Translations under genes and position numbers: made by a program
Shown: positions 1 to 64,000 of the stretch, in pieces
Position numbering within the stretch: position 1 is the stretch's first letter
Layout: each line of letters opens with the position of its first letter
Notes under the pieces: model-generated
Seen by the model: the letters and a program-made list of their open reading frames with translations, nothing else
Told to the model about the DNA's origin: nothing
The model's database searches: none
NCBI GenBank assembly: GCA_963764625.1
Contig: CAVXTH010000005.1
Span: 1-64,000 of the forward strand
Length of the DNA: 64,000 nucleotides
Source of the DNA: Candidatus Krumholzibacteriota bacterium
GTDB taxonomy: Bacteria; Krumholzibacteriota; Krumholzibacteriia; JAJRXK01
Direction of reading: 5' to 3'

Positions 1-198
1 GCTGCAACGAAGCCCAAATTTCCTCCAGATCATCCAGAGTGAACTCCCCCGATGTATCCGGTTCCGCCTGGGCTGCCGCGAGGAGTCGCTCTACGTACTC
101 GGGGCCAGTGAAGGTGTGATCTGCAAAAGAAGCTCCCGCTCGCGTGCACTCACTCTCACCTGAATTCTGTCGCCCTGTCCGATCTTCTGCCTCTTCAT
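1..198 (-). CDS. Partial hypothetical protein running off the window edge, with apparent frameshifts
   Basis: AGGAG 4 nt before ATG at 198; MKRQKIGQGDRIQVRVSARERELLL continues in another frame as DHTFTGPEYVERLL...FTLDDLEEI. No family recognised. Confidence 0.35.
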
Positions 199-358
199 GT
201 TGCTCCTGTTCGCCGTATCTGCCTCCGCCGGGCGCAGTGACTGCCCAGAGCATCGGGATTATCATCGCCCTCCCCCACTCGGCCTGACAAGAGCCACTTG
301 CCGCTGCCGGGGGGGTGGTGAAGCTTCTTTAGCTCCAGAACGGTCCGAAAGGCTGCGC

Positions 359-387
359 TTGACAACTGATACCGTTGGTGGTATCAT
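359..387 (+). promoter_or_regulatory. Sigma70 promoter with overlapping operator palindrome, probably leaderless
   Basis: TTGACA(359-364)-17 nt-TATCAT(382-387); ATG follows 7 nt later at 395 with no SD; inverted repeat TGATACC-N6-GGTATCA (367-386) overlaps the -10. Confidence 0.75.
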
Positions 388-394
388 ATGTGTC

Positions 395-589
395 ATGGGG
401 AAGATCCGGCGCGGGAATTACATCTTCGTCACCTACGTCGGTGACCATGGCCCCCGACACGTGCATGTGTACAGGGATCGCAAGCTGGTCACCAAATGGG
501 ACCTGGAGAACGCTTGCGAAATGGAGGGTACCACCATCAAGAAGGTGCGTGACTTGATCGCAGCGCTCGAGGCTGAGGGCTTACTATGA
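395..589 (+). CDS. DUF4160-like small protein, putative toxin of a TA pair (64 aa)
   Basis: MGKIRRGNYIFVTYVGDHGPRHVHV: the DHxPxHVHV motif is typical of DUF4160. Start set at ATG 395 after the promoter, not 197. Confidence 0.7.
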   Translation: MGKIRRGNYIFVTYVGDHGPRHVHVYRDRKLVTKWDLENACEMEGTTIKKVRDLIAALEAEGLL

Positions 590-1068
590 AGGTTCGTAAG
601 GTAGAAGCGAATAATCGACGAAAGTTGTTCGAGATCGTATCCGGGCGCCGGAACTTCGTGTTTCCGTACAGCAAGTGCGAACCACGGCCTGGATCGGATG
701 ACCCAATCGTGAAGGTATACCCTGACCCTGACATTGGTCGTGACGGTTTCACCTATGTTCTCCAGTCCGGAGCCGAGGGCACGATCCACATGGATCACGT
801 CCTGGAGTACAACCAAGACCCCGAGCAGCTGAAGAACCTCGCTCTGTATCGACTGACTCTCGAGGCTCAGGGAAGAGTCCAAGGTTCGCCCTTGTCCAAT
901 CGTGAGATTTGCCGACGCCTCGGGACGTCGATGTCACAGCTCTACAGGCTTCTGGACCAGACCAACTACACAAAGTCGATCGGCCAACTGCTCGCGCTAC
1001 TCGAAGTCCTGGATTGCGATGTAGAAATCGTCGTGCGTGATCGTGAACCCGAGTCTATTGGGTCCTGA
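586..1068 (+). CDS. Putative antitoxin: DUF2442-like N-terminus plus C-terminal XRE-type HTH
   Basis: ATGA overlap with the upstream gene; C-terminal LSNREICRRLGTSMSQLYRLL HTH. Confidence 0.65.
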   Translation: MKVRKVEANNRRKLFEIVSGRRNFVFPYSKCEPRPGSDDPIVKVYPDPDIGRDGFTYVLQSGAEGTIHMDHVLEYNQDPEQLKNLALYRLTLEAQGRVQGSPLSNREICRRLGTSMSQLYRLLDQTNYTKSIGQLLALLEVLDCDVEIVVRDREPESIGS

Positions 1069-1163
1069 TCGCAGCTTCGGTTAGCCAAGGTATGAGTGCT
1101 AGCTAACTCATCGGCAGGTACAACTTCGTTGTGTGGTACTTACCCGCCGTTCCATAAAGTAAG

Positions 1164-1502
1164 TCAGGACACCGTCTGTTCCTCATGCTCGTCCTCGAGG
1201 TCCTCGAACAGATTGATCAGAAAATCGCCGTCGGGAAAGGCCGCAATGATGCGCAACTCCCCGCCCATTGCCTCCAGAAAACGACGTAGAGTACTCACGT
1301 ACATGTCGGACTGACTTTCCATCTTGGAGACTGAAGCCTGATTGATCTGCAGCGATTCCGCGAGCTGCTGCTGGGTTAGGCGTCTGGCCTGCCGCAACTC
1401 CTGAAGCGCTACGTCATGCAGGAGCTCTTGGGTCCGCTGGGACACACGCTTCTGACGCTCCGGAGACATCTTGTCGACTAGCTTCTTGAACGACTTGGCC
1501 AT
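1164..1502 (-). CDS. XRE-family HigA-like antitoxin
   Basis: LQELRQARRLTQQQLAESLQINQASVSKME...DMYVSTLRRFLEAMGGEL is typical of antitoxins paired with RelE/Gp49-like toxins. Confidence 0.85.
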   Translation of the reverse strand: MAKSFKKLVDKMSPERQKRVSQRTQELLHDVALQELRQARRLTQQQLAESLQINQASVSKMESQSDMYVSTLRRFLEAMGGELRIIAAFPDGDFLINLFEDLEDEHEEQTVS

Positions 1503-1592
1503 CAGTTTTCGCCCTCCTTCTCGAGGAGCTTGAGGTGCTCGCTCATCCCACTATTCCGCGAACTCGTCCGTGTACTCGATTTCAAAGGCCAT
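1502..1592 (-). pseudogene. Remnant of a RelE/HigB (Gp49-like) toxin gene with internal deletion and nonsense codon
   Basis: ATG 1592 gives MAFEIEYTDEFAE*WDE (TAG at 1551-1553), joined out of frame to EHLKLLEKEGEN*, whose TGA overlaps the antitoxin ATG (TGATG). Confidence 0.75.
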
Positions 1593-1598
1593 GGGAAT

Positions 1599-1627
1599 AG
1601 TATAGCCTATAAGCAATATAACTACAA
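1599..1627 (-). promoter_or_regulatory. Sigma70 promoter of the toxin remnant/antitoxin operon, leaderless geometry
   Basis: TTGTAG(1627-1622)-17 nt-TATACT(1604-1599)-6 nt-ATG(1592). Confidence 0.65.
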
Positions 1628-1700
1628 GGCTATGTTTTACCGGCCTGGCAGCTGGCGCCCTTCCGGTTCCCGTCCAGAGTCCATTTTCTCATTTTTCCTC

Positions 1701-1728
1701 TTGTACCAAACGAGTATTTGTATATATT
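1701..1728 (+). promoter_or_regulatory. Possible sigma70 promoter with imperfect palindrome, facing the repeat array and dnaE2
   Basis: TTGTAC-16 nt-TATATT in an AT-rich patch; TACCAA...TTTGTA dyad overlapping the -35 and spacer. Confidence 0.35.
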
Positions 1729-2032
1729 GAAAGTGCCTCCCCAAAAACTCAGGGTTTCCCGTTCCATCGAACGCTCTGCGGCGGGCGCTCGGTGCGAGCT
1801 GGCCTGCACTTGCTCACGAGCCTTGGCGGAGCTTCGTGAACAGGGAAAGGCTGAACCCTGGGGAAACGTGACAATTTGACGCAAATCCTACGTGGCCGCT
1901 GGCTGCGAGAGGGAATCGTATACGTTGCTGCCTCGGCTGAATGGTGGCGAGGCCAGCCAAGCGTCCAGGCGGAGGTTAGGTGAATAAAAATGAAAACTCA
2001 GATCCGAGGAAGTCTGAGCGGCATGTCCACCA

Positions 2033-2322
2033 ACTCCGAACGTCGAGACACTCGGGTCGAGGGACGCGACTCCGAATGTCGAGACACTCACCGCGGGGCA
2101 TCCGGCGACTCCGAACGTCGAGACACTTTCGAACGAACACGGACCAACTCCGAACCGTGAACCACTCGGGAGAAAGGAAGTCTGAACTCCGAACGTCGAG
2201 ACACTTTGGAACGAACACGGACCAACTCCGAACTGTGAACCACTCGAGCGAAAGGAATACCGAACTCCGAACGTCGAGACACTTTCGAACCAACACGGAC
2301 CAACTCCGAACCGGGAACCACC
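2033..2322. repeat. Tandem array of 8 x 20-nt cores, period 39 nt (first interval 36), with a 78-nt higher-order unit
   Basis: Cores start at 2033, 2069, 2108, 2147, 2186, 2225, 2264, 2303; type A ACTCCGAACGTCGAGACACT and type B ACTCCGAACCGTGAACCACT alternate from copy 3. Confidence 0.9.
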
Positions 2323-2374
2323 GACCTCCTACTAGAACCATGACCTGAAACGCAGCAGCAGAAGCGAGACATCG

Positions 2375-5300
2375 ATGCCCCACGCCTCCTTCGTGCATCT
2401 GCATGTGCACAGTCACTACAGCATGCTCGCCGGCGCCACCGCACCGAAAGATCTGGTGGCCAGCGCCGCGCGCACGGGACAACAACAACTCGCGCTGAGT
2501 GACTGCAACGGTGCGTGGGGCAACGTGGCGTTCCAAAAAGCCTGCGAGGCGGAGGGCCTCCGTGCCATCCACGGCGTCGAGCTCACCGGCGAGCCGGCGC
2601 TGACCGATGCGATCGACGCACCGCGCGTGGTCCTGCACCAGCTGCGCGGTCCGCGTCCCCGCGCGGTGCTGCTCGCGCGCAACCCGGAAGGCTGGGCCGC
2701 GATCTGTCGCGCCACCAGCCTGCGTCAGCTGCGGCCCGACTTCGATCTCGGGGCCACGCTGCGCCAACTGTTGGTGGAGCACCCGCACGATCTCTTCGTG
2801 CTGTGCGACGACATCCCATTGCTGCGCGCCCTGGCGCCCCTCTGCCCCCAGCGCGGGCAGCCCAGCGACCCCGGCGCGCTCTACGTCCTCCTCGCCTGGC
2901 AGGAGTGCATCCACCGGCCCGAGCGTCTGGTGGGACCGAAGCCTCCCCTGGAGGCACTGAAGATCTGGCGCCACGCCCCGCGGGTGCCCAATCGCCGGCG
3001 TCTGCGCCAACTCGAGCAGCTGGCGCAACGCCTCCATCTGCCCACCGTGGCCAGCGGCGACGTGTGGTTCGCCGAGCCCGACGGCCTGCTCACCCAGCGC
3101 GTGCTCAGCGCCATCCGCACCCGCAGCACCCTCTCGCGCGTGAAGCCACCCGCTCTCGCCCCCGAAGGCGCCTGGCTGCGCAGCCCCGAAGAGATGGCCC
3201 AACTCTTCGACGAGTTCCCCGACGCGGTGCGCAACACGCTCGTCATCGCCGAGGCCTGCACCTTCCGCATGAAGCTCGGCACCTGGACCTATCCCGACTT
3301 CCCCCTCCCTCCGGGCGAAAGCGCCGAGGGCTTCCTGTGGAAAGTCGCCTTCGACGGACTCGCGCGCCGCTTCCAACCCATTCCCCCCCACGCCATGGAG
3401 CGCCTGCAAGAGGAGATGCAGGTGGCCGTCCGCCTGCACTTCGCCGAATACCTGCTCGTGGTGTGGGACATCGCGCGCTACGCCCACGAGGAACACATCC
3501 CCGTGGTCGGCCGCGGCTCGGCCGCCAACAGCCTGCTCTGCTACGTATTGGGCATCACCAACATCGATCCCTTCGCTCACGACCTCTTCTTCCAACGCTT
3601 CCTGAATCCCGAGCGCGTCTCCCCGCCCGACATCGACCTCGACTTCTGCTGGCGCCGCCGCGACAAAGTGCTGCGCTACGTCTACGAACGCTACGGACAC
3701 GACCGCGTGGCCATGATCGGCACCATCAATACCTTCGCCGCGCGCAGCGGCGTGCGCGAAGTCGCCAAGACCATCGGCCTGAGCGACCGCGAGATCAGCC
3801 CCATCACCGACCGCCTCCCCCATCGCAGCCTGGGCGACTTCGACAGCTGGCAAGAGCGCATCCCCGAAGCGCGCCACCTCCCCATGCACGAAGAACCCTG
3901 GCGCAGCATCCTGAAGGTGGGCACCGCGCTCGAGGGATTCCCACGCCACATGGGCATCCACGCCGGCGGCATCGTCATCGGCCGCGCGCCGCTCACCAAC
4001 CGCTTCCCTTTGCAGTGGGCGCGCAAGGGCTTCGTCATCACCCAGATCGACATGTATTCGATGGAAGACGTCGGCCTGGTGAAGATCGACCTCCTCGCGC
4101 AACGCGGACTCTCGGTGGTGGCCGACACGGTGGAAGCGGTGCACCGCAACACCGGCCGCCGCGTCGACCTTCAAGAGAGCTACGACGAGGATCCCGCCAC
4201 CCGCCGCGCCATGGGACGCGGGGAAACCATGGGCTGCTTCTACGTCGAATCGCCGGGCATGCGCGCCCTCCTGCAAAAACTCCACGCCGACACCTTCCCC
4301 ATGGTGGTCGCCGCCTCCTCCCTCATCCGCCCCGGCCCCAGCGACAGCGGCATGATGCGCCGCTTCGTGCAGGCGCACCTGGGGCTGGACGCCCCACAAC
4401 GCCTGCACCCCGACTTGAAGTTTCTCGACGAAACCTACGGGGTGATGGTCTACCAGGAAGACGTGATGCGCGTGGCCCACGTCATCGGCGGCCTCAGCCT
4501 GGGCGAAGCCGACCTCATGCGCCGCGCCATGAGCTTCAAGGGCAGCAGCGAACAGTTTCTCTCGCTGAAGAAGAAGTTTCTCGAGGGCGCCAAGCAGCGC
4601 CAAGTCGAGGACGAAGTCGCCCACGAGATCTGGCGCCAGATGGAGAGCTTCGCCGGCTACGCCTTCTGCAAAGCGCACTCGGCCGCCTACGCGGTGGTGA
4701 GCTTTCAGGCCGTCTACCTCAAGAGCCACTGGGCGGCCGAGTTCATGGCCGCGGTCCTGAGCAACCAGGGCGGCTTCTACCACACCGCCGCCTACCTGGA
4801 GGAAGCGCGCCGCCTGGGCCTGCACATCCTTCTGCCCGACATCAACCGCAGCGAAATCATCTTCTCAGGAAAAGACGACGAATTGCGCATCGGCCTCATG
4901 CAGGTGAAGGGACTCTCGACCCGCACCATGAAAGCCATCACCCACGCGCGCACAAGTGACGGCTTCTTCGTTTCGCTCAGCGACCTGCTCAGCCCGCGTC
5001 CCCGAAGCGAGCGAGGACGAAGTCGCCGCCCTCATCCGGGTGGGCGCCCTGGACAGTTTCGAATTGAGCCGCCCCGAACTCCTGTGGAAACACAAGGTGC
5101 TGCGCCGTCAGCAACACCGTCAGCAACAGAAAGCTGCCCCCTCCACCGCCCGCGCGGGACGCATCGCCTCCCTCTTCCCCGAACGCGCGCTGATGGCCAC
5201 CCAAAACACCTCCCTCGTACCGCGCATCCCCGACTGGGACGCGCGCCAACGCCTGCGCCTCGAACAGGAGGGCCTGCAGCTCAGCGCCAGCCTGCACCCC

Positions 5301-5622
5301 ATGGGCATGCTGCGCGCCTATCTCGATTCTCAGGGAGTGCTGCGCGCGTGCGAGATCTTCGGCCACGTCGGCCGCCGCGTGAAAGTGGCCGGCATCCTCA
5401 TCACCACCAAGAGCACCGTGGTCAAACGCACCGGGCAACCCATGAAATTCCTGAGCCTGGAGGACGAGACCGAACTCATCGAGGTCACGCTCTTCCCGCG
5501 CAGCTTACCGACAGTGGGGCCACGTGCTGCTCACCCGCGGCCCCTACCTGGTCACCGGCACCGTCGAGGACGACCACGGCAGCATCACCATCACAGCCAA
5601 CAAGGTGGAGTTGTTGCGCTAA
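2375..5622 (+). CDS. dnaE2: Family C DNA polymerase alpha subunit, DnaE2/ImuC-like, with two apparent +1 frameshifts (~4991, ~5506)
   Basis: PHP HLHVHSHYS, VGRGSAANS, catalytic PDIDLDF, GIHAGG, YAFCKAHSAAY; OB-fold MKFLSLEDET in the next frame; ends ...GSITITANKVELLR* at 5620-5622. The dnaE2 subtype is inferred. Confidence 0.8.
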
Positions 5623-5635
5623 ATGAGAGCCGCGT

Positions 5636-6578
5636 TCATTCGACCGGCTCCACCGCCGGCGTAGGAGGCGCCACCGGCTTCGCCCGCCGCGCGTGCGCCA
5701 CCCCCAAAATGATCGCCACCGCCACCACGATCACCGCCGCGCCGGCCATCATGCGCGGGGTCAAGTACTCGCCGCCCACGCTCCAGCCCAGAAATACCGC
5801 GATCACCGGATTCACGAAGGCATAGGTCGACACTGCCGCCGCACTGCGCACGCTGAGCAACCATATGTAGGCCGTCGTCGCGAGCATCGAGCCGATGACC
5901 GAAAGATAGAGCATGGCCAGCACCGACTTCGTGGTGATCGCCGCCAGCTCGACCCGGCCCCACTCGCCGCTCACCGTCCCGGCGAGAATCAACACCAGAC
6001 CACCCATGAACATCTGCATGGCGACGGAGACCAGAGGGGACGAAGGCCGAGGGATGCGCCGCGAGAGCAGCGAACCGATCGACCACAAGAACGCCGCGAG
6101 CATCAGAACCATCCCGCCCACCGCAGGCACCCGCGCCAGTTCGTCCCCGCTGGGCGCCATGAGCCAGGCCACCCCGCCGAAACCCAAGAGCAATCCGAAC
6201 ATGGTTCCTCCGTGCAGACTCGGCCCCTTGAAAAAGAAGCGATCCAAGAGCGTCATCCACAGAGGCAGCGTCGCGATGATCACCGCCGCGATCGAAGAGG
6301 GCACCGTCTGCTCGGCCCAGCTCACCAGCCCATTGCCCCCGAACATCATGAACGCGCCCAGAATGAGCGCCGAACGCCAGTGCACCGAGGCTCGGCCGGG
6401 GCCCACCCTTGCGCCGCAGCCACAGATACATCGGCAGACCGGCCAAAATGTAGCGCGTCCCCGCCATGAGAAACGGCGGCACTGTTTCCACCGCGTAGCG
6501 GATGGCCAGATAGGTCGAACCCCAGCAGAGGTAGACTGCGGCGAACGCCAACACAACGCGCGTGCGAGAGGGTTGCAT
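5636..6578 (-). CDS. EamA/DMT (YedA-like) transporter, apparent frameshift near 6386
   Basis: N-terminus AFAAVYLCWGSTYLAIR (ORF from 6578) joins the frame with GNGLVSWAEQTVPSS...STYAFVNPVIAVFLG. Confidence 0.85.
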
Positions 6579-6584
6579 CGAAGA

Positions 6585-7221
6585 CTATTCTCCAGGATCC
6601 GGGGAATCGCCTGCCGGCTTGCGTAGAGCACACACCGCATAGCGCGCGCGGCGCTCGTTCAACTTGCGCACCGCGCGGCGCACCGAGTCGTCCGACGCCA
6701 GCCTCGCGACTCCGTCGAAGCTCACCCAGCGCGCATCCAACGCATCGCTTCCCGCCTGCAGCTTTCCCTCCGCCGCGCGAAACACGAAACGCAGATCGAA
6801 GTGCTCGTGGGCCGGCTCGGCCGAACGCGTACCCCTCGCCACACGCGCCGGAATCGCGTGCACGTCGACATCTAACAGCCCCTCGCCCAAGCGCACCAAG
6901 TCCTGAAGCCCCGTCTCCTCGCGCAGCTCGCGCCGTACCGCCTCCACCACGTCCCCGTCCTCGGGATCCACATGCCCGCCGGGCTGCAACCAGCGCTTCA
7001 GCTTCGCATGATGAATGAACAGGATCCGCTCCAATCTAGCATCCAGTACGAACGCACTGGCGGTGAAGTGACCAGGCTGGAAATGGGTCCGCGCGAAGGG
7101 ATCGTTCGCATTCTCCAAGAGCTCGCGCATGCGCCGCAGATGCTCCTTCTCGCGCGCATCTTGGGGCTCGTGCGCGTCGAGCAGCGCGCTGGAGGTGTTC
7201 GCGGCGCGTCAATGTCGTCAC
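6585..7221 (-). CDS. NUDIX hydrolase; likely GTG start at 7221 with apparent frameshift near 7190
   Basis: GHFTASAFV, WLQPGGHVD...AVRRELREETGL Nudix box, HEHFDLRF; the frame extends upstream of 7130 as LLDAHEPQDAREKEH. Confidence 0.85.
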
Positions 7222-7364
7222 TTCCCTCTCGATCGGGCTCGGGCGCGCGGTCTCAGGCCACGCCCACCATGGCATACCCGCAGAATCCTCGAAACTCTGC
7301 CTCACTTGCGCTATCTTCTCGCGACCGCCGTCCCCCGCACAAGCGCAGAAAGGACAACTCACCC

Positions 7365-7778
7365 ATGGCCGTCGAAATTTCCGTGGTCTACGAAGGCGAG
7401 CTCCACACCGAAGCCACCCACGGACCCTCCGCCGTCACCCTCAACACCGACGCGCCGGTCGACAACCGGGGCCGCGGCACCTCGTTCTCCCCCACCGATC
7501 TGGTGGCCACCGCGCTCGGCTGCTGCATGCTCACCCTCATGGGCATCGCCGCTCTCGACCGCGAACTCGACATCGAGGGCACCCGCGTGAAAGTCTTCAA
7601 GGAGATGATCGCCGATCCCCACCGCCGCATCAAAAGCCTGCGCAGCATCATCACCCTGCCCCATGCACTCCCGGAGAAACAGCGCACGATCCTCGAGAGA
7701 GCCGCCCTCACCTGTCCGGTGCACCAAAGCCTGGCCGAGAAAGTCGAGCGCCCGGTGGAGTTCGTCTGGCCGAAATAG
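7365..7778 (+). CDS. OsmC-family protein
   Basis: TDAPVDNRGRGTSFSPTDLVATALGCC...LERAALTCPVHQSL; AAGGA upstream of ATG 7365. Confidence 0.9.
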   Translation: MAVEISVVYEGELHTEATHGPSAVTLNTDAPVDNRGRGTSFSPTDLVATALGCCMLTLMGIAALDRELDIEGTRVKVFKEMIADPHRRIKSLRSIITLPHALPEKQRTILERAALTCPVHQSLAEKVERPVEFVWPK

Positions 7779-7784
7779 TGGGGC

Positions 7785-9041
7785 CTACACCCGGTCCCTC
7801 ACCAGCGGCTGACTCAAGCAGTGCGGCCCGCCGCGCGCGCGGCTCAGTTCGTGACTGGGCAAGAGCACGCACTTGCGTCCCTCGTCCAAAGCCAGCGGCC
7901 GCTCGTCCTCCAACACCTCGTCCGCGGTCAGAATCTCAAAGCCGTGCCGCTCGAGTTCCTCGATGGTGCGCGGATTGCGGTCGTACAGGGTGATCACTCC
8001 GGGCGCCAGGGCCAGCGCGTTGGCCCCGTCGGTCCACTGCTCGCGCAGTTGGTCGACCTGGTCGGTCCCGCCGCAACGGATCGCCTCCAGGTCGAGCCCG
8101 CGCTCACGAAGCGCGCCGAGAAAACTGGACCGCGCCGAAGGATGCGGATGCTCCTCGTGCAGGTCGAACTCGTAGACGTGGGTCTCCTCCGACGCTCCGG
8201 CCATGATCACCGGCGCGTGCACCAGACAGGCATCGCGGTCGATCGGAGTGAATACGGTATCCAGGTGCATGTAGGCCCGGCTGCGCGGCAGCACGGCCAC
8301 GATCAAGAAGCGCGGCGCGCCCTCTTGCCGCCCCAGAGCCTTCACCAAGCGGCGGATCCCGGTCTGGTTCGTGCGCTCCGACAGGCCCACCGCCAGCACC
8401 TCCTCGCTCATCACCAACAGGTCGCCGCCCTCGTAGTGCGGCCGATGCAACCCGAGAAGGGTCGGCCCCCCGCCCTGGGGCACCAGCGGATCGTGCCACA
8501 CCCGTGTGTCCTTGTAGTGGGGATGAAAGCGGAAGATGGCCGACGAGAGCACCGCCTCGCGCCAGCGGGCCTCGGTGGCCATCGACGCAAAGAGCACTCC
8601 TTCCCCCAAAGCGATCAGGGGGTCGCGCTGGAAACACCAGTTGGGCGCGGGCGAGAGTTCGAAGAGGCCATCGGCCGAGAACGCGGGCAGTCCTCCCGCG
8701 AGGCGTGAGCCGTACAGAACCAGCTGCGCCAGAGCTCGCGGATTGTCCTCGGCCTTCAGCGAGTGGTTCTCCAGCACCGCGCGGCGCACCCACGCGCGGG
8801 CCTCGGCGTCTTCGAACGCCTCGGCCAGCAGATCGAGCGCCTCGAGGACTTCGATCCCCGCCTTCGCGAGCACCCGGCGAAAGGTGAGATGCTCCTCACG
8901 CGCCTGATCCCCGTAAAGAATGTCGTCAAAGAGGAGCTCCTCCATCATCAAGGGCACCATCGTGTCGACCTCGCGGCCGGGCTGGTGCATGAGGAGCTGG
9001 CGCAGGCGCCCCACTTCGGAATGGACGGAAACGGACGGCAT
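7785..9041 (-). CDS. arcA: Arginine deiminase
   Basis: VHSEVGRLR, LLFDDI, FQRDP, EGGD, MHLDTVFT, EQWTDGANALA, ELSRARGGPHCLSQP. Confidence 0.92.
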   Translation of the reverse strand: MPSVSVHSEVGRLRQLLMHQPGREVDTMVPLMMEELLFDDILYGDQAREEHLTFRRVLAKAGIEVLEALDLLAEAFEDAEARAWVRRAVLENHSLKAEDNPRALAQLVLYGSRLAGGLPAFSADGLFELSPAPNWCFQRDPLIALGEGVLFASMATEARWREAVLSSAIFRFHPHYKDTRVWHDPLVPQGGGPTLLGLHRPHYEGGDLLVMSEEVLAVGLSERTNQTGIRRLVKALGRQEGAPRFLIVAVLPRSRAYMHLDTVFTPIDRDACLVHAPVIMAGASEETHVYEFDLHEEHPHPSARSSFLGALRERGLDLEAIRCGGTDQVDQLREQWTDGANALALAPGVITLYDRNPRTIEELERHGFEILTADEVLEDERPLALDEGRKCVLLPSHELSRARGGPHCLSQPLVRDRV

Positions 9042-9099
9042 CGGGCCTACCCAGATTCAGGGGGAACCCGAGCAGAGTACAGGGGACCGGCGAGCCGCG

Positions 9100-9858
9100 C
9101 TACCGCGCCGCCCCCGGCCGGTCGAAGACGAAAATCAGATGCCGCCCTTCCACCGTCACGAACGCGGTCATCGGATAGGCGGGAGCTTGGTCCGCGCGCC
9201 AATAGGCCCACCAGGCGCGTCCCGCTTGCGCGGGAATCTCCAGGCGAGACGGAGCCACTGGAGCCACGGCTGACCAGTCGTTCGGGGTGAGCCCGCGATC
9301 CTGGTTCTTAAAGGACGGGCGAGCCACCGGGGCCCGCTGCTCGCCCTTGCCGGAGCCGAGCCCGCCGGCGTAGCCCAGGCTATCTCCGCTGTACTCCTGG
9401 CCGTCCAGACCCAGGTTGTCGTGCGCATAGTTCGAGTTCTCGCGAGCGCTCTTCCCGCGCAGGCCACATTCGTCGGCCCCGTGGAAATCGCTCACCGCTT
9501 CGAGCCACTGCCCCTTGGCGTCGACCAGGCGCAGATCGTCCCGGGTGATTTCCAGCGGCCGATCCTGCCGATTGGTCACGATGAGATCGAGACCATAGAA
9601 GGCACCCACGTGAAACGCGGAAACCGCGACGTGCAGAGTCTGGTCGCCCGCGACGAGGCCGTCCCGCATGACCGAATCCGGACCGAGTTCTTCGTAATTC
9701 GGCATCTCGGACAGCCGAATGCTGTAATCGCTCGTGACTCCCGCCAGAGTCTCCGATGCGCCTCCGGAAGTGGAAAGATCGGTGCGGGCCTGCTGGTTGG
9801 TGCTCGCGCAGCCGCAGAAAAGAAGAGTGAGAACAAATGCCGTCGTAACGCGTGCCAT
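9100..9858 (-). CDS. Hypothetical lipoprotein
   Basis: MARVTTAFVLTLLFCGC lipobox-like signal; GGGAG upstream of ATG 9858. Confidence 0.65.
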   Translation of the reverse strand: MARVTTAFVLTLLFCGCASTNQQARTDLSTSGGASETLAGVTSDYSIRLSEMPNYEELGPDSVMRDGLVAGDQTLHVAVSAFHVGAFYGLDLIVTNRQDRPLEITRDDLRLVDAKGQWLEAVSDFHGADECGLRGKSARENSNYAHDNLGLDGQEYSGDSLGYAGGLGSGKGEQRAPVARPSFKNQDRGLTPNDWSAVAPVAPSRLEIPAQAGRAWWAYWRADQAPAYPMTAFVTVEGRHLIFVFDRPGAAR

Positions 9859-10153
9859 GGTCAGCTCCCGGGCGTATTGTTCGACCCCCGGAGGGCCCAT
9901 TGCAGCAACTTCTTTGCCCAGCGGATCTTCGGATAGTATCCTGGAGCCGTGAGTCCTCACCATCGCGTGAACGAACGCCACGCGCCTCAGAATTCCCGAT
10001 GAGGGAATTTGGGCCGCATCGGACTGGCGTTCAGAAGCGGGCATGATGCGCCTCGCCGACGCACTCTGTTGCCGCCCCGATGGAGAAAACCGCCAGCTAC
10101 AGCGTCTGGCAATCGAAGCTGAATAGACCCAGAACCTCAGGCAGGAGCATACC

Positions 10154-11137
10154 ATGGATAGGCCCATGCGCGTAGCGGTAACCGGCGCCGCCGGACAGAT
10201 CGGCTACAGCCTTCTCCCCCGGATCGCCGCCGGCGAAATCTTCGGTACGAAGCAGCCGGTGATCATTCAGTGTCTCGAAATTCCCCCGGTGATGAAAGCA
10301 CTCGAGGGCGTGGCCATGGAGTTGGACGACTGCGCGTTTCCACTCCTTGAAGGCATCGTGTTGGCCGACGACCCAAAAGTGGCCTTCAAGGACGCGGATC
10401 TGTGCCTGCTCGTGGGGTCCAAGCCGCGCGGGAAGGGCATGGAGCGCAAGGATCTCATCCGCGAGAACGGTCCCATTTTCACCTCACAGGGCACCGCCAT
10501 CCAGGCGGTGGCCTCCAGCCAGGTGCGGGTCGTGGTGGTGGGGAATCCCTGTAACACCAACTGTCTCATCACGATGGCCAACGCGCCCGAGGTGCCGCGC
10601 GAGAGCTTCACCTCGATGACGCAGCTCGACCACAACCGCGCCCAGAGCGCCATCGCCAAGAAGGCCGGGGTGCAGAGCCGCGAGGTCAAGAACGTCATCA
10701 TCTGGGGCAACCACTCCTCGACCCAATATCCCGACTGGCATCACGCCACCGCCGGGGCCAAGGCGGCCAAGGACCTGATCGACGACGCCTGGTTCAAGGA
10801 GACCTTCATTCCGATGGTGCAGAAGCGCGGAGCCGAGATCATCGCGGCGCGCGGGCACTCCTCGGCCGCGAGCGCCGCCAACGCCGCGCTCGAGCATGCC
10901 CGCAAGCTCTTCCGGGGAACGCCCGAGGATCGCTGGACCTCCATGGCGATTCCCTCCACCGGAGCCTACGGGATTCCCAAGGGACTCCTCTGCTCGGTGC
11001 CAGTCACCTGTGACGGCAACGGAGTGCCGCGGCTGGTGGAAGGCGTGGAGCTGAACGAGTTCAGCCAACAGCGTCTGATGGCCTCAGTGGCGGAGCTCCA
11101 GGAAGAACGTGAAACCGTAGCGGATCTATTGTCGTAA
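10154..11137 (+). CDS. mdh: Malate dehydrogenase (type 2)
   Basis: [56 protein letters not shown]. Confidence 0.95.
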
Positions 11138-11254
11138 GTTGACTCGCCGCTTGCTCGCAGGTGGGGGGCGCTCCGTGCGTCCCCTGCCTGATCACACCAG
11201 GTCTCGCGCCCCAGCAAACGGGGCCCCCGGTTCGGATTTCCTCGGAGGTTAGCC

Positions 11255-12838
11255 TTGATCGCCCCTGCCTCGACAGGCGAGAGCGCTCGAATCCCGGCGA
11301 GTGCGGCCGCTTTCGCACGATGGGCCCTGTTTCTGGCCCTTCTGTCAACCCTGCTATCGGCCTTGTTCGTGACCGCCTCCCGCGCAGGCGACGCAGACCC
11401 CACCGCGACCGTCTACGGCGGTTCGGACAGTCTGCTCGTCGTCATCCAGGGCCAGGTGGCGGCCCCCCTCTCGCTCCGCACCTGCATCGAGACCAGCCTG
11501 AGCGCCAACGACCAGCTGCGAGCCGAGCACGAACGTTTGAACGAACTCAAAGCCAAGAAGGTTCAGGCGCGCGCCGATGGGCTGCCAACTCTGAATCTGG
11601 TGGGCCGTTGGAATCGCGGACGCGATCCCAGCTTCGCCCTCGATTCCACTTTCGGCGGCGGCGGCAGCGGCGGCGGTTTCGGCCCGGTCAGCACCGGCAA
11701 CGCCACCTTCGACTCCCTCTTCACCGAGGCGATGGGACAGCTCTTCGCCGGGGACAACGGGTTCATTCCCGCGCCCGAGAACATTTCCCCCCAGACCTTC
11801 TGGCGGGCCAGCGCGGACCTCAGCTGGGAGCTGCGCCCCACGCAGGTGATCTACGCCCTGAAGGCGGCGAAGATCGCCATCGATCAGCAGGATCTCACCA
11901 TCGAGGACACCGAGAACCGCACGGTCGAAGAGACCATGCAGCGTTACTACGAGGTACTGGCCGCGCATGCACTGGTGCGCTCGCTGCAAACCGAACTCGA
12001 CGCGCGCCGGGAGTTCCTGGACATCTCGCGCCGGCGCTATTTTCTCGGGCTGACCACCGGTCTGGACACTCTACAGGCACGGGTTCGCATGGTGAATCTG
12101 GTGCCGCAGCTCCGCCGGGCGCAGCAGGACGTGGAGAACGCCGGTGGAGACCTGAACATCCAAATGGGGCGTGATCCGCACGAGCCTCTGCAACTGCTGC
12201 AGGATTTGCGGATCGAGAGCGAGACCGTCGATCCGGCGCGCGCAGTGGCCCTGGCCCATCAACGTCCCGATGTCTTGAAATCGGAGTTGGACGAAGAGTA
12301 CCTGCATCGCGAACGTGATACGCTCAAGAGCTCGATGCACCCCTATCTCTCGATGGACGCCTCCTACGGTTACGTGACCCGCGACTTGAGCGAGTTCACG
12401 AACCGGGGGCACGATTTCTGGAGCACTGGCGTCGCGCTGACCGTCCCCCTCTTCGACGGTTTTCTCACCAGGGGCCGGGTCCACGAACGCGATGCCGCGA
12501 TTCGTCGCACTCAACACGAGACGAGCGGCTTGATTCACGACGCGGAGCAAGAAGTGCTCTCCGCACTGGGAGAATTGAACATCGCGCGCGCGAATCTGAG
12601 CGCGGCGCGGCTCAATCGAGAGCAGGCCGAAGAGGCTCTGACGCAGATGAACCGTCGCTACGAACTGGGGAAAGCGGGCTATCTCGACGTCCTGAACGCG
12701 CAAGCGGCGCGCTTCACCGCCAGGAGCAATCTCATCCAGGCCTACCACGACGTGCTCTCCTGGACCGCGACCCTCAAGCGCGCGATGGGCATGCGTCCCA
12801 CCCGTCCGCTTTCGGCCGTCAAGGAGCTTCAGCCATGA
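11255..12838 (+). CDS. TolC-family outer-membrane factor (start uncertain)
   Basis: Signal-like N-terminus; LTVPLFDG and RYELGKAGYLDVLNAQ motifs; first gene of an OMF-MFP-RND operon. Confidence 0.88.
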   Translation: MIAPASTGESARIPASAAAFARWALFLALLSTLLSALFVTASRAGDADPTATVYGGSDSLLVVIQGQVAAPLSLRTCIETSLSANDQLRAEHERLNELKAKKVQARADGLPTLNLVGRWNRGRDPSFALDSTFGGGGSGGGFGPVSTGNATFDSLFTEAMGQLFAGDNGFIPAPENISPQTFWRASADLSWELRPTQVIYALKAAKIAIDQQDLTIEDTENRTVEETMQRYYEVLAAHALVRSLQTELDARREFLDISRRRYFLGLTTGLDTLQARVRMVNLVPQLRRAQQDVENAGGDLNIQMGRDPHEPLQLLQDLRIESETVDPARAVALAHQRPDVLKSELDEEYLHRERDTLKSSMHPYLSMDASYGYVTRDLSEFTNRGHDFWSTGVALTVPLFDGFLTRGRVHERDAAIRRTQHETSGLIHDAEQEVLSALGELNIARANLSAARLNREQAEEALTQMNRRYELGKAGYLDVLNAQAARFTARSNLIQAYHDVLSWTATLKRAMGMRPTRPLSAVKELQP

Positions 12839-13989
12839 ATCGCAAGCTGTATCTTAGCTCGCTTCTCTTCCTCCTCGCTCTCAACGGCTGCTCGAAGACC
12901 GGGACGGCGGGCGATGCGAGCACAGAAGAGCCACCCAAGAACGTGCGCGTGCTCACGATCGCGCGCGGCGATCTGCACGAGTACATCGACCTGACGGGCC
13001 CGTTGCGTCCGATGCGCGGCACCGACTTGAGCACCCAGGAATCCGGCATCGTGCATTCGATTCCCCACGACAAGGGCTCGCAAGTAAAGGAGGGCGACAC
13101 CATCGTCCTTCTGGACCGTGATCTTCTGGCGGCGCAACTCGAGTCCGCGAAAGCGGATTGCCAGCTCAAAGCCTACAACGAGGACCGAACCCGTTCGCTC
13201 TTCGAGGACAACTCGGTGAGCAAACAGGAAATGCTCTTGGCGCACACCCAACTGGCGCAAGCGGAAGCAGCGCAGGATATCGCGCGCATCCGCTACGAAC
13301 GATCCGCGATCAAGGCTCCGTACGATGCGGTGGTGAGCGACCGCTTCGTCGACCCGGGCGCTCTGGTCGTAGTGGGGCAGAGAGTGGCGCGCGTGGTCGA
13401 CCCCTTCACCCTCAAATTCGAGGGTGGAGTGACCGACCGTGAAGTCGCCTTTCTGAAAGTCGGGGCGAAGGCGGAGGTCTCGTTCGAGGGGGATGAAGAG
13501 ACCGCGAAGGGCAGAGTCGCGTGGATCGGCCTGGAAGCCTCCCCCGACGCAGGAAAGTTCAAGGTGGAGATCGAAATGGACAACCCCCGCTTGCGGTGGC
13601 GGCCGGGGGTGGTGGGCAGCGCGCGTGTCACCAAGCGCCTGTACCACGATGCCATCGTCATTCCGCGCGACGCGGTGATCAATCACCCCGGAGGACTGGT
13701 GGCCTTCCTCGTGAAGGACGGACATGCGGTGCAGCGTGAAGTCATCCTGGGAGCGAGCGAAGGGCAGATGGTCATCGTCGAAAATGGCCTCGATGAGGGC
13801 GACACCCTGGTGGTGCGCGGGCAACGCGATCTCAACGACGGCAGCAATGTGGCCATCCAGGAACGCTCCGATCGCCCCGACGGCAGCATGCCCGGCGATC
13901 CCGGCGTGCTGCGCGGGGATTCCATCGAGGGTCTAAGAGCCCAAGAACCTCAGGAGACCAAAGAGAGCCCGCTCGGAGCGAGCCGATGA
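12835..13989 (+). CDS. RND periplasmic adaptor (MFP), lipoprotein
   Basis: LALNGC lipobox; GSQVKEGDTIV and IKAPYDAVV lipoyl-like motifs; ATGA overlaps. Confidence 0.9.
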   Translation: MNRKLYLSSLLFLLALNGCSKTGTAGDASTEEPPKNVRVLTIARGDLHEYIDLTGPLRPMRGTDLSTQESGIVHSIPHDKGSQVKEGDTIVLLDRDLLAAQLESAKADCQLKAYNEDRTRSLFEDNSVSKQEMLLAHTQLAQAEAAQDIARIRYERSAIKAPYDAVVSDRFVDPGALVVVGQRVARVVDPFTLKFEGGVTDREVAFLKVGAKAEVSFEGDEETAKGRVAWIGLEASPDAGKFKVEIEMDNPRLRWRPGVVGSARVTKRLYHDAIVIPRDAVINHPGGLVAFLVKDGHAVQREVILGASEGQMVIVENGLDEGDTLVVRGQRDLNDGSNVAIQERSDRPDGSMPGDPGVLRGDSIEGLRAQEPQETKESPLGASR

Positions 13990-16900
13990 AGATCACCCGG
14001 CTGGCGATTCGCAAGGGCATGACCACCCTGGCCCTCATGGGAGTCGTCAGCATTCTCGGCGTGGTGTCCTACCTGAGCCTGCCGCGCGAAAGCACGCCCG
14101 ACGTCAAGATTCCCTACGTCCTGGTGAGCGCTCCCTACCGGGGCACCTCTCCCCAGGACATGGAGAATATCGTCACCCGTAAGCTGGAGAAACAGCTCAA
14201 GGGTTTGGACAAGCTGAAGGAAATGACGAGCTACTCCAACGAGGGCAATTCCACCGTCGTGTTGGAGTTCACGCCCGACGTGGAGATGTCCGACGCGCTG
14301 CAGAAAGTCCGCGACGCGGTGGAGATGGCGAAGCCCGACCTACCGCAGGACGTCAAGGACGACCTGGTGGTCCAGGAACTGTCGTCCGATCAGTGGCCCA
14401 TCATGCGGGTCGTCCTCTCGGCCGACTACGATCCGGTGGCGCTGAAGCAGGTGGCAGAGGATCTCCAGGAAAGACTCGAGCAAGTGAAAGGGGTGCTCAG
14501 CGTCGACCTCCTGGGTGGAGTCGAACGCGAGGTCAAGGTCGAGGTCGACCCGGACCGCCTTCGTTTCTACGGACTCGGTCTGAAGGACCTGAGGGACGCG
14601 ATCGCCGACGAGAACATCACCCTGCCGGGGGGCGAAATCTCTCTCGGCACCTACGAGTATCAGGTACGGGTTCCGGGCGATCTGGAAGACTACCGACTCA
14701 TCAACGGCATCGTGCTCAATCCGGCCGAAGCGAGTCCCGTGTACATCAAGGACGTGGCCAAGGTCTCCTTTGGGATCAAGGATCCCACCACCATCAGTCG
14801 CCTCAACGGCCACGATTCGGTGACCCTCTCGGTGAAGAAACGTAGCGGCGAGAACATCATACGCATTGCAAACGCGGTCCATCAGATCGTGCAGGACGCC
14901 ACGCCGGACTTTCCCAAGGGAACCAATGTCGCGATCGTCGCCGACCAATCCACCGACATAAAGCACATGGTGAACGAGCTGGAGAACAACATTCTCAGCG
15001 GGTTGATTCTGGTCATCGCGGTACTTTTGATCTTTCTCGGATTCACCAACTCCCTGTTCGTCGGTTTGGCGATTCCCTTCTCCATGCTCATCTCGTTCGT
15101 GGTTCTGCAGGCCTTCGGCATCACGCTCAACATGGTGGTGCTGTTCAGCCTGATCCTCGCTCTGGGGATGCTGGTGGACAACGCCATCGTCATCGTCGAA
15201 AACATCTACCGGCACCGGAACCAGGGCAAAGACGAGATCGAGGCTGCGGCTTTCGGCACCCACGAAGTCGGCGGCGCGGTGACCGCCTCGACCATCACCA
15301 CCCTGTGCGCGTTCGCTCCTCTGGCCTTCTGGCCCGGAATCATGGGCGAGTTCATGCGCTATCTGCCCATCACGGTGATCATCACGCTTTCGGCCTCTCT
15401 TCTGGTGGCTCTCATCTTCAACCCGGTTCTCTGCGCGCGCTTCATGCGCGTCGATCCCACTCATCGCAAGGATCGGCTCGGCGATCGCCTGCTCCGCTGG
15501 GGAATCTCGACCTACGAACCCACTCTGGTCTGGGCCCTCGATCACCGCGCCCTTTCGCTTCTGGGAACGACGGTTCTTTTCGTAGTGGTGCTGGCCGCGT
15601 TCGGGATGTTCAACGCCGGCACCGAGCTCTTCCCCGACACCGATCCCACCCTGGCCTACGTCGACGTGAACGCGCCCTCGGGAACCCGCATCGAGCTCAG
15701 CGACGAGTACGCACGTCAGATCGAAAAGGAGATCGTCAAGCTCCCCGACCTCAAGGCCTACATCACCGGGGTGGGCGTGGTCTCCTCGGGCTTCGGCGAT
15801 CCAAGCAATGCCCCGGCGAATCGTTCACGCCTGGACATGGAGTTCCTGCGCTCGGAGGACCGCCACGGGAGCTCGCGCGAGTATCTCGAACGGCTCCGCC
15901 GCGCCCTGAAGACCTTCACCGGCGCCAAGCTCACCATCGACAAGCAAGAGGAAGGTCCGCCGACCGGACCCCCGGTGGACGTGCAGATTCAGGGGGATGA
16001 TTTCGGCACCATGTCCGATCTCTCGAAACAGATCCAGGACCTCATCGCCGACATCCCCGGACTGGTCGACCTACACGACGACCTCGACCGTGGGCGGCCG
16101 GAAATTCGGATCGTCCCCGACCTGGACCGCGCGGCGCGCTATGGGCTGCGCACCGTCGACATCGCCTCCACCGTGCAGACGGCGATTAAGGGAGTCGAGG
16201 TCTCGAAATACCGCCACGGGGAGGACGAGTACGAGATCGTGGTCCGCTACAATCAGCCCTCCCGGAGCAACCTGGAAAAACTGGAAGATCTGACCGTGTT
16301 CTACGAAGGCCAAAGCATTCCGCTCACCGCCTTCGCTACCGTCTCCTACAGCAGCGGGGTCAGCGAGATCCAGCGCATCGCGTCCCAGAGAGTGGTCAAC
16401 GTCTTCGCCGAGGCTGCCACCGGCACCAACGCGATCGCACTTCTATCCGAGGTGCAACGTCGCGTGAGCACGATCGACCTGCCGGCCGGTTACCACATCG
16501 CCTACAAGGGGCAAAACGAGGACCAGGAAGAATCGACCGCGTTTTTGAGCAAGGCGTTCGTGATCGCCCTCATGCTCATATTCATCGTTCTCATCACCCA
16601 ATTCGATTCGGTGACGGTGCCTCTGGTCATCATGGCCAGCGTGATCTTCTCACTCATGGGCGTCTTTCTCGGCCTCATGTTCACGCGCACCTCGTTCGGG
16701 ATCATCATGACCGGAGTGGGAGTCATTTCGCTGGCGGGGATCGTGGTGAACAACGCCATCGTCTTGCTCGACTACGTCGAACAGCTACGCCATCGGGGCC
16801 TGGAGAAGCGCGCCGCCCTGCTCGAGGCCGGCAAGACGCGGTTCCGGCCCGTGATCCTCACCGCGGTGACCACGATTCTGGGGCTCATTCCATTGACCAC

Positions 16901-17144
16901 CGGCCTTTCGTTGGACTTCGACCAGTTGATCGAAGGGCATCTCCACCGCGCCATCGTGTTGGGGGGCGAGAGCAGTCAGTGGTGGGGTCCCATGGGGGTC
17001 GCGGTCATCTGGGGACTCTCGGTGGCGACCTTCCTCACCCTGGTGATCGTGCCGGTCATGTACTCGAGCCTCGATCCGGTGAAGCGAACTTCGAAGTTCC
17101 TGCTCTTCGGTTGGTGGAAAACTTCCCGACGCCGCGCGTCCTGA
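13986..17144 (+). CDS. RND efflux permease (AcrB/AcrD/AcrF family)
   Basis: 1052 aa; LGMLVDNAIVIVENI, GIVVNNAIVLLD, RFRPVILTAVTT. Confidence 0.95.
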   Translation: MKITRLAIRKGMTTLALMGVVSILGVVSYLSLPRESTPDVKIPYVLVSAPYRGTSPQDMENIVTRKLEKQLKGLDKLKEMTSYSNEGNSTVVLEFTPDVEMSDALQKVRDAVEMAKPDLPQDVKDDLVVQELSSDQWPIMRVVLSADYDPVALKQVAEDLQERLEQVKGVLSVDLLGGVEREVKVEVDPDRLRFYGLGLKDLRDAIADENITLPGGEISLGTYEYQVRVPGDLEDYRLINGIVLNPAEASPVYIKDVAKVSFGIKDPTTISRLNGHDSVTLSVKKRSGENIIRIANAVHQIVQDATPDFPKGTNVAIVADQSTDIKHMVNELENNILSGLILVIAVLLIFLGFTNSLFVGLAIPFSMLISFVVLQAFGITLNMVVLFSLILALGMLVDNAIVIVENIYRHRNQGKDEIEAAAFGTHEVGGAVTASTITTLCAFAPLAFWPGIMGEFMRYLPITVIITLSASLLVALIFNPVLCARFMRVDPTHRKDRLGDRLLRWGISTYEPTLVWALDHRALSLLGTTVLFVVVLAAFGMFNAGTELFPDTDPTLAYVDVNAPSGTRIELSDEYARQIEKEIVKLPDLKAYITGVGVVSSGFGDPSNAPANRSRLDMEFLRSEDRHGSSREYLERLRRALKTFTGAKLTIDKQEEGPPTGPPVDVQIQGDDFGTMSDLSKQIQDLIADIPGLVDLHDDLDRGRPEIRIVPDLDRAARYGLRTVDIASTVQTAIKGVEVSKYRHGEDEYEIVVRYNQPSRSNLEKLEDLTVFYEGQSIPLTAFATVSYSSGVSEIQRIASQRVVNVFAEAATGTNAIALLSEVQRRVSTIDLPAGYHIAYKGQNEDQEESTAFLSKAFVIALMLIFIVLITQFDSVTVPLVIMASVIFSLMGVFLGLMFTRTSFGIIMTGVGVISLAGIVVNNAIVLLDYVEQLRHRGLEKRAALLEAGKTRFRPVILTAVTTILGLIPLTTGLSLDFDQLIEGHLHRAIVLGGESSQWWGPMGVAVIWGLSVATFLTLVIVPVMYSSLDPVKRTSKFLLFGWWKTSRRRAS

Positions 17145-17273
17145 CCCAAAAAGCTCCGTCTTTCAGCCGTGCCCTTGCCGCCAGCGCTCGCGACCCTTAC
17201 CATGGCCGCGCGAAGGACGCGCAAAGCTCATGCGCGGATTCCCTCGCCTCGGTTTCCCCTGGTAGGAGTTCTC

Positions 17274-19415
17274 ATGAAGCAATCCGGCGTTGCGCGCGCA
17301 CTTCCGCTGGCGATCCTCTCCCTTTTCGGTCTTCTCTTTTTCTCGCTTCCCCAATCCGCCGCCGGCGCAGAAAACGAGACGCAGTCCAAACGCGCGTTCG
17401 AGATCGCCGATTATTACCGGAGCCAGAACGTGGGTGGGCCGACCCTGAGTCCCGACGGAACCACGGCCGTCTTCAGCGTGTCGAGGACCAAGCTGGAGGA
17501 GCACAAGAAGTGGTCCGACTTGTGGTCGCTCGACCTGAAGACCAAGCGCACCCACCAGCTCACGCATTTGAAGAAAACGGACGAGCACCCGCGTTTCTCA
17601 CCCGACGGAAAGCACCTGCTCTTCGTGAGCGATCGCGACGACGAAGATCAGCTGTTTCTGATGTCGATGGCCGGAGGCGAAGCCCTTCAGCTCACCCACT
17701 TTCCCGCCGGGCTTTCGGACCCCGAGTGGAGTCACGACGGACACTATCTGGTCGCCTCCACCGAAGTGTATCCCGAGTGCGGCGCCGACCCGGATTGCTA
17801 CCAGAAAATCGCGGACGCGATGAAGGACGGCCCCTTGCACGTCCACGTCGCCGACCATCTGCTCTACCGCCACTGGACCTCCTGGCGGGACGGCCGCTAC
17901 ACCCACCTCATGCTCATCGACGCCGAAAGTGGTGAAGTCCTGCGCGACCTCACTCCCGGCGACTACGACGCGCCCACCTTCATGCTGGGTGGAGGACGCG
18001 GTTTTGCCCTGGCCCCCGACAAGGACGAAATTTGTTTCGTGAGCAATCACGACGACGATCCTGCGTCCTCGACCAACGCGGATCTTTGGATCGAATCGCT
18101 GGACGGAGACGGACAGGCCACTAACATTACCGCCCAAAATCACGGGCACGATTCGCAGCCCCTCTATTCGCCCGACGGCCGCTACATCGCCTATCTCTCG
18201 CAGGAGACTCCGGGGTACGAATCCGACCTCTATCGGCTCGCGCTCTACGAGCGGAAGACCGGCAAGATTCGCTATCTCAGCGGGCACAAGAACTTCGACA
18301 ACTGGATCGATGACTTCCGCTGGAGCATGGACAGCAAGGCGATCTACTTCAAGGGCGAGGTTCCCGCCCGCAACGCCCTCTTCCGCATCGATCTGGCCTC
18401 GGGAAAGATCAAGGAGATTTACCGCCAGCATTCCGTCGGTGACTTCGAGTTGAACCCGGTCGACGATACGATCATTTTCAATCAGAAAGCCATGGATCAG
18501 CCGTTCGAGATGTACACAGTGGGCCAGAACGGAAAGGGAAACGAACGTCTGACCTTCTTCAATCGCCAGCTCGAGGAGGAAGTCGACTTACGGAAACCCG
18601 AGGAGCTCTGGGTGCAGGGCGCGGGCGACTACAAAGTGCAGGTTCTGCTCATCAAGCCGCACGGGTTCGATCCGAACAAGCGCTACCCCCTCATTCTGAA
18701 CGTACACGGTGGTCCGCAGGGCGAATGGACCGACAACTGGCGCGGCGATTGGCAGGTGTATCCGGGGAAAGGCTACGTCATCGCGATGCCCAACCCCACC
18801 GGCTCTACCGGCTACGGCCAGGAGTTCACCGACGCGATCGGCGGCGACTGGGGAGGGCGCCCCTATGAGGACGACATGAAAGTGGCGGATGCCCTGGGCG
18901 AGCTTCCCTACGTGGACAAGGACCGCATGGGACTCATGGGCTGGTCGTACGGCGGCTACATGGTCATGTGGATGGAAGGACACACCAACCGCTTCAAGGC
19001 GGCAGTCTCCATGATGGGGGTGTACGACCTGCACTCCATGTACGGTTCGACCGAGGAGCTGTGGTTCCCGGAGAAGGACCTGGAAGGCATGCCGTGGAAC
19101 AGCGACGACTACCAGCGCTGGTCGCCCTCCAACTTCGAAAAGAACTTCAAGACACCATGCCTGGTGATTACCGGGGAGAAAGACTTTCGGGTTCCTTATC
19201 CGCAGAGTCTTTCCTATTTTACAGCTCTACAGAGGCAAAACGTACCCAGTCGACTGGTCGTGTTCCCCAAGGCGGGTCACTGGCCGAGCTGGTACGAGAT
19301 GGCCTTCTACTACAACGAGCATCTCGCCTGGTTCGCCAAGTACCTGGGAGGCGGAGACGCGCCGTACGATCAGAAGGCCTTCTCACGCAACCTGCTCTTC
19401 GAGGACGAGAACTGA
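17274..19415 (+). CDS. Secreted S9-family (prolyl oligo/acylaminoacyl) peptidase
   Basis: Signal peptide, SPDG propeller repeats, VHGGPQ, GWSYGG, DFRVP, AGHW; AGGAG before ATG 17274. Confidence 0.93.
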   Translation: MKQSGVARALPLAILSLFGLLFFSLPQSAAGAENETQSKRAFEIADYYRSQNVGGPTLSPDGTTAVFSVSRTKLEEHKKWSDLWSLDLKTKRTHQLTHLKKTDEHPRFSPDGKHLLFVSDRDDEDQLFLMSMAGGEALQLTHFPAGLSDPEWSHDGHYLVASTEVYPECGADPDCYQKIADAMKDGPLHVHVADHLLYRHWTSWRDGRYTHLMLIDAESGEVLRDLTPGDYDAPTFMLGGGRGFALAPDKDEICFVSNHDDDPASSTNADLWIESLDGDGQATNITAQNHGHDSQPLYSPDGRYIAYLSQETPGYESDLYRLALYERKTGKIRYLSGHKNFDNWIDDFRWSMDSKAIYFKGEVPARNALFRIDLASGKIKEIYRQHSVGDFELNPVDDTIIFNQKAMDQPFEMYTVGQNGKGNERLTFFNRQLEEEVDLRKPEELWVQGAGDYKVQVLLIKPHGFDPNKRYPLILNVHGGPQGEWTDNWRGDWQVYPGKGYVIAMPNPTGSTGYGQEFTDAIGGDWGGRPYEDDMKVADALGELPYVDKDRMGLMGWSYGGYMVMWMEGHTNRFKAAVSMMGVYDLHSMYGSTEELWFPEKDLEGMPWNSDDYQRWSPSNFEKNFKTPCLVITGEKDFRVPYPQSLSYFTALQRQNVPSRLVVFPKAGHWPSWYEMAFYYNEHLAWFAKYLGGGDAPYDQKAFSRNLLFEDEN

Positions 19416-19454
19416 GCTTCCACCCTCGGGTGTGGGCAGGGAAGGAACGCCGAC

Positions 19455-20807
19455 ATGAAGAAGATTCTGGTCCTGGGAGCCGGGCAGAGCTCCCCGTATC
19501 TGATCCACACCCTGCTCGAGAATTCGAACCAAAACGACTGGTTCGTGACGGTCGGTGATCTCGACGTGAACCTGGCCCAGCAGCGAGTGGGCCGTCACGA
19601 GCGAGGCAAGGCGGTTCACTTCGACATGAGCGACGCGGACCTTCGCGATACGCTCATCCAGAATGCGGACGTCGTGGTCTGCATGATGCCTCCCATCTTT
19701 CAGACCCTGCTCGCGACCGACTGCGTTCGCCTGAAGCGTTCCATGATCTCCGCCTCATATCGCAGCGCGGAGATTCGTGACCTCGAGCGCGACGCAGAGC
19801 GGCACGGCGTTCTCATTCTGTGCGAGATGGGGCTCGATCCGGGCATCGATCACATGTCGGCGATGCACCTCATTCAGAATATCCAGGATGCGGGTGGCCG
19901 GATCACGGGGTTCTGTTCGTACGGGAGCGGCATTCCCGCTCCCGACCAGCCTCAGAATCCTCTGCGCTACGTCATCACCTGGAACCCGCGCAACGTGGTG
20001 ATGGCGGGTGAGGCCGGAGCCCAGTATTTGGAGGACGGCCGCATCAAACTCACGCCCTACCACAAGGTTTTCGATCGCACCTGGCCGGTCGAGGTCAACG
20101 GGTTGGGTACCCTGGAGGCCTACGCCAACCGCGACGCCCTCTCCTACATGAAGCTCTACGGACTCGAACACGTGACGACCATGGTCCGCGGAACCCTGCG
20201 GTATCCGGGCTGGAGTGAAACCTGGTCGGCCATCGTGCACTTGGGATTGCCCAACGAGACCCTGCGCATCCCCGATCTCGCCCGGCGGAGCCCGCGCGAA
20301 GTGGTCGAGATGTTCCTGCCTCTGAACCTGAGCGATAGTGAAGTGCAAACCGAAGAGCGCGTCGCGCGGTACCTGGGCATCTCCCTCACCGGAACCGTCA
20401 TCGAGAATCTGCGTTGGCTCGGACTCTTCGACGCGCGAGCCTGCAACTGCCCCGGCGACACCGCGGCCGACATGATGGTGAGCATGCTGCGCGAGAAACT
20501 CCCTCTGCGTCCCGACCAAAGAGACATGGTGGTGCTCAAGCACCAGGTCGACGTGGAGTATCCGGATGGCCGGTCCGACAAACGCGTGGTTTCGACTCTG
20601 ATTTCCAAGGGTGAGCCGGGCGGCTTCACCGCCATGTCCAAGGCGGTGGGTTTGCCGGCCGCGATCGGCGTAAAGCTGTATCTCACCGATCAAGTCCATC
20701 TCACCGGAACCCACATCCCGACCCATCCTTCCATTTACGAGCCCGCTCTGCGTGAACTCGCGGATGAGGGAATGAGCTTTCTCGAGGAAGAACAGAACCT
20801 GGACTGA
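19455..20807 (+). CDS. Saccharopine dehydrogenase family oxidoreductase
   Basis: ILVLGAG, EMGLDPGIDHMSAM, TWNPR, EAYANRD, RGTLRYPG, AMSKAVGLP. Confidence 0.92.
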   Translation: MKKILVLGAGQSSPYLIHTLLENSNQNDWFVTVGDLDVNLAQQRVGRHERGKAVHFDMSDADLRDTLIQNADVVVCMMPPIFQTLLATDCVRLKRSMISASYRSAEIRDLERDAERHGVLILCEMGLDPGIDHMSAMHLIQNIQDAGGRITGFCSYGSGIPAPDQPQNPLRYVITWNPRNVVMAGEAGAQYLEDGRIKLTPYHKVFDRTWPVEVNGLGTLEAYANRDALSYMKLYGLEHVTTMVRGTLRYPGWSETWSAIVHLGLPNETLRIPDLARRSPREVVEMFLPLNLSDSEVQTEERVARYLGISLTGTVIENLRWLGLFDARACNCPGDTAADMMVSMLREKLPLRPDQRDMVVLKHQVDVEYPDGRSDKRVVSTLISKGEPGGFTAMSKAVGLPAAIGVKLYLTDQVHLTGTHIPTHPSIYEPALRELADEGMSFLEEEQNLD

Positions 20808-20817
20808 AAGAAGTCGC

Positions 20818-21477
20818 GTGGAGTCCACTCCCTCTTTTTCGATGGGGCAGCAAAAACTGCGGCTGCCGGGTCCCGCCGGTGCGCTGGAAGCCCTCTTGAG
20901 TCCGATGCCGGATGCGGTCGCGCCGCGCAGGGCGGTGCTGATCTGCCACCCGCATCCGCTCTTCGGGGGTACGATGCACAACAAAGTCCTGTACCGGATC
21001 GCCCGGCGACTCCCGGCGGAAGCGGGCGCGGTGGCGCTGCGTTTCAATTTCCGCGGCGTGGGTGCGAGCGAAGGAAGCTACGACGAGGGTCGGGGCGAGG
21101 TGCAGGACGCGCGGGCGGGATTGGACTGGCTGGCCGAGCACTATCCACGAGCCGGGCTCGCCCTGGTCGGATACTCCTTTGGCGCCGTCACCGGCTTGCT
21201 CGCCGCGGCCAGCGATTCCCGCGTGGGCGCCCTGGTGGGACTCGGACTCCCGCTGTCCCTTCCGCCGGACCTCTCCCCTTTCCGCGAGATTCGGGTGCCT
21301 CTCCTTCTGGTACAGGGCGAAAAGGACGAATTCGCCGACGAGCCGGCGGTGCGTCGCTTCGCGGAGGGTCTTCCCCGGCCCCCTCTCCTTTCGTTCGTGG
21401 CGGGAGCGGGACATCTCTTTCAGGGCGTGGAGGATCGCGCAGTCGACGCCGTCGTTGGCTTCCTCGGCCAGAACTAA
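20818..21477 (+). CDS. Alpha/beta hydrolase (start 20818 or 20842)
   Basis: CHPHPLFGGTMHNKV, RFNFRGVG, GYSFG, GAGHLF. Confidence 0.9.
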   Translation: MESTPSFSMGQQKLRLPGPAGALEALLSPMPDAVAPRRAVLICHPHPLFGGTMHNKVLYRIARRLPAEAGAVALRFNFRGVGASEGSYDEGRGEVQDARAGLDWLAEHYPRAGLALVGYSFGAVTGLLAAASDSRVGALVGLGLPLSLPPDLSPFREIRVPLLLVQGEKDEFADEPAVRRFAEGLPRPPLLSFVAGAGHLFQGVEDRAVDAVVGFLGQN

Positions 21478-21488
21478 CAGCGCGAGTC

Positions 21489-21519
21489 TTGCCAATACCC
21501 CGCAGGATCCTGTTATACT
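21489..21519 (+). promoter_or_regulatory. Extended -10 promoter for the S1-domain gene
   Basis: TGT-TATACT at 21511-21519; TTGCCA at 21489-21494 (19-nt spacer). Confidence 0.5.
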
Positions 21520-21618
21520 CTCCCTTCCCCGTGACCGCCCCCGCAAGTGCGTGACCGAGGGAAGAACACCGTCCGGCCTCCCACACCCGAATCCCCTGGA
21601 TTCGAGAAAGCAGATTGT

Positions 21619-23265
21619 ATGACCCCGCAAGACAACGAGGCTCAGCAGCCCGAGAATCCAGCCGTGCCCGAAGACGCCACCGGGGCGAGCGAAACTAACG
21701 CTGAGACTCAACCGGAATCGCCGTCGAGGAGCGAGGAGACGCAAGCGAGTACCGAGGAGAGCGCTCCCAAGCCGAAGCGAGCGAGAGCGAGCGCCAAGAA
21801 GAGCCCACCGAAAGAAAAGGAGCCCGAAGCTCCCGCTGAGATCGCGGCGACCCCTGCGGTGGAGATGAGCGCAGCCGAGCCCGAGAAGGAAGCCCTCACC
21901 GCGGAAGCGCCCTCCACCGAGGCCGCTTCCATCGAGCCTACCGCGAGCGATTCCGAGTCCGACTCTAAAGAAGAGCAAAAGACCGATCCCAAACTCGCGG
22001 AGGCCATGAAGAACTCCGTGACGAAAATCGAGCCTCCGCTGCGAACCGGCAAGCGAATCAAAGTCACTCTGGTACAAGTCGGCGAGAAGGACAGCTTCGT
22101 CGATTTCGGCGGACGGTCGGAGGGTACGATTGCCACTAGCGAGCTGAAGAACGAAAAAGAGGAATTGAAGTACAACGTCGGCGATGAGATCAGCGCGGTG
22201 GTCCGCAAGACCGGCGACACTCCCGTTTTCACGGTGGGCCGCCGTCGCGTTCCCGCGAATCTCGGCAAGGCCAAGGAAGCGTTCGAGCAACAGATTCCGC
22301 TGGAAGGCAAAGTCAAGTCGACGAACAAGGGCGGATTCGAGGTCGACCTGCACGGCGTGCGCGCGTTTTGTCCCTACAGCCAGATTCAGCTGGGTTACTG
22401 CGACAAGCCGGAAGAGTACGTGGGCAAGCGCCTTCCGTTCATGATCGTCACCTTCGAGCGCGGGGGCCGCAACATCGTGGTGAGCCGCAAGAATCTCTTG
22501 GCAAAGGAGCGCAAGGAAGCGGCGGAGAATCTGCTCGAGAACATCGAAGTCGGCGCCGTCTTCGACGGGACCATACGCCGGCTGCAGCCCTACGGAGCGT
22601 TCGTCGACATCGGTGGCCTCGACGGCCTGGTTCACGTCAGCGAAATTTCTCACGGACGCGTCATGAATCCTCAGGACGTACTTTCACTGGGACAGGAAGT
22701 CAAAGTCAAGGTCATCAAGATCGAAGGCGAGGGCAGCAAACAACGCATCAGCCTCTCCATGAAAGAGCTCGAGGGAGATCCCTGGAAGGAAGTCGCGGAA
22801 AAATATCCCGAGGGTTCCACCGTCAACGGAAAAGTGGTGCGACTGGCCGACTTCGGCGCCTTCGTGGAACTCGAAGCCGGTGTGGACGGTCTCATCCACG
22901 TCTCGGAGATCGCGCTGGAACACATCGATCACCCCAGCAGCAAATTGCAGAGAGGCCAGGAGCTTCAGGTGCGGGTGATCAAGGTTGATCCCGAGCAGCG
23001 GCGCATCTCGCTGAGCCTTCTGAGCGAGGAAGAGGCCGAGCAGGCGCACTCTCGCCCGCCGCGCGGCGAGCGAGAGGCGGCCGAAGGAAGCGATCGAAGC
23101 TACCGGGGTGGCCGCCACTCGGGAGGCGGTCGCGAGCGGGACGACATCATGCAGCATCATCGCTCCTCCACTCCGGAGGACGATTCGGAGCCGCAGCCGG
23201 ACCTGACCAAGATACCCTTCGAGGATGCCCTCGAAGCTCTGAAGAGCAAGTTCCGGGGAGACTGA
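21619..23265 (+). CDS. Ribosomal protein S1-like protein (4 S1 domains, long acidic N-terminal tail)
   Basis: FVDFGGRSEG, GGFEVDL, YGAFVDIGGLDGLVHVSEI, FGAFVELEAGVDGLIHVSEI. Confidence 0.88.
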   Translation: MTPQDNEAQQPENPAVPEDATGASETNAETQPESPSRSEETQASTEESAPKPKRARASAKKSPPKEKEPEAPAEIAATPAVEMSAAEPEKEALTAEAPSTEAASIEPTASDSESDSKEEQKTDPKLAEAMKNSVTKIEPPLRTGKRIKVTLVQVGEKDSFVDFGGRSEGTIATSELKNEKEELKYNVGDEISAVVRKTGDTPVFTVGRRRVPANLGKAKEAFEQQIPLEGKVKSTNKGGFEVDLHGVRAFCPYSQIQLGYCDKPEEYVGKRLPFMIVTFERGGRNIVVSRKNLLAKERKEAAENLLENIEVGAVFDGTIRRLQPYGAFVDIGGLDGLVHVSEISHGRVMNPQDVLSLGQEVKVKVIKIEGEGSKQRISLSMKELEGDPWKEVAEKYPEGSTVNGKVVRLADFGAFVELEAGVDGLIHVSEIALEHIDHPSSKLQRGQELQVRVIKVDPEQRRISLSLLSEEEAEQAHSRPPRGEREAAEGSDRSYRGGRHSGGGRERDDIMQHHRSSTPEDDSEPQPDLTKIPFEDALEALKSKFRGD

Positions 23266-23298
23266 CGCGTCCCCTTTTTGGACCGGCCGCTCCCCTAG

Positions 23299-23829
23299 TC
23301 ACTTCTCCCCGGCTGAGGGCGCATCCTTGAACAGCTGATCTCTCGCGGGGATCTTGGCTTCGACCTCTGCGAGAACCTTACGGGCCAGTGCGAGCGCCGC
23401 GTCGGAGTTCAGATCGGCCGGGTCCAGGTCCATTCCCAGCGATCCGATCAAATCGCCTTTCGCATCGTGAAGGGCGAGCGTGACCTCGTACTCCGGTTCG
23501 TCTTTCGAGGGCATTTCGAGATCGGGTTCAGCCTGCTTCATCGCGCCTAACTCGTCGCCACCGCAGAGTTCGTCCAGGTCCTCCTCGTCGGTGGCGGCGA
23601 TCGTGCGACAGGTGTCGTCCAACACAACCGCCATTTCCATTCCGCTCAGCTCGGCATGGGCCGCGACAGTGGTGTCGACCAGCCACTGGGCGTAGGGGGC
23701 CGGCGGAGTCCGCACGTACTCCGACTCGTGTTCTTCCTGAGACTCGGTCGCTTCTCCGCTCTCGGTCTGCGCCAGGACTGGTCCCGCCAGCAGGAGCAGG
23801 GCGAGCGCGCTCCACAGGATGGTCTTCAT
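23299..23829 (-). CDS. Secreted acidic hypothetical protein
   Basis: MKTILWSALALLLLAGPVLAQ signal peptide; GGAGGAG SD before ATG 23829. Confidence 0.75.
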   Translation of the reverse strand: MKTILWSALALLLLAGPVLAQTESGEATESQEEHESEYVRTPPAPYAQWLVDTTVAAHAELSGMEMAVVLDDTCRTIAATDEEDLDELCGGDELGAMKQAEPDLEMPSKDEPEYEVTLALHDAKGDLIGSLGMDLDPADLNSDAALALARKVLAEVEAKIPARDQLFKDAPSAGEK

Positions 23830-24079
23830 GGGTCTCCTCCGTGAGAGTGTGGTTCCGAAGAGCTCAGCGAGGGTCACTCGCTCTTCATCGGGCGCCAATC
23901 TACGAAATCGAAGCTGACAGGGGGCTAACAGCTTTCCGTGCGCAGGAGCGAGAAGATTCGAGCGCCCAAGCACGAACCGTTATACTCCTGTCAGGAAGCG
24001 AAGAGTATCTTCTGCCACTTTCCCCTGCTCCGAGTCGATTCCTCGGTCCCGGGAGCATCTCGAATCGGACCGGCAAGCC

Positions 24080-24748
24080 ATGCGAATCCTGGTGATCGAG
24101 GACGACAGCCAACTCTCGAGCATCCTGCAAAGGGGTTTCGAGGAGGAAGGCATCCACGTGAGTCTGGCGTGCGATTTCGATGACGGCCTGTCGCAAGCAC
24201 TCCTGGCTGAATTCGATGTCATCGTGCTCGATCTCATGCTTCCCGGAGGGAGCGGCTTCGATCTCTGCCGACATTTGAGAAAGGAGGGCATTACGACCCC
24301 CATCCTCATGCTGACGGCTCGCGCCGCGGTCGATGATCGCGTCAGGGGGCTGGAAGAAGGAGCCGACGACTATCTCACCAAGCCTTTCGCGTTCCGCGAG
24401 CTCTTCGCGCGGGTGCGAGCCTTGGCTCGCCGCCCCTCGGCATTGGCGGAGGATGTCTTCGAGCTCGAGGATCTGCGGGTCGATCTTCGCAGCCGGCGCG
24501 TGGAGCGCAGTGGCCGGGCGATCAGACTCTCGACCAAGGAATGGGATCTGTTGGAATTCTTCGTGCGCCGAGTCGACACCGTGGTCGATCGCGCGAGCAT
24601 CTCAGCCTACGTATGGGATGAGAATCACGACCCATTCTCCAACGTTCTCGAAGTGCTCATAGGACGTTTACGGCGCAAGATCGACGATGGCTTCGAGCCG
24701 AAGCTGATCCATACCTTGCGAGGGGCCGGATACAGGTTGGGCGTGTAA
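24080..24748 (+). CDS. OmpR-family response regulator (CusR/CzcR-like)
   Basis: ILVIEDD, LDLMLPG, GADDYLTKPFAF, IHTLRGAGY. Confidence 0.95.
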   Translation: MRILVIEDDSQLSSILQRGFEEEGIHVSLACDFDDGLSQALLAEFDVIVLDLMLPGGSGFDLCRHLRKEGITTPILMLTARAAVDDRVRGLEEGADDYLTKPFAFRELFARVRALARRPSALAEDVFELEDLRVDLRSRRVERSGRAIRLSTKEWDLLEFFVRRVDTVVDRASISAYVWDENHDPFSNVLEVLIGRLRRKIDDGFEPKLIHTLRGAGYRLGV

Positions 24749-26013
24749 TGGAGGCATTGAAACGGCTCAGAATTCAGCTCACCGCCTGGTACATCGGCGT
24801 CTTCGCAATCGTATTGCTGGCATTCGGAGCGGCGCTGTTTTCAGTTCTCAACCACCAGATTTCACGTCGTATGGATCAGTCGCTGCAGAAGACCGCCGAC
24901 CAGATGATGCAGGCGTTCGTCGCTGGAGATCAGCAGCGAAACGAGGGTCTCGAGCAAGCCGACGGCCTCGCGGATCTCCGGAGTTCCGGCCGCACTCTGT
25001 ATCTGTTCGATGCACAGGGGGCCCTGGTGCATCCGGACACCGCCGGCGTGTGGATACGAAGCCTGGCCACCGAGGCACGAGAGCACGGACGCCTGGTGAG
25101 AGAGCATGAGTTTCCCAACGAGGTGAGTTGGCGCGCGCTGGCCCGTCCCTTCACCCTTCCCGGAGATCGAGCCTACGTTGCGGTGGTCAGCGCCAGAGTG
25201 GTGGAGCTGGACGATGAATACGCGGGTTTGCTCTTGGCCTTCATCTTGGCTGCCCTTGCCGCCCTGGCCGCGGTGGGGTTCGGTGGTTGGTTGGTGGCCC
25301 GGCGCTCCACCGAGCCAATCCGCGATTCCCTGCAGCGCATGCGTGAGTTCATGGCCGATGCCGCCCATGAGCTCCGCACCCCCGTCGCGGTGGTAGAAGG
25401 ACACTCGGAGGTGGCCCTGAGGCGCCCGCGAACGACCGATGAATACGCCGAGGTGCTGACCTCGATCCACGCGGAGGCAACCCGGCTGGGTGGCATCCTG
25501 GAGAACCTCCTCACCATCGCCCGAGCGGATGCCCAGGCTTGGCCAGTTCACCTGGAGTCGCTCTTCTTGGATGATCTGCTCGTCGACGTGACCGCCAATG
25601 CGCAGGTCGTCGCGGAAGCGAAGGGAGTCACCGTGGATTTGGTGGCACTGGATGAGCTGCCGGTACGGGGTGATCCCGATCTTCTGCGTCAGCTCGTGAT
25701 GATCCTCCTGGATAACGCAGTGAAGTTCTCTCCGGACGGTGCGCAAGTCGTCGTGGCCGCGCGGCGTCAGAACCGTGAGGCGCGCTTCACGGTAGAAGAC
25801 CAAGGCCCGGGAATCGATCCCGAGATTCTTCCCCACGTTTTCGACCGCTTCTACCGGGGCGACAGAGCGCGAAGTCGCGCCACGGGTGCCGGATTGGGCC
25901 TCTCCATCGCCAGTTGGATCGCTGAGGTACACGACGCCACCATCACCATCGACACGCAGCCCGCGAAAGGAACGCGTCTGACCGTGACCTTTCCTCTGGA
26001 GGAAATCTCGTGA
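24748..26013 (+). CDS. Sensor histidine kinase
   Basis: Two TM segments; FMADAAHELRTP, LLDNAVKF, DQGPGI, FDRFYR, GAGLGLSI. Confidence 0.95.
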   Translation: MEALKRLRIQLTAWYIGVFAIVLLAFGAALFSVLNHQISRRMDQSLQKTADQMMQAFVAGDQQRNEGLEQADGLADLRSSGRTLYLFDAQGALVHPDTAGVWIRSLATEAREHGRLVREHEFPNEVSWRALARPFTLPGDRAYVAVVSARVVELDDEYAGLLLAFILAALAALAAVGFGGWLVARRSTEPIRDSLQRMREFMADAAHELRTPVAVVEGHSEVALRRPRTTDEYAEVLTSIHAEATRLGGILENLLTIARADAQAWPVHLESLFLDDLLVDVTANAQVVAEAKGVTVDLVALDELPVRGDPDLLRQLVMILLDNAVKFSPDGAQVVVAARRQNREARFTVEDQGPGIDPEILPHVFDRFYRGDRARSRATGAGLGLSIASWIAEVHDATITIDTQPAKGTRLTVTFPLEEIS

Positions 26014-27316
26014 GGTCGAAGCTCACCGGTTGGATCCTGCGAGCGCCAAGCCTCGCCGTGCTTGCGGTGATCGCGATTTCGTCGAACTTCCCCGCGCCAT
26101 CGCGGGCACGGGCCACAGAAGAAGCGCTGGTTCCTTTGACCCTGGACGCGGCGCTGCGCGAAGCACGCCAGGCCAACGCGGAGCTCCCCCTGGCGCAGTT
26201 CGAGCTCACTGCGGCCGAGGCCCAAGCCAAGCAGGCTCGCGGGCGCTTTTTCCCCACGCTTTCCCTGGAGGGTGACCTCCACGACGGTGCCCCCCAACGC
26301 TACGCCAGCGGGGATGCCCTCCTGGCCGTCTTCGCACGAGTCCCGCTGTACGCAGGCGGTGAACTCCGAGCCGAGCGCGCGCGCAGTGAGGCGATGGTGG
26401 AGGCGCAGGGAGCGGGGTATAAGATGGCCGTGCGCGAAGTGGATTACAAAGTGCGAGTGAGCTTCGACCGCGTGGTGCGAGCCAGGTCCAGCCTCGAATT
26501 TCGACGCCACGCGGTGGCCCGTTTGAACGCCTATCTCTCGCTCGTGCAAGCTCGCCTTGCGTCTGGACAGGGAGTTGGCGCGGATGTCCTTCTGGCAAAA
26601 CAGCGGTTGGCGACTGCGCGCGCGGACACGGCCACCGTCACTCGCGATCTCGATGAAGCGCTCCTGACGCTCAATGACTTACTGGGTCGCGATCCGACCG
26701 CGCCACTGACATTGGCCTCATTGCCAGATCCGGCGCCTCCGCAGGATCCCGACGGACAGCCATGGCTCGCCGCGCCTGATCTACAGCGGGCGAATGCGGA
26801 GGTACAAGCGGCGCAGAGCGATCTGAACGCAACCCGTGCCGGCCGAAGACCGCACATCGATCTCGAGGCCAACGCGGGGGTGGAGCCGGTGCTGGGCACT
26901 CTGGATGCGCCGCTCAATACGGGCAGAGATTGGGGCTCGGAAGATCACTCTATGGTTCCGCCTGCCGCTCTGGGACCGAGGGGTTCACGAGGGCCGAATG
27001 CAGGAGGCCAGCTACCTCGCTCCTGCAGGCGAAGCAGCGGGAGACGGTCACCCGACGCTCCGCAAACCTGGCTTGGTCCCGCGCCTCTTCCAATCTGAGC
27101 AACCTGTACGCGGAACTGGAAGCTCGGGAGGATGCCGCGAACATCGCTCGGGATGCGTACCTCCAGACGGAGAGTCTCTACCGTGGCGGCCAGAGCCGCG
27201 CATTGGAAGTGTTGGACGCCTACGACGCCTGGATCCAGGCCGCGCAGGACCGGCTCGATGCGATCTACGCCTATCGCGTCGCGCAGGCAGAACTTCAGCG
27301 TTGGGGGAAACCGTGA
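26010..27316 (+). CDS. TolC-family outer-membrane factor, two apparent frameshifts (~26941, ~27016)
   Basis: LTLDAALREA, RVPLYAGG; continues as FRLPLWDRG, then LYRGGQSRALEVLDA...RWGKP* in successive frames. Confidence 0.8.
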
Positions 27317-28335
27317 GCTGTCTCTTGCAACTTTCCTGGCGATCGCAGGTGAGGGTTTTCGGACTCGTCCTGGGTATCTGCGGAATCTTTGTGGCCTGTG
27401 CCGACAAAGCGGAGGAAGCGGCGCCCCCGGCCAATGCTTCCCAGACCCCGCCCCCAACCGCGGTGCCGGTCCATGCCCTAGAGGTGACTCGGGCGAATCT
27501 CGACGTACTCGTCACGGCTCCCGGTCATACCGAGGCCCTGCGACAGGACCGCGTGCGTTCGCCGTTTGCGGCTCGCCTCGTTTCGCTACGTACTCTCGAC
27601 GGTGACCGGGTTCTCGCGGGACAAGTCGTCGCGGAAGTGCTCTCCAAGAACAGCGAAGCAGAGCTCCGCGGTGCGCAGGGCATGCTCGCGGACGCCGCTA
27701 GCGCCGCCGACTCGATCGACGCACGACAAGCCATTGCGTTGGCGCAACATGGTCAAATACGCCAAACACTGTCCGCGCCGGCCGCTGGAGTCGTTTTGTC
27801 TCACGCCGCCGTTCCTGGCGACTACGTGGAGGAAGGCGAGGTATTGCTCACGATCGCCGAAGAGGGAGCGGTCGTCTTCGCGGCTCAGGTGTCCCAGGGT
27901 GAATTGGCTGGCATCAAGCCTGGACAGTCCTGCACGGTCGAAATACCGGCGGCGGGAAAAATCGTGGGTGCCACCGTACACGGCGTGCTGCCCACCGCGT
28001 CGAGCAACAACCTCAGCGCTCCGGTGCGCCTAGATTTCGATTCCACTTCCCTCGCCCTCACGGTGGGGCTTTTCGGAACCGCGAGCATCGTCGTGAATCG
28101 TCACGAGAATGCCACCGTGGTTCCCCGCGCGGCCCTCTTGCGCGACGATGTCGGCGGCCAGAATCAGATCGCACTGGTGCAAGACGGAGTGGCGCATTGG
28201 CTCGCGGTGAAAACGGGAATCATCCAGAATGAGCTGGTGGAGATCACGAGTCCGCCCCTGAAGCCAGGGGTACAGGTGATCACTGAGGGACAGGTGGGTC
28301 TTCCCGAGGGCGCGCACGTGCAGGTGACCCCTTGA
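27313..28335 (+). CDS. RND periplasmic adaptor (MFP)
   Basis: GTGA overlap with TolC; IFVAC lipobox; DGDRVLAGQVV, LSAPAAGVV. Confidence 0.85.
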   Translation: MSCLLQLSWRSQVRVFGLVLGICGIFVACADKAEEAAPPANASQTPPPTAVPVHALEVTRANLDVLVTAPGHTEALRQDRVRSPFAARLVSLRTLDGDRVLAGQVVAEVLSKNSEAELRGAQGMLADAASAADSIDARQAIALAQHGQIRQTLSAPAAGVVLSHAAVPGDYVEEGEVLLTIAEEGAVVFAAQVSQGELAGIKPGQSCTVEIPAAGKIVGATVHGVLPTASSNNLSAPVRLDFDSTSLALTVGLFGTASIVVNRHENATVVPRAALLRDDVGGQNQIALVQDGVAHWLAVKTGIIQNELVEITSPPLKPGVQVITEGQVGLPEGAHVQVTP

Positions 28336-28350
28336 ACGCCTACGGAAGTC

Positions 28351-31300
28351 ATGCGGCGACGTCCGGCAGCCGTGTTCGGACTTCTTCTCGTGCTGGCGAC
28401 GGCAGGGATCTTCATGCTGACCCGTATGCCCTCCGCGATCTTTCCCTCGGTGACGTTTCCACTGGTGAAGATCATCGCGGATGCCGGTGAAGAGCCTGCC
28501 GCCCGCATGATGCCCACCGTCACTCGCCCACTCGAGGAGGCGGTTCGGCGCGTGCCCGGGGTCATCCGGGTTCGTTCCATCACTTCCCGCGGCTCCTCGG
28601 AATTGTCGGCAGAATTCCGGTGGGGCACGAACATGCGAGCTGCCATCGAGCGTATGCGGGGAGAGACCGAGCGCATCAAGCCCGACCTCCCGCCGGATAC
28701 CCGAGTCGAAGTGGAGTGGATGAACACGGCGATCTTTCCGATTCTGGGCTATGCGCTCACTTCCGACACCCTCACGCAGTCGCAACTCTGGAACCTGGCC
28801 GAGTATTCGCTCAAACCGGCTCTGCTCGACATCGACGGGGTCTCCCGTATCGAAGTCCAGGGCGGGCGCCGACGTGAGTTTCAAATCCGCCTGAACGACA
28901 GCGCCCTCCAGGGACGTAGGACTGTCGGCCGCCGAAGTGGTGAACGCGGTACGCGAAAACAACGACGTGCTCTCCGCCGGACTGGTCGAACAGAACCATG
29001 AACTGTATCTGGCCCTGGTGACCGGTCGGGTGCACGACCTCGCGACTCTGTCCCGCATTTCGATTCCCATTCCCGACGGCCCTCCGGCGACTCTCGCTGA
29101 ATTGGGCCAGCTATCGGTCGACGACGAGGTTTCCTACGTTCGTACCACGGCCAACGGAAAGCCCGCGGTTCTCCTCAACATCATCCGTCAGCCAACCGCC
29201 AACACGGTCGCCATCGAGAGAGACATCCGGCAACTCCTTCACGATCACCCGCGCCTTTTGCCCAGCGGCGTGTCCTGGACCTCGTTCTACGATCAGGCGC
29301 GCTTCGTGTCGGATTCGGTAACGGGCACGAAGTCGGCCATTCTGATCGGAGTGTTACTCGCGGCGGTCGTGCTCTTTGCTTTCCTCAGACGCTGGCGCAG
29401 CACTCTGGTGGCCTCCGCGGCCATCCCGATCACGGTCGCCATCATGGGCATTACCCTCGGCGCCGCTCACCAGACCCTCAATCTCATGACGCTGGCGGGA
29501 ATCGCTGCCGCACTGGGTCTGATCGCCGATGACGCCATCGTCGTGCTGGAGGACATCGAGAGACACCGTGATGCGGGACACGCCGATCCGGTCGGCACCT
29601 CGCTCCGCGAGCTGATGCCCGCACTCATCGGCTCCAGCGTGGCCACCGTCATCATTTTCGTTCCGTTTTCCCTCTTGCCCGGCATCACCGGAGCCTTCTT
29701 CAAGCCACTGGCACTGACCATGGCCTTGGCTCTCACCATTTCCTTCTTCATCGCGGCCGTCGCCGCGCCGATGGGCCTACAAGTGTTGGAGCGAGGAAAT
29801 GCTCCCTCGCTGCCTTCTCTCTCCCCTGCGGACAGCAAGCGGGAGAATCGCGAGTCGGATCCGAAGCGAGGACTGGGCCGAGGGCTTGATCGGAGCTACT
29901 CCCAGGTGGCGGGGCTGTTCATCGAGCATGGGTGGGTCGCGGCCTTCAGCTTGGTCGTGCTTCTGACCGGAGCGGTGCTGCTCTACCGGCACATCGGCAC
30001 GGACTTCCTGCCGGCAATGGACGAGGGCTCGATCATCCTGGACTACTGGACGCCGCCGGGCACTTCCCTCACCGACACGGACAAGATGCTCCAAGAGGTG
30101 GAAAAGGTCATTCTCTCCACCCCCGACGTCGAGAGTTACTCGCGCCGCACGGGAACTCAGCTCGGTTTCTTCATCACCGAGCCCAACGCCGGAGACTATG
30201 TGATCAATCTCAAATCGCACGGACATCGTCGCGCTTTGGACGAAGTTGCCAATGATTTGCGCGACCGCATTGCCCAAGTGGAGCCGGCAGTGCACACGGA
30301 CTTTGGCCAGATTCTGGAAGACGACATCGGTGACCTGACCGGCGGAGAGCCTCAGCCCATCGACATCAAGATCTTCGGTGAAGATCCCTCCCTCCTGGAA
30401 AGCAAAGCCAAACAGATCGCCAAGATCGTGGCCGATGTGCGCGGCGTCGAGGACACCTTCGACGGCATTGTCGTGGCTGGACCGGCCCTCGAGATAAGGG
30501 TGAAGCCGGAAGCAGCCGCGCGCTACGGAATCACCACACAGGATCTCCACGCGGAAGTGGAACCCGCGATACTGGGAACCGTGGCCGGCCAGATTCAAGT
30601 GGGCGACCGCATGCACGATGTCAGGGTGCTCTTGCCCCACGAAGGGATCCTCGACGATCTACGCATCCGCGCGGGCACGGCTCTTCTTCCCCTGCGTGAG
30701 GTCGCAACCATTCGAACTGGACTCCCCGAAACCGAGATCGACCGGGAGAACCTCAAGACTTACGTCGGAGTGACCGCCCGCATCTCCGGCCGCGATCTGG
30801 GAAGCACGGTCGCCGAAATCCGCCGCCGGATCGACCGGGAAGTGGAACTGGGAGTTGGCATGTCCATTCGCTACGGGGGGCAGTACGAGCAGCAGCAGCA
30901 GTCTTTTCGTGACTTGCTCTACCTGATGCTCGCGGGGCTGGTCCTGGTTTCCCTGGTCATCCTGTTTGCCTTCGGCGACTGGCGCGCGCCTCTGGTCGCC
31001 TCGTTGGCCGCCGTCGCCTCTTTGGCCGGCGCATTGGGCGCGCTCGCTCTGACGGGTCAGACACTCAATATCTCCAGCTACGTCGGGGCCATCATGATGG
31101 TGGGACTCGTGGGCGACAACGTCATGTTCGCGATCAACGAGGCCAAGTTGGGACTGGAAGAGGGTCTCTCGTCGAAAGTGGCCTGGCACAGGGTCGCGCG
31201 ACGGCGACTGCGCCCCATGGCCATGACCATTTTCGCCACTGGATTCGCCCTGGCTCCCCTGGCCCTGGCTCTGGGTCAGGGCGCCCAACTCATCCAGCCG

Positions 31301-31422
31301 TTGGCGATCGCGGTGATCGGTGGCTTCACCCTGTCGGGACCGATCGTGCTGTTTCTCTTGCCGGGCTGTACCGGTGGCTGGATCCGCACGGGAAATTGGG
31401 CGAAGCAGCCTGGCCAGCCTGA
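28351..31422 (+). CDS. RND permease (CzcA/AcrB-like), apparent frameshifts at ~28918 and ~31365
   Basis: IFPSVTFP, GLIADDAIVVLE, FLPAMDEGS, RRLRPMAMT; natural end LYRWLDPHGKLGEAAWPA* at 31420-31422 in a shifted frame. Confidence 0.85.
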
Positions 31423-31456
31423 ATTGAATGCAGGGACCAAGAGACGGAATTTCGTA

Positions 31457-32467
31457 TCAGCCGAGCAGCTCGCGCAGAATCCGCTTCCCGTAGACCCCCA
31501 CGATTCTCCGGCGGTACTTGGAACTGAACCAAGTGTTCTTGTGCGGAGTGACGGCGGCGGAAAGGCGCTCGCCGAACGCGGTCAAAGCGTCTTCGTCGGG
31601 AAGCGTGCCCAGGAGGGCGGATCCTGCCTCGGAGTAGTCCAGCGGTGTCGGTGCCACCGCACCCACCACCACCCGCAGCAGTTCGAGTCGTCCCTTGGCG
31701 TCGCGGCGCAGCGCGATCGCCACTCCCGCGTCGGGAAAGTCGAGCGCATCGCGCGCGCGCAGCTTCATGTAGCCCGACAGCAGAGACTGGCTCTCCGGCG
31801 GAATCTCGACCGCCGCGATGATCTCGTCCCGCTTCTTGGTGTTGCGCCCGATGCCGTCCAGGTGCGCGCCGTCGTCCATGGTGTGCGCCGAGCCCGAGGG
31901 CAGAAAGAACTCCTCCAGCGAGACTCTCCGCTCACCCTTGGGTCCCACCAGATGCACGCGCGCGTCCAGGGCCCACAACACCGGGCCCAGATCGCCGCTG
32001 TAAGCGGCATAGCAAATCGAGGGGTTTGGTACCACGCGGCATTCCTCGGACTCTGCCTTCAGACACGAACCCAGAGCGCGGCGAAATTCCGGAGTCTGGT
32101 TGAACCAGTAGCAGCGCGTATCCACCAGCAGGTTCCCCCCCACCGTGGCCGTCTGGCGGATGAGAGGGCTCGCGATCTTGCGCACGGTTTGGGGGATCAC
32201 GGGGTGGGTGGCGGCGATCGCCGCGTCGCTCGCAAGCTCGCTCAAGTTGACTCCCCCGCCGATGCGGGTGGGAGACAGCTCCTTGAGCTCTGCGATATGG
32301 GTGAGACTGATGACTTCCTCTTTGGGATTCAGCTTGTTCTTGTAGTTGCAGAGAAGGTCGGTGCCGCCTCCGAGGAAATCGAAGTCCTGAAGTTCCTGGG
32401 TCAAAGCCAGAGCTTCCTTCAGGGACTTGGGCCGATGGAGCCGAAAGCTCGGAACGTACATGGTCAT
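31457..32467 (-). CDS. hcrB: 4-hydroxybenzoyl-CoA reductase-like beta subunit (FAD, extra [4Fe-4S] insert)
   Basis: GGGTDL, TATVGGNL followed by the four-Cys insert DTRCYWFNQ...SCLK...ECRV...ICYAAYSGD. Confidence 0.8.
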   Translation of the reverse strand: MTMYVPSFRLHRPKSLKEALALTQELQDFDFLGGGTDLLCNYKNKLNPKEEVISLTHIAELKELSPTRIGGGVNLSELASDAAIAATHPVIPQTVRKIASPLIRQTATVGGNLLVDTRCYWFNQTPEFRRALGSCLKAESEECRVVPNPSICYAAYSGDLGPVLWALDARVHLVGPKGERRVSLEEFFLPSGSAHTMDDGAHLDGIGRNTKKRDEIIAAVEIPPESQSLLSGYMKLRARDALDFPDAGVAIALRRDAKGRLELLRVVVGAVAPTPLDYSEAGSALLGTLPDEDALTAFGERLSAAVTPHKNTWFSSKYRRRIVGVYGKRILRELLG

Positions 32468-32487
32468 GAGCTAAGAATTCCTCTGGG

Positions 32488-34818
32488 CTACTTGAGAGAG
32501 GCAACGCCGTTCTTGAGTTTGGAACTTCTGGCCTTGGCTTCCAGGGCATCCAGAACGCGCTCGGGAGTAAACGGCAACTTGCGCAGGCGAATGCCGACCG
32601 CGTCGTAAATGGCATTTCCCACCGCGGGAATGACGGGCGAGAGCGCGCCCTCGCCGCACTCCTTGGCGCCGTAAGGACCTTCGGGGTCGTGGCTCTCGAT
32701 GATGATGGCCTCGATCGGCGGCGTGTCGACGCTGGTGGGAACTTTGTAGTCGAGGAAATTGGCGTTCATGAGCAAATTGTCCTTCTTGTACCGCATCTCC
32801 TCCATCAGCGTCTGTCCCAGGCCCATGTGCACGCTGCCTTCGATCTGTCCCGCCACCGCCAGAGGGTTCAGGGCAAAGCCGCAATCGTGCGCGGCCCACA
32901 CCTTCACTACTTTCACGAAGCCGGTCTCGAGGTCCACTTTCACTTCAGCGACGAACGCGCCGAAGGAATAGCTGGGCGAGAGTCCCGCCGCCGCGCCCTT
33001 GAAGTCGCCCCCCAGTTTCGGAGACTGATACCAGCCCTTGGCGATGAGAGCCCCGCCCTCGGACATGGCTTCCTCGAGCGCGTCAAAATAGGAAACCTCG
33101 ACTTCGGGCTCGTTCACGCTGGTGAGCTTGCCGCCTTCGAATTCCCACCGCGCGCGCGGACGTCCCGCGATGTGGCAGGCAGCCCTGGAGAGCTTTTCGC
33201 GGATGACCCGCGCCGCGTCCCGGGTGGCATTGCCCAGCATGAAAGTGACCCGGCTGCTGTAACTTCCCAAGTCGAGAGGCGCGGTGTCGGTATCTTGACT
33301 GCGCACCCGCATCATCGAGAGTGGCAGACCGAGTTCCTCCGCCACCACCTGCGCCATGACGGTGTCCGAGCCCTGCCCGATTTCGGCCGCCATGTTGTGG
33401 ATGGTGACTCCGCCGTCGCCGTCGATCTTCAAGTGCACCGTACAGTGGGGAAACCGCGTCCAGTGGATGGGAAGGTTGCTCCCACTGATGTAGAAGCCGC
33501 AGCCCACGCCCAGGCCGTGCCCGAAGGGCAACTTGCCCCAGCGTTCACGCCAGCCGCTGCGCTCCATGGCCTGTGAGATCCCATCGCGAATGCCGTTGCT
33601 GGTGATGCGGAAATGATTCTCAGTGAGCGTGTTCTCGGGGAGGAAATTGCGCAGCCGGAATTCGCAGGGGTCCTCCCCCAGTTTCTCGGCCAGCTCGTCC
33701 ACCGTGGTCTCGATGAGGTAGCGGGTATTGACGCTGCCGTGGCCGCGCATCGCTCCGCTGGGCGGGCGGTTGGAATACACCCTCCGCCCGCGATAGCGGA
33801 AGTTGGGAATCCGATACGGCCCCTGGCTGAGCACGCCGTTGTAGTAGGTCGTGACCACTCCAAAACTGGAGAAGGCGCCGCCGTCGATGAGGGCGTCGAG
33901 TTCCAGCGCGGTGATCCCTTCCTCTTTGCTGGCCGACATCTTGACTCGGGTCTCGGTTGGATGGCGTCCGTGATTGACCAGAAAGGTCTCCTCGCGGCTC
34001 ATCACGAGTTTGACGGGGCGTCCGGTCTTCTTGGCCAAAAGACAGACGATCATCTCGTGGGGAAAGGGATCGCTCTTGCCGCCGAAACCGCCGCCGATCA
34101 TGGTGCGCACCACGCGAATCTGGTGCATGGGCAGATCCATCACCTCGGCCAGCGCCCGGTGCACGTAGTGCGGCACCTGGGTGGGCGACCAGAGAGTCAG
34201 TCTGCCGTCGGCTTCGAAGTGTGCGCATACCGCATGCGGTTCGGTAAAGGCGTGATTCACTCCGGGAAATTCGTAGCGGTTCTCGATGAGGGCATCGGCC
34301 GATTCAAACGCCTTGTCGACGTCGCCGAATTCCTGCTCGACCTGCTTCATGATGTTCGTGCCCTCCACCGTCTTGCGGTGCAGGGCTTCGATCTTGTTCC
34401 CCAGCGCATCCGTCATCTTCTTCACCGGCGGAAGCGGCTCGTAGAGCACTTCGATCGCCTCGAGCGCGAGGTCGGCGATTTCCTCGCGGTCGGCAGCCAC
34501 CGCGGCCACGGCATCGCCCACGAAGCGCACGCGTTCAACCGCCATCGCGGTTTCATCCTTGGTGATCGGGAGAACCCCGAATTGCCCGGGGGCCTCCCTT
34601 CCCGTCACCACCGCCCGGACGCCTTTTATCGCGGCCGCTTTCTGGGTATCCACCGATACGACACGGGCATGAGCGTGTGGGCTGTGGAGAATGCGCGCGA
34701 AGAGCATGCCGGGCAGGCGAATGTCCTCGGCGTACTGGCCTTCGCCGGCCACTTTCTTCGCGCCGTCCACCAGCGGGGTTGGTTTGCCGATGAGATTGAA
34801 GTGCTTTTTCTCCCTCAC
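32488..34818 (-). CDS. hcrA: Xanthine-oxidase-family molybdopterin subunit, 4-hydroxybenzoyl-CoA reductase alpha-like
   Basis: GGGFGGK, AMRGHG, EIGQGSDT, GSYSSR, GQIEGS, GPYGAKECGEG; hcrC-A-B gene order. Confidence 0.8.
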   Translation of the reverse strand: MREKKHFNLIGKPTPLVDGAKKVAGEGQYAEDIRLPGMLFARILHSPHAHARVVSVDTQKAAAIKGVRAVVTGREAPGQFGVLPITKDETAMAVERVRFVGDAVAAVAADREEIADLALEAIEVLYEPLPPVKKMTDALGNKIEALHRKTVEGTNIMKQVEQEFGDVDKAFESADALIENRYEFPGVNHAFTEPHAVCAHFEADGRLTLWSPTQVPHYVHRALAEVMDLPMHQIRVVRTMIGGGFGGKSDPFPHEMIVCLLAKKTGRPVKLVMSREETFLVNHGRHPTETRVKMSASKEEGITALELDALIDGGAFSSFGVVTTYYNGVLSQGPYRIPNFRYRGRRVYSNRPPSGAMRGHGSVNTRYLIETTVDELAEKLGEDPCEFRLRNFLPENTLTENHFRITSNGIRDGISQAMERSGWRERWGKLPFGHGLGVGCGFYISGSNLPIHWTRFPHCTVHLKIDGDGGVTIHNMAAEIGQGSDTVMAQVVAEELGLPLSMMRVRSQDTDTAPLDLGSYSSRVTFMLGNATRDAARVIREKLSRAACHIAGRPRARWEFEGGKLTSVNEPEVEVSYFDALEEAMSEGGALIAKGWYQSPKLGGDFKGAAAGLSPSYSFGAFVAEVKVDLETGFVKVVKVWAAHDCGFALNPLAVAGQIEGSVHMGLGQTLMEEMRYKKDNLLMNANFLDYKVPTSVDTPPIEAIIIESHDPEGPYGAKECGEGALSPVIPAVGNAIYDAVGIRLRKLPFTPERVLDALEAKARSSKLKNGVASLK

Positions 34819-35429
34819 TTGCCGCTCTCCTTCCCGCTCGGACGAGAGGGCCGCTTCCCCCTGAACGCTCCCAACACCGTGCCGCTACCATCGTCGTTGC
34901 GCCGGCCACGAATGCCAGTGCCCACGGGCACGTCGACTCCACCCTTTTCGCCCCGCAGCTCGGCTGCGGCCACCTGGACCGCGTCCACGATCTTCACGTA
35001 GCCGGTGCACCGGCACATGTTGCCGCTGATCGCCTCGCGGATCTCTTCTTCGCTGGGGTCGTCATTCTCGCGCAGGAGCGCGACGGAAGTCATGATGAAG
35101 CCGGGCGTGCAGAAGCCGCACTGGCTGCCTCCACTGCTCAGGAAGGCCTCCTGCACCGGATGGAGCTTCTCGGCCTCGTGGAGCCCTTCGATCGTGGTGA
35201 TCTCCCGGCCTTCCACCTCGGCCGCCAGGGTCAGACACGAGAGAATCGGCTTGCCGTCGAGCAGAACCGTGCAGCACCCACAGGTCCCCATGTCGCAGCC
35301 ACGGTGACTTCCGGTGAGTTGGAGTTCCTCGCGCAGCGCGTCGAGCAGCGTTGCCGCCGGGCGCAGCGCGAGCTGATGGACCGCTCCATTGACCCTGAGT
35401 GAGACCATGATTTTGCTGGAATTGGACAT
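34815..35429 (-). CDS. hcrC: 2x[2Fe-2S] subunit (gamma)
   Basis: GCDMGTCGCCTV...SC, QCGFCTPG, NMCRCTGY. Confidence 0.82.
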   Translation of the reverse strand: MSNSSKIMVSLRVNGAVHQLALRPAATLLDALREELQLTGSHRGCDMGTCGCCTVLLDGKPILSCLTLAAEVEGREITTIEGLHEAEKLHPVQEAFLSSGGSQCGFCTPGFIMTSVALLRENDDPSEEEIREAISGNMCRCTGYVKIVDAVQVAAAELRGEKGGVDVPVGTGIRGRRNDDGSGTVLGAFRGKRPSRPSGKESGK

Positions 35430-35483
35430 GAAGCGAATATAAACGATTGTTCGAGCTCTCTCCAGTGGATCCCCAGCATACGA

Positions 35484-35509
35484 AGGGCGGCTCCTGGTGG
35501 AGCCGCCCT
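35484..35509 (-). terminator. Probable terminator hairpin after the lipoprotein gene
   Basis: Perfect 11-bp stem AGGGCGGCTCC/GGAGCCGCCCT with 4-nt loop; weak U tail on the minus strand. Confidence 0.55.
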
Positions 35510-35564
35510 CACTGCGCGAGGCTTCGATTTCGGGCTCACCCGGCGCGGGGCGCCCGGAATGAAG

Positions 35565-36686
35565 CTAGTTCCCGGTGCCGCCAGTCGGCGGCGGATTGTC
35601 CACCACCGGCCCACCGCACTCCGCCTTCCACATGGCGCGGAAGAAGCCCAGACCCAGGTCGCTGCGGGTCATGTATTCACCGCTGAACTCGCCCTCGATC
35701 TGTCCGTACTTGGCCGCCCAGTGTCCAAAGAAGACGCCGGTGCCGTCATCCTTGGGTTCCCAGCTTCCCCGCAAAAGACCCCGAATGTGGCCGGCTCGAT
35801 CGATGATCTTGCCCGCGAAGACACGCTCCCCCGCGTCGTTCACACCCCAGCGTCCGCGCAGGTGGCCGTCCACGTCTCCGAATTGATTGACCCAGTGGCC
35901 CCGGAAGAATCCACCGTTGGCCCCGGGCACGCTCACCCAGTAGCCGCGCATGAAGCCGGAGGGGCAAGTGTCGAGCGTCTTTCCCTCGAAGGAAATCGAG
36001 TTGCCCTGATCGTCCACGCTCACCGTGCGATCGAGGCCGTCCAGATCAGCCAGGCTGATCGTGGTGGAGAAGGGCCCGGTCTTGAAGCTGAGCTCGCCGG
36101 CGAAGGCGCCGGTGTCGTCCGGACGCTGCAGAATGCACAGGAGCAAGCCATCGAAATGCGGCCCGGTATAGCTCTGCCACTGCAGGAGCTGGCGATTGGT
36201 GCGCGGCAGGAGATGGTCGACGGGACGCTCGAAGAGAATCGTGCGCTTCACCGCAATGGCGCCCCCGGTCACGCTCAGCGAGCCGCTCCAGTCGAGGGCC
36301 ATCGCGGGGCTCGCGGCATCGACACTCGGCCGGCCGTCGAGCTTGCCCCAGAGAATCCGCACCACGGTGCGCTTGAGCAGCGGGTTGTCCCTCAGAGCGG
36401 GATCACGATCGAGGACGCTGTCTTCGTCGTCCTGCGTCATGAGATCCTGCTCCATGCTCGCGGTCTCGCTCTGAAGCTGAGAATCGTCGAAGGCCGGGGC
36501 CTCATCAGTGTAGGCGAGGCCGCCGTAGGCCTGGTTCAAGTCGATCTGGTCGAGAGAATTCGTGCCGCCGATACTGGTATCGGCGGCGGAAAGGGGAGTC
36601 TCGTTCTTGGCACAACCCCCCGCGAACGCGGCGAGCAACAGGACCGAGATTCCCAGGCGGGCGAAAGAACGGGTGGTCATCATCAT
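35565..36686 (-). CDS. Hypothetical lipoprotein with Gly/Trp repeats
   Basis: LLAAFAGGC lipobox; repeated (F/L)RGxW motifs in the C-terminal third. Confidence 0.75.
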   Translation of the reverse strand: MMMTTRSFARLGISVLLLAAFAGGCAKNETPLSAADTSIGGTNSLDQIDLNQAYGGLAYTDEAPAFDDSQLQSETASMEQDLMTQDDEDSVLDRDPALRDNPLLKRTVVRILWGKLDGRPSVDAASPAMALDWSGSLSVTGGAIAVKRTILFERPVDHLLPRTNRQLLQWQSYTGPHFDGLLLCILQRPDDTGAFAGELSFKTGPFSTTISLADLDGLDRTVSVDDQGNSISFEGKTLDTCPSGFMRGYWVSVPGANGGFFRGHWVNQFGDVDGHLRGRWGVNDAGERVFAGKIIDRAGHIRGLLRGSWEPKDDGTGVFFGHWAAKYGQIEGEFSGEYMTRSDLGLGFFRAMWKAECGGPVVDNPPPTGGTGN

Positions 36687-37052
36687 CTTCCTCCAAGCTC
36701 GGGCCGAAGCGAGCGGCCCATGGGGTTTCTGGGTTCGGGGAGAGCAAGGGGGAGGCCCGAGCCGGGGAAACCTGTTAACTAGATACGAATAAATTAGTTA
36801 GACGACCAGGCTCTGCTCCTATCTCGGGGCAAAAGCGTACGCAGAGGTACACCGTGGCGCTAGCCGTACACTGGAAGGAGTTGAGGGCGCCGTGCCCGCC
36901 CCCAGAGCGGGCGGGCTCTGCATCCGCACCAGCTTGACCCCCCCAGGGGTGCGCTGTCATTATGGAAGGCAAAGCTAGGCTCCCCCTTCCGGGCAGTCTC
37001 TCTGGGCATGAGGAGTTTCATGGGGTATTGAGAACGGACCTGATCTGACATC

Positions 37053-39080
37053 ATGTTGCACGCATCCTCTCCGCGCGGGCGATGCCTCTTCGCCGTCGCG
37101 CTCACTTTGCTTTGTCTTCTCTCGCTGGCTTCCTCCGCGTTCGGGGTGGAGTTTGTGGTGCCGGCAGGCGTGCACGGCGAGCTTCCGGCCCAGTTCCTCG
37201 CAAAGAGCACCATGACCGGCACGGGCAAGATTGCCACCGTCAACCAGACCCACTACGACGTTCTGCACTACGATCTCACTCTCGATCCCTCCTTCGACGA
37301 TCAGACGATCCAGGGCACGGTGCGCATCGACCTCGTGAGCCTGCTCGACGGGCTCACCGATCTCGAGTTCGACCTCTTTCAGAATCTCCAGGGAACCGGC
37401 GCCCATGACGATCAGGGGAATCCGCTGAGCTTCACCCACGAGAACGACTTGCTGACCGTGCAGCTCGCGGACCCGTTGTTCGCCGGTGACAGCCTGAGCG
37501 TCACCATCGACTACGAAGGTTCGCCCCAGCCGGTAGGATTTCTGGGAATGCAGTTTCTCCAGCACGATGGCACCCCGATCCTGGCCACCCTCAGCGAGCC
37601 CTATTACTCGCGTTCGTGGTGGCCCTGCAAGGATCTCCCCGACGACAAGTCGACGGTCACTCTCACCCTACGCGCGCCGCCCGGCTACTACTGCGCGGGC
37701 AACGGCGTGCTGACCTCCCAGGAAGTGCTTCCCAGCGGAGCAGGTACACTCTTCACCTGGGAGGAGGACTACCCCATCAGCTCGTACAACGTATCGGTCG
37801 CCGTGACCAACTACGTGGGGTGGACCGAGAACTGGACGAGCCCGAGCGGCACTCCGATGGTCCTGGAGTACAGGGTGTTTCCCGAGGACCTCAACAAGGC
37901 CCTCGTCGATTTCGCGTCCACACGGGAAATGCTCGACCTCTATTCAACGCTCTTCGGCGAGTATCCGTTCGTCAACGACAAGTACGGAATGGCGGAGTTC
38001 ATTTTCGACGGCGCCATGGAACATCAGACCATGACGAGCTACGGACAATCGCTCATCACCGGCGACAACTTCTACGAGACCCTCGTGGGTCACGAGATGG
38101 CGCACCAGTGGTTCGGCAACCTGGTCACGGTCAAGGATTGGAACGAAGTATGGCTCCACGAGGGCTTCGCCACCTACGCGGAGGCGCTCTGGGTCGAACA
38201 CAAGAGCGGGTTCGAGGCGTACCACCACTTCATGCTGTCGCATTCCGCCTATCAGATCGGCTTCTACGGTCCAGTGAGTCCGCCCATTCCCCTGTTCGGC
38301 GGAACCGTCTACCAGAAAGGCGCCTGGATTCTGCACATGTTACGCCACATGATCGGGGACAACGATTTCTTCCAGGTGCTCAAGACCTACTCGGCCTCGC
38401 CCAACTTACGTTACGGCGCGGCGAGGATCTCCGACTTCATTTCGATCGCGGAATCGGTGAGCGGCACCGAATTGTCCTGGTTCTTCGACGAGTGGCTCTA
38501 TCGCATCGGTCGTCCGGAATACCGGATGTCGTGGAGAAGCGAGAACCTGGGTGAGAACTACCGGGTGGTGGTTACGATCGAGCAGATGCAGAGCGGAGAT
38601 ACCTACCGCATGCCACTGGACTTCGTGGTGGACACCGCGGCGGGGAGTCAGACTTTCGTGGTGTGGAACGACGGAGCGTACCAGGTGGCCTCGTTCATCG
38701 TTCCGACGCAACCCACCGATGTCCGCCTCGATCCCGACGACTGGGTTCTGCGCTGGAACCAGAATCCCAATATTCCCACCTCGGTGCCACAGCTCACGGC
38801 GAGTCGGCTCGCGCTTCTCCCCAACGTTCCAAATCCCTTCAATCCCTCGACGCGCTTGCGGTTCACCCTTCCCGGGGAAGTTCCGGTCCAGTTGCGCATC
38901 GTCGACATGCGAGGCCGCACCGTCCGGCGTTTCCAAACCGATTCGATGGGGGCGGGACAGCACGAACTGATTTGGAGCGGGCGCGACGACAGTGGTCAAC
39001 CGGTGGCGTCGGGCGTGTATACCGTGGTGTTGCAGGAAGCGGACCAGACCGCGGCGCAGAGAATCACTCTGGTCAAGTAG
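37053..39080 (+). CDS. Secreted M1 aminopeptidase with C-terminal FlgD-Ig-like domain
   Basis: GAMEH, HEMAHQWFG...WLHEGFATY, YQKGAWILHML; PNPFNPST...WSGRDDSGQPVASGVY. Confidence 0.93.
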   Translation: MLHASSPRGRCLFAVALTLLCLLSLASSAFGVEFVVPAGVHGELPAQFLAKSTMTGTGKIATVNQTHYDVLHYDLTLDPSFDDQTIQGTVRIDLVSLLDGLTDLEFDLFQNLQGTGAHDDQGNPLSFTHENDLLTVQLADPLFAGDSLSVTIDYEGSPQPVGFLGMQFLQHDGTPILATLSEPYYSRSWWPCKDLPDDKSTVTLTLRAPPGYYCAGNGVLTSQEVLPSGAGTLFTWEEDYPISSYNVSVAVTNYVGWTENWTSPSGTPMVLEYRVFPEDLNKALVDFASTREMLDLYSTLFGEYPFVNDKYGMAEFIFDGAMEHQTMTSYGQSLITGDNFYETLVGHEMAHQWFGNLVTVKDWNEVWLHEGFATYAEALWVEHKSGFEAYHHFMLSHSAYQIGFYGPVSPPIPLFGGTVYQKGAWILHMLRHMIGDNDFFQVLKTYSASPNLRYGAARISDFISIAESVSGTELSWFFDEWLYRIGRPEYRMSWRSENLGENYRVVVTIEQMQSGDTYRMPLDFVVDTAAGSQTFVVWNDGAYQVASFIVPTQPTDVRLDPDDWVLRWNQNPNIPTSVPQLTASRLALLPNVPNPFNPSTRLRFTLPGEVPVQLRIVDMRGRTVRRFQTDSMGAGQHELIWSGRDDSGQPVASGVYTVVLQEADQTAAQRITLVK

Positions 39081-39082
39081 CG

Positions 39083-39111
39083 TCTCCACCCCGTACGAAT
39101 CGGGGAGGGGA
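39083..39111. terminator. GC-rich hairpin between the convergent peptidase gene and the large ncRNA
   Basis: TCTCCACCCCG-TACGAAT-CGGGGAGGGGA; no clear U tract. Confidence 0.45.
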
Positions 39112-39131
39112 GCAGGCCGGCCAACTGTGCC

Positions 39132-39841
39132 GAGTTCATGCCCCAGTGGACTCGACCAATGACCTGACTGGGGGGTGTCGGCTGAATCACTCAAGGTGTC
39201 CGTCGAACGAGGGCCCCCGCCGTCTGGCGCTCACAGGGGATCGACCCTGAAGCCTGTCCGTGCACGTCAGCCGGTCCTGCTTCCAACCCAACCGAACCGC
39301 GCGGATGAGGGGAAGGGAACTCAGGAGGCAAACGGTCCCTGAGAGGGTTTCCCCTCCCGTCCACCTCCCAGTACCCCGCCTGAACCCTTGTTTGAAAGAC
39401 GCCAGAGGCCGGAACACAGACGCGACATCAACGAGAACCGGCGCCGGGAGCACAGTCAACCAAATGCCCAGGCATTCACCCGCTGAAGAGCCGCGCGACG
39501 GGAAGTGGACTGCCTCACAACTGGCAGGCACTTCGGCCCGCTCTTCAGTCTTCACGAGTCTCTTGGGAAATTCCGGGCCTAGGGCGAGACGCAAGGCACC
39601 TGGCTGAACCGAGCAATCTCGCGACATCGCGCCTCTTGAAACTTCCAGTCCCCACTGGGACTAGACCCGCTTCGATAGACTTGGACGTCGCCGGTGACTC
39701 GGGTGAGGAATGCTCCAGTTCCGTAAGGAAGTGCGGCGAGGGTGCAAACTCGGGGTCTGGAGTCCCCTAGTCTCCGTGGAGGTAATGGTCCGTAGACGAG
39801 CCACTGGATAGACAAACAAGTCTACTTCGCCATGAACTCCT
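39132..39841 (-). ncRNA. Candidate large (~710 nt) structured non-coding RNA, class not recognised
   Basis: Own promoter; 5'/3' closing helices (39831-39839 with 39132-39140; 39797-39807 with 39143-39154); many nested helices whose G-U pairs only work on the minus strand; no credible ORF. Confidence 0.75.
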
Positions 39842-39847
39842 GTCGAA

Positions 39848-39876
39848 AAGTTACGGAAGCCATTCGGGGACGTCAA
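39848..39876 (-). promoter_or_regulatory. Sigma70 promoter of the large ncRNA
   Basis: TTGACG(39876-39871)-17 nt-TAACTT(39853-39848); predicted +1 near 39841, 2 nt before the closing helix. Confidence 0.7.
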
Positions 39877-39885
39877 CCCCCCCAC

Positions 39886-40740
39886 TCAACTCTGGCCGAG
39901 ATGGGTGGTAAACCACTCGGAACTCAAAGCCAGCGCGCGGTCCAGGGCGTCGGTCGTGCCCGCGAAGGGGTGAATCGCGTTCCAGGTGTGTCCGGTGCCC
40001 GGGATCATCTCCAGGTGGCAGCCGTCCGCCTCGCCGCGCCCCGCGCGGAGCGTCTGGGCATTCTGGGGATCGACCGCCAGATCATTCTCCGCCTGCAGAA
40101 TGAGGTGGGCCGCCTTCATTTCCTTGACCCCAGCGGTGAGGTCATAGCGCCGCGCGTTCTCGCGCGCATCTTCCACCAGAGTGAACCCCACCGCCATGCG
40201 CTGCTTCGTACGAGAATTCAGGAACTCCAGCTTGCCTTCCTCTTCCCAGTCGCGGAGCTGACGCTCGGTGTAGTGCAAGGCCTGGGAAATTCCGTTCCAG
40301 GTGACGAGAGCGGCGATCGCCGGATCCTCCCTCGCGACGACGATGGCGCTCAGGGCTCCCCGGCTGTGCGCGAGGAGACCGACACCAAGCCTACGGGTTT
40401 CTTCGGGAAGAGGAGACTCTCTTCGCAACCAGCTGAGGACATGCTCGAGATCCTCGATCTCCCGGGCATAGGTGTTGCGCTCGAAAAGATCCAGCCGATC
40501 GAACTCGCCGGGCCTCTCTCCGACTCCATTCAACGAGAAATCGAAGCAGACCGTGACGAATCCTCTGGTGGCCAAGGTGCGCCCGAGGTAGGGGAAGAAC
40601 CCCCAGTTCTTGAAACCCTTGAAGCCGTGCACGATTACGACCAGACCGAGGGCTTGCTCCTCGGCCGGCCGGCGGAGATCCAGGCGCAAGGGAAGTCCGT
40701 CCCTGCACTGAAGTTGGTGCTGGCTCTCTCTCAGGTTCAT
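39886..40740 (-). CDS. Alpha/beta hydrolase (start uncertain, 40740-40800)
   Basis: IVHGFKGFKNWGFFP, AHSRG nucleophile elbow, DLAV, TGHTW. Confidence 0.88.
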   Translation of the reverse strand: MNLRESQHQLQCRDGLPLRLDLRRPAEEQALGLVVIVHGFKGFKNWGFFPYLGRTLATRGFVTVCFDFSLNGVGERPGEFDRLDLFERNTYAREIEDLEHVLSWLRRESPLPEETRRLGVGLLAHSRGALSAIVVAREDPAIAALVTWNGISQALHYTERQLRDWEEEGKLEFLNSRTKQRMAVGFTLVEDARENARRYDLTAGVKEMKAAHLILQAENDLAVDPQNAQTLRAGRGEADGCHLEMIPGTGHTWNAIHPFAGTTDALDRALALSSEWFTTHLGQS

Positions 40741-40798
40741 CCCTACCATCCCCTTCGCCGATTTTCTTGAGCTTTCATCTCGTTCGGAAAGTGGTCGC

Positions 40799-41479
40799 AT
40801 GCGCGCGAATTCGCCAATCGAGGCGGCGGTTTTCGACCTGGACGGAACCCTGGTGGATTCGCGTCAGGCCATCGTCCATGCGGTCGCCGAAGGCGTTCGC
40901 CGCGTCTTTGAGAATCACGCGATCGACGATCACGCGCCCGACGAAACCGCGATCATGGATGCCATGGGCCTTCCCCCGGTGGAATACTACCGCAGAATCC
41001 TTCCTTCGCACCTGGCCCATCTGGCCGGCGAGGTCAAGGAGAGCGCCACCGCCGCCGAAATCGAAGTTCTGGCGCGGGGCGAGGGGAAGCTGTACCCGAA
41101 AGTACGCGAGACCCTGCAACAGCTGCGCGCGCGGGGCGTTCGCCTCGCGATCGTGAGCAACGCGCAGGAGCCGTATTTCCGCGCGTGTATACGCTACTTG
41201 AAGCTCTCGGATCTGGTGGAACACACCGAGTGTCACGAGGAACTTCCCGTGGGTGTCGGCGAAGGCAAGCCCGTGCTCTTGCGGCGGGCCCTCACAGAAT
41301 TGGGCGTGGAGGCGGCGCGCAGTGTGATGGTCGGAGACCGCAGGGAAGACATCGCCGCGGGCCAAGAACTGGGGTGCGCGACCGTCGGTTTGAGCTATGG
41401 CTTCGCGGGAGAGGGGGAACTCGAGGACGCCGATCAGGTGTACGCCGAATTCGAGCGCCTCCTGGAACTGGCGCGCTGA
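40799..41479 (+). CDS. HAD-superfamily phosphatase
   Basis: FDLDGTLVDS, IVSN, GKP, MVGDRREDI. Confidence 0.92.
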   Translation: MRANSPIEAAVFDLDGTLVDSRQAIVHAVAEGVRRVFENHAIDDHAPDETAIMDAMGLPPVEYYRRILPSHLAHLAGEVKESATAAEIEVLARGEGKLYPKVRETLQQLRARGVRLAIVSNAQEPYFRACIRYLKLSDLVEHTECHEELPVGVGEGKPVLLRRALTELGVEAARSVMVGDRREDIAAGQELGCATVGLSYGFAGEGELEDADQVYAEFERLLELAR

Positions 41480-41567
41480 TTCCGCCTCGCCACAAGCGCA
41501 CGCCGAGTACCCTTCCGACACAAGCCCACCCCCCACTGCGCCTTTTGGAGAATGGCGCCGAGGTCCC

Positions 41568-42783
41568 TCAGGCCACTCCCAGCTGCGCCCGCAGCGTCTG
41601 CAGTCCTTGGGCCGCGTCTCCCTCGAAACTACCCTGCGCTCGCTGCGCCTGACCACCGCCCTTGCCTCCCAGGGGCTTCAGAGGCGCGGCTCAGAATCTG
41701 TCCGCAGTGCAGAGACTCCAGCCCGACTCCACGCGAGAGGATCACCCGCGAGCGCTCGCCCTGCGGCGCCACTAAGAGTATGAGCAGATCGTTTTCCTCC
41801 CGCAGGGCGTTCGCAACTTCCGTCGCAGCGCCGGCAAGGGAGGGCGGAAGCACCCGGGCCAGCACCCGCGCGGAAACTCCCTCCAGCACGCAGTCCTGCG
41901 CTTCTGTGAGCCAGCGCTGGGCGCTCATCGCCGCCAGCTGGGCAGCCAGTTCCGCCGTTTGCTTGGCGTTGGTCTTGAGATCCTCGCGCTGGCGTTCGAC
42001 CAACGCTTCCAACTCCGCGTCACCGGTGGTGAGAAGGCGCCCCAGGCGGCCCACGAGACGGTCGCGTGAACGCCGGTAGTGAAGAGCGCGACGGCCGCAG
42101 AGAAAGTGCAGCCGGATTCCCCCACGCACTTTCTCGCGCCGCTGGATTGCAATGAGACCAATCTCCGCCGTGTTCGCGCAGTGGGTTCCCCCGCAGGCGT
42201 TGCGATCGAAGCCATCGATCTCGATGACGCGAAGCTCGGTTTGCCCCGGCGGGATCTTGCCGCGATCGACACTGTCCACGTCTTTCGGATCACGGAACCG
42301 CACCTGCACCGGCCGGGCCTCTTGGATCACCTGGTTCGCCGCGTCCTCGACGCGGTCGAGGGTCGCGTAGTCGAGGTCCTCCACTTCCAAGTCCAGCGTG
42401 TTCCCCGATTCCCCCAGACGCGAGCTGGTGGTGGAAAGACCCAGTTCGTCTTCGAAAATGCGTGAGAGAACGTGCTGGCCGGTGTGCTGCTGCCGGTGAT
42501 CCGCCCGGCGGAGTTCGTCCACCACACCCTCGACCTGGGCGCCCACCGCGAGCTCCGATTCTCCGGTGACGAAGTGGATGATCTCTCCCTTTTCTTCGTG
42601 CACATCCACCACTTGGTCTCCGTTCAGGGTTCCGCGATCGGCCATCTGTCCCCCGCTCTCCGGGTAGAAACAGCTGACGTCGAGACGCACGCGGCGCGGC
42701 CCTTCGCCCTCGGACTCGACGGCGGTGATCCGGGCCTGAAACCGGCATCGGTAGGCGTCGCGGTAGTAGAGGCGTTCGGTCAC
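41568..42783 (-). CDS. AlaX-type alanyl-tRNA editing protein with DHHA1 domain, apparent frameshift near 41682
   Basis: TERLYYRDAY, FYPESGGQ, QQHTGQHVLS, CGGTH; shifted frame gives LGGKGGG...AQG, stop at 41568-41570. Confidence 0.88.
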
Positions 42784-43017
42784 GGCAGAAGCTCCCTCCT
42801 GGAAAATGCCCGCCCGCCGGAACACGGGTGGGTTCTCTTCCGCCTCTCATCATACGCCAGGCGCCCCGGCTCTCAAATACCCCTGGATCCCCCGGGGGAA
42901 AGGTCCTGGGTTGGGGGCCGCAAACGCGGCCCAGCGCGCTTTCCGGCTTGATTTGGGTGCAGCTCTTGCATAGACTGAAGGCAAGCGTGGAGAAAGAGGT
43001 CTTGGGCTCGCTTTTTA

Positions 43018-43047
43018 TTGATATTGATTTGCAATTTCAATTAAAAT
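43018..43047 (+). promoter_or_regulatory. feoAB promoter overlapped by a Fur-box-like site
   Basis: TGATATT-G-ATTTGCA (43019-43033) matches 11/14 of TGATAAT-N-ATTATCA; TTGATA-18 nt-TAAAAT. Confidence 0.7.
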
Positions 43048-43123
43048 GAGCTAGCTTGGGATTCACTGGGGAAGTCGTTGGGGGGACTCGCTCCCCTGTC
43101 GCACGCTGGAGGAAACGCTCACG

Positions 43124-43345
43124 ATGACTCTCGATCAGCTCAAACCAGGTGAACGCGGTGTAATCACCGGCTGGACCGAGCAGGAGCCCCCGAGCCGTCT
43201 GCTCGAAATGGGTCTTCTGCAGGGCACGCTGCTGGAGATCATTCGCCTGGCCCCCTTGGGCGACCCCATCGACATTCGGATTCGCGGCTATCACCTCTCT
43301 CTGCGCAAGCACGAGGCTGGACTCGTCGAAGTTCAGCCCCTCTGA
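43124..43345 (+). CDS. feoA: Ferrous iron transport protein A
   Basis: RLLEMGLLQG, APLGDPI, LSLRKHEA. Confidence 0.95.
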   Translation: MTLDQLKPGERGVITGWTEQEPPSRLLEMGLLQGTLLEIIRLAPLGDPIDIRIRGYHLSLRKHEAGLVEVQPL

Positions 43346-43352
43346 GATCTCC

Positions 43353-45506
43353 ATGCGCTGGACCACCGGCGGAAGTTCCGCCCCCACCCTTTCCGAGCAT
43401 GCGAAGGCTGTCCGACTCGTTGCGCTGGCCGGAAACCCCAACGTGGGAAAGACCACCGTCTTCAATCAGCTCACGGGTTTACGTCAGAAAGTCGGCAACT
43501 ACCCCGGCGTCACAGTGGAGCGCAAGATCGGCCAGGTCACCACCGAGGGTGAGCTCGCGGTACAGCTCGTCGACGTTCCCGGGACCTACAGTTTGAATCC
43601 GCGCTCGATGGACGAGGAGATCGCCTACCGGGTGTTGGTGGGCGAAATGCAGGGACAGGAACGCCCCGATCTCATCGTCTGCGTGGTCGATGCGGGAAAT
43701 CTCGAGCGGAACCTCTATTTGACGAGCCAGGTCCTCGATCTGGGAATTCCCACCATCATCGCCCTCAACATGACCGACTCCTCGGAGCGCGAAGGCGTTT
43801 TCGTGGACGCTTCGGCTCTGTCCCGCGAGCTCGGGGTCCCGGTTTTTCCCCTGGCCGCGAGCAGCGGCAGGGGAATCGACACGCTGCGGCGCAGCCTCGC
43901 GGGGGAATTACCTCAAGTTCCACCCCGGCGCTGGAAGGCGCCGCCGGCCCTGCAGAAAGAGGTCGACCATCTGGCCGATTGTCTGGCCGAGGACCTGCCC
44001 AGTCTCTCTCCTTCGGTACGCTTCGCCGACGCCCTGCGAGCCCTGGCGAACACGACGGCTCCCCGCTTCGAAAGCCATCATTCCGAGCGCTTCTGGAACG
44101 AGGTCGAAGCCTCACGCCAGAGCTTGCGCGCGCAGGGGACGCTGTACGAACAAGAGGAGATCATCGCGCGCTACCAGTGGATCACTCCTTTGGCCGCGCG
44201 GGTCATCCAACTCAGACAAGAGGAAAATTACCGCAGCGTCAGCGAGAGAATCGACTCCATCCTGACCCATCGCTTCCTCGGTCCGGCCTTTTTCTTGGCC
44301 GTCCTGCTGGTGGTGTTTCAAGCGGTGTTCAGCTGGGCCGCGCCCTTCATGAATTGGATCCAAGACGGAATGGGCTGGCTGTCGACTGTGGCCAGTGCCC
44401 ATTTGCCGGCCGGTCTCTTACGCGGTTTGATCGTCGACGGAGTGCTCTCGGGAGTGGGCGGTGTGCTCGTCTTCCTTCCACAGATCCTCCTCCTCTTCTT
44501 CTTCCTGGGGCTTCTGGAAGACACCGGATACATGGCCCGCGTCGCATTCATCATGGACCGTCCCATGCGCAAGGTGGGCCTCAGCGGTCGCTCGGTCGTT
44601 CCGCTGATTTCCTCCTACGCCTGTGCGATCCCGGGGATCATGGCCACCCGCACCATGGACAGCCAGCGCGACCGTCTGGTCACCATGATGGTCGCTCCGT
44701 TCATGACCTGTTCGGCGCGGCTGCCGGTCTACGCCCTGGTCATTTCCGCCTTCGTCCCCGCGGCCGGCCACTTCGGATTCATCAGCTACCAGGCCCTTGC
44801 CCTCATGAGCTTGTACTTGATGGGTACGGGAATGGCCGTGCTCGCCGCCGCGTTTCTGCGCCATCGGATCATCAAGGGCAACGCCTCCACCTTCGTGATG
44901 GAGCTTCCCCCCTACCATAGGCCCCGACTGCGCGACGTGGCCTGGCGCATGTCCGAACGGGCCAAGATCTTTCTCACCCGCGCGGGAACGATCATTCTGG
45001 CCATGAGCATCGTACTCTGGTTCCTGGCCGCTTTCCCGCAGGCCCCCACCGACCCGGCGGGGGGTCAGATCGATTCGGGCACCCAGCTCGCCAACTCCTA
45101 CATGGGCCGAGCCGGACATCTCTGGGAGCCCATGCTGAAACCGCTCGGCTTTGACTGGAAGATCGGGGTGGCGCTACTCTCGTCCTTCGCGGCCCGGGAG
45201 GTCGTGGTCAGCGCGCTCGGCACCATCTACAGCGTGGGCGATACTTCAGGCGACGTCTCCACTCTGGAAAAGCGTCTGGTGAACGACACCTATCCCGATG
45301 GGACGCGCGTGTGGTCGCCGCTGGTCGCGGCGAGCCTGCTCATGTTCTTCGTACTCGCCTGCCAGTGCATGTCGACCCTCGCGGTGGTGAAACGGGAGAC
45401 GAATTCCTGGCGATGGCCGCTCTTCATGTGGACCTACATGTTCGCCCTAGCCTGGATCGCGTCCTTCACGGTCTACCAGGGTGGCCTTCTCTTGGGATGG
45501 GGGTGA
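43353..45506 (+). CDS. feoB: Ferrous iron transport protein B
   Basis: GNPNVGKT, NYPGVTVE, DVPGTY, NMTD, PFMTCSARLPVY, FAAREVVVS. Confidence 0.97.
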   Translation: MRWTTGGSSAPTLSEHAKAVRLVALAGNPNVGKTTVFNQLTGLRQKVGNYPGVTVERKIGQVTTEGELAVQLVDVPGTYSLNPRSMDEEIAYRVLVGEMQGQERPDLIVCVVDAGNLERNLYLTSQVLDLGIPTIIALNMTDSSEREGVFVDASALSRELGVPVFPLAASSGRGIDTLRRSLAGELPQVPPRRWKAPPALQKEVDHLADCLAEDLPSLSPSVRFADALRALANTTAPRFESHHSERFWNEVEASRQSLRAQGTLYEQEEIIARYQWITPLAARVIQLRQEENYRSVSERIDSILTHRFLGPAFFLAVLLVVFQAVFSWAAPFMNWIQDGMGWLSTVASAHLPAGLLRGLIVDGVLSGVGGVLVFLPQILLLFFFLGLLEDTGYMARVAFIMDRPMRKVGLSGRSVVPLISSYACAIPGIMATRTMDSQRDRLVTMMVAPFMTCSARLPVYALVISAFVPAAGHFGFISYQALALMSLYLMGTGMAVLAAAFLRHRIIKGNASTFVMELPPYHRPRLRDVAWRMSERAKIFLTRAGTIILAMSIVLWFLAAFPQAPTDPAGGQIDSGTQLANSYMGRAGHLWEPMLKPLGFDWKIGVALLSSFAAREVVVSALGTIYSVGDTSGDVSTLEKRLVNDTYPDGTRVWSPLVAASLLMFFVLACQCMSTLAVVKRETNSWRWPLFMWTYMFALAWIASFTVYQGGLLLGWG

Positions 45507-45511
45507 GCTCG

Positions 45512-45709
45512 GTGAACATCCTGCAATTCGTGGTCGTGATCGGGCTCGTGATTCTCGCCGCGGTCTATGCCGCGCGCCATGTCTTGCGCCAGTTCAATAC
45601 GGCCGATCAGGACTTCAGTGAGAGTGGAGGCGCGTGTTCGAACTGTAGTGCGAACGCGCTCGCGCGGAAGGCCAAGCGGATCGAGCCCTCACACCGCAAT
45701 TCGAGGTAG
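45512..45709 (+). CDS. FeoB-associated small Cys-containing membrane protein
   Basis: GTG 5 nt after feoB; one TM helix then GGACSNC. Confidence 0.7.
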   Translation: MNILQFVVVIGLVILAAVYAARHVLRQFNTADQDFSESGGACSNCSANALARKAKRIEPSHRNSR

Positions 45710-46840
45710 GGCTGGCGAGATTCGCGCCAGCACTTCGTAGTGGATCGTCCCTGCCCATTCCGCGAGCGTCTCCGCCGTGAGCTTCTCGCCCTCTTGCGTT
45801 CCCAGAAGGACTGCCTCGTCCCCGAGTTCCACTTGGGAAAGATGGGTAACGTCCACCATCATCAAGTTCATGCAGATGCGACCGCGCACCGCGCACCGCT
45901 TTCCGTGCAACAGCACGTGGGCGCGACCGGACATGCTTCGCGAATAGCCATCCGCGTATCCCACCGGGAGAAGCGCCAGGCGAGTGTCGACCTCCGCCTT
46001 GTCGGTGCATCCGTAGCCGATGTACGAACCGGCCGGAACCGTTTTGAGTTGAGCGACCCGCACTTTCCAGCTGAGAGCGGGCCCGATGCTAAGCTCCTCG
46101 TCCGAACCCCCTTTTCGGGCCGAAACCAGAGTCGCCGAGCTCGGCCAGTAGCCGTAGGCCGAAATGCCGATGCGTGCGAGATCCATGTAGCGCGAGGGGA
46201 AGAGGATCGCGGCCGCGCTGCAACTCATGTGAATGGCCTGAGGACGCAGGCCCGACCGCGAGATTTGTTCCAACACCTCGTCGAAGACCCGAGATTGCTC
46301 TTCCGCATAGCTGTGATCGGTCGTGTCCTCGATGTTGGCGTAATGGCTGTGCACGCCGACCAACTCGAGTGCGGGTTCGCTCTTGATCGCCGCGAGACAG
46401 CTCGCCAGCTCCTCGCCGGTCACTCCCTGTCGCCAGGTTCCCGTCTCCACCTTGAGGTGGATCTTGGCCGGATAGCCGCTCTTCAAGGCGACCTGGGCCA
46501 GATCGCGCAAGCGCGGCGCATCGTACACCGTCAGGTCGAAGCCCGCCTCGATCGCCGCCTGCATTTCATCATCACCTAGAGGCCCCAGGATCAGGATACG
46601 CCGGCCGAGCGCCAACTCGGCCACGAGTTTGGCCTCGGTGAACGAATGGACGCAGAACCAGGAGGCCCCCCCCGCGGCAAACGCCCGCGCCGCGAGCTGA
46701 AGACCGTGGCCGTACGCATTGCTCTTCACCACCGGGGCGAGCGCCGTGTTCTGGGGCAGGTGTTTCGCGAAGGCCCGGAGATTTTGCGTCAAGACCTCGG
46801 TCTCGACTTCAACCCATTGCAAAGCCGCGATCGCGGACAT
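45689..46840 (-). CDS. alr: Alanine racemase
   Basis: VVKSNAYGHG, HLKVETG, IGYG, PVGYADG, GRICMN, GTIHYE. Confidence 0.96.
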   Translation of the reverse strand: MSAIAALQWVEVETEVLTQNLRAFAKHLPQNTALAPVVKSNAYGHGLQLAARAFAAGGASWFCVHSFTEAKLVAELALGRRILILGPLGDDEMQAAIEAGFDLTVYDAPRLRDLAQVALKSGYPAKIHLKVETGTWRQGVTGEELASCLAAIKSEPALELVGVHSHYANIEDTTDHSYAEEQSRVFDEVLEQISRSGLRPQAIHMSCSAAAILFPSRYMDLARIGISAYGYWPSSATLVSARKGGSDEELSIGPALSWKVRVAQLKTVPAGSYIGYGCTDKAEVDTRLALLPVGYADGYSRSMSGRAHVLLHGKRCAVRGRICMNLMMVDVTHLSQVELGDEAVLLGTQEGEKLTAETLAEWAGTIHYEVLARISPALPRIAV

Positions 46841-46866
46841 TCTCGTCTCCTCGCCGCCGAGCCGGC

Positions 46867-47859
46867 TCAGTTTTCCGGGGGTGCCACACCTTCGAGATGA
46901 CCGTAGAGCTCGTGCCGGTGCCGCAGGAGTTTGAATCCCAATTCCCTGGCCAGCTTCTCCTGAAGCTCCTCGATCTTGTCGTTGCGGAACTCGATGATCC
47001 TCCCGCTCCTCTGACAGATCATGTGGTCGTGGTGCTCCAGCCCGCGGGTCTCGTAGCGGGTGCGACCGCCCTCGAAACTCCGGCTGGCGGCAAGACCCGA
47101 ATCGACCAGCAGTTTCAGGGTGCGGTACACGGTGGCGTATCCGATCTGCGGATCGCTCCGCTTCACTTCCGCGAGCAACTCGTCGACGCTGACGTGGCCC
47201 TCGAGCTTCGCGAAGATCTCCACGATAAGATCGCGTTGTCGGGTCGATTTCAAATGTTCCTGGGACAGGTACTTGCGGAAGGCGGTGGGAAGATTCTCGG
47301 CGGACCGGCGCTCGTGGGAAGCGGGCTGGGAGGTCTTGGAGCTGAAGGGTCGTCCAGCGAGTTTGTCCTGGCCGTCTTTGGAATTGAAGCGGCAGGGACG
47401 GCCGGCGAAGAAATCCTCACAGACTCCGTAGAGTTCGTGGCAGTGATTCTCGATGTGAAACCCGGCCGTCTTCGCCACCTCTTCCTGTAGCGCTTCCACT
47501 TCTGGCAGCTTGAACTCGATGACGAGTCCGCATTCCGCACAGATGAGATGGTCGTGATGTTCCTGGCCGCGAACCTCGTAGCGGCTCTCTCCGTCTCCGA
47601 AATGCCGCACGCTGGCCAGGCCCGAATCGACCAAGAGCTTCAGGGTGCGGTAGACCGTGGCGTAGCCGATGCCCTTTTCCTTGCGGGTAACCTCGCGCAG
47701 CAAGTCCTCGACACTCGCGTGCCCCTCCATGCGCGCGAACACGCCCACGATGGCCTCGCGCTGGCGCGTGCACTTCAGGTTTTCCCTCAGGAGATAGGCG
47801 CGGAACTCGTCGACCAGATCGGAAGAACCCCGCGCGTCAGGAGACTTTGTCTCTACCAT
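46867..47859 (-). CDS. fur: Fur-family regulator with two complete Fur domains in tandem
   Basis: TRQR, IGYATVYRTLKLLVDSGLA, HHDH(L/M)IC and HELYG each occur twice in one open frame; start set at ATG 47859. Confidence 0.9.
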   Translation of the reverse strand: MVETKSPDARGSSDLVDEFRAYLLRENLKCTRQREAIVGVFARMEGHASVEDLLREVTRKEKGIGYATVYRTLKLLVDSGLASVRHFGDGESRYEVRGQEHHDHLICAECGLVIEFKLPEVEALQEEVAKTAGFHIENHCHELYGVCEDFFAGRPCRFNSKDGQDKLAGRPFSSKTSQPASHERRSAENLPTAFRKYLSQEHLKSTRQRDLIVEIFAKLEGHVSVDELLAEVKRSDPQIGYATVYRTLKLLVDSGLAASRSFEGGRTRYETRGLEHHDHMICQRSGRIIEFRNDKIEELQEKLARELGFKLLRHRHELYGHLEGVAPPEN

Positions 47860-47906
47860 GGTCAAGCCTCCCCAACCGGGGAAATTCGAGGGCGCCAGCT
47901 CGATCT

Positions 47907-47956
47907 TGAAAATGACTATCAATGCCGAAACTAGGCGAGCCCCCGGGGGCTGTCAA
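47907..47956 (-). promoter_or_regulatory. Promoter of tandem fur with a Fur box at the start site
   Basis: TTGACA(47956-47951)-17 nt-TAGTTT(47933-47928); TGATAGT-C-ATTTTCA (47921-47907) matches 12/14 of the 7-1-7 consensus. Confidence 0.75.
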
Positions 47957-49464
47957 GCAGTCGCGGAGCTGGGCGCGTCCAGGGAGGTGATCAGCGCTTC
48001 CTGTCCGTCGTACTGGATCAGGATCGGCTTTTCCTGGTAAACGCTCTCGATGCAGACCGGCTTTCCCCACAGGGCGAAGAGGTTCGCCAGGGTGGCTTTG
48101 GCGTATTCGATGTCCAGCGGAATTCCCTCGTAGGTGTGCTTGAGAAAGAGGATCCCGTGCCCCTTGTGATCGGCGTCGACAACGGTGATCAGGGGGTGAC
48201 CCCCGTTAGTGAGTTGGGCCAGTAGCTGCTTCTTGATCTTGGCGAACTCCCGGCTCGCGATGACGTACTGATCCTTTTCCAGATCATACCGATAGATGAA
48301 CATGCGGTGTTCCTGGGCGAACTCCTCGGTGAGGAAGGTGTCGATGAAAGTGACGTCGTTGTGCACCGTACGCACTTCGAAGATCTTCTCGCGTCCCTTC
48401 CCGATTCCGGTATCCCAGTTCATGCGTTCCTTGTAGTTCTCGCAGTCCTCGTACGCGTTCCCGAAGCGGCCCTTGTTCCACCTCTCCTCGATGTCGCGGT
48501 AGAGATAGAGGCCCAGCTTGTAGGGATTGACCGAGTCGTTTCCTCCCATGGTGCCGCTGTGATGGTCGGCGAAATCCACGATCTCCGAGTCGTTGAGGAC
48601 TTTCTCCGTCATGAGTTTGGAGTGCCAATAGCTGGCCCAGCCCTCGTTCATGATCTTGGTCTGCCACTGTGGGGCGAAGTAGTAGGATTCGTCGCGGATC
48701 ATACCCAGGATATCCCGTTGCCAACGGGTCAACGGCGCGTGCTGCATGAGGAAGAGCAGAACATCGCGCTCCGGGCTTTCGGGAAACTTCTTGGGTTGCC
48801 GCTGCTTTTCTTCGCGCTTGCGTCTTTCCCTTTCTTCCTGCACCGCCGCGGTCGCGTTGATGAAGCTCTCCATGTACGACTTGGCTTCGAAACGCACGCG
48901 AGGCGCCGGCTCCGGTTCAACCGGAGCGGTCTCGTCCACCGACGTCCGTTTCTTGCTTCGAAACACGGAGTGAACGTCGATCAGACGCTCGAGGGATACA
49001 CACCGGTCGAGAAACTGCTCGACCTCGTCGAGTCCGAAGCGTGCGATGTAACGACGGATGCGCGAGGCGTGATTCGCCATGGTGTCGATCATTTGACGAT
49101 CGGTCTGTGAAAACCATACATTGTTCTTGAAGAAATCGCAGTGACCGTACACGTGACACATTACGAGTTTCTGGTCGACGAGATGGTTCTCCTTCATCAG
49201 GTAGGCGTAGCAGGGGTCGTTGTTGATGACCATTTCGTAGATCTTCGAGAGTCCGTACGCGTAGCCTTTGCTGAGCTGGTCGAAACTCATGCCATGCGAC
49301 CAATGGGGATAGCGGACGGGGAAACCGCCGTAGCTGGCCACTTCGTTCAGTTGGCGATAGTCGATGACTTCGAAGTTTAGCTCGAAGAAATCCAGGCCGT
49401 ACTCGCGCGCGTACGTCTCGATCTTCACCTTCCAGCCCCTCAGATCCTCGCTCAACTCCGACAT
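47953..49464 (-). CDS. spoVR: SpoVR/YcgB family protein
   Basis: RYPHWSHG, KIYEMVINNDPCYAYL, HVYGHCDFFKNN, TKIMNEGWASYWH, NPYKLG. Confidence 0.95.
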   Translation of the reverse strand: MSELSEDLRGWKVKIETYAREYGLDFFELNFEVIDYRQLNEVASYGGFPVRYPHWSHGMSFDQLSKGYAYGLSKIYEMVINNDPCYAYLMKENHLVDQKLVMCHVYGHCDFFKNNVWFSQTDRQMIDTMANHASRIRRYIARFGLDEVEQFLDRCVSLERLIDVHSVFRSKKRTSVDETAPVEPEPAPRVRFEAKSYMESFINATAAVQEERERRKREEKQRQPKKFPESPERDVLLFLMQHAPLTRWQRDILGMIRDESYYFAPQWQTKIMNEGWASYWHSKLMTEKVLNDSEIVDFADHHSGTMGGNDSVNPYKLGLYLYRDIEERWNKGRFGNAYEDCENYKERMNWDTGIGKGREKIFEVRTVHNDVTFIDTFLTEEFAQEHRMFIYRYDLEKDQYVIASREFAKIKKQLLAQLTNGGHPLITVVDADHKGHGILFLKHTYEGIPLDIEYAKATLANLFALWGKPVCIESVYQEKPILIQYDGQEALITSLDAPSSATA

Positions 49465-49467
49465 GCC

Positions 49468-50574
49468 CTACCTACCCTTCCCGAGGAAGTCTTTGATGCT
49501 GTCTGGAATGTCGTCCTTGGTGTCGATCTGACTGGTGACCAGGTTCTCCGCGCCCTCGAGCTGCTTGTCCAATTCGCGTTTGAACTGGCCCGAACCGTAG
49601 GTGGATGTCACCTGGCCATAGGAGAATTGATTGACGGCCGGCAAGAGGGTCTCTTTCAAGAGTGCCAGACAACGTTCGGTATCGCCTCCGCCCCAGTTGT
49701 CCCCGTCGGAAAAATGGAAAGGATAGATATTCCATTCGTGCGGCGGATAATTTTCGTCGATGATTTCCGCGCACAAATTGTAAGCGCTGCTGATCTTGGT
49801 GCCACCGCTCTCGCGGGTGTGGAAGAAGGTGTGGCGATCGACTTCGTGGGCCACCGCGTCATGGATCACAAAGCGCGTCTGCAGGTTGGCGTATTGGCTC
49901 TTGAGCCAGGTGTCGATCCAGAAGGCCTCGATCCGCACCGTCTCCTTTTGCTCGTCCCCCATCGACCCCGAGACGTCCATCATGTAGATGATGACGGCGT
50001 TGGAGGCCGGCTGCTGCACCTTCACCGGAGCCCGGTAGCGCATGTCGCGACGAATGGGAATGACCATCGGGTCGAGCGGGTCGTAGGCTCCGGTCTGGAG
50101 CTGGCGCTTGAGCGCCTCCCGATAGCTGCGCTTGAAGTGGCGTAAGCCCTGGGGCCCCACCAACTGGATGCTGCTGTAGCGAGAGCGGGCCGAGCTGATC
50201 TGTTGCTTGCCCCTGGGCTCGATGCGGGGGAGCTCGAGTTCCTCTCCCATGAGCTTCGCCAACTCGTCGATGGAGAGCTCGACCTCCAGGACGTGTTCTC
50301 CCGGGGCGTCGCCGGCGGGACCGGCAGCGTCCCCTTCCTGGCCGGGGGCGGGCTGGCCTTCAGCGCCTTCGCCGAAGCCGATTCCCCCCTGCTCCTTGGC
50401 TCCAAAACGAAAGCGGGGAATTTCGATGGTGGGCACGGGGATGGACACGAGGTCCTTCCCCTTGCGTCCGATCATCTCGCCGTGCGAGATGTAGCGGCGC
50501 AGGTTCTCCTTGATCCGGCCACGGACGATATCCTGGAAACGGTGGAGATCACGATCGATGCGGCTGATCTGCAT
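49468..50574 (-). CDS. yeaH: YeaH/YhbH (DUF444) vWA-like protein
   Basis: [33 protein letters not shown]; lies between prkA and spoVR. Confidence 0.93.
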
Positions 50575-50588
50575 CTCGGCCGCCTTCG

Positions 50589-52652
<2,064 letters not shown>

Positions 52653-52706
52653 CGTCTTCTCCCGCAATTGGGGCCTCAAACTTGGGGGATCGTCCTACAT
52701 GCAGGC

Positions 52707-52722
52707 TGCAATCTCCATACCA
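52707..52722 (-). promoter_or_regulatory. Sigma54 (-24/-12) promoter of prkA-yeaH-spoVR
   Basis: TGGTATG-GAGA-TTGCA fits TGGYAYR-N4-TTGCW, 55 nt upstream of ATG 52652. Confidence 0.75.
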
Positions 52723-52884
52723 AGCTCGAATCTGATGTCAACTGGTGTGATGACAAGCCGTTGCGCTCGCAGGGGTGCAAGGTCATGGAGTGGAACTCGC
52801 CGCTGACATCCTCAACTTAGCCATGGTGGGCGGGGGCCGTCAAGCAAACCGAAGCACGCTGTGCGCGGCCGAAACGGCCCGAGC

Positions 52885-53661
52885 TCAGGGAAGAATCTCC
52901 AGGCGCACCGCTTCGGAGTCACTGGCCGCCACGGTCCACAGGCCCTTCCCATCCCAGCTGAGACTCACGAATTCTCCCGGCCGGAAGAACGCGTCCCGGG
53001 CGATCACCGCGTCTCTACGGCCAGTGGTTCCAGTGAGCCGGTAGAGCCGGCCGGTGCTGGCGTCGGCCGACCAGAAGTGGTAGCCGTCGTAGGCCAGGCC
53101 GGTGGGATAAAACGCGGGTGCGGCGACTTTCTTCGACACTCGCCCTTCCTCGGTGTCCACCCGCAAGATATTGCGCGCATCACAGTCGACCACCCAGAGG
53201 TAGAGGCCGTCGTAGGCCATCCCGCCCGGATGATGACCGGGTGAAGGAAGGGTTAAGAGAACCGAGCCATCCGCGGGCGAAATCTGGTAGATCCCGCTGC
53301 TAGCTCCGAGAAGACTGCCGCTGCTCCACCAGTTCTCGCCGTCAGAGGCCAGGCCGGTTTCGAATTCGTTGGATTGCGCGGCCAGCACGGAGAGTTCCCG
53401 TGAGGAAGCGCGCCATCGCATGAGCCTGACCTGAAAACTGGAATCCGGCGCGGAGAGACCGGTGTTGCCCGTGGCCAGGAGCACGACCGCGTCCTTCTGG
53501 ACCAGGAACCCCCGCACCCCATCGGTCGGCAGCGGCATCCGCGCGTCCACCACGGCGCCGATCTCCGGTAGGGATTGGAGATCCACCGCATGGGCCGAAG
53601 AGGGCAGGCCACTCAGGAGCAGGAATACAGCGGCAAGAACGCGCGGACAGCTGGATTTCAC
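52885..53661 (-). CDS. Secreted beta-propeller protein (glutaminyl-cyclotransferase/NHL-like repeats)
   Basis: Signal peptide ...SSAHA; repeats GLASDGENWW, GMAYDGLYLW, GLAYDGYHFW, SLSWDGKGLW; GTG 53661 chosen as start. Confidence 0.75.
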   Translation of the reverse strand: MKSSCPRVLAAVFLLLSGLPSSAHAVDLQSLPEIGAVVDARMPLPTDGVRGFLVQKDAVVLLATGNTGLSAPDSSFQVRLMRWRASSRELSVLAAQSNEFETGLASDGENWWSSGSLLGASSGIYQISPADGSVLLTLPSPGHHPGGMAYDGLYLWVVDCDARNILRVDTEEGRVSKKVAAPAFYPTGLAYDGYHFWSADASTGRLYRLTGTTGRRDAVIARDAFFRPGEFVSLSWDGKGLWTVAASDSEAVRLEILP

Positions 53662-53775
53662 GATGGACTTCGACCTCTGGCTCTCCGGTTGCACCCAGGA
53701 TTGGACTTCGCCGCGGATGGCTAACACGCTAGCGAAGAAGCGCGAGAGTGTCGACGCGATTCTCCCACCGAAAGG

Positions 53776-53810
53776 CAAACGAACGCCGGGTCCCTGAAAG
53801 GGACCCGGCG
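53776..53810 (-). terminator. Intrinsic terminator
   Basis: Perfect 12-bp stem CGCCGGGTCCCT/AGGGACCCGGCG (53784-53810) followed by UUCGUUU on the minus strand. Confidence 0.85.
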
Positions 53811-53949
53811 CACGGTAGCACAACGATTATCGCGATCCAACGGATGGCAGCGTTTCGTCCCTTACTGGCGTAGCGCTGAAAGCCCCTCGTATTCCTGACA
53901 CACCTCCAGCCGCCTCCGCCAGTAAGTAGACTTGTTTGCCTATCCGAAA
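53776..53949 (-). ncRNA. Candidate ~170-nt sigma54-dependent small RNA
   Basis: Bounded by a -24/-12 motif and an intrinsic terminator; 10-bp stem 53917-53926/53861-53870 and 8-bp G-U-containing stem 53903-53910/53875-53882; 5' 22 nt complementary to the large ncRNA. Confidence 0.7.
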
Positions 53950-53958
53950 ACATTCTAA

Positions 53959-53975
53959 TGGCATATTGCGTGCCA
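53959..53975 (-). promoter_or_regulatory. Sigma54 (-24/-12) promoter of the small RNA
   Basis: TGGCACG-CAAT-ATGC with GG-N10-GC spacing; AT-rich ~150 bp upstream (53976-54130) could hold activator/IHF sites. Confidence 0.65.
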
Positions 53976-54132
53976 GCAATTCGAGCGGATTCCGGAGAAA
54001 ACACTCGGAGCTAATCTATTGTCATGAAACTAGTTAGAACCACAGCCGGGGAGAGGGTCCCGCCCTACAAAAAACTAAACCATCAAGCAATTTAATGTTC
54101 CAGAAAATAATTTTACTTTTTGGGGAAAACTC

Positions 54133-54495
54133 TCAGAGCTCGGAGTGCCCTGTCTCGTCGGAGCTGGTCGCGGATTCGAACTCGACGGTGTCGGCGACTT
54201 CACCGTCATAGAGCAAAGTGTCAGGATCGCCCTTGAGAACGATACGCACCCGCGTGGACTGGTTCTTCTCCAGAGCAGCGATGACGCCCTTGATGAGATC
54301 GGTGCCCGACTGGACCGTGAGATCGATCGGCTCGCTGGTGTCGACGACCAGGACCTGAGTCGCCGAGGGCAGCTCGTGGGTTCCGGCCTCGAGGGTGGTC
54401 TTGATGGCCCATTTCGCCTCAGCCGGCCGCAAAGTCAGGGACGTGAAGAGTGCGACGAAGAGGAGAAGAACGGCAAGAATGCTGGCGCGGAACAT
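54133..54495 (-). CDS. Small secreted hypothetical protein
   Basis: Signal peptide MFRASILAVLLLFVAL...AEA; GGGAGG SD. Confidence 0.75.
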   Translation of the reverse strand: MFRASILAVLLLFVALFTSLTLRPAEAKWAIKTTLEAGTHELPSATQVLVVDTSEPIDLTVQSGTDLIKGVIAALEKNQSTRVRIVLKGDPDTLLYDGEVADTVEFESATSSDETGHSEL

Positions 54496-54610
54496 GAAAA
54501 TCCCTCCCCCGTAGGGTCCTCAGCAGCGTGGCCCCTAGTGTTCATCTACTATACGGCTTGTGGGCCGCCGAGCGAAACCCTTTTCTGGCTCGTTTTCGGC
54601 CAATGCACCC

Positions 54611-58933
<4,323 letters not shown>

Positions 58934-59029
58934 GCGCGCACGTACCGGTCGAAGGAAGAGAATCCGGGGAGAACGCCCCCTCTCACTCTACTCCAAGCGC
59001 GCCTGCGCCTTCAACCGACCGCGGTAACA

Positions 59030-59866
59030 TTATTTTCCGGAAGAATCGATACCGGTATCCGGGGTCTTGGATTGGGGCCGCCACCGCACGCCCAAGAGCC
59101 AGCCCCAGTCCATGGCACGACTCTCCCGGGGCCCGGTGGAGAGACTGGCGCCCAGGTTCAGGCCCAGGTCGGCCGCGGGAAACCAGCTCACTTCGCCCTC
59201 GATCCAGACGCTCTTGGGGGCCCCCGCCATGTCGTAGCGAGCCTGGAGCGCCCCGCCGGCGCGGGTTCCCATGCCGTGCCAGGCCGCCATCAGCCCACTG
59301 GGCGAGGGCCAGGAACCGTTCGGCCGTACAAGAGCGGGCTCGTTTTGGGGCGGAGGAGAGACCCGGCGCGCATACCACCCCACCCAAGCCCTTCCTGAGG
59401 CCCAACGGCCCATGGAGAGTCGGAGTCGCAGCCCGATCGAGGAGGCGTCGCTCGCCACCGGAAAGAGGTTCTCATCCCCCAGGGGCAAGGTTCCATCCAC
59501 GTCGAAGGCAACTCCCCAGGCGCCCGCGGGACCCAGGTGGGTACAGAGCGCCACCCAGGCCGGTCCACCTCCGTATTCGGTGGCCTGCGGACGGGACACC
59601 CCGGCATAGCTCACCCCCCCACCCACCGCGACGCGGCCGGCCAGATTCTTCCAGCTCTGCAGGCGGTACCATTCGACGCGCGAATCATCGGGAAGGGTGA
59701 AGACCCGCAGCTGAAGATCGACCGGCGGAGTCTGGTCGGGAAAGTCCAGGGAGTCGAGGGCCAAGGGGGGCAGGAGTTGCTGGCGGGGTGGAGCCGCGCT
59801 CGCCGCTCGCGCCAGCAGCACCGCCAAAACCAGAATCGAGAGCGGGATCCGCGCGGGGATCTTCAT
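59030..59866 (-). CDS. Secreted hypothetical protein, possible outer-membrane beta-barrel
   Basis: Signal peptide; amphipathic strands ending ...WLLGVRW. Confidence 0.6.
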   Translation of the reverse strand: MKIPARIPLSILVLAVLLARAASAAPPRQQLLPPLALDSLDFPDQTPPVDLQLRVFTLPDDSRVEWYRLQSWKNLAGRVAVGGGVSYAGVSRPQATEYGGGPAWVALCTHLGPAGAWGVAFDVDGTLPLGDENLFPVASDASSIGLRLRLSMGRWASGRAWVGWYARRVSPPPQNEPALVRPNGSWPSPSGLMAAWHGMGTRAGGALQARYDMAGAPKSVWIEGEVSWFPAADLGLNLGASLSTGPRESRAMDWGWLLGVRWRPQSKTPDTGIDSSGK

Positions 59867-59909
59867 TCTGTGACCCGGCTGAAGGAGACGAGCTCAGTCT
59901 AGCAGACGA

Positions 59910-60293
59910 TCAACTCTTACCCATGATGAGTTGAATCTCGCCGTGTTCGCTGAAACGGACTCGAGCCGTCCGTCGATTTCCGGGAAGAACCACGATTTCC
60001 AGCACCACGCCATAGTCGTTCCAGCTGCGATGGTGGACGATGTCCCCCACCTCGTATTCGTAAGCGGAGTCGTACGGCACCGCCTTGCTGATGTCGATCT
60101 CGTCGAGGAGATCTTCACTCGGAGCCTGCGTGGCCCCCTCCCCCGCTTCCTCCATGTGGGGAAGGATGCCCTTGCAACGCGGGCACTTCAACCAGATGAC
60201 GCCGTCCTCGCTGGTATCGCTGACCACCGTCATTTCTAGGTGATCTTTGCAAACCGAACAGTACTGGCGCATGGCAGTGACCTGCTGTGGCAT
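59910..60293 (-). CDS. Small protein: zinc ribbon plus Tudor/SH3-like C-terminal domain
   Basis: CSVC...CPRC, acidic linker, YEVGDIVHHRSWNDYGVVLE...VRFSEHG. Confidence 0.7.
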   Translation of the reverse strand: MPQQVTAMRQYCSVCKDHLEMTVVSDTSEDGVIWLKCPRCKGILPHMEEAGEGATQAPSEDLLDEIDISKAVPYDSAYEYEVGDIVHHRSWNDYGVVLEIVVLPGNRRTARVRFSEHGEIQLIMGKS

Positions 60294-60324
60294 GGTGATT
60301 GATCTTTCCCGTGGGGATCCCGCT

Positions 60325-60510
60325 TTACCTTCGGGATACGACGACCTTGCAGCAGTCCTCTGCTTCTTCCTTCAGGTTATAACGCATTCCGCAAACCAGG
60401 CAACGGTAAGAACCGTTCAACCGTCCCTCTCGTTCAGCCTTTTCGATCAGTTGATCGTAGCGCACGAAATGCTTTTCCTTCACGAGGGACGAGTCTTCGG
60501 ACTTGGTCAT
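60325..60510 (-). CDS. 61-aa zinc-finger-like small protein
   Basis: GGGAGG SD before ATG 60510; YRCLVCGMRY...AEDCC. Confidence 0.65.
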   Translation of the reverse strand: MTKSEDSSLVKEKHFVRYDQLIEKAEREGRLNGSYRCLVCGMRYNLKEEAEDCCKVVVSRR

Positions 60511-60652
60511 TTTCCCTCCCTGAGACCGAATTCCATCATTCACATCTACCACACCGTTACTCAGGAAGTTGTTTATCTCAGAAGCGTATCAACGGTGGCG
60601 CGATCATACGTATTGGGCGCACGAGCGTCAAGCTGCTCGAACTTTCCATCGC

Positions 60653-61795
60653 TCATGAGATCGAATCCAACGCCTTCTTCAAATCCTCCTGAAGATCTTC
60701 TACATCCTCGATGCCCACACTGATACGCACGAGACCGTCGGTGATTCCCAGCTCTTCGCGAATCTCCTTCGGTACCGTGCCGTGCGTCATCATGGCGGGA
60801 TGAGAGATCAAGCTCTCCACTCCACCGAGGCTTTCTGCCAGAGTGAAGATTTCTACGCTTTTTACGACAGTTTGCGCCGCCGCGAGCGATCCGAGATCGA
60901 AGGAGATCATCCCGCCGAAACCACGCATTTGACTCCGTGCGAGCGCGTGCCCGGGATGCGACGGAAGCCCTGGATAGTAGATTTTTTTCACTTCTTTTCG
61001 CTCCGCGAGCCAAGCAGCAATGTGCTTCGCGTTGGCTTCGTGCTGGCGCATGCGCACCGCCAGCGTCTTCACGCCTCGCAGCGCGAGCCAACAGTCCCAA
61101 GGACCCGGAATCGCCCCGGCCGCATTCTGCAAAAACTTCAGACTCGCGTAGATCTCCTCGTCGCTCGTGAGCACCACCCCACCGACCATGTCGCTGTGAC
61201 CATTGAGGTACTTGGTGGTGGAGTGCACACATACATCGGCGCCCAGGGCCAGAGGGTTCTGGAAGTAGGGGCTCATGAAAGTGTTGTCGACCACAAGCTT
61301 CGCGCCTTTCGCGTGGGCCAGCTCGGCGCAGGCCTTGATGTCGGTGACGGTCAGGATGGGATTGGTGGGAGTCTCGACGAACAGGAGTTTGGTCTTCTCG
61401 GTGAAGGCCTTCTCCACCTGGGAGAGATCGCTGGTGTCGGCGAAGTGGAAGCGCTGGCCGAAACGCTTGAGCACCATTTCGAAGAGCCGATAGGTTCCTC
61501 CGTACACGTTCGAGGTGCAGATGATCTCGTCGCCACCGTTCAAGGTCTGCAGGATCGCGTGGATCGCTGCCGTCCCGCTGCCGAACGCCACTCCGTGACT
61601 TGCCCCCTCGAGGGCGGCAATACAGGCTTCCAGGGCCTCTCGGGTGGGATTCTGCGTGCGCGCGTATTCGTAGCCCCGGTGCTCACCGATTCCGTCCTGT
61701 GCATAGGTGGAAGTCTGGAACACCGGTGTCATTACCGCGCCGGTGATCGGTTCTGGTTCTTGCCCCGCGTGAATCGCGAGAGTCGAGAAGCCCAT
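60653..61795 (-). CDS. Cystathionine gamma-lyase/synthase (PLP)
   Basis: YARTQNPTR, ETPTNP, VDNTFMSP, HSTTKYLNGHSD, AESLGGVESL; follows CBS, which favours reverse transsulfuration. Confidence 0.93.
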   Translation of the reverse strand: MGFSTLAIHAGQEPEPITGAVMTPVFQTSTYAQDGIGEHRGYEYARTQNPTREALEACIAALEGASHGVAFGSGTAAIHAILQTLNGGDEIICTSNVYGGTYRLFEMVLKRFGQRFHFADTSDLSQVEKAFTEKTKLLFVETPTNPILTVTDIKACAELAHAKGAKLVVDNTFMSPYFQNPLALGADVCVHSTTKYLNGHSDMVGGVVLTSDEEIYASLKFLQNAAGAIPGPWDCWLALRGVKTLAVRMRQHEANAKHIAAWLAERKEVKKIYYPGLPSHPGHALARSQMRGFGGMISFDLGSLAAAQTVVKSVEIFTLAESLGGVESLISHPAMMTHGTVPKEIREELGITDGLVRISVGIEDVEDLQEDLKKALDSIS

Positions 61796-61798
61796 GTC

Positions 61799-63196
61799 CT
61801 AGTGTCCCTCCTGGACGAAGTCGATGAGATCGTATCGGGTGAGAATTCCGCTCACGTGACCGTGTTCCTCCACCAATACCGCGCCGTCCTTGCCGCTCAG
61901 GGTAGCGAGGATCTCGCTCATCCGCCGCGTGCCCTCTACGTGTGGGAGCGGCGGTTCCTGGAGCTCGCTCAGGCCTTGATTCATGCACTCCGGGTTGTCG
62001 AGCACCGCGGCCATGAGTCGACTGTCGGTCACCCGTCCCACCGGTGTTCCATCCTTCATCACCGGAAGCTGGCTCACTTCGTTCTGACGCATGAGCTCGA
62101 TGGCCTCGCGCACGGTGGCATTCAGGTCGACCGTGAGAAGAGTCTTCAGCTGCTTACCGCGACGGTGCAAGACGTCGCTCGCGGTGGCCGAGGAGGGCGA
62201 GAGGAAACGGTTCTCGCGCATCCAGTCGTCGTTGAAGATCTTCGACACGTACTTGCTTCCCGAATCCGGGAGAAGCACCACCACCATCTGCTCGGGTTTC
62301 ATCTCGCGCGCGAGCTCGAGGGCGACCGCGACGGCCGAACCACACGAGCCTCCCGCGAAGATCCCTTCCTCCTTGACCAGGCGGCGCGTGATGAGAAAGG
62401 AAGTCTCGTCGTTCACCCGCCGCACCTCGTCCACCGCGTCCCGGTAGAAGACGCTCGGAATGATGTCTTCGCCAATTCCCTCGACCTTGTAGGGCTGTGC
62501 TTCGCCGGTTTCCCCGGTGTCGTACCACTGCTTGAGAATGCTGCCCTGCGGATCGACGCCCACGATGCGCACTCTCGGGTTCTGCTCTTTGAGGTACCTT
62601 CCGGTGCCGCTGATCGTGCCGCAGGTGCCCAGGCCGGCCACGAAAGCGGAGATCTTGCCTTCGGTCTGGGCCCAGAGCTCGGGTCCGGTCGTCTCATAGT
62701 GCGCGCGTGGATTGGCGTCGTTGAAGTATTGGTTCGTCCAGACGCAGTTCTCGGTGGTCTCGGCGATGTGTCGAGCGATGGAGTAGTAGCTCTCGGGGTG
62801 GTCCGGGGCCACGTTGCTCGGGGTGACGATGACCTCCGCGCCCATGGCGCGTAGAAGGCTGATCTTCTCCGAACTCATTTTGTCGGGCATGGTGCAGATC
62901 AAGCGGTAACCACGCACGGCGCAGGAAAGGGCCAGGCCCATTCCGGTGTTGCCGCTGGTGCACTCGACCACCGTGCCGCCGGGAGCGAGCAGTCCCTGCT
63001 CTTCGGCCGCGTTCAGCATGGAAGCGCCGATGCGATCCTTCACACTTCCGCCGGGATTGAGCATCTCCATCTTCGCGTACACGCGCGCACCCTTGGGGTC
63101 GGGCATCTTGCGCAAGCGGACCAGGGGCGTGTTTCCGATGGCCTCGGTGACGTCCTCGAGTACGGGGGGAATGAAAGCGTCCTTTGGAACATTCAT
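61799..63196 (-). CDS. cbs: Cystathionine beta-synthase with C-terminal CBS domains
   Basis: IGNTPLV, NPGGSVKDR, TSGNTG, GTCGT, YKVEGIGED, PDSGSKY; CBS pair SQLPV...GILTRYD. Confidence 0.92.
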   Translation of the reverse strand: MNVPKDAFIPPVLEDVTEAIGNTPLVRLRKMPDPKGARVYAKMEMLNPGGSVKDRIGASMLNAAEEQGLLAPGGTVVECTSGNTGMGLALSCAVRGYRLICTMPDKMSSEKISLLRAMGAEVIVTPSNVAPDHPESYYSIARHIAETTENCVWTNQYFNDANPRAHYETTGPELWAQTEGKISAFVAGLGTCGTISGTGRYLKEQNPRVRIVGVDPQGSILKQWYDTGETGEAQPYKVEGIGEDIIPSVFYRDAVDEVRRVNDETSFLITRRLVKEEGIFAGGSCGSAVAVALELAREMKPEQMVVVLLPDSGSKYVSKIFNDDWMRENRFLSPSSATASDVLHRRGKQLKTLLTVDLNATVREAIELMRQNEVSQLPVMKDGTPVGRVTDSRLMAAVLDNPECMNQGLSELQEPPLPHVEGTRRMSEILATLSGKDGAVLVEEHGHVSGILTRYDLIDFVQEGH

Positions 63197-63370
63197 GGGC
63201 TCGGGGCAGGTTGCCCTCGCCTCCTTTCGCGCACGGAATCAGCGCCTAGAGCTTGCTTCACGACCCAGGGCTCGGGCGATCGAATCCGCGGGAAACTACC
63301 ATCAGAGCACCTCCTGCGTCAAGGCGACCCGCGCGGAAGGGAAAGGCTAATCTATTTCAATTCAAGAACT

Positions 63371-64000
63371 TCAGCCTTTGGCCGTGGCGGAAGTCGAGCG
63401 CGCGAAGGCGAGGACCTCGCCCACGGTGGAAAGCCCCCGGCTTCGCAGCTCGGAGAGCTCGTGCAGGAGCACGTGGGCGGTGGCGGTGGCGTCGGCGATG
63501 GCTCGGTGTTGGCGATCGAGAGGGACCTCGAGGCGGCGGGCGACCGCGCCCAGGCGAAAGGCACCCCACTCGGGATGCATCCTCCGCGAGAGCCGGACGG
63601 TGCAGAGTTGAGGCCAGGGATGAGGACGATGTCCGGACTCCCTCACCTGGCGCCGCAGAAAGGGATAGTCGAAATCCACGTTGTGGGCGACGAAGACACT
63701 GCCCTCCAAGAGTTCCAGGACTCGCGGGGCGATCTGATGAAAGCGGGGAGCGTCTTGCAGCATCGAGTCTTTGATCCCGGTCAGACCCTGAATCCATCGG
63801 GGGACGGGTTTCATCGGATTCACCAGACTGTGGAAGCTTCCCCGCACGCGCCCACGATCGACCCGCACCACGGCCACGTCGATGATGCGATCGATTCCCA
63901 AACGGCTGCCGGTGGCTTCGAGATCGACCACCGCGAAAGCGGCATCCTGCAGACGAAGATGACGATAGGGAGAGGATCTGAGTTCCCACAGTCCCCGGTG
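63371..64000 (-). CDS. DEDDh 3'-5' exonuclease (DnaQ-like), 5' end outside the window
   Basis: VVDLEATG, VAHNVDFD, HRAIADA; frame stays open to position 64000. Confidence 0.9.
   Translation of the reverse strand, partial: HRGLWELRSSPYRHLRLQDAAFAVVDLEATGSRLGIDRIIDVAVVRVDRGRVRGSFHSLVNPMKPVPRWIQGLTGIKDSMLQDAPRFHQIAPRVLELLEGSVFVAHNVDFDYPFLRRQVRESGHRPHPWPQLCTVRLSRRMHPEWGAFRLGAVARRLEVPLDRQHRAIADATATAHVLLHELSELRSRGLSTVGEVLAFARSTSATAKG

Follow-up and report, generated by a model that had tools for sequence, protein, structure and literature searches.

Two 22-nt segments of an uncultured salt-marsh bacterium (Candidatus Krumholzibacteriota) lie 14 kb apart within one 64,000-nt stretch of DNA (the window) and read as near-perfect reverse complements of each other. 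Do these segments belong to two RNAs that bind each other, and with what consequence? A sequence-only reading had proposed that a small RNA under sigma-54 control carries, at its 5' end, a segment antisense to the 5' part of a large RNA. Conserved promoters, covarying structures and compensatory changes bear out this core, whereas the kissing hairpins claimed alongside it are not supported and the claim of an unprecedented layout is overstated. Collectively, we consider it probable that two dedicated non-coding RNAs of one Candidatus Krumholzibacteriia family, both previously undescribed, bind each other by base pairing, as set out below.

Read directly from the window, positions 53924–53945 (AAGTAGACTTGTTTGCCTATCC, plus strand) and 39806–39827 (GGATAGACAAACAAGTCTACTT, plus strand) agree as reverse complements at 21 of 22 positions, as had been claimed. 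The sole mismatch, C versus T, becomes a G-U pair if both RNAs are minus-strand transcripts. The match ends at the borders of the 22-mer, and the flanks on neither side extend the complementarity. With up to three mismatches allowed, the window contains exactly two matches, while at least two occurred in 0 of 100 dinucleotide shuffles. The whole assembly (3,566,213 bases, 96% complete) carries the 22-mer at the same two places and no others, and a reversed-pattern control gave 0 matches. Within the window, TAGAC-N6-GTCTA (up to one mismatch) is confined to the two sites, although this count is weak alone because at least two were reached in 5 of 100 shuffles. Moreover, both sites lie just 3' of promoter-like elements on the minus strand.

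Two predicted non-coding RNAs in one bacterial family

The first site lies among the following features.

54611–58933, minus strand: sigma-54 activator, 1440 aa, with TPR repeats, an AAA+ sigma-54 interaction domain and HTH_8 (Pfam, NCBIfam)
54133–54495, minus strand: 120-aa protein, N-terminus signal-peptide-like, encoded between the small RNA and the activator
53961–53975, minus strand: sigma-54 promoter of the small RNA, TGGCAC-N5-ATGC, with GG at −24 and GC at −12
53776–53949, minus strand: predicted small RNA of ~170 nt, start predicted at ~53949, covariance-model match at 53776–53945
53924–53945, minus strand: site A, the 5'-terminal GGAUAGGCAAACAAGUCUACUU of the small RNA
53878–53906, minus strand: site B, the apical part of stem-loop 2, invariant GUGUGUCAGGAAUACGAGGGG (invariant columns of alignment A1)
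53784–53810, minus strand: terminator hairpin of the small RNA, then UUCGUUUG (read from the sequence)

The small RNA is present as one copy in each of the 10 genomes of the family, namely that of the window (G000) and nine relatives (G001–G009), whereas none of 141 genomes from other families carries it. In 10/10 genomes, GGAU(A/C)GGCA is conserved at its 5' end, and a GG-N10-GC element is kept 14–16 nt before GGAU. This element also occurs in 16/16 further contigs retrieved with the core pattern, and the host genome possesses an rpoN gene. Model R1 scores 163.6 bits at the locus. The fold has a z-score of −6.5 (equal stability in 0/200 shuffles), and the consensus structure in alignment A1 comprises 43 pairs, 16 of which changed on both sides, a number that 0/500 shuffles reach. 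The terminator hairpin corresponds to helix 4 of A1, with 15 pairs, nine of them changed on both sides; a simple terminator scan left it unflagged. In genus g1, the 5' end can also pair intramolecularly. An Rfam search with the small RNA matched no family. Collectively, the kept promoter, the covarying structure, the stable fold and the single copy per family genome indicate that the predicted small RNA is real, as judged from sequence.

The giant activator had been described as a neighbor of the small RNA, and it is indeed directly upstream in 11 of the 12 loci tested, that is, in all 11 with sufficient upstream flank. It shows no receiver domain match in Pfam or NCBIfam, and no PDB sequence relative was found for residues 1–620. 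The 120-aa protein matches no Pfam or NCBIfam family and has a homologue in 5/12 loci.

The second site belongs to the large RNA.

39848–39876, minus strand: promoter of the large RNA, TTGACG, 17 nt, TAACTT (read from the sequence)
39111–39841, minus strand: large non-coding RNA, ~730 nt here and 440–930 nt in relatives
39806–39827, minus strand: site A', AAGUAGACUUGUUUGUCUAUCC, ~15–35 nt into the large RNA
39304–39392, minus strand: central module, a long covarying helix around the conserved CAGGGA(C/G)C (alignment A3, model R3 match)
39100–39292, minus strand: 3' domain, ~190 nt, closed by GCAGGACCGGC...GCCGGCCUGC (alignment A2, model R2)
39192–39219, minus strand: site B', CGGGGGCCCUCGUUCGACGGACACCUUG, homologue of the loop-pairing segment in relatives

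The large RNA is present in the same 10 genomes as the small RNA. It lies 7–22 kb downstream of the latter, on the same strand and contig, in G000 and 8/9 relatives; in G009, the small RNA is on a 3.8-kb contig. In 10/10 genomes, TTGAC(G/T/C)-N17/18-TAnn(T/G)T is located 39–43 nt upstream of the end of site A. A consensus promoter scan left TTGACG-17-TAACTT unflagged and instead flagged TCGACA-16-TAGACT at 39846–39819, the conservation of which is restricted to G000, G002 and G003. G002 and G003 are the two closest relatives of the window's genome, and the large RNA is 79% identical to theirs over its full length. Matches to relatives are about equally good in each of the six reading frames and in no frame reach past the genus; therefore, the large RNA has no conserved reading frame.

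The modules of the large RNA are gained and lost between genera. In the central module (A3, eight genomes), both sides have changed in 13 of the 20 pairs (0/500 shuffles reach that); the module was not found in G001 and G004. The 3' domain was found in G000–G006 and not in G007 and G008. As a whole, the large RNA gives a weak thermodynamic signal (z −1.86, 20 shuffles). At E up to 10, none of the 4227 models of Rfam 15 matched the locus, nor did six homologous loci match any Rfam 15 model at E up to 1. Salt-marsh metatranscriptome contigs cover 39111–39802, 39368–39817, 39024–39330 and 39565–39791, and one 719-nt contig of the large RNA has a word depth of 36 in the RNA libraries, compared with 0–3 for contigs of neighboring genes. 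An RNA-library contig with adapter terminates at 39111, the foot of the closing helix of the 3' domain, which is only a weak hint. Collectively, the promoter at a fixed distance, the lack of a conserved frame, the covarying helix and the RNA-library contigs indicate that the large RNA is real.

Complementary regions of the small and large RNAs

In every genome (10/10), the 5' end of the small RNA matches the large RNA of the same genome. Based on the ungapped register over positions 1–17 of nine distinct genomes, 90.8% of cells are paired, compared with 29–42% in slid registers. Five positions show double changes that keep the complementarity, namely 5 (G004), 11 (G007), 13 (G002), 14 (G001, G008/9) and 16. 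These five compensatory positions were reached by 8/2000 column shuffles and the paired fraction by 2/2000, and the cognate pairs did better than swapped ones over all 40,320 reassignments, with p values of 0.0027 (paired positions) and 0.0012 (duplex energy); all of these figures overstate the significance because the genomes are related, and independent compensatory events number approximately five. The non-Watson–Crick cells at positions 1–17 comprise 11 G-U and seven A-C, so there is no clear bias toward wobble pairs tolerated in RNA. Of the 568 genomic sites compatible with the seed, the best non-self partner for the small-RNA 5' end is site A' (−36.8 kcal/mol; the next, −27.5). When the small RNA and nucleotides 1–128 of the large RNA were folded together (RNAcofold), site A formed part of the minimum-energy dimer in 6/10 genomes and not in the others. 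Since the matching sequences changed together across relatives, the two RNAs probably bind each other.

A second region of complementarity joins site B, the invariant small-RNA loop, to the large RNA's 3' domain. Four relatives show it strongly, but it is weak in the window, where the duplex reaches −28.1 kcal/mol and 11/30 shuffles are equally good. For G001, G004 and G006, the energies are −39 to −44 kcal/mol, with 0/30 shuffles as good; G001 and G004 have the strongest duplexes (−40.7 and −43.6 kcal/mol, respectively). In G005, 1/30 shuffles was as good. In 7/7 genomes possessing the 3' domain, the best loop duplex maps to the homologous position within it, and the complementarity extends over three of the four genera (g1–g3). 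G007–G009 show no homologue of site B', the 3' domain being absent there; these genomes keep the invariant loop, and therefore the loop must have another partner.

A proposed titration mechanism and its alternatives

We infer that both RNAs are transcribed from the minus strand, encounter each other in the cell and pair with regulatory consequence. The small RNA would be transcribed from the sigma-54 promoter, presumably activated by the adjacent 1440-aa TPR-containing enhancer-binding protein, and would end at the intrinsic terminator. The large RNA, which is modular, partly structured and abundant in environmental RNA, would start from a separate TTGAC-N17-TAnnTT promoter. With its extreme 5' end (GGAUAGGCA...), the small RNA may then form a duplex with the large RNA over ~16–22 paired positions, with a perfect 8-bp seed predicted in every genome, and the invariant apical loop of its main hairpin may, in three of the four genera, additionally pair with the 3' domain. 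We consider mutual titration or co-degradation the most likely outcome. By masking the two functional single-stranded regions of a small RNA induced through sigma-54, a constitutive large RNA would set a threshold for the action of that small RNA; furthermore, the long duplex may serve as a substrate for RNase III, which is encoded in the genome. Nearly as likely is the reverse direction, with the small RNA acting as a switch of the large one.

The genes downstream of the small RNA bear on an alternative that we regard as unlikely, namely that the small RNA serves chiefly as a cis-acting 5' leader or attenuator for the sigma-54-driven operon behind it, made up of the secreted protein and then PrkA-DUF444-SpoVR or tandem Fur, and that the large RNA pairs with the 5' end of this leader in trans, altering termination versus read-through.

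52885–53661, minus strand: secreted protein, 258 aa
50589–52679, minus strand: PrkA (Pfam)
49468–50574, minus strand: DUF444 (Pfam)
47953–49464, minus strand: SpoVR (Pfam)
46867–47922, minus strand: tandem Fur (Pfam), between the two sites

In all loci viewed, the next gene after the terminator is on the same strand, ~115 nt downstream in the window, and a simple scan between the terminator and the next gene found no separate promoter. Homologues of the secreted protein, tandem Fur and Alr occur in 6/6 relatives checked for synteny, the first of them downstream of the small RNA, which fits a leader. PrkA-DUF444-SpoVR is present in three of these six but is missing downstream in G001, G004 and G007, and the first downstream gene varies by genus (~260–280 aa in g1 versus ~380–430 aa in the others, according to a noisy ORF list). 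Moreover, the consensus fold shows no conserved antiterminator pairing, and the long, 15-pair terminator helix covaries as a constitutive element; both argue against attenuation. In favor of an operon under sigma-54 control, yeaG, the Escherichia coli homologue of PrkA, is NtrC-activated, as stated in an excerpt of 10.1101/254623.

The two-site pattern could also reflect a stable complex, in which the small RNA staples the 5' region of the large RNA to its 3' domain and thereby switches or completes a structured RNA or RNP that has an activity of its own. This is rather improbable. It would explain why separate complementary regions lie at opposite ends of a large RNA with covarying helices in g1–g3 and why the shortest large RNAs (~440 nt, G001 and G004) retain exactly both regions, with the strongest site B. 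In contrast, site B is degenerate in the window's genome, G007–G009 keep the invariant loop without the 3' domain, and the modules vary between genera, unlike a catalytic or scaffold core.

It is very unlikely that a single protein, such as the tandem Fur or the activator, binds the 22-mer as a DNA operator just downstream of two promoters. In this genome, the palindrome does lie just 3' of the promoter at both places, with a tandem Fur-family regulator encoded between them. However, the genome has only two copies, and in relatives the palindromic arms are unconserved while the non-palindromic spacer and flank are conserved. In addition, the five positions co-change at both sites in different lineages, which a shared protein does not predict, and within an RNA whose structure covaries, this element is the best-conserved part. 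The least credible explanation is a functionless leftover of an old inverted duplication, or copies kept alike by gene conversion: the copies are inverted on one replicon 7–22 kb apart, but the match stops at the 22-mer, homologous recombination usually needs longer segments, sites A and B are ordered opposite to a simple antisense copy, no inversion of the interval was seen in the eight relatives with both genes on one contig, and retention of the site in four genera, amid freely diverging flanks, argues for selection.

Comparison with known systems

For the preferred reading, pairing between two dedicated RNAs, the claim that no described system has this layout was too strong, as SprY–RNAIII and SroC–GcvB also pair small RNAs with regulatory RNAs or sponges. 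RNAIII is 514 nt long. In Staphylococcus aureus, it is titrated by the small RNA SprY, according to an excerpt of PMC8501977. In that system, as proposed for ours, the partner of a small RNA is a much larger regulatory RNA encoded elsewhere, whose activity the pairing modulates, RNA acting on RNA rather than controlling mRNA. In contrast, the two systems share no sequence or structure relation; our large RNA has no coding part, our small RNA is predicted to be sigma-54-dependent, most genera here have two complementary regions, and the present case is known from sequence comparison.

Most of the known sponges are Hfq-dependent and consist of short mRNA or tRNA-spacer fragments. SroC is an RNA sponge of GcvB, as described in an excerpt of PMC4474525; similarly, one RNA carries the complement of the seed of a trans-acting small RNA, with mutual titration proposed here as well, and the site is conserved while the remainder evolves fast. 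However, the partner here is a stand-alone 440–930-nt RNA that has covarying helices and a conserved promoter to itself, and a search of the genome found no Hfq gene.

CopA/CopT is cis-encoded, fully complementary and plasmid-borne, and had been taken as the model for kissing hairpins at these sites. In G000, each of the two segments can fold into a 5-bp hairpin, the 6-nt loops being complementary. In contrast to CopA/CopT, the genes are 14 kb apart and match over ~17–22 nt; the target-side TAGAC/GUCUA hairpin is restricted to G000, G002 and G003, and conservation of the small-RNA hairpin is limited to a 3-bp GGC/GCC stem.

Sigma-54-dependent small RNAs with a neighboring activator include Qrr with LuxO and GlmY/GlmZ with GlrR. 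Our locus likewise places a small-RNA gene behind a −24/−12 promoter beside an enhancer-binding-protein gene, and GlmY/GlmZ is also a two-RNA circuit. The small RNA here differs in matching no Rfam family and in its activator, a 1440-aa TPR protein without a receiver domain match; moreover, GlmY acts as a protein decoy rather than by pairing with GlmZ, as stated in an excerpt of PMC4152352.

Finally, the large RNA resembles large structured RNAs in being a stand-alone RNA of several hundred nucleotides with covarying helices from an environmental lineage. OLE, GOLLD, ROOL, HEARO and raiA are Rfam families of such bacterial non-coding RNAs, for which, to our knowledge, no trans-RNA partner has been described. 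In contrast to them, the large RNA matches no Rfam family, and its architecture is modular and variable between genera.

Complementarity between the two RNAs

Comparison of the window with related genomes gives good support to a genuine, previously undescribed pair of RNAs, one small and one large, that would interact by direct pairing. Both RNAs co-occur in all 10 genomes of the GTDB family f1, namely the window's own genome (G000) and nine relatives (G001–G009) in four genera (g1–g4). The predicted transcripts and sites concerned are as follows.

53776–53949, minus strand, small RNA of ~170 nt
53924–53945, minus strand, site A, the 5' end of the small RNA
53878–53906, minus strand, site B, the apex of small RNA stem-loop 2
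39111–39841, minus strand, large non-coding RNA, ~730 nt here
39806–39827, minus strand, site A', partner of site A in the large RNA
39192–39219, minus strand, partner segment of site B in the large RNA 3' domain

The match described in the sequence-only reading was reproduced: 53924–53945, read on the plus strand, matches 39806–39827 in reverse complement at 21 of 22 positions. With up to 3 mismatches, the 22-mer occurs in the window at these two places only, and two matches arose in 0 of 100 shuffles. The whole 3.57-Mb assembly (96% complete) holds the same two copies and no others, with 0 matches for a reversed-pattern control. That reading had also named a contrary scenario, many copies conserving TAGAC-N6-GTCTA alone, which was not observed. 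A DNA operator common to two promoters is improbable, as there are only two copies, the dyad is unconserved, and the copies co-vary rather than drift independently.

To compare genomes, the first base of the small RNA was anchored to the last base of the large RNA motif ...G(C/U)C(U/G)AUCC, and pairs were read ungapped. All 10 genomes have positions 1–8 paired, with six showing G-U and four G-C at position 7. In nine distinct genomes, positions 1–17 have 90.8% of cells paired, and sliding the register by 1–3 gives 29–42%. Five positions are changed on both sides with pairing preserved.

Table. Double changes in the site A pairing (position; change; genomes; remark)
5; A-U to C-G; G004; double change
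11; A-U to G-C; G007; G006 holds an A-C intermediate
13; A-U to G-C; G002; G003 holds a G-U intermediate
14; A-U to G-C; G001, G008, G009; double change
16; U-A in G000 versus C-G; G001, G004–G009; G002 and G003 hold C-A

Because the genomes are related, the control figures are not probabilities: the five double-change positions were reached in 8 of 2000 column shuffles and the paired fraction in 2 of 2000, and when eight small RNAs were reassigned among eight targets in all 40,320 ways, 0.27% of the assignments equalled or beat the true one by paired positions and 0.12% by duplex energy. The register is displaced by a one-base bulge in G008 and G009, where the duplex is 8 + 3 + 6 bp at −32 kcal/mol. 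In G000, site A' forms the best non-self duplex among 568 seed-compatible sites (−36.8 versus −27.5 kcal/mol for the next). Moreover, the seed is invariant except in G004, and there the large RNA carries the matching change, a sign that the large RNA is the seed's main partner. The exceptions at positions 1–17 comprise 11 G-U and 7 A-C cells, so that G-U is not clearly commoner; site A lies within the best RNAcofold dimer in only 6 of 10 genomes, and in genus g1 the small RNA 5' end can alternatively pair with its own nt 97–106. Sixteen extra small RNA loci (6 from the genome collection and 10 from metagenomes) brought no new seed variant, and no second site within their contigs' DNA, and therefore add nothing to the covariation test. 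Collectively, the comparison points to the conserved seed complementarity of a trans-encoded base-pairing small RNA.

The pairing was originally pictured as a kiss between hairpin loops. However, the target hairpin UAGAC/GUCUA is restricted to G000, G002, and G003, the other genomes having unrelated small 5' hairpins ahead of the site, so that a conserved loop–loop kiss is unsupported; pairing that begins at the small RNA's free 5' end is the better fit.

Furthermore, an ungapped-run scan revealed that the invariant loop of the small RNA is complementary to CCCUCGU...CUGACAC in the large RNA 3' domain. The best duplex energy was compared with 30 shuffles of the large RNA per genome.

Table. 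Site B duplexes (genome; best energy; shuffles as good)
G001; −40.7 kcal/mol; 0/30
G004; −43.6 kcal/mol; 0/30
G006; −39.4 kcal/mol; 0/30
G005; −31.1 kcal/mol; 1/30
G000; −28.1 kcal/mol; 11/30
G002; −30.8 kcal/mol; 6/30
G003; −30.8 kcal/mol; 7/30

In G000, G002, and G003, the best duplex lies at the homologous place, yet it is no better than in shuffles. G007–G009 have neither the domain nor the homologous site and still keep the loop sequence, and the loop must thus serve something else too. The site B match is thus found in three genera and is degenerate in the window.

The self-complementary hexamer UCGCGA is present in conserved context in both RNAs, at 53830–53840 (minus strand) in the small RNA linker CGAUCGCGA and at ~39619–39630 (minus strand) in the large RNA sequence GUCGCGAGAU, the latter also found in G005 and G006. 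Such a hexamer might provide a third contact or allow dimerisation.

The small RNA and its neighbourhood

The small RNA is preceded by a predicted sigma-54 promoter.

53975–53961, minus strand, TGGCAC-N5-ATGC, with −24 GG and −12 GC at 10-nt spacing

All 10 family genomes (four genera) and all 16 further core-pattern contigs preserve the GG-N10-GC element and a gap of 14–16 nt to GGAU, giving 26 of 26 sequences. The G000 genome encodes rpoN, and the protein upstream (1440 aa) combines TPR repeats with an AAA+ domain for sigma-54 interaction and an HTH_8 at the C-terminus. At 11 of 12 loci, a homologue of this protein is encoded upstream of the small RNA, the twelfth being without upstream flank; its residues 1–620 have no sequence relative in the PDB. 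With the element, rpoN, and an adjoining activator all present, the small RNA is probably a sigma-54-dependent gene. A markedly AT-rich stretch at 54030–54130 (AAAAAACTAAACC...AATTTTACTTTTTGG) in this GC-rich genome, 60–160 nt upstream of the promoter, could plausibly accommodate activator sites or DNA bending.

The small RNA folds into four parts: a 5' hairpin of 3 bp, a long hairpin whose apical 21 nt (GUGUGUCAGGAAUACGAGGGG) are almost invariant, a linker containing the invariant CGAUCGCGA, and a terminator hairpin of 15 bp followed by a U-rich tail. In the consensus, 16 of the 43 pairs carry double changes. The paired fraction of cells is 96.7%, against 38–52% after sliding, and 0 of 500 shuffles match the real covariation. 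Several invariant U-G pairs are compatible with the minus strand only, and the single-sequence fold has a z of −6.5. The covariance model found exactly one copy per genome in all 10 family genomes and none in 141 genomes from eight other families of the class. Its conserved promoter and covarying terminator helix mark the small RNA as a predicted independent transcription unit. The listed contigs of metatranscriptome runs X1, X2, X3, and X5 leave 53776–53949 uncovered, which is uninformative; RNAs this short are frequently lost from metatranscriptome libraries.

Downstream on the same strand follow a 258-aa secreted protein, PrkA, DUF444 (YeaH-like), SpoVR, a tandem Fur fusion, and alanine racemase (Alr). 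In each of the 6 relatives checked, the interval between both RNA genes contains the secreted protein, tandem Fur, and Alr; in only 3 of them (G005, G006, and G008) does it also contain PrkA-DUF444-SpoVR, which is absent from it in G001, G004, and G007, so that the small RNA is not strictly tied to prkA. This PrkA-DUF444(YeaH)-SpoVR(YcgB) stress operon (47953–52679, minus strand) is also in the interval of G000 and G003. The 351-aa protein at 46867–47922 (minus strand) carries two tandem Fur-family domains (PF01475 twice), with NCBIfam Fur, PerR, and Irr models matching both halves; such a covalently fused Fur "dimer" is unusual. Additionally, a 120-aa secreted-looking protein is encoded between the activator and the small RNA at 5 of 12 loci. 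Here, its ORF (54133–54495, minus strand) has a signal-peptide-like start and no Pfam or NCBIfam family, and metatranscriptome contigs in three runs cover it (54068–54526 and others).

The large RNA

The large RNA lies between genes for an alpha/beta hydrolase and an M1 peptidase, the latter convergent, in a gap of 800 nt. This gap keeps 79% identity throughout in G002 and G003, and G001 and G004 are alignable over the last ~180 nt only. Among the remaining relatives, the large RNA was found by the 3'-domain model in G005 and G006 (E 2e-5 and 8e-5, full length), by the motif itself in G007, and by similarity to G007 in G008 and G009. Its gene lies on the same strand 7–22 kb downstream of the small RNA in 8 of 9 relatives, with both on one contig; in the ninth, G009, the small RNA is on a separate 3.8-kb contig. 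The convergent M1-family aminopeptidase (37053–39080, plus strand) has a C-terminal FlgD_ig domain; its stop codon is ~30 nt from the apparent 3' end of the large RNA, and a hairpin located between the two, CCCCG...CGGGG, is shared.

In all 10 genomes, a predicted promoter of the form TTGAC(G/T/C)-N17/18-TAnn(T/G)T is present 39–43 nt upstream of the end of the site A' motif. The TAnnTT form of its −10 element resembles FCB-group promoters. A scan-flagged alternative, TCGACA-16-TAGACT, was set aside as the main promoter, being unconserved outside G000, G002, and G003.

The large RNA is built of modules. Eight of 10 genomes have a central helix around CAGGGA(C/G)C, in which 13 of 20 pairs are changed on both sides, a level that 0 of 500 shuffles reach. 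The 3' domain, of ~190 nt with a long closing helix, is present in G000–G006 and was not found in G007 and G008. The form in G001 and G004 is short (~440 nt) and without the central helix. As a whole molecule, the fold is weakly better than shuffles (z −1.86 versus −0.55 for the opposite strand). In genus g4 (G007–G009; loci L038, L069, and L068), the central hairpin is GGGUGUGUGAGG, which resembles, rather than complements, the invariant small RNA loop GGUGUGUCAGG.

All 16 stop-to-stop frames of at least 30 aa in G000 match G002 and G003 at 39–95% identity with frequent frame changes, and none has a convincing match beyond the genus; a protein-coding role was rejected, since all frames match alike and no reading frame is conserved. 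Outside the family, the 3' domain was found in 0 of 35 genomes, and the central helix model (R3) gave one match among 141. This match (35 bits, in G116) is a GC-rich hairpin without CAGGGA, promoter, or site A and was judged a false positive, which indicates that R3 can pick up plain terminator-like hairpins. The hairpin itself (G116:C23:12083-12171, locus L090) is very long, between convergent genes in another family.

The large RNA is present in RNA libraries, namely salt-marsh and sediment metatranscriptomes. Contigs from four salt-marsh runs, picked because they contain the large RNA stretch, were compared with 37000–56000. One contig covers 39111–39802 (719 nt, word depth 36.3, 17 differences), and others cover 39024–39330, 39368–39817, 39124–39274, 39426–39595, and 39565–39791, whereas contigs on neighbouring genes have a depth of 0–3. 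Such contigs give a rough extent only and show neither strand nor ends. Their 5' ends lie at 39791, 39802, and 39817, versus a predicted start at ~39841; no processing site was derived from them, since the ends vary by run. Adapter sequence on one contig at 39111, the foot of the closing helix of the 3' domain, is a weak hint of the 3' end.

Both RNAs are absent from Rfam 15. The whole window gave 0 matches at gathering score; the two loci searched at E up to 10 gave only chance-level matches far below gathering (E 0.09–6.8, for example the terminator part of sbcD at 0.09), and six homologous large RNA loci gave 0 matches at E up to 1. OLE, GOLLD, ROOL, HEARO, raiA, Qrr, GlmY/Z, 6S, tmRNA, and RNase P were dismissed, none scoring near gathering.

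Mode of action and comparison with known systems

We infer that both RNAs are transcribed from the minus strand, that the activator drives the sigma-54 promoter, and that the RNAs pair in vivo. The preferred consequence is titration or co-degradation. The large RNA, with its housekeeping-type promoter and its abundance in environmental RNA, would mask both of the conserved single-stranded regions of the small RNA once this is induced, thereby setting a threshold for it. The duplex, with ~16–22 paired positions, would be open to RNase III, which the G000 genome encodes. Hfq has not been found in the lineage, and neither hfq nor csrA was found in this 96%-complete genome; a CsrA-sponge reading of the GGA-rich loop was dropped, since no CsrA was found. 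A decoy would fit the way the large RNA has evolved, fast and in modules, with its anti-small-RNA site fixed.

The covarying helices and 3' domain suggest that the large RNA also does something of its own, and they keep two alternatives live: the reverse direction, in which the small RNA acts on the large RNA, and a stable complex of the two. One elaborate form, in which the giant TPR activator responds to a signal by inducing the small RNA, and this clamps the 5' region and 3' domain of a constitutively made, structured large RNA and switches its activity, we consider rather unlikely. If this is true, the class, restricted to a single family of Krumholzibacteriia, would be the first among large bacterial non-coding RNAs to have a cognate trans-RNA regulator that co-evolves with it. 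The main rival reading is that the small RNA is a leader or attenuator, as its terminator and the same-strand gene that comes next would allow; however, its consensus fold has no alternative pairing, and the next gene varies among genera.

The pair would also tie sigma-54 signalling and a stress-related neighbourhood (PrkA-DUF444-SpoVR and tandem Fur) to a large non-coding RNA. The phylum is uncultured, and no paper came up in a full-text search combining "Krumholzibacteriota" and "noncoding RNA"; as far as the searches show, no regulatory RNA has been described in it. What large non-coding RNAs do in bacteria has long been a puzzle. Here, a cognate small RNA allows direct experiments on binding and cleavage and with compensatory mutants; even for an uncultured host, the pair is highly testable in vitro. 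Moreover, this is a rare case in which an RNA–RNA interaction can be argued from sequence alone, owing to a site that is unique, has a fixed place in each transcript, and has undergone compensatory changes in several lineages.

The first reading knew of no described system with such a layout; precedents for RNA-on-RNA control do exist, and on present evidence the pair is a variation on RNA–RNA regulation rather than a wholly new principle. CopA/CopT, with which it had been compared, is cis-encoded on opposite strands of one locus, whereas the RNAs here are on the same strand with genes 7–22 kb apart. Furthermore, both partners of CopA/CopT show conserved complementary loops, whereas here G001 and G004–G009 have the site without the hairpin arms.

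What the first reader, a model, noticed from the sequence alone, without database searches (positions are those of the whole stretch)
39132..39876. Unrecognised ~710-nt highly structured ncRNA with its own promoter
Seen, minus-strand helices: GAGUUCAUG/CAUGAACUC closing the ends; CCAGUGG-CUCG/CGAG-U-CCACUGG; a 14-bp helix 39594-39607/39456-39469 with four G-U pairs; 39629-39642/39390-39402; hairpin 39483-39548 (9+6+5 bp); hairpin 39307-39356; CUAGUCCC/GGGACUGG near 39645-39664; CGGCUGA/UCAGCCG (39267-39273/39179-39185). The predicted +1 coincides with the closing helix. Established: the size is in the range of OLE, ROOL, GOLLD and MISL RNAs. I see no RNase P, tmRNA or group II intron hallmarks. 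Inference: a new or divergent large ncRNA class.
Basis: partly seen in the sequence, partly recalled or inferred. Interest (0 to 1): 0.85.

Follow-up and report, generated by a model that had tools for sequence, protein, structure and literature searches.

The report
Large structured RNA with sRNA partner
An expressed, non-coding RNA of about 730 bases, found only in one family of the uncultured Krumholzibacteriota, carries a conserved landing site for a nearby small RNA, so it most likely soaks up or answers to that small RNA.

Summary
The 805-nt gap between a hydrolase gene and a convergent M1 peptidase gene holds a real, stand-alone, minus-strand non-coding RNA (about 39841 to 39111). It has a sigma-70-type promoter kept in 9 of 9 relatives read. 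It matches no Rfam family. Substitutions show no codon periodicity. Three parts keep compensatory pairs. One 719-nt salt-marsh metatranscriptome contig covers 39111-39802. tmRNA, RNase P, 6S and SRP RNAs lie elsewhere.

The RNA occurs in 10 of 10 genomes of one Krumholzibacteriota family, and in none of 142 other phylum genomes sampled. Its size runs from about 410 to 900 nt and it is modular. Only the promoter and a 5' motif are universal.

New here: the 5' motif is complementary (15-25 bp in 10 of 10 genomes) to the 5' end of a previously unnoticed sigma-54-dependent sRNA. That sRNA lies 7-21 kb upstream on the same strand, next to its activator gene, and several changes are matched in both RNAs. 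Best reading: a partner of that sRNA, most likely a sponge or decoy. Pairing is inferred, not shown.

The parts
39871..39876 (-). -35 box TTGACG of the large RNA's promoter
   Evidence: Sequence. TTGAC[G/T/C] followed by 17-18 nt and TA..(T/G)T is kept in 9 of 9 genomes read, and in G009 by eye.
39848..39853 (-). -10 box TAACTT
   Evidence: The spacer is 17 nt. The predicted +1, about 39841, is an inference.
39111..39841 (-). Large non-coding RNA, about 731 nt (5' end predicted, 3' end from a contig end)
   Evidence: RNA contig X5, 719 nt, lies on 39111-39802 with adapter letters at the 39111 end. X4 contigs lie on 39368-39817 and 39024-39330. The RNA is conserved at 80% in G002 and G003.
39778..39840 (-). 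5' hairpin domain (GGAG.U.CAUGG/CCAU.A.CUCC plus GUAGAC/GUCUAC) that holds the motif
   Evidence: RNAalifold on the three full-length congeners, columns 6-69, one compensated pair.
39805..39828 (-). 5' motif GAAGUAGACUUGUUUGUCUAUCCA: the site complementary to the sRNA's 5' end
   Evidence: 22 consecutive pairs, -36.6 kcal/mol, z = -9.0. It is the best non-self match in the whole genome, score 45 against 29 for the next. The core G(U/C)C(U/G)AUCC is found in the first 120 nt of all 10 family RNAs.
39645..39664 (-). Hairpin CUAGUCCC/GGGACUGG
   Evidence: 8 of 8 pairs kept in all 3 genomes, 4 pairs compensated.
39483..39548 (-).
   Evidence: Alifold columns 300-366, 3 compensated pairs.
39300..39433 (-). 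Middle module: a conserved block (GAAGAGUCGCGUCGG in other genera) plus a hairpin whose internal loop CAGGGA never varies
   Evidence: 7 sequences of four genera, 22 pairs, 12 compensated. Model R3 hits 39300-39433 at E 2.8e-22 and finds G009, which was not used to build it.
39112..39290 (-). 3' rod domain, about 180 nt, self-contained
   Evidence: 5 sequences, 64 pairs, 90.3% of cells paired. 12 pairs are compensated against 5.1 in shuffles (0 of 500 reach it) and 0-3 when partners are slid. Model R1 also finds it in G005 and G006.
39192..39221 (-). Possible second sRNA contact (CCCUCG..GACAC) in the 3' rod
   Evidence: This is the best duplex site of the sRNA loop in 6 of 7 genomes. It is strong in G004, G001 and G006 (z -6.8, -4.6, -4.4). 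In G000 it is no better than shuffles (z +0.7).
39084..39112 (.). Hairpin between the RNA's 3' end and the peptidase stop codon
   Evidence: Seen by eye in the sequence only. It is missing in G001 and G004. Not tested.
53858..53950 (-). Partner sRNA: a single-stranded 5' end CGGAUAGGCAAACAAGUCUAC, then a long hairpin
   Evidence: Present in 10 of 10 family genomes. 28 pairs, 7 compensated, with many G-U pairs in this sense. Model R2 hits 53858-53950. No read evidence was obtained for its expression.
53961..53975 (-). Sigma-54 promoter TGGCACGCAATATGC, 12-13 nt upstream of the sRNA
   Evidence: The GG-N10-GC form is kept in 10 of 10 genomes. The pattern occurs only 26 times on both strands of the 3.57-Mb genome. 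rpoN is present.
54133..54495 (-). 120-aa ORF with a hydrophobic N-terminus that looks like a signal peptide, between the activator gene and the sRNA
   Evidence: tblastn finds homologues beside the sRNA in 8 of 10 genomes. RNA contigs lie on 54068-54526. No Pfam family.
54611..58933 (-). 1440-aa TPR plus sigma-54 activator (enhancer-binding protein)
   Evidence: Pfam Sigma54_activat E 1.7e-70, AAA_lid_14, HTH_8, TPR. Its C-terminus lies beside the sRNA in 10 of 10 genomes.

Best explanation
The locus encodes a stand-alone, abundant, structured non-coding RNA. In this genome it is about 731 nt, on the minus strand, from about 39841 to 39111. It is transcribed from its own sigma-70-type promoter and belongs to no described family.

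It is built of modules: a 5' hairpin, middle hairpins, and a 3' rod. Different genera keep or lose these modules. The one part every version keeps is a 5'-proximal motif ending in ..G(U/C)CUAUCCA.

That motif is complementary to the first 15-25 nt of a small RNA. The sRNA is made from a sigma-54 promoter next to its activator gene, 7-21 kb upstream on the same strand.

Proposed working: when the activator fires, the sRNA is made and its free 5' end (GGAUAG..) docks on the CUAUCC loop of the large RNA's 5' hairpin and zips into a long duplex. In most genomes the sRNA's hairpin loop may also touch CCCUCG..GACAC in the 3' rod. The constitutively made large RNA thereby titrates the sRNA, acting as a sponge or decoy that sets a threshold.

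Shown: the RNA exists, is conserved, is non-coding, is structured, and is present in RNA libraries. Strongly inferred: the pairing (about 0.7). Weakly inferred: the direction of control, that is sponge rather than target (about 0.4 of the whole).
For: Independent gene:
- The promoter TTGAC(G/T/C), 17-18 nt, TA..(T/G)T is kept in 9 of 9 genomes read and in G009.
- Neighbouring genes differ between genera: hydrolase and M1 peptidase here, an SDR-like gene (named from its C-terminal residues only, no family search) and other convergent genes in G005, G006 and G009.
- The downstream gene is convergent wherever ORFs were listed or seen (G000, G005-G008), so the RNA is not a leader.

Non-coding:
- Substitutions by position mod 3 are 50/50/44 and 49/49/45, against 40/22/97 in the peptidase gene.
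- There are nine 1-nt indels, and ORFs are not kept.

Structure and strand:
- Three full-length congeners: 97.1% of 720 cells paired, 16 compensated pairs against 1-4 with slid partners, 90 G-U cells, alifold -286.6 (sense) against -264.8 (antisense).
- 3' rod: 12 compensated pairs against 5.1 in shuffles, 0 of 500 reach it.
- Middle hairpin: 12 of 22 pairs compensated across four genera.
- A strain variant in an RNA contig has 16 listed substitutions. Eight are unpaired. Of the 5 that fall in standard pairs, 4 turn G-U into G-C or A-U and 1 breaks a pair.

Expression:
- X5 has one 719-nt contig of depth 36.3 on 39111-39802, with adapter letters at 39111.
- X4 has a contig on 39368-39817, and X8 has two pieces.
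- The DNA run X1 is flat at 0-3.5.

Not a housekeeping RNA: tmRNA, RNase P, 6S and SRP RNAs are found elsewhere.

Partner sRNA:
- Present in 10 of 10 family genomes, with a sigma-54 promoter in 10 of 10.
- That promoter pattern occurs only 26 times in the genome, and rpoN is present.
- The activator gene is adjacent in 10 of 10.
- Its hairpin has 7 compensated pairs and G-U pairs in that sense.

Pairing:
- The best duplex of sRNA nt 1-26 falls on the 5' motif in 7 of 7 genomes, z -2.0 to -9.0.
- It gives 15-25 bp and -24.5 to -36.6 kcal/mol in 10 of 10.
- In G000 the site is the best non-self match in 7.1 Mb of both strands, 45 against 29.
- Changes are matched in both RNAs: G004 has GCCGAUCC with GGAUCGGC where others have GYCUAUCC with GGAUAGGC; G002 has CUCG with CGAG; G001 has CCUG with CAGG; G008 has GUGGCC with GGCCAC.
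- Cognate pairs average -29.5 against -24.7 kcal/mol for non-cognate pairs, and 3 of 20000 permutations do as well.
- The two complementary blocks stand in permuted order relative to a simple inverted copy of the sRNA gene. I take this as arguing against a single duplication or conversion tract.
- No Hfq was found, which fits long chaperone-free pairing.
Against: - No read evidence for the sRNA itself, and no physical evidence of pairing.
- The genomes are only 10, from 4 genera of one family, and they are related. This inflates the permutation test and the covariation counts.
- The cognate partner is not always the best. Its ranks in the rows are 1, 4, 2, 2, 1, 1, 5, 6, 1.
- Most G-U wobbles in the duplex sit at one shared position, so they count as one event. 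Some differences are true mismatches: A-C in G002 and G003, C-A in G002 and G006, and three in G004.
- The second contact is no better than shuffles in G000 (z +0.7), G003 (-0.7) and G005 (-1.0). In G002 the best site lies elsewhere. The genus g4 RNAs lack the 3' rod altogether.
- A pure sponge does not explain the strongly conserved middle hairpin (CAGGGA loop) or the 3' rod.
- A sponge presupposes other targets. No other strong match to the seed exists in G000 (29 or less), and short mRNA seeds were not searched.
- One X4 RNA-library contig runs through the proposed 3' end to 39024.
- Contigs cannot give strand or true ends.
- The single-sequence folding z is only -1.85.
Confidence: 0.5

Rival explanations
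1. The large RNA is the effector and the sRNA is its switch. The large RNA has an activity of its own, such as binding a protein through the CAGGGA hairpin or the 3' rod. The sigma-54 sRNA turns that activity off or on, either by opening the 5' hairpin, by clamping the 5' and 3' domains together, or by marking the RNA for duplex-specific cleavage.
For: Same pairing evidence as the main reading. In addition, the middle hairpin and the 3' rod are conserved and covary far beyond what a decoy needs. The large RNA's site is the only strong match to the sRNA seed in the genome, as expected if it is the main target. A 22-bp perfect duplex is predicted in G000.
Against: No module other than the 5' motif is universal. 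G001 and G004 lack the middle module, and genus g4 lacks the 3' rod, so there is no single conserved 'active' part. No protein partner is known. CsrA and Hfq were not found.
Confidence: 0.25
2. The shared 20-nt motif is a DNA site, for example an operator for one regulator just downstream of both promoters, or a repeat kept alike by gene conversion. The two RNAs never meet, and the large RNA acts alone as a structured RNA of unknown role, in the manner of OLE, ROOL or GOLLD.
For: In the DNA the motifs form an inverted repeat, 39805-39828 and 53923-53946. They lie at +14 to +37 and at about +1 to +24 of the two transcripts. Concerted change of two DNA copies would mimic matched changes in the two RNAs. 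Some differences between the copies are mismatches in RNA terms.
Against: The motif sits at the exact 5' end of the sRNA, as sRNA seeds often do, and in or beside a hairpin loop of the large RNA in most genomes. A second complementary block exists in permuted order. A change in both sites would also require a change in the protein. Only two such sites exist in the genome.
Confidence: 0.12
3. The region is an mRNA for a small protein (for example a type I toxin whose antitoxin is the sRNA), a 3' UTR of a flanking gene, or a cis-regulatory leader.
For: Type I toxin mRNAs are long, structured, and paired over about 20 nt by a trans sRNA (recalled). G000, G002 and G003 carry AGGAG followed by a 3-codon ORF at the 5' end. 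One X4 contig joins the region to the peptidase gene's end.
Against: There is no codon periodicity, the indels break frames, and no ORF is kept even among the three close genomes. The mini-ORF is absent in G001, G005 and G006. The downstream gene is convergent wherever ORFs were listed or seen. The flanking genes differ between genera while the promoter stays.
Confidence: 0.03

Closest known systems
RNA sponges or decoys of base-pairing sRNAs (for example CrfA, which inactivates the SisA-D sRNAs in Caulobacter; PMC12559287, abstract and outline read)
   Same: A non-coding transcript carries extended complementarity to the seed of an sRNA, and is made from its own promoter under different control from the sRNA.
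   Different: The RNA is much larger (about 410-900 nt against the typical 100-300 nt for sponges, a figure I recall) and richly structured, with covarying modules unrelated to the pairing site. There is one sRNA partner, not a family. No Hfq was found in the genome. Titration has not been shown.
Large 'ornate' bacterial RNAs OLE, GOLLD and ROOL (PMC12286853, search listing and start of abstract only)
   Same: Size class of several hundred nt or more, non-coding, many conserved helices, own transcript, function not obvious.
   Different: No match to any Rfam 15 model, and I recall that Rfam includes those three. Distribution is limited to one family of Krumholzibacteriota. The module content varies. 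There is a dedicated sRNA partner. No evidence of self-assembly.
Sigma-54-dependent sRNAs encoded beside their activator gene (Qrr with LuxO, GlmY with GlrR; recalled, not checked here)
   Same: The partner sRNA has a -24/-12 promoter and lies directly downstream of an enhancer-binding protein gene in 10 of 10 genomes.
   Different: This comparison concerns the partner, not the large RNA. The sRNA matches no Rfam family at E <= 1, and its only strong match in the genome is another non-coding RNA.
6S RNA
   Same: The 3' domain is a rod of about 180 nt with internal loops.
   Different: The genome's 6S RNA is elsewhere, at C6:723021-723200, 55.7 bits. The Rfam 6S model does not hit the region. 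The rod is missing in genus g4.
CsrB/RsmZ-type protein-titrating RNAs
   Same: A long non-coding RNA with GGA-containing loops. The CAGGGA loop fits ANGGA, a motif I recall.
   Different: No CsrA gene was found in the 96%-complete genome. Only one such loop is conserved.

Membership tests
Any described RNA family (Rfam 15, 4227 models; I recall that these include OLE, GOLLD, ROOL, HEARO and raiA) | Score at or above the family's gathering threshold against its covariance model | tested here: not met
   0 matches in the 64-kb window. In permissive mode on 38900-40100 the best E is 2.1, and all three matches fall far under their thresholds. 0 matches at E <= 0.1 in the loci of G005, G006, G004 and G001.
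Housekeeping RNAs (tmRNA, RNase P RNA, 6S RNA, SRP RNA) | Being the genome's copy of that RNA | tested here: not met
   All four are found elsewhere above threshold: tmRNA at C6:35676 (158 bits), RNase P at C6:131032 (301 bits), 6S at C6:723021 (55.7 bits), SRP at C6:293681 (77.8 bits). ARAGORN finds nothing in the window.
sRNA sponge or decoy | Extended complementarity to an sRNA's seed, conserved among relatives | tested here: met
   15-25 bp in 10 of 10 genomes. Best non-self site in the genome. z from -2.0 to -9.0.
sRNA sponge or decoy | The two partners change together | tested here: inconclusive
   Matched changes occur in G001, G002, G004 and G008. Cognate pairs average -29.5 against -24.7 kcal/mol, and 3 of 20000 permutations do as well. 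However, the genomes are related, the cognate partner is not always the best, and concerted change of a DNA repeat would look the same.
sRNA sponge or decoy | Physical binding, and relief of the sRNA's other targets | not testable with these tools
   This needs binding assays and expression tests. The sRNA's mRNA targets are unknown.
sRNA sponge or decoy | The transcript itself is non-coding and expressed | tested here: met
   No codon periodicity and no kept ORF. RNA-library contigs lie on 39111-39817.
Type I toxin mRNA | A conserved short ORF for a hydrophobic peptide | tested here: not met
   No ORF of 25 aa or more is kept among G000, G002 and G003. The 3-codon ORF at the 5' end is absent from G001, G005 and G006.
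Cis-regulatory leader or riboswitch | A regulated gene downstream on the same strand | tested here: not met
   The next gene downstream is convergent in G000, G005, G006, G007 and G008.
CsrA-titrating RNA | CsrA present, and many GGA loops | tested here: not met
   No PF02599 match in G000, which is 96.4% complete.

The most novel reading that the evidence does not exclude
A two-RNA device of a kind not yet described. A large modular RNA has its own, still unknown, activity, carried by the invariant CAGGGA hairpin or the 3' rod. That activity is gated by a signal-induced sigma-54 sRNA. The sRNA docks on the 5' hairpin loop and, with its own hairpin loop, on the 3' rod, clamping the two ends together. 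This would make it an sRNA-switched large RNA rather than a passive sponge, and the first functional RNA pair known from the uncultured phylum Krumholzibacteriota.
Probability: 0.2. Interest if true: 0.85.

Novelty: new variant of a known kind. Interest (0 to 1): 0.68.

Why it matters
Bacterial non-coding RNAs above 400 nt with conserved architecture are few, and each new one has been hard to assign a function. This one comes with an unusual handle on function. It has a dedicated, signal-controlled sRNA partner whose promoter type (sigma-54) and activator gene are known from the sequence. That makes the regulatory logic testable with two in-vitro transcripts and a reporter, even though the organism is uncultured.

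It also shows a large RNA evolving by gain and loss of whole modules around one fixed docking site. If the sponge reading holds, it extends RNA-sponge control to an Hfq-less, uncultured phylum, with a sponge several times larger than the usual ones.

The distribution is narrow: 10 species-level genomes of one family. That limits its general reach.

Tried and rejected
- ARAGORN found no tRNA or tmRNA in the window. My early idea of a permuted tmRNA, from GGGGGCCCUCGUUCGACGG, was dropped because the tmRNA is elsewhere.
- Permissive Rfam hits (Pospi_RY, sR53, IRES_Bag1; E 2.1-5.5) are noise.
- I used the M1 peptidase as bait in genome contigs. Of 80 loci kept, one was close (82% identity, titled Candidatus Krumholzibacteriota). 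The rest were 26-37% identical and from other phyla, so linkage to that gene did not help beyond the genus.
- The metagenome pattern scan gave 4 loci. Model R1 confirmed only L106, which is nearly the same as G003. L103, L104 and L105 gave no match at default filters and lack the 5' motif, so I take them as chance.
- BLAST hits of 23 nt in G040 and 49 nt in G006: the first is probably chance. The second proved colinear with the real G006 RNA.
- The MAFFT alignment of all seven full-length RNAs (A3) was too poor in the divergent rows to use for structure.
- Alignment A5 used wrong coordinates for several loci and was discarded. A6 replaced it.
- The third-best seed match, C9:333130-333153, lies among long open frames with no clear signal. 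I did not pursue it.
- CsrA and Hfq were not found, so the CsrA-sponge idea was dropped.
- mRNA targets of the sRNA were not searched, because short seeds in an unannotated high-GC genome give too many chance hits.
- Stretches without RNA-contig cover, including the sRNA at 53858-53950, say nothing about expression. Contig depth cannot rank genes.
- Complex prediction, structure prediction and the protein searches were not used.
- Supplements of papers were not opened.
- Literature: 'Krumholzibacteriota' with 'non-coding RNA' gave 3 papers, 2 listed. Neither is about such an RNA, judging by title and start of abstract. 'sigma-54' with 'small RNA' and 'sponge' gave 8 papers. This is a thin search and is not proof that nothing is in print.
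Full report
WHAT IS THERE. The finding lies in an 805-nt gap (39081-39885). On one side is an alpha/beta-hydrolase gene (39886-40800, minus strand). On the other is a convergent M1 peptidase gene with a C-terminal FlgD_ig domain (37053-39080, plus strand). GC content is about 0.58-0.65, like the surroundings. The window is contig C5 of a 3.57-Mb, 96%-complete genome. A close congener's contig is titled Candidatus Krumholzibacteriota.

CHECK OF THE OBSERVATION. Folding of the single sequence is only mildly better than shuffles: z = -1.85 on the minus strand and -0.35 on the plus strand, with 20 shuffles. The single sequence alone would therefore not carry the claim.

KNOWN FAMILIES. No Rfam 15 family reaches its threshold anywhere in the window. 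Permissive scanning of 38900-40100 gives only noise, with E of 2.1 or worse. Four relatives' loci give nothing at E <= 0.1. ARAGORN finds nothing. The genome's tmRNA, RNase P RNA, 6S RNA and SRP RNA are all elsewhere, above threshold.

HOMOLOGUES.
- The region is single-copy in its genome.
- Two congeners (G002, G003) hold the whole RNA in the same gene context at 79-80% identity. That is no less than the flanking coding DNA, at 75-77% over 3 kb.
- Two other congeners (G001, G004) share only the promoter, a 5' motif and the last 180 nt or so. Their RNA is about 410 nt.
- A covariance model of the 3' part (R1) then found full-length matches in two other genera of the same family (G005, G006), and nothing outside that family in 151 phylum genomes.
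- Those two RNAs are about 900 and 760 nt. They sit behind an SDR-like gene (named from its C-terminal residues only), not a hydrolase, and share several sequence blocks with G000.
- The fourth genus (G007-G009) did not match R1. Scanning near its sRNA gene (see below), and a model of the middle module (R3), revealed an RNA of about 480-560 nt. It has the promoter, the 5' motif and the middle module, but no 3' rod. G009 was found by R3 without having been used to build it.
- So the RNA is in 10 of 10 species-level genomes of the family. R1, R2 and R3 matched 0 of 142 genomes of the eight other families sampled, with Infernal's strict filters, so weak matches may be lost.
- One metagenome contig (L106) is nearly the same as G003.

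NON-CODING. Against G002 and G003, substitutions fall 50/50/44 and 49/49/45 on the three positions mod 3. The last 741 nt of the peptidase gene give 40/22/97. G000 differs from the others by nine 1-nt indels and one 8-nt indel. The 146-aa ORF of G000 is 66 aa in G002 and gone in G003. No Pfam family matches the local ORFs.

STRUCTURE.
- For the three full-length congeners, RNAalifold gives 240 pairs with 97.1% of cells paired. Sixteen pairs are compensated, against 1-4 when partners are slid. There are 90 G-U cells, which would be A-C on the other strand. The energy is -286.6 for the sense alignment and -264.8 for the antisense.
- The 3' rod (5 sequences) has 12 compensated pairs against 5.1 in shuffles (0 of 500 reach it) and 0-3 when slid.
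- The middle hairpin has an internal loop CAGGGA that never varies. It keeps 22 pairs, 12 of them compensated, across four genera.
- The end-closing helix, CCAGUGG/CCACUGG, the 14-bp helix and 39629-39642/39390-39402 break in G002 and G003 without compensation. CGGCUGA/UCAGCCG never varies.
- These structures were derived from the same few, related sequences, so the counts lean in their favour.

EXPRESSION.
- Three salt-marsh metatranscriptome runs and one DNA run were laid on 38000-55000.
- In X5 a single 719-nt contig (depth 36.3, 97.5% identical) lies on 39111-39802. Its other 25 letters are Illumina adapter, abutting 39111.
- In X4, contigs lie on 39368-39817 (depth 7.6) and on 39024-39330 (depth 3.3). 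In X8 they lie on 39124-39274 and 39426-39595.
- Among the pieces listed (122 more were not shown), no RNA contig reaches from the RNA into the hydrolase gene. The DNA run is flat at 0-3.5.
- This fits a transcript from about 39841 to about 39111.
- Caveats: contigs give neither strand nor true ends. The runs were found with this stretch. One X4 contig passes the 3' end into the peptidase gene's end.
- The variant strain's 16 listed substitutions are compatible with the fold. Eight are unpaired. Of the 5 that fall in standard pairs, 4 turn G-U into G-C or A-U and 1 breaks a pair. Two more lie at positions that are already mismatched, and 1 of the 17 was not shown.

THE PARTNER sRNA.
- A search for the 5' motif in relatives turned up a second site in each genome. 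It belongs to an element of about 90 nt present in 10 of 10 family genomes at 81-92% identity, although its flanks are only about 69% alike. In G000 it is at 53858-53950.
- On the minus strand it is preceded by TGGCAC-N5-(A/T)TGC in 10 of 10 genomes, with 12-13 nt from the GC to the conserved start (C/U)GGAUAGGCA. That pattern occurs only 26 times on both strands of the genome. rpoN is present.
- A 1440-aa TPR plus sigma-54 activator gene lies just upstream in 10 of 10 genomes. A 120-aa ORF lies between them in at least 8 of 10.
- The element folds as a free 5' end followed by a long hairpin with 7 compensated pairs and many G-U pairs in this sense.
- It matches no Rfam family. Model R2 finds it only in this family: 8 of 8 sampled, 0 of 142 others.
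- In 9 of 10 genomes it lies on the same contig and strand as the large RNA, 7-21 kb upstream.

COMPLEMENTARITY.
- Because both genes are on the same strand, the shared DNA motif makes the two RNAs complementary.
- In G000 the sRNA's nt 2-23 pair with 39805-39828 over 22 consecutive base pairs (-36.6 kcal/mol, z = -9.0).
- After the sRNA gene's own antisense, this is the best match in the genome: 45 against 29 for the next.
- The best duplex falls at the same place in 7 of 7 genomes tested with shuffles. It gives 15-25 bp in 10 of 10.
- Several changes are matched in both RNAs. Cognate pairs are on average 4.8 kcal/mol better than non-cognate ones, and 3 of 20000 permutations do as well. Relatedness inflates this figure, and the cognate is not always the best.
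- In most genomes the CUAUCC end of the motif is predicted in or beside a hairpin loop, and the sRNA's GGAUAG at a free 5' end.
- A second block in the 3' rod, CCCUCG..(C)UGACAC, is complementary to the sRNA's hairpin loop, GUGUCAG..CGAGGG. This is clear in G004, G001 and G006. It is no better than chance in G000, G003 and G005.
- The two blocks stand in permuted order compared with a plain inverted copy of the sRNA gene.

INTERPRETATION.
- The region is a real, expressed, structured, non-coding RNA of a family not yet described (about 0.9).
- The only part that all ten versions share besides the promoter is the docking site for the sigma-54 sRNA. I take that site to be the core of its function (pairing about 0.7).
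- The RNA is made from a housekeeping-type promoter and appears abundant. The simplest working model is therefore a sponge or decoy that titrates the signal-induced sRNA, as in known sponge-sRNA pairs (PMC12559287, abstract).
- The conserved middle hairpin and 3' rod are not explained by that model. They keep open the rival in which the large RNA is itself the effector and the sRNA its switch.
- A DNA-level explanation of the shared motif cannot be excluded.
- Coding, leader and UTR readings are very unlikely.

LIMITS. There are ten related genomes, no culture, and no stranded reads. No read evidence was obtained for the sRNA. Paper supplements were not seen.

Noticed in passing
window 53858-53975 (minus strand): A sigma-54-dependent sRNA that matches no Rfam family. 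It has a -24/-12 promoter, a free 5' end and a long covarying hairpin, and lies beside its activator gene. It is present in 10 of 10 family genomes and in none of 142 other phylum genomes sampled. It became central to the reading of the large RNA.
   Followed up: yes
window about 53775-53857 (minus strand): A motif (C)CGU.CGAUCGCGA lies 35-45 nt downstream of the sRNA hairpin and is kept in all ten genomes. In G000 it is followed by the hairpin CCGGGUCCCUUUCAGGGACCCGG and a U-rich stretch, so the sRNA may run to about 175 nt.
   Followed up: no
window 54133-54495 and 54611-58933 (minus strand): A conserved cassette: a 1440-aa activator (about 600 N-terminal residues without a Pfam match, then TPR repeats, the sigma-54 AAA+ domain and HTH_8), followed by a 120-aa ORF with a hydrophobic N-terminus that looks like a signal peptide and no Pfam family. 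RNA-library contigs cover the small ORF in three runs.
   Followed up: partly
window 47953-52679 (minus strand): A prkA / DUF444 (yeaH-like) / spoVR operon lies between the sRNA and the large RNA, on the same strand. Whether the sigma-54 activator or the sRNA controls it was not examined.
   Followed up: no
window 46867-47922 (minus strand): A 351-aa protein with two matched stretches of the FUR family, that is a tandem Fur-Fur fusion, next to alanine racemase and opposite feoB.
   Followed up: no
window 39818-39838 (minus strand): AGGAG followed after 3 nt by a start codon, two sense codons and UAG. This is kept in G000, G002 and G003 (MAK, MGK, MVK) and absent in G001, G005 and G006. It lies inside the 5' hairpin stem and is probably coincidental.
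   Followed up: partly
window 39084-39112: A hairpin CUCCCCUCCCCG-AUUCGUA-CGGGGUGGAG lies between the RNA's 3' end and the peptidase stop codon, without a U tract on either strand. It is missing in G001 and G004. It could terminate either convergent transcript.
   Followed up: no
G000 whole genome: No Hfq (PF17209) and no CsrA (PF02599) match in the 96%-complete genome, although at least two trans-acting RNA candidates exist.
   Followed up: partly
G000:C9:333130-333153 (minus strand): The third-best match to the sRNA seed (GAACCAGAUUUGUUUGCCGAUCCU, score 29). It lies among long open frames and could be an mRNA target.
   Followed up: partly
L103, L104, L105 (metagenome contigs): These match the 37-nt pattern taken from the 3' rod, but not model R1 and not the 5' motif. 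They are probably chance matches. They were not scanned with filters off.
   Followed up: partly
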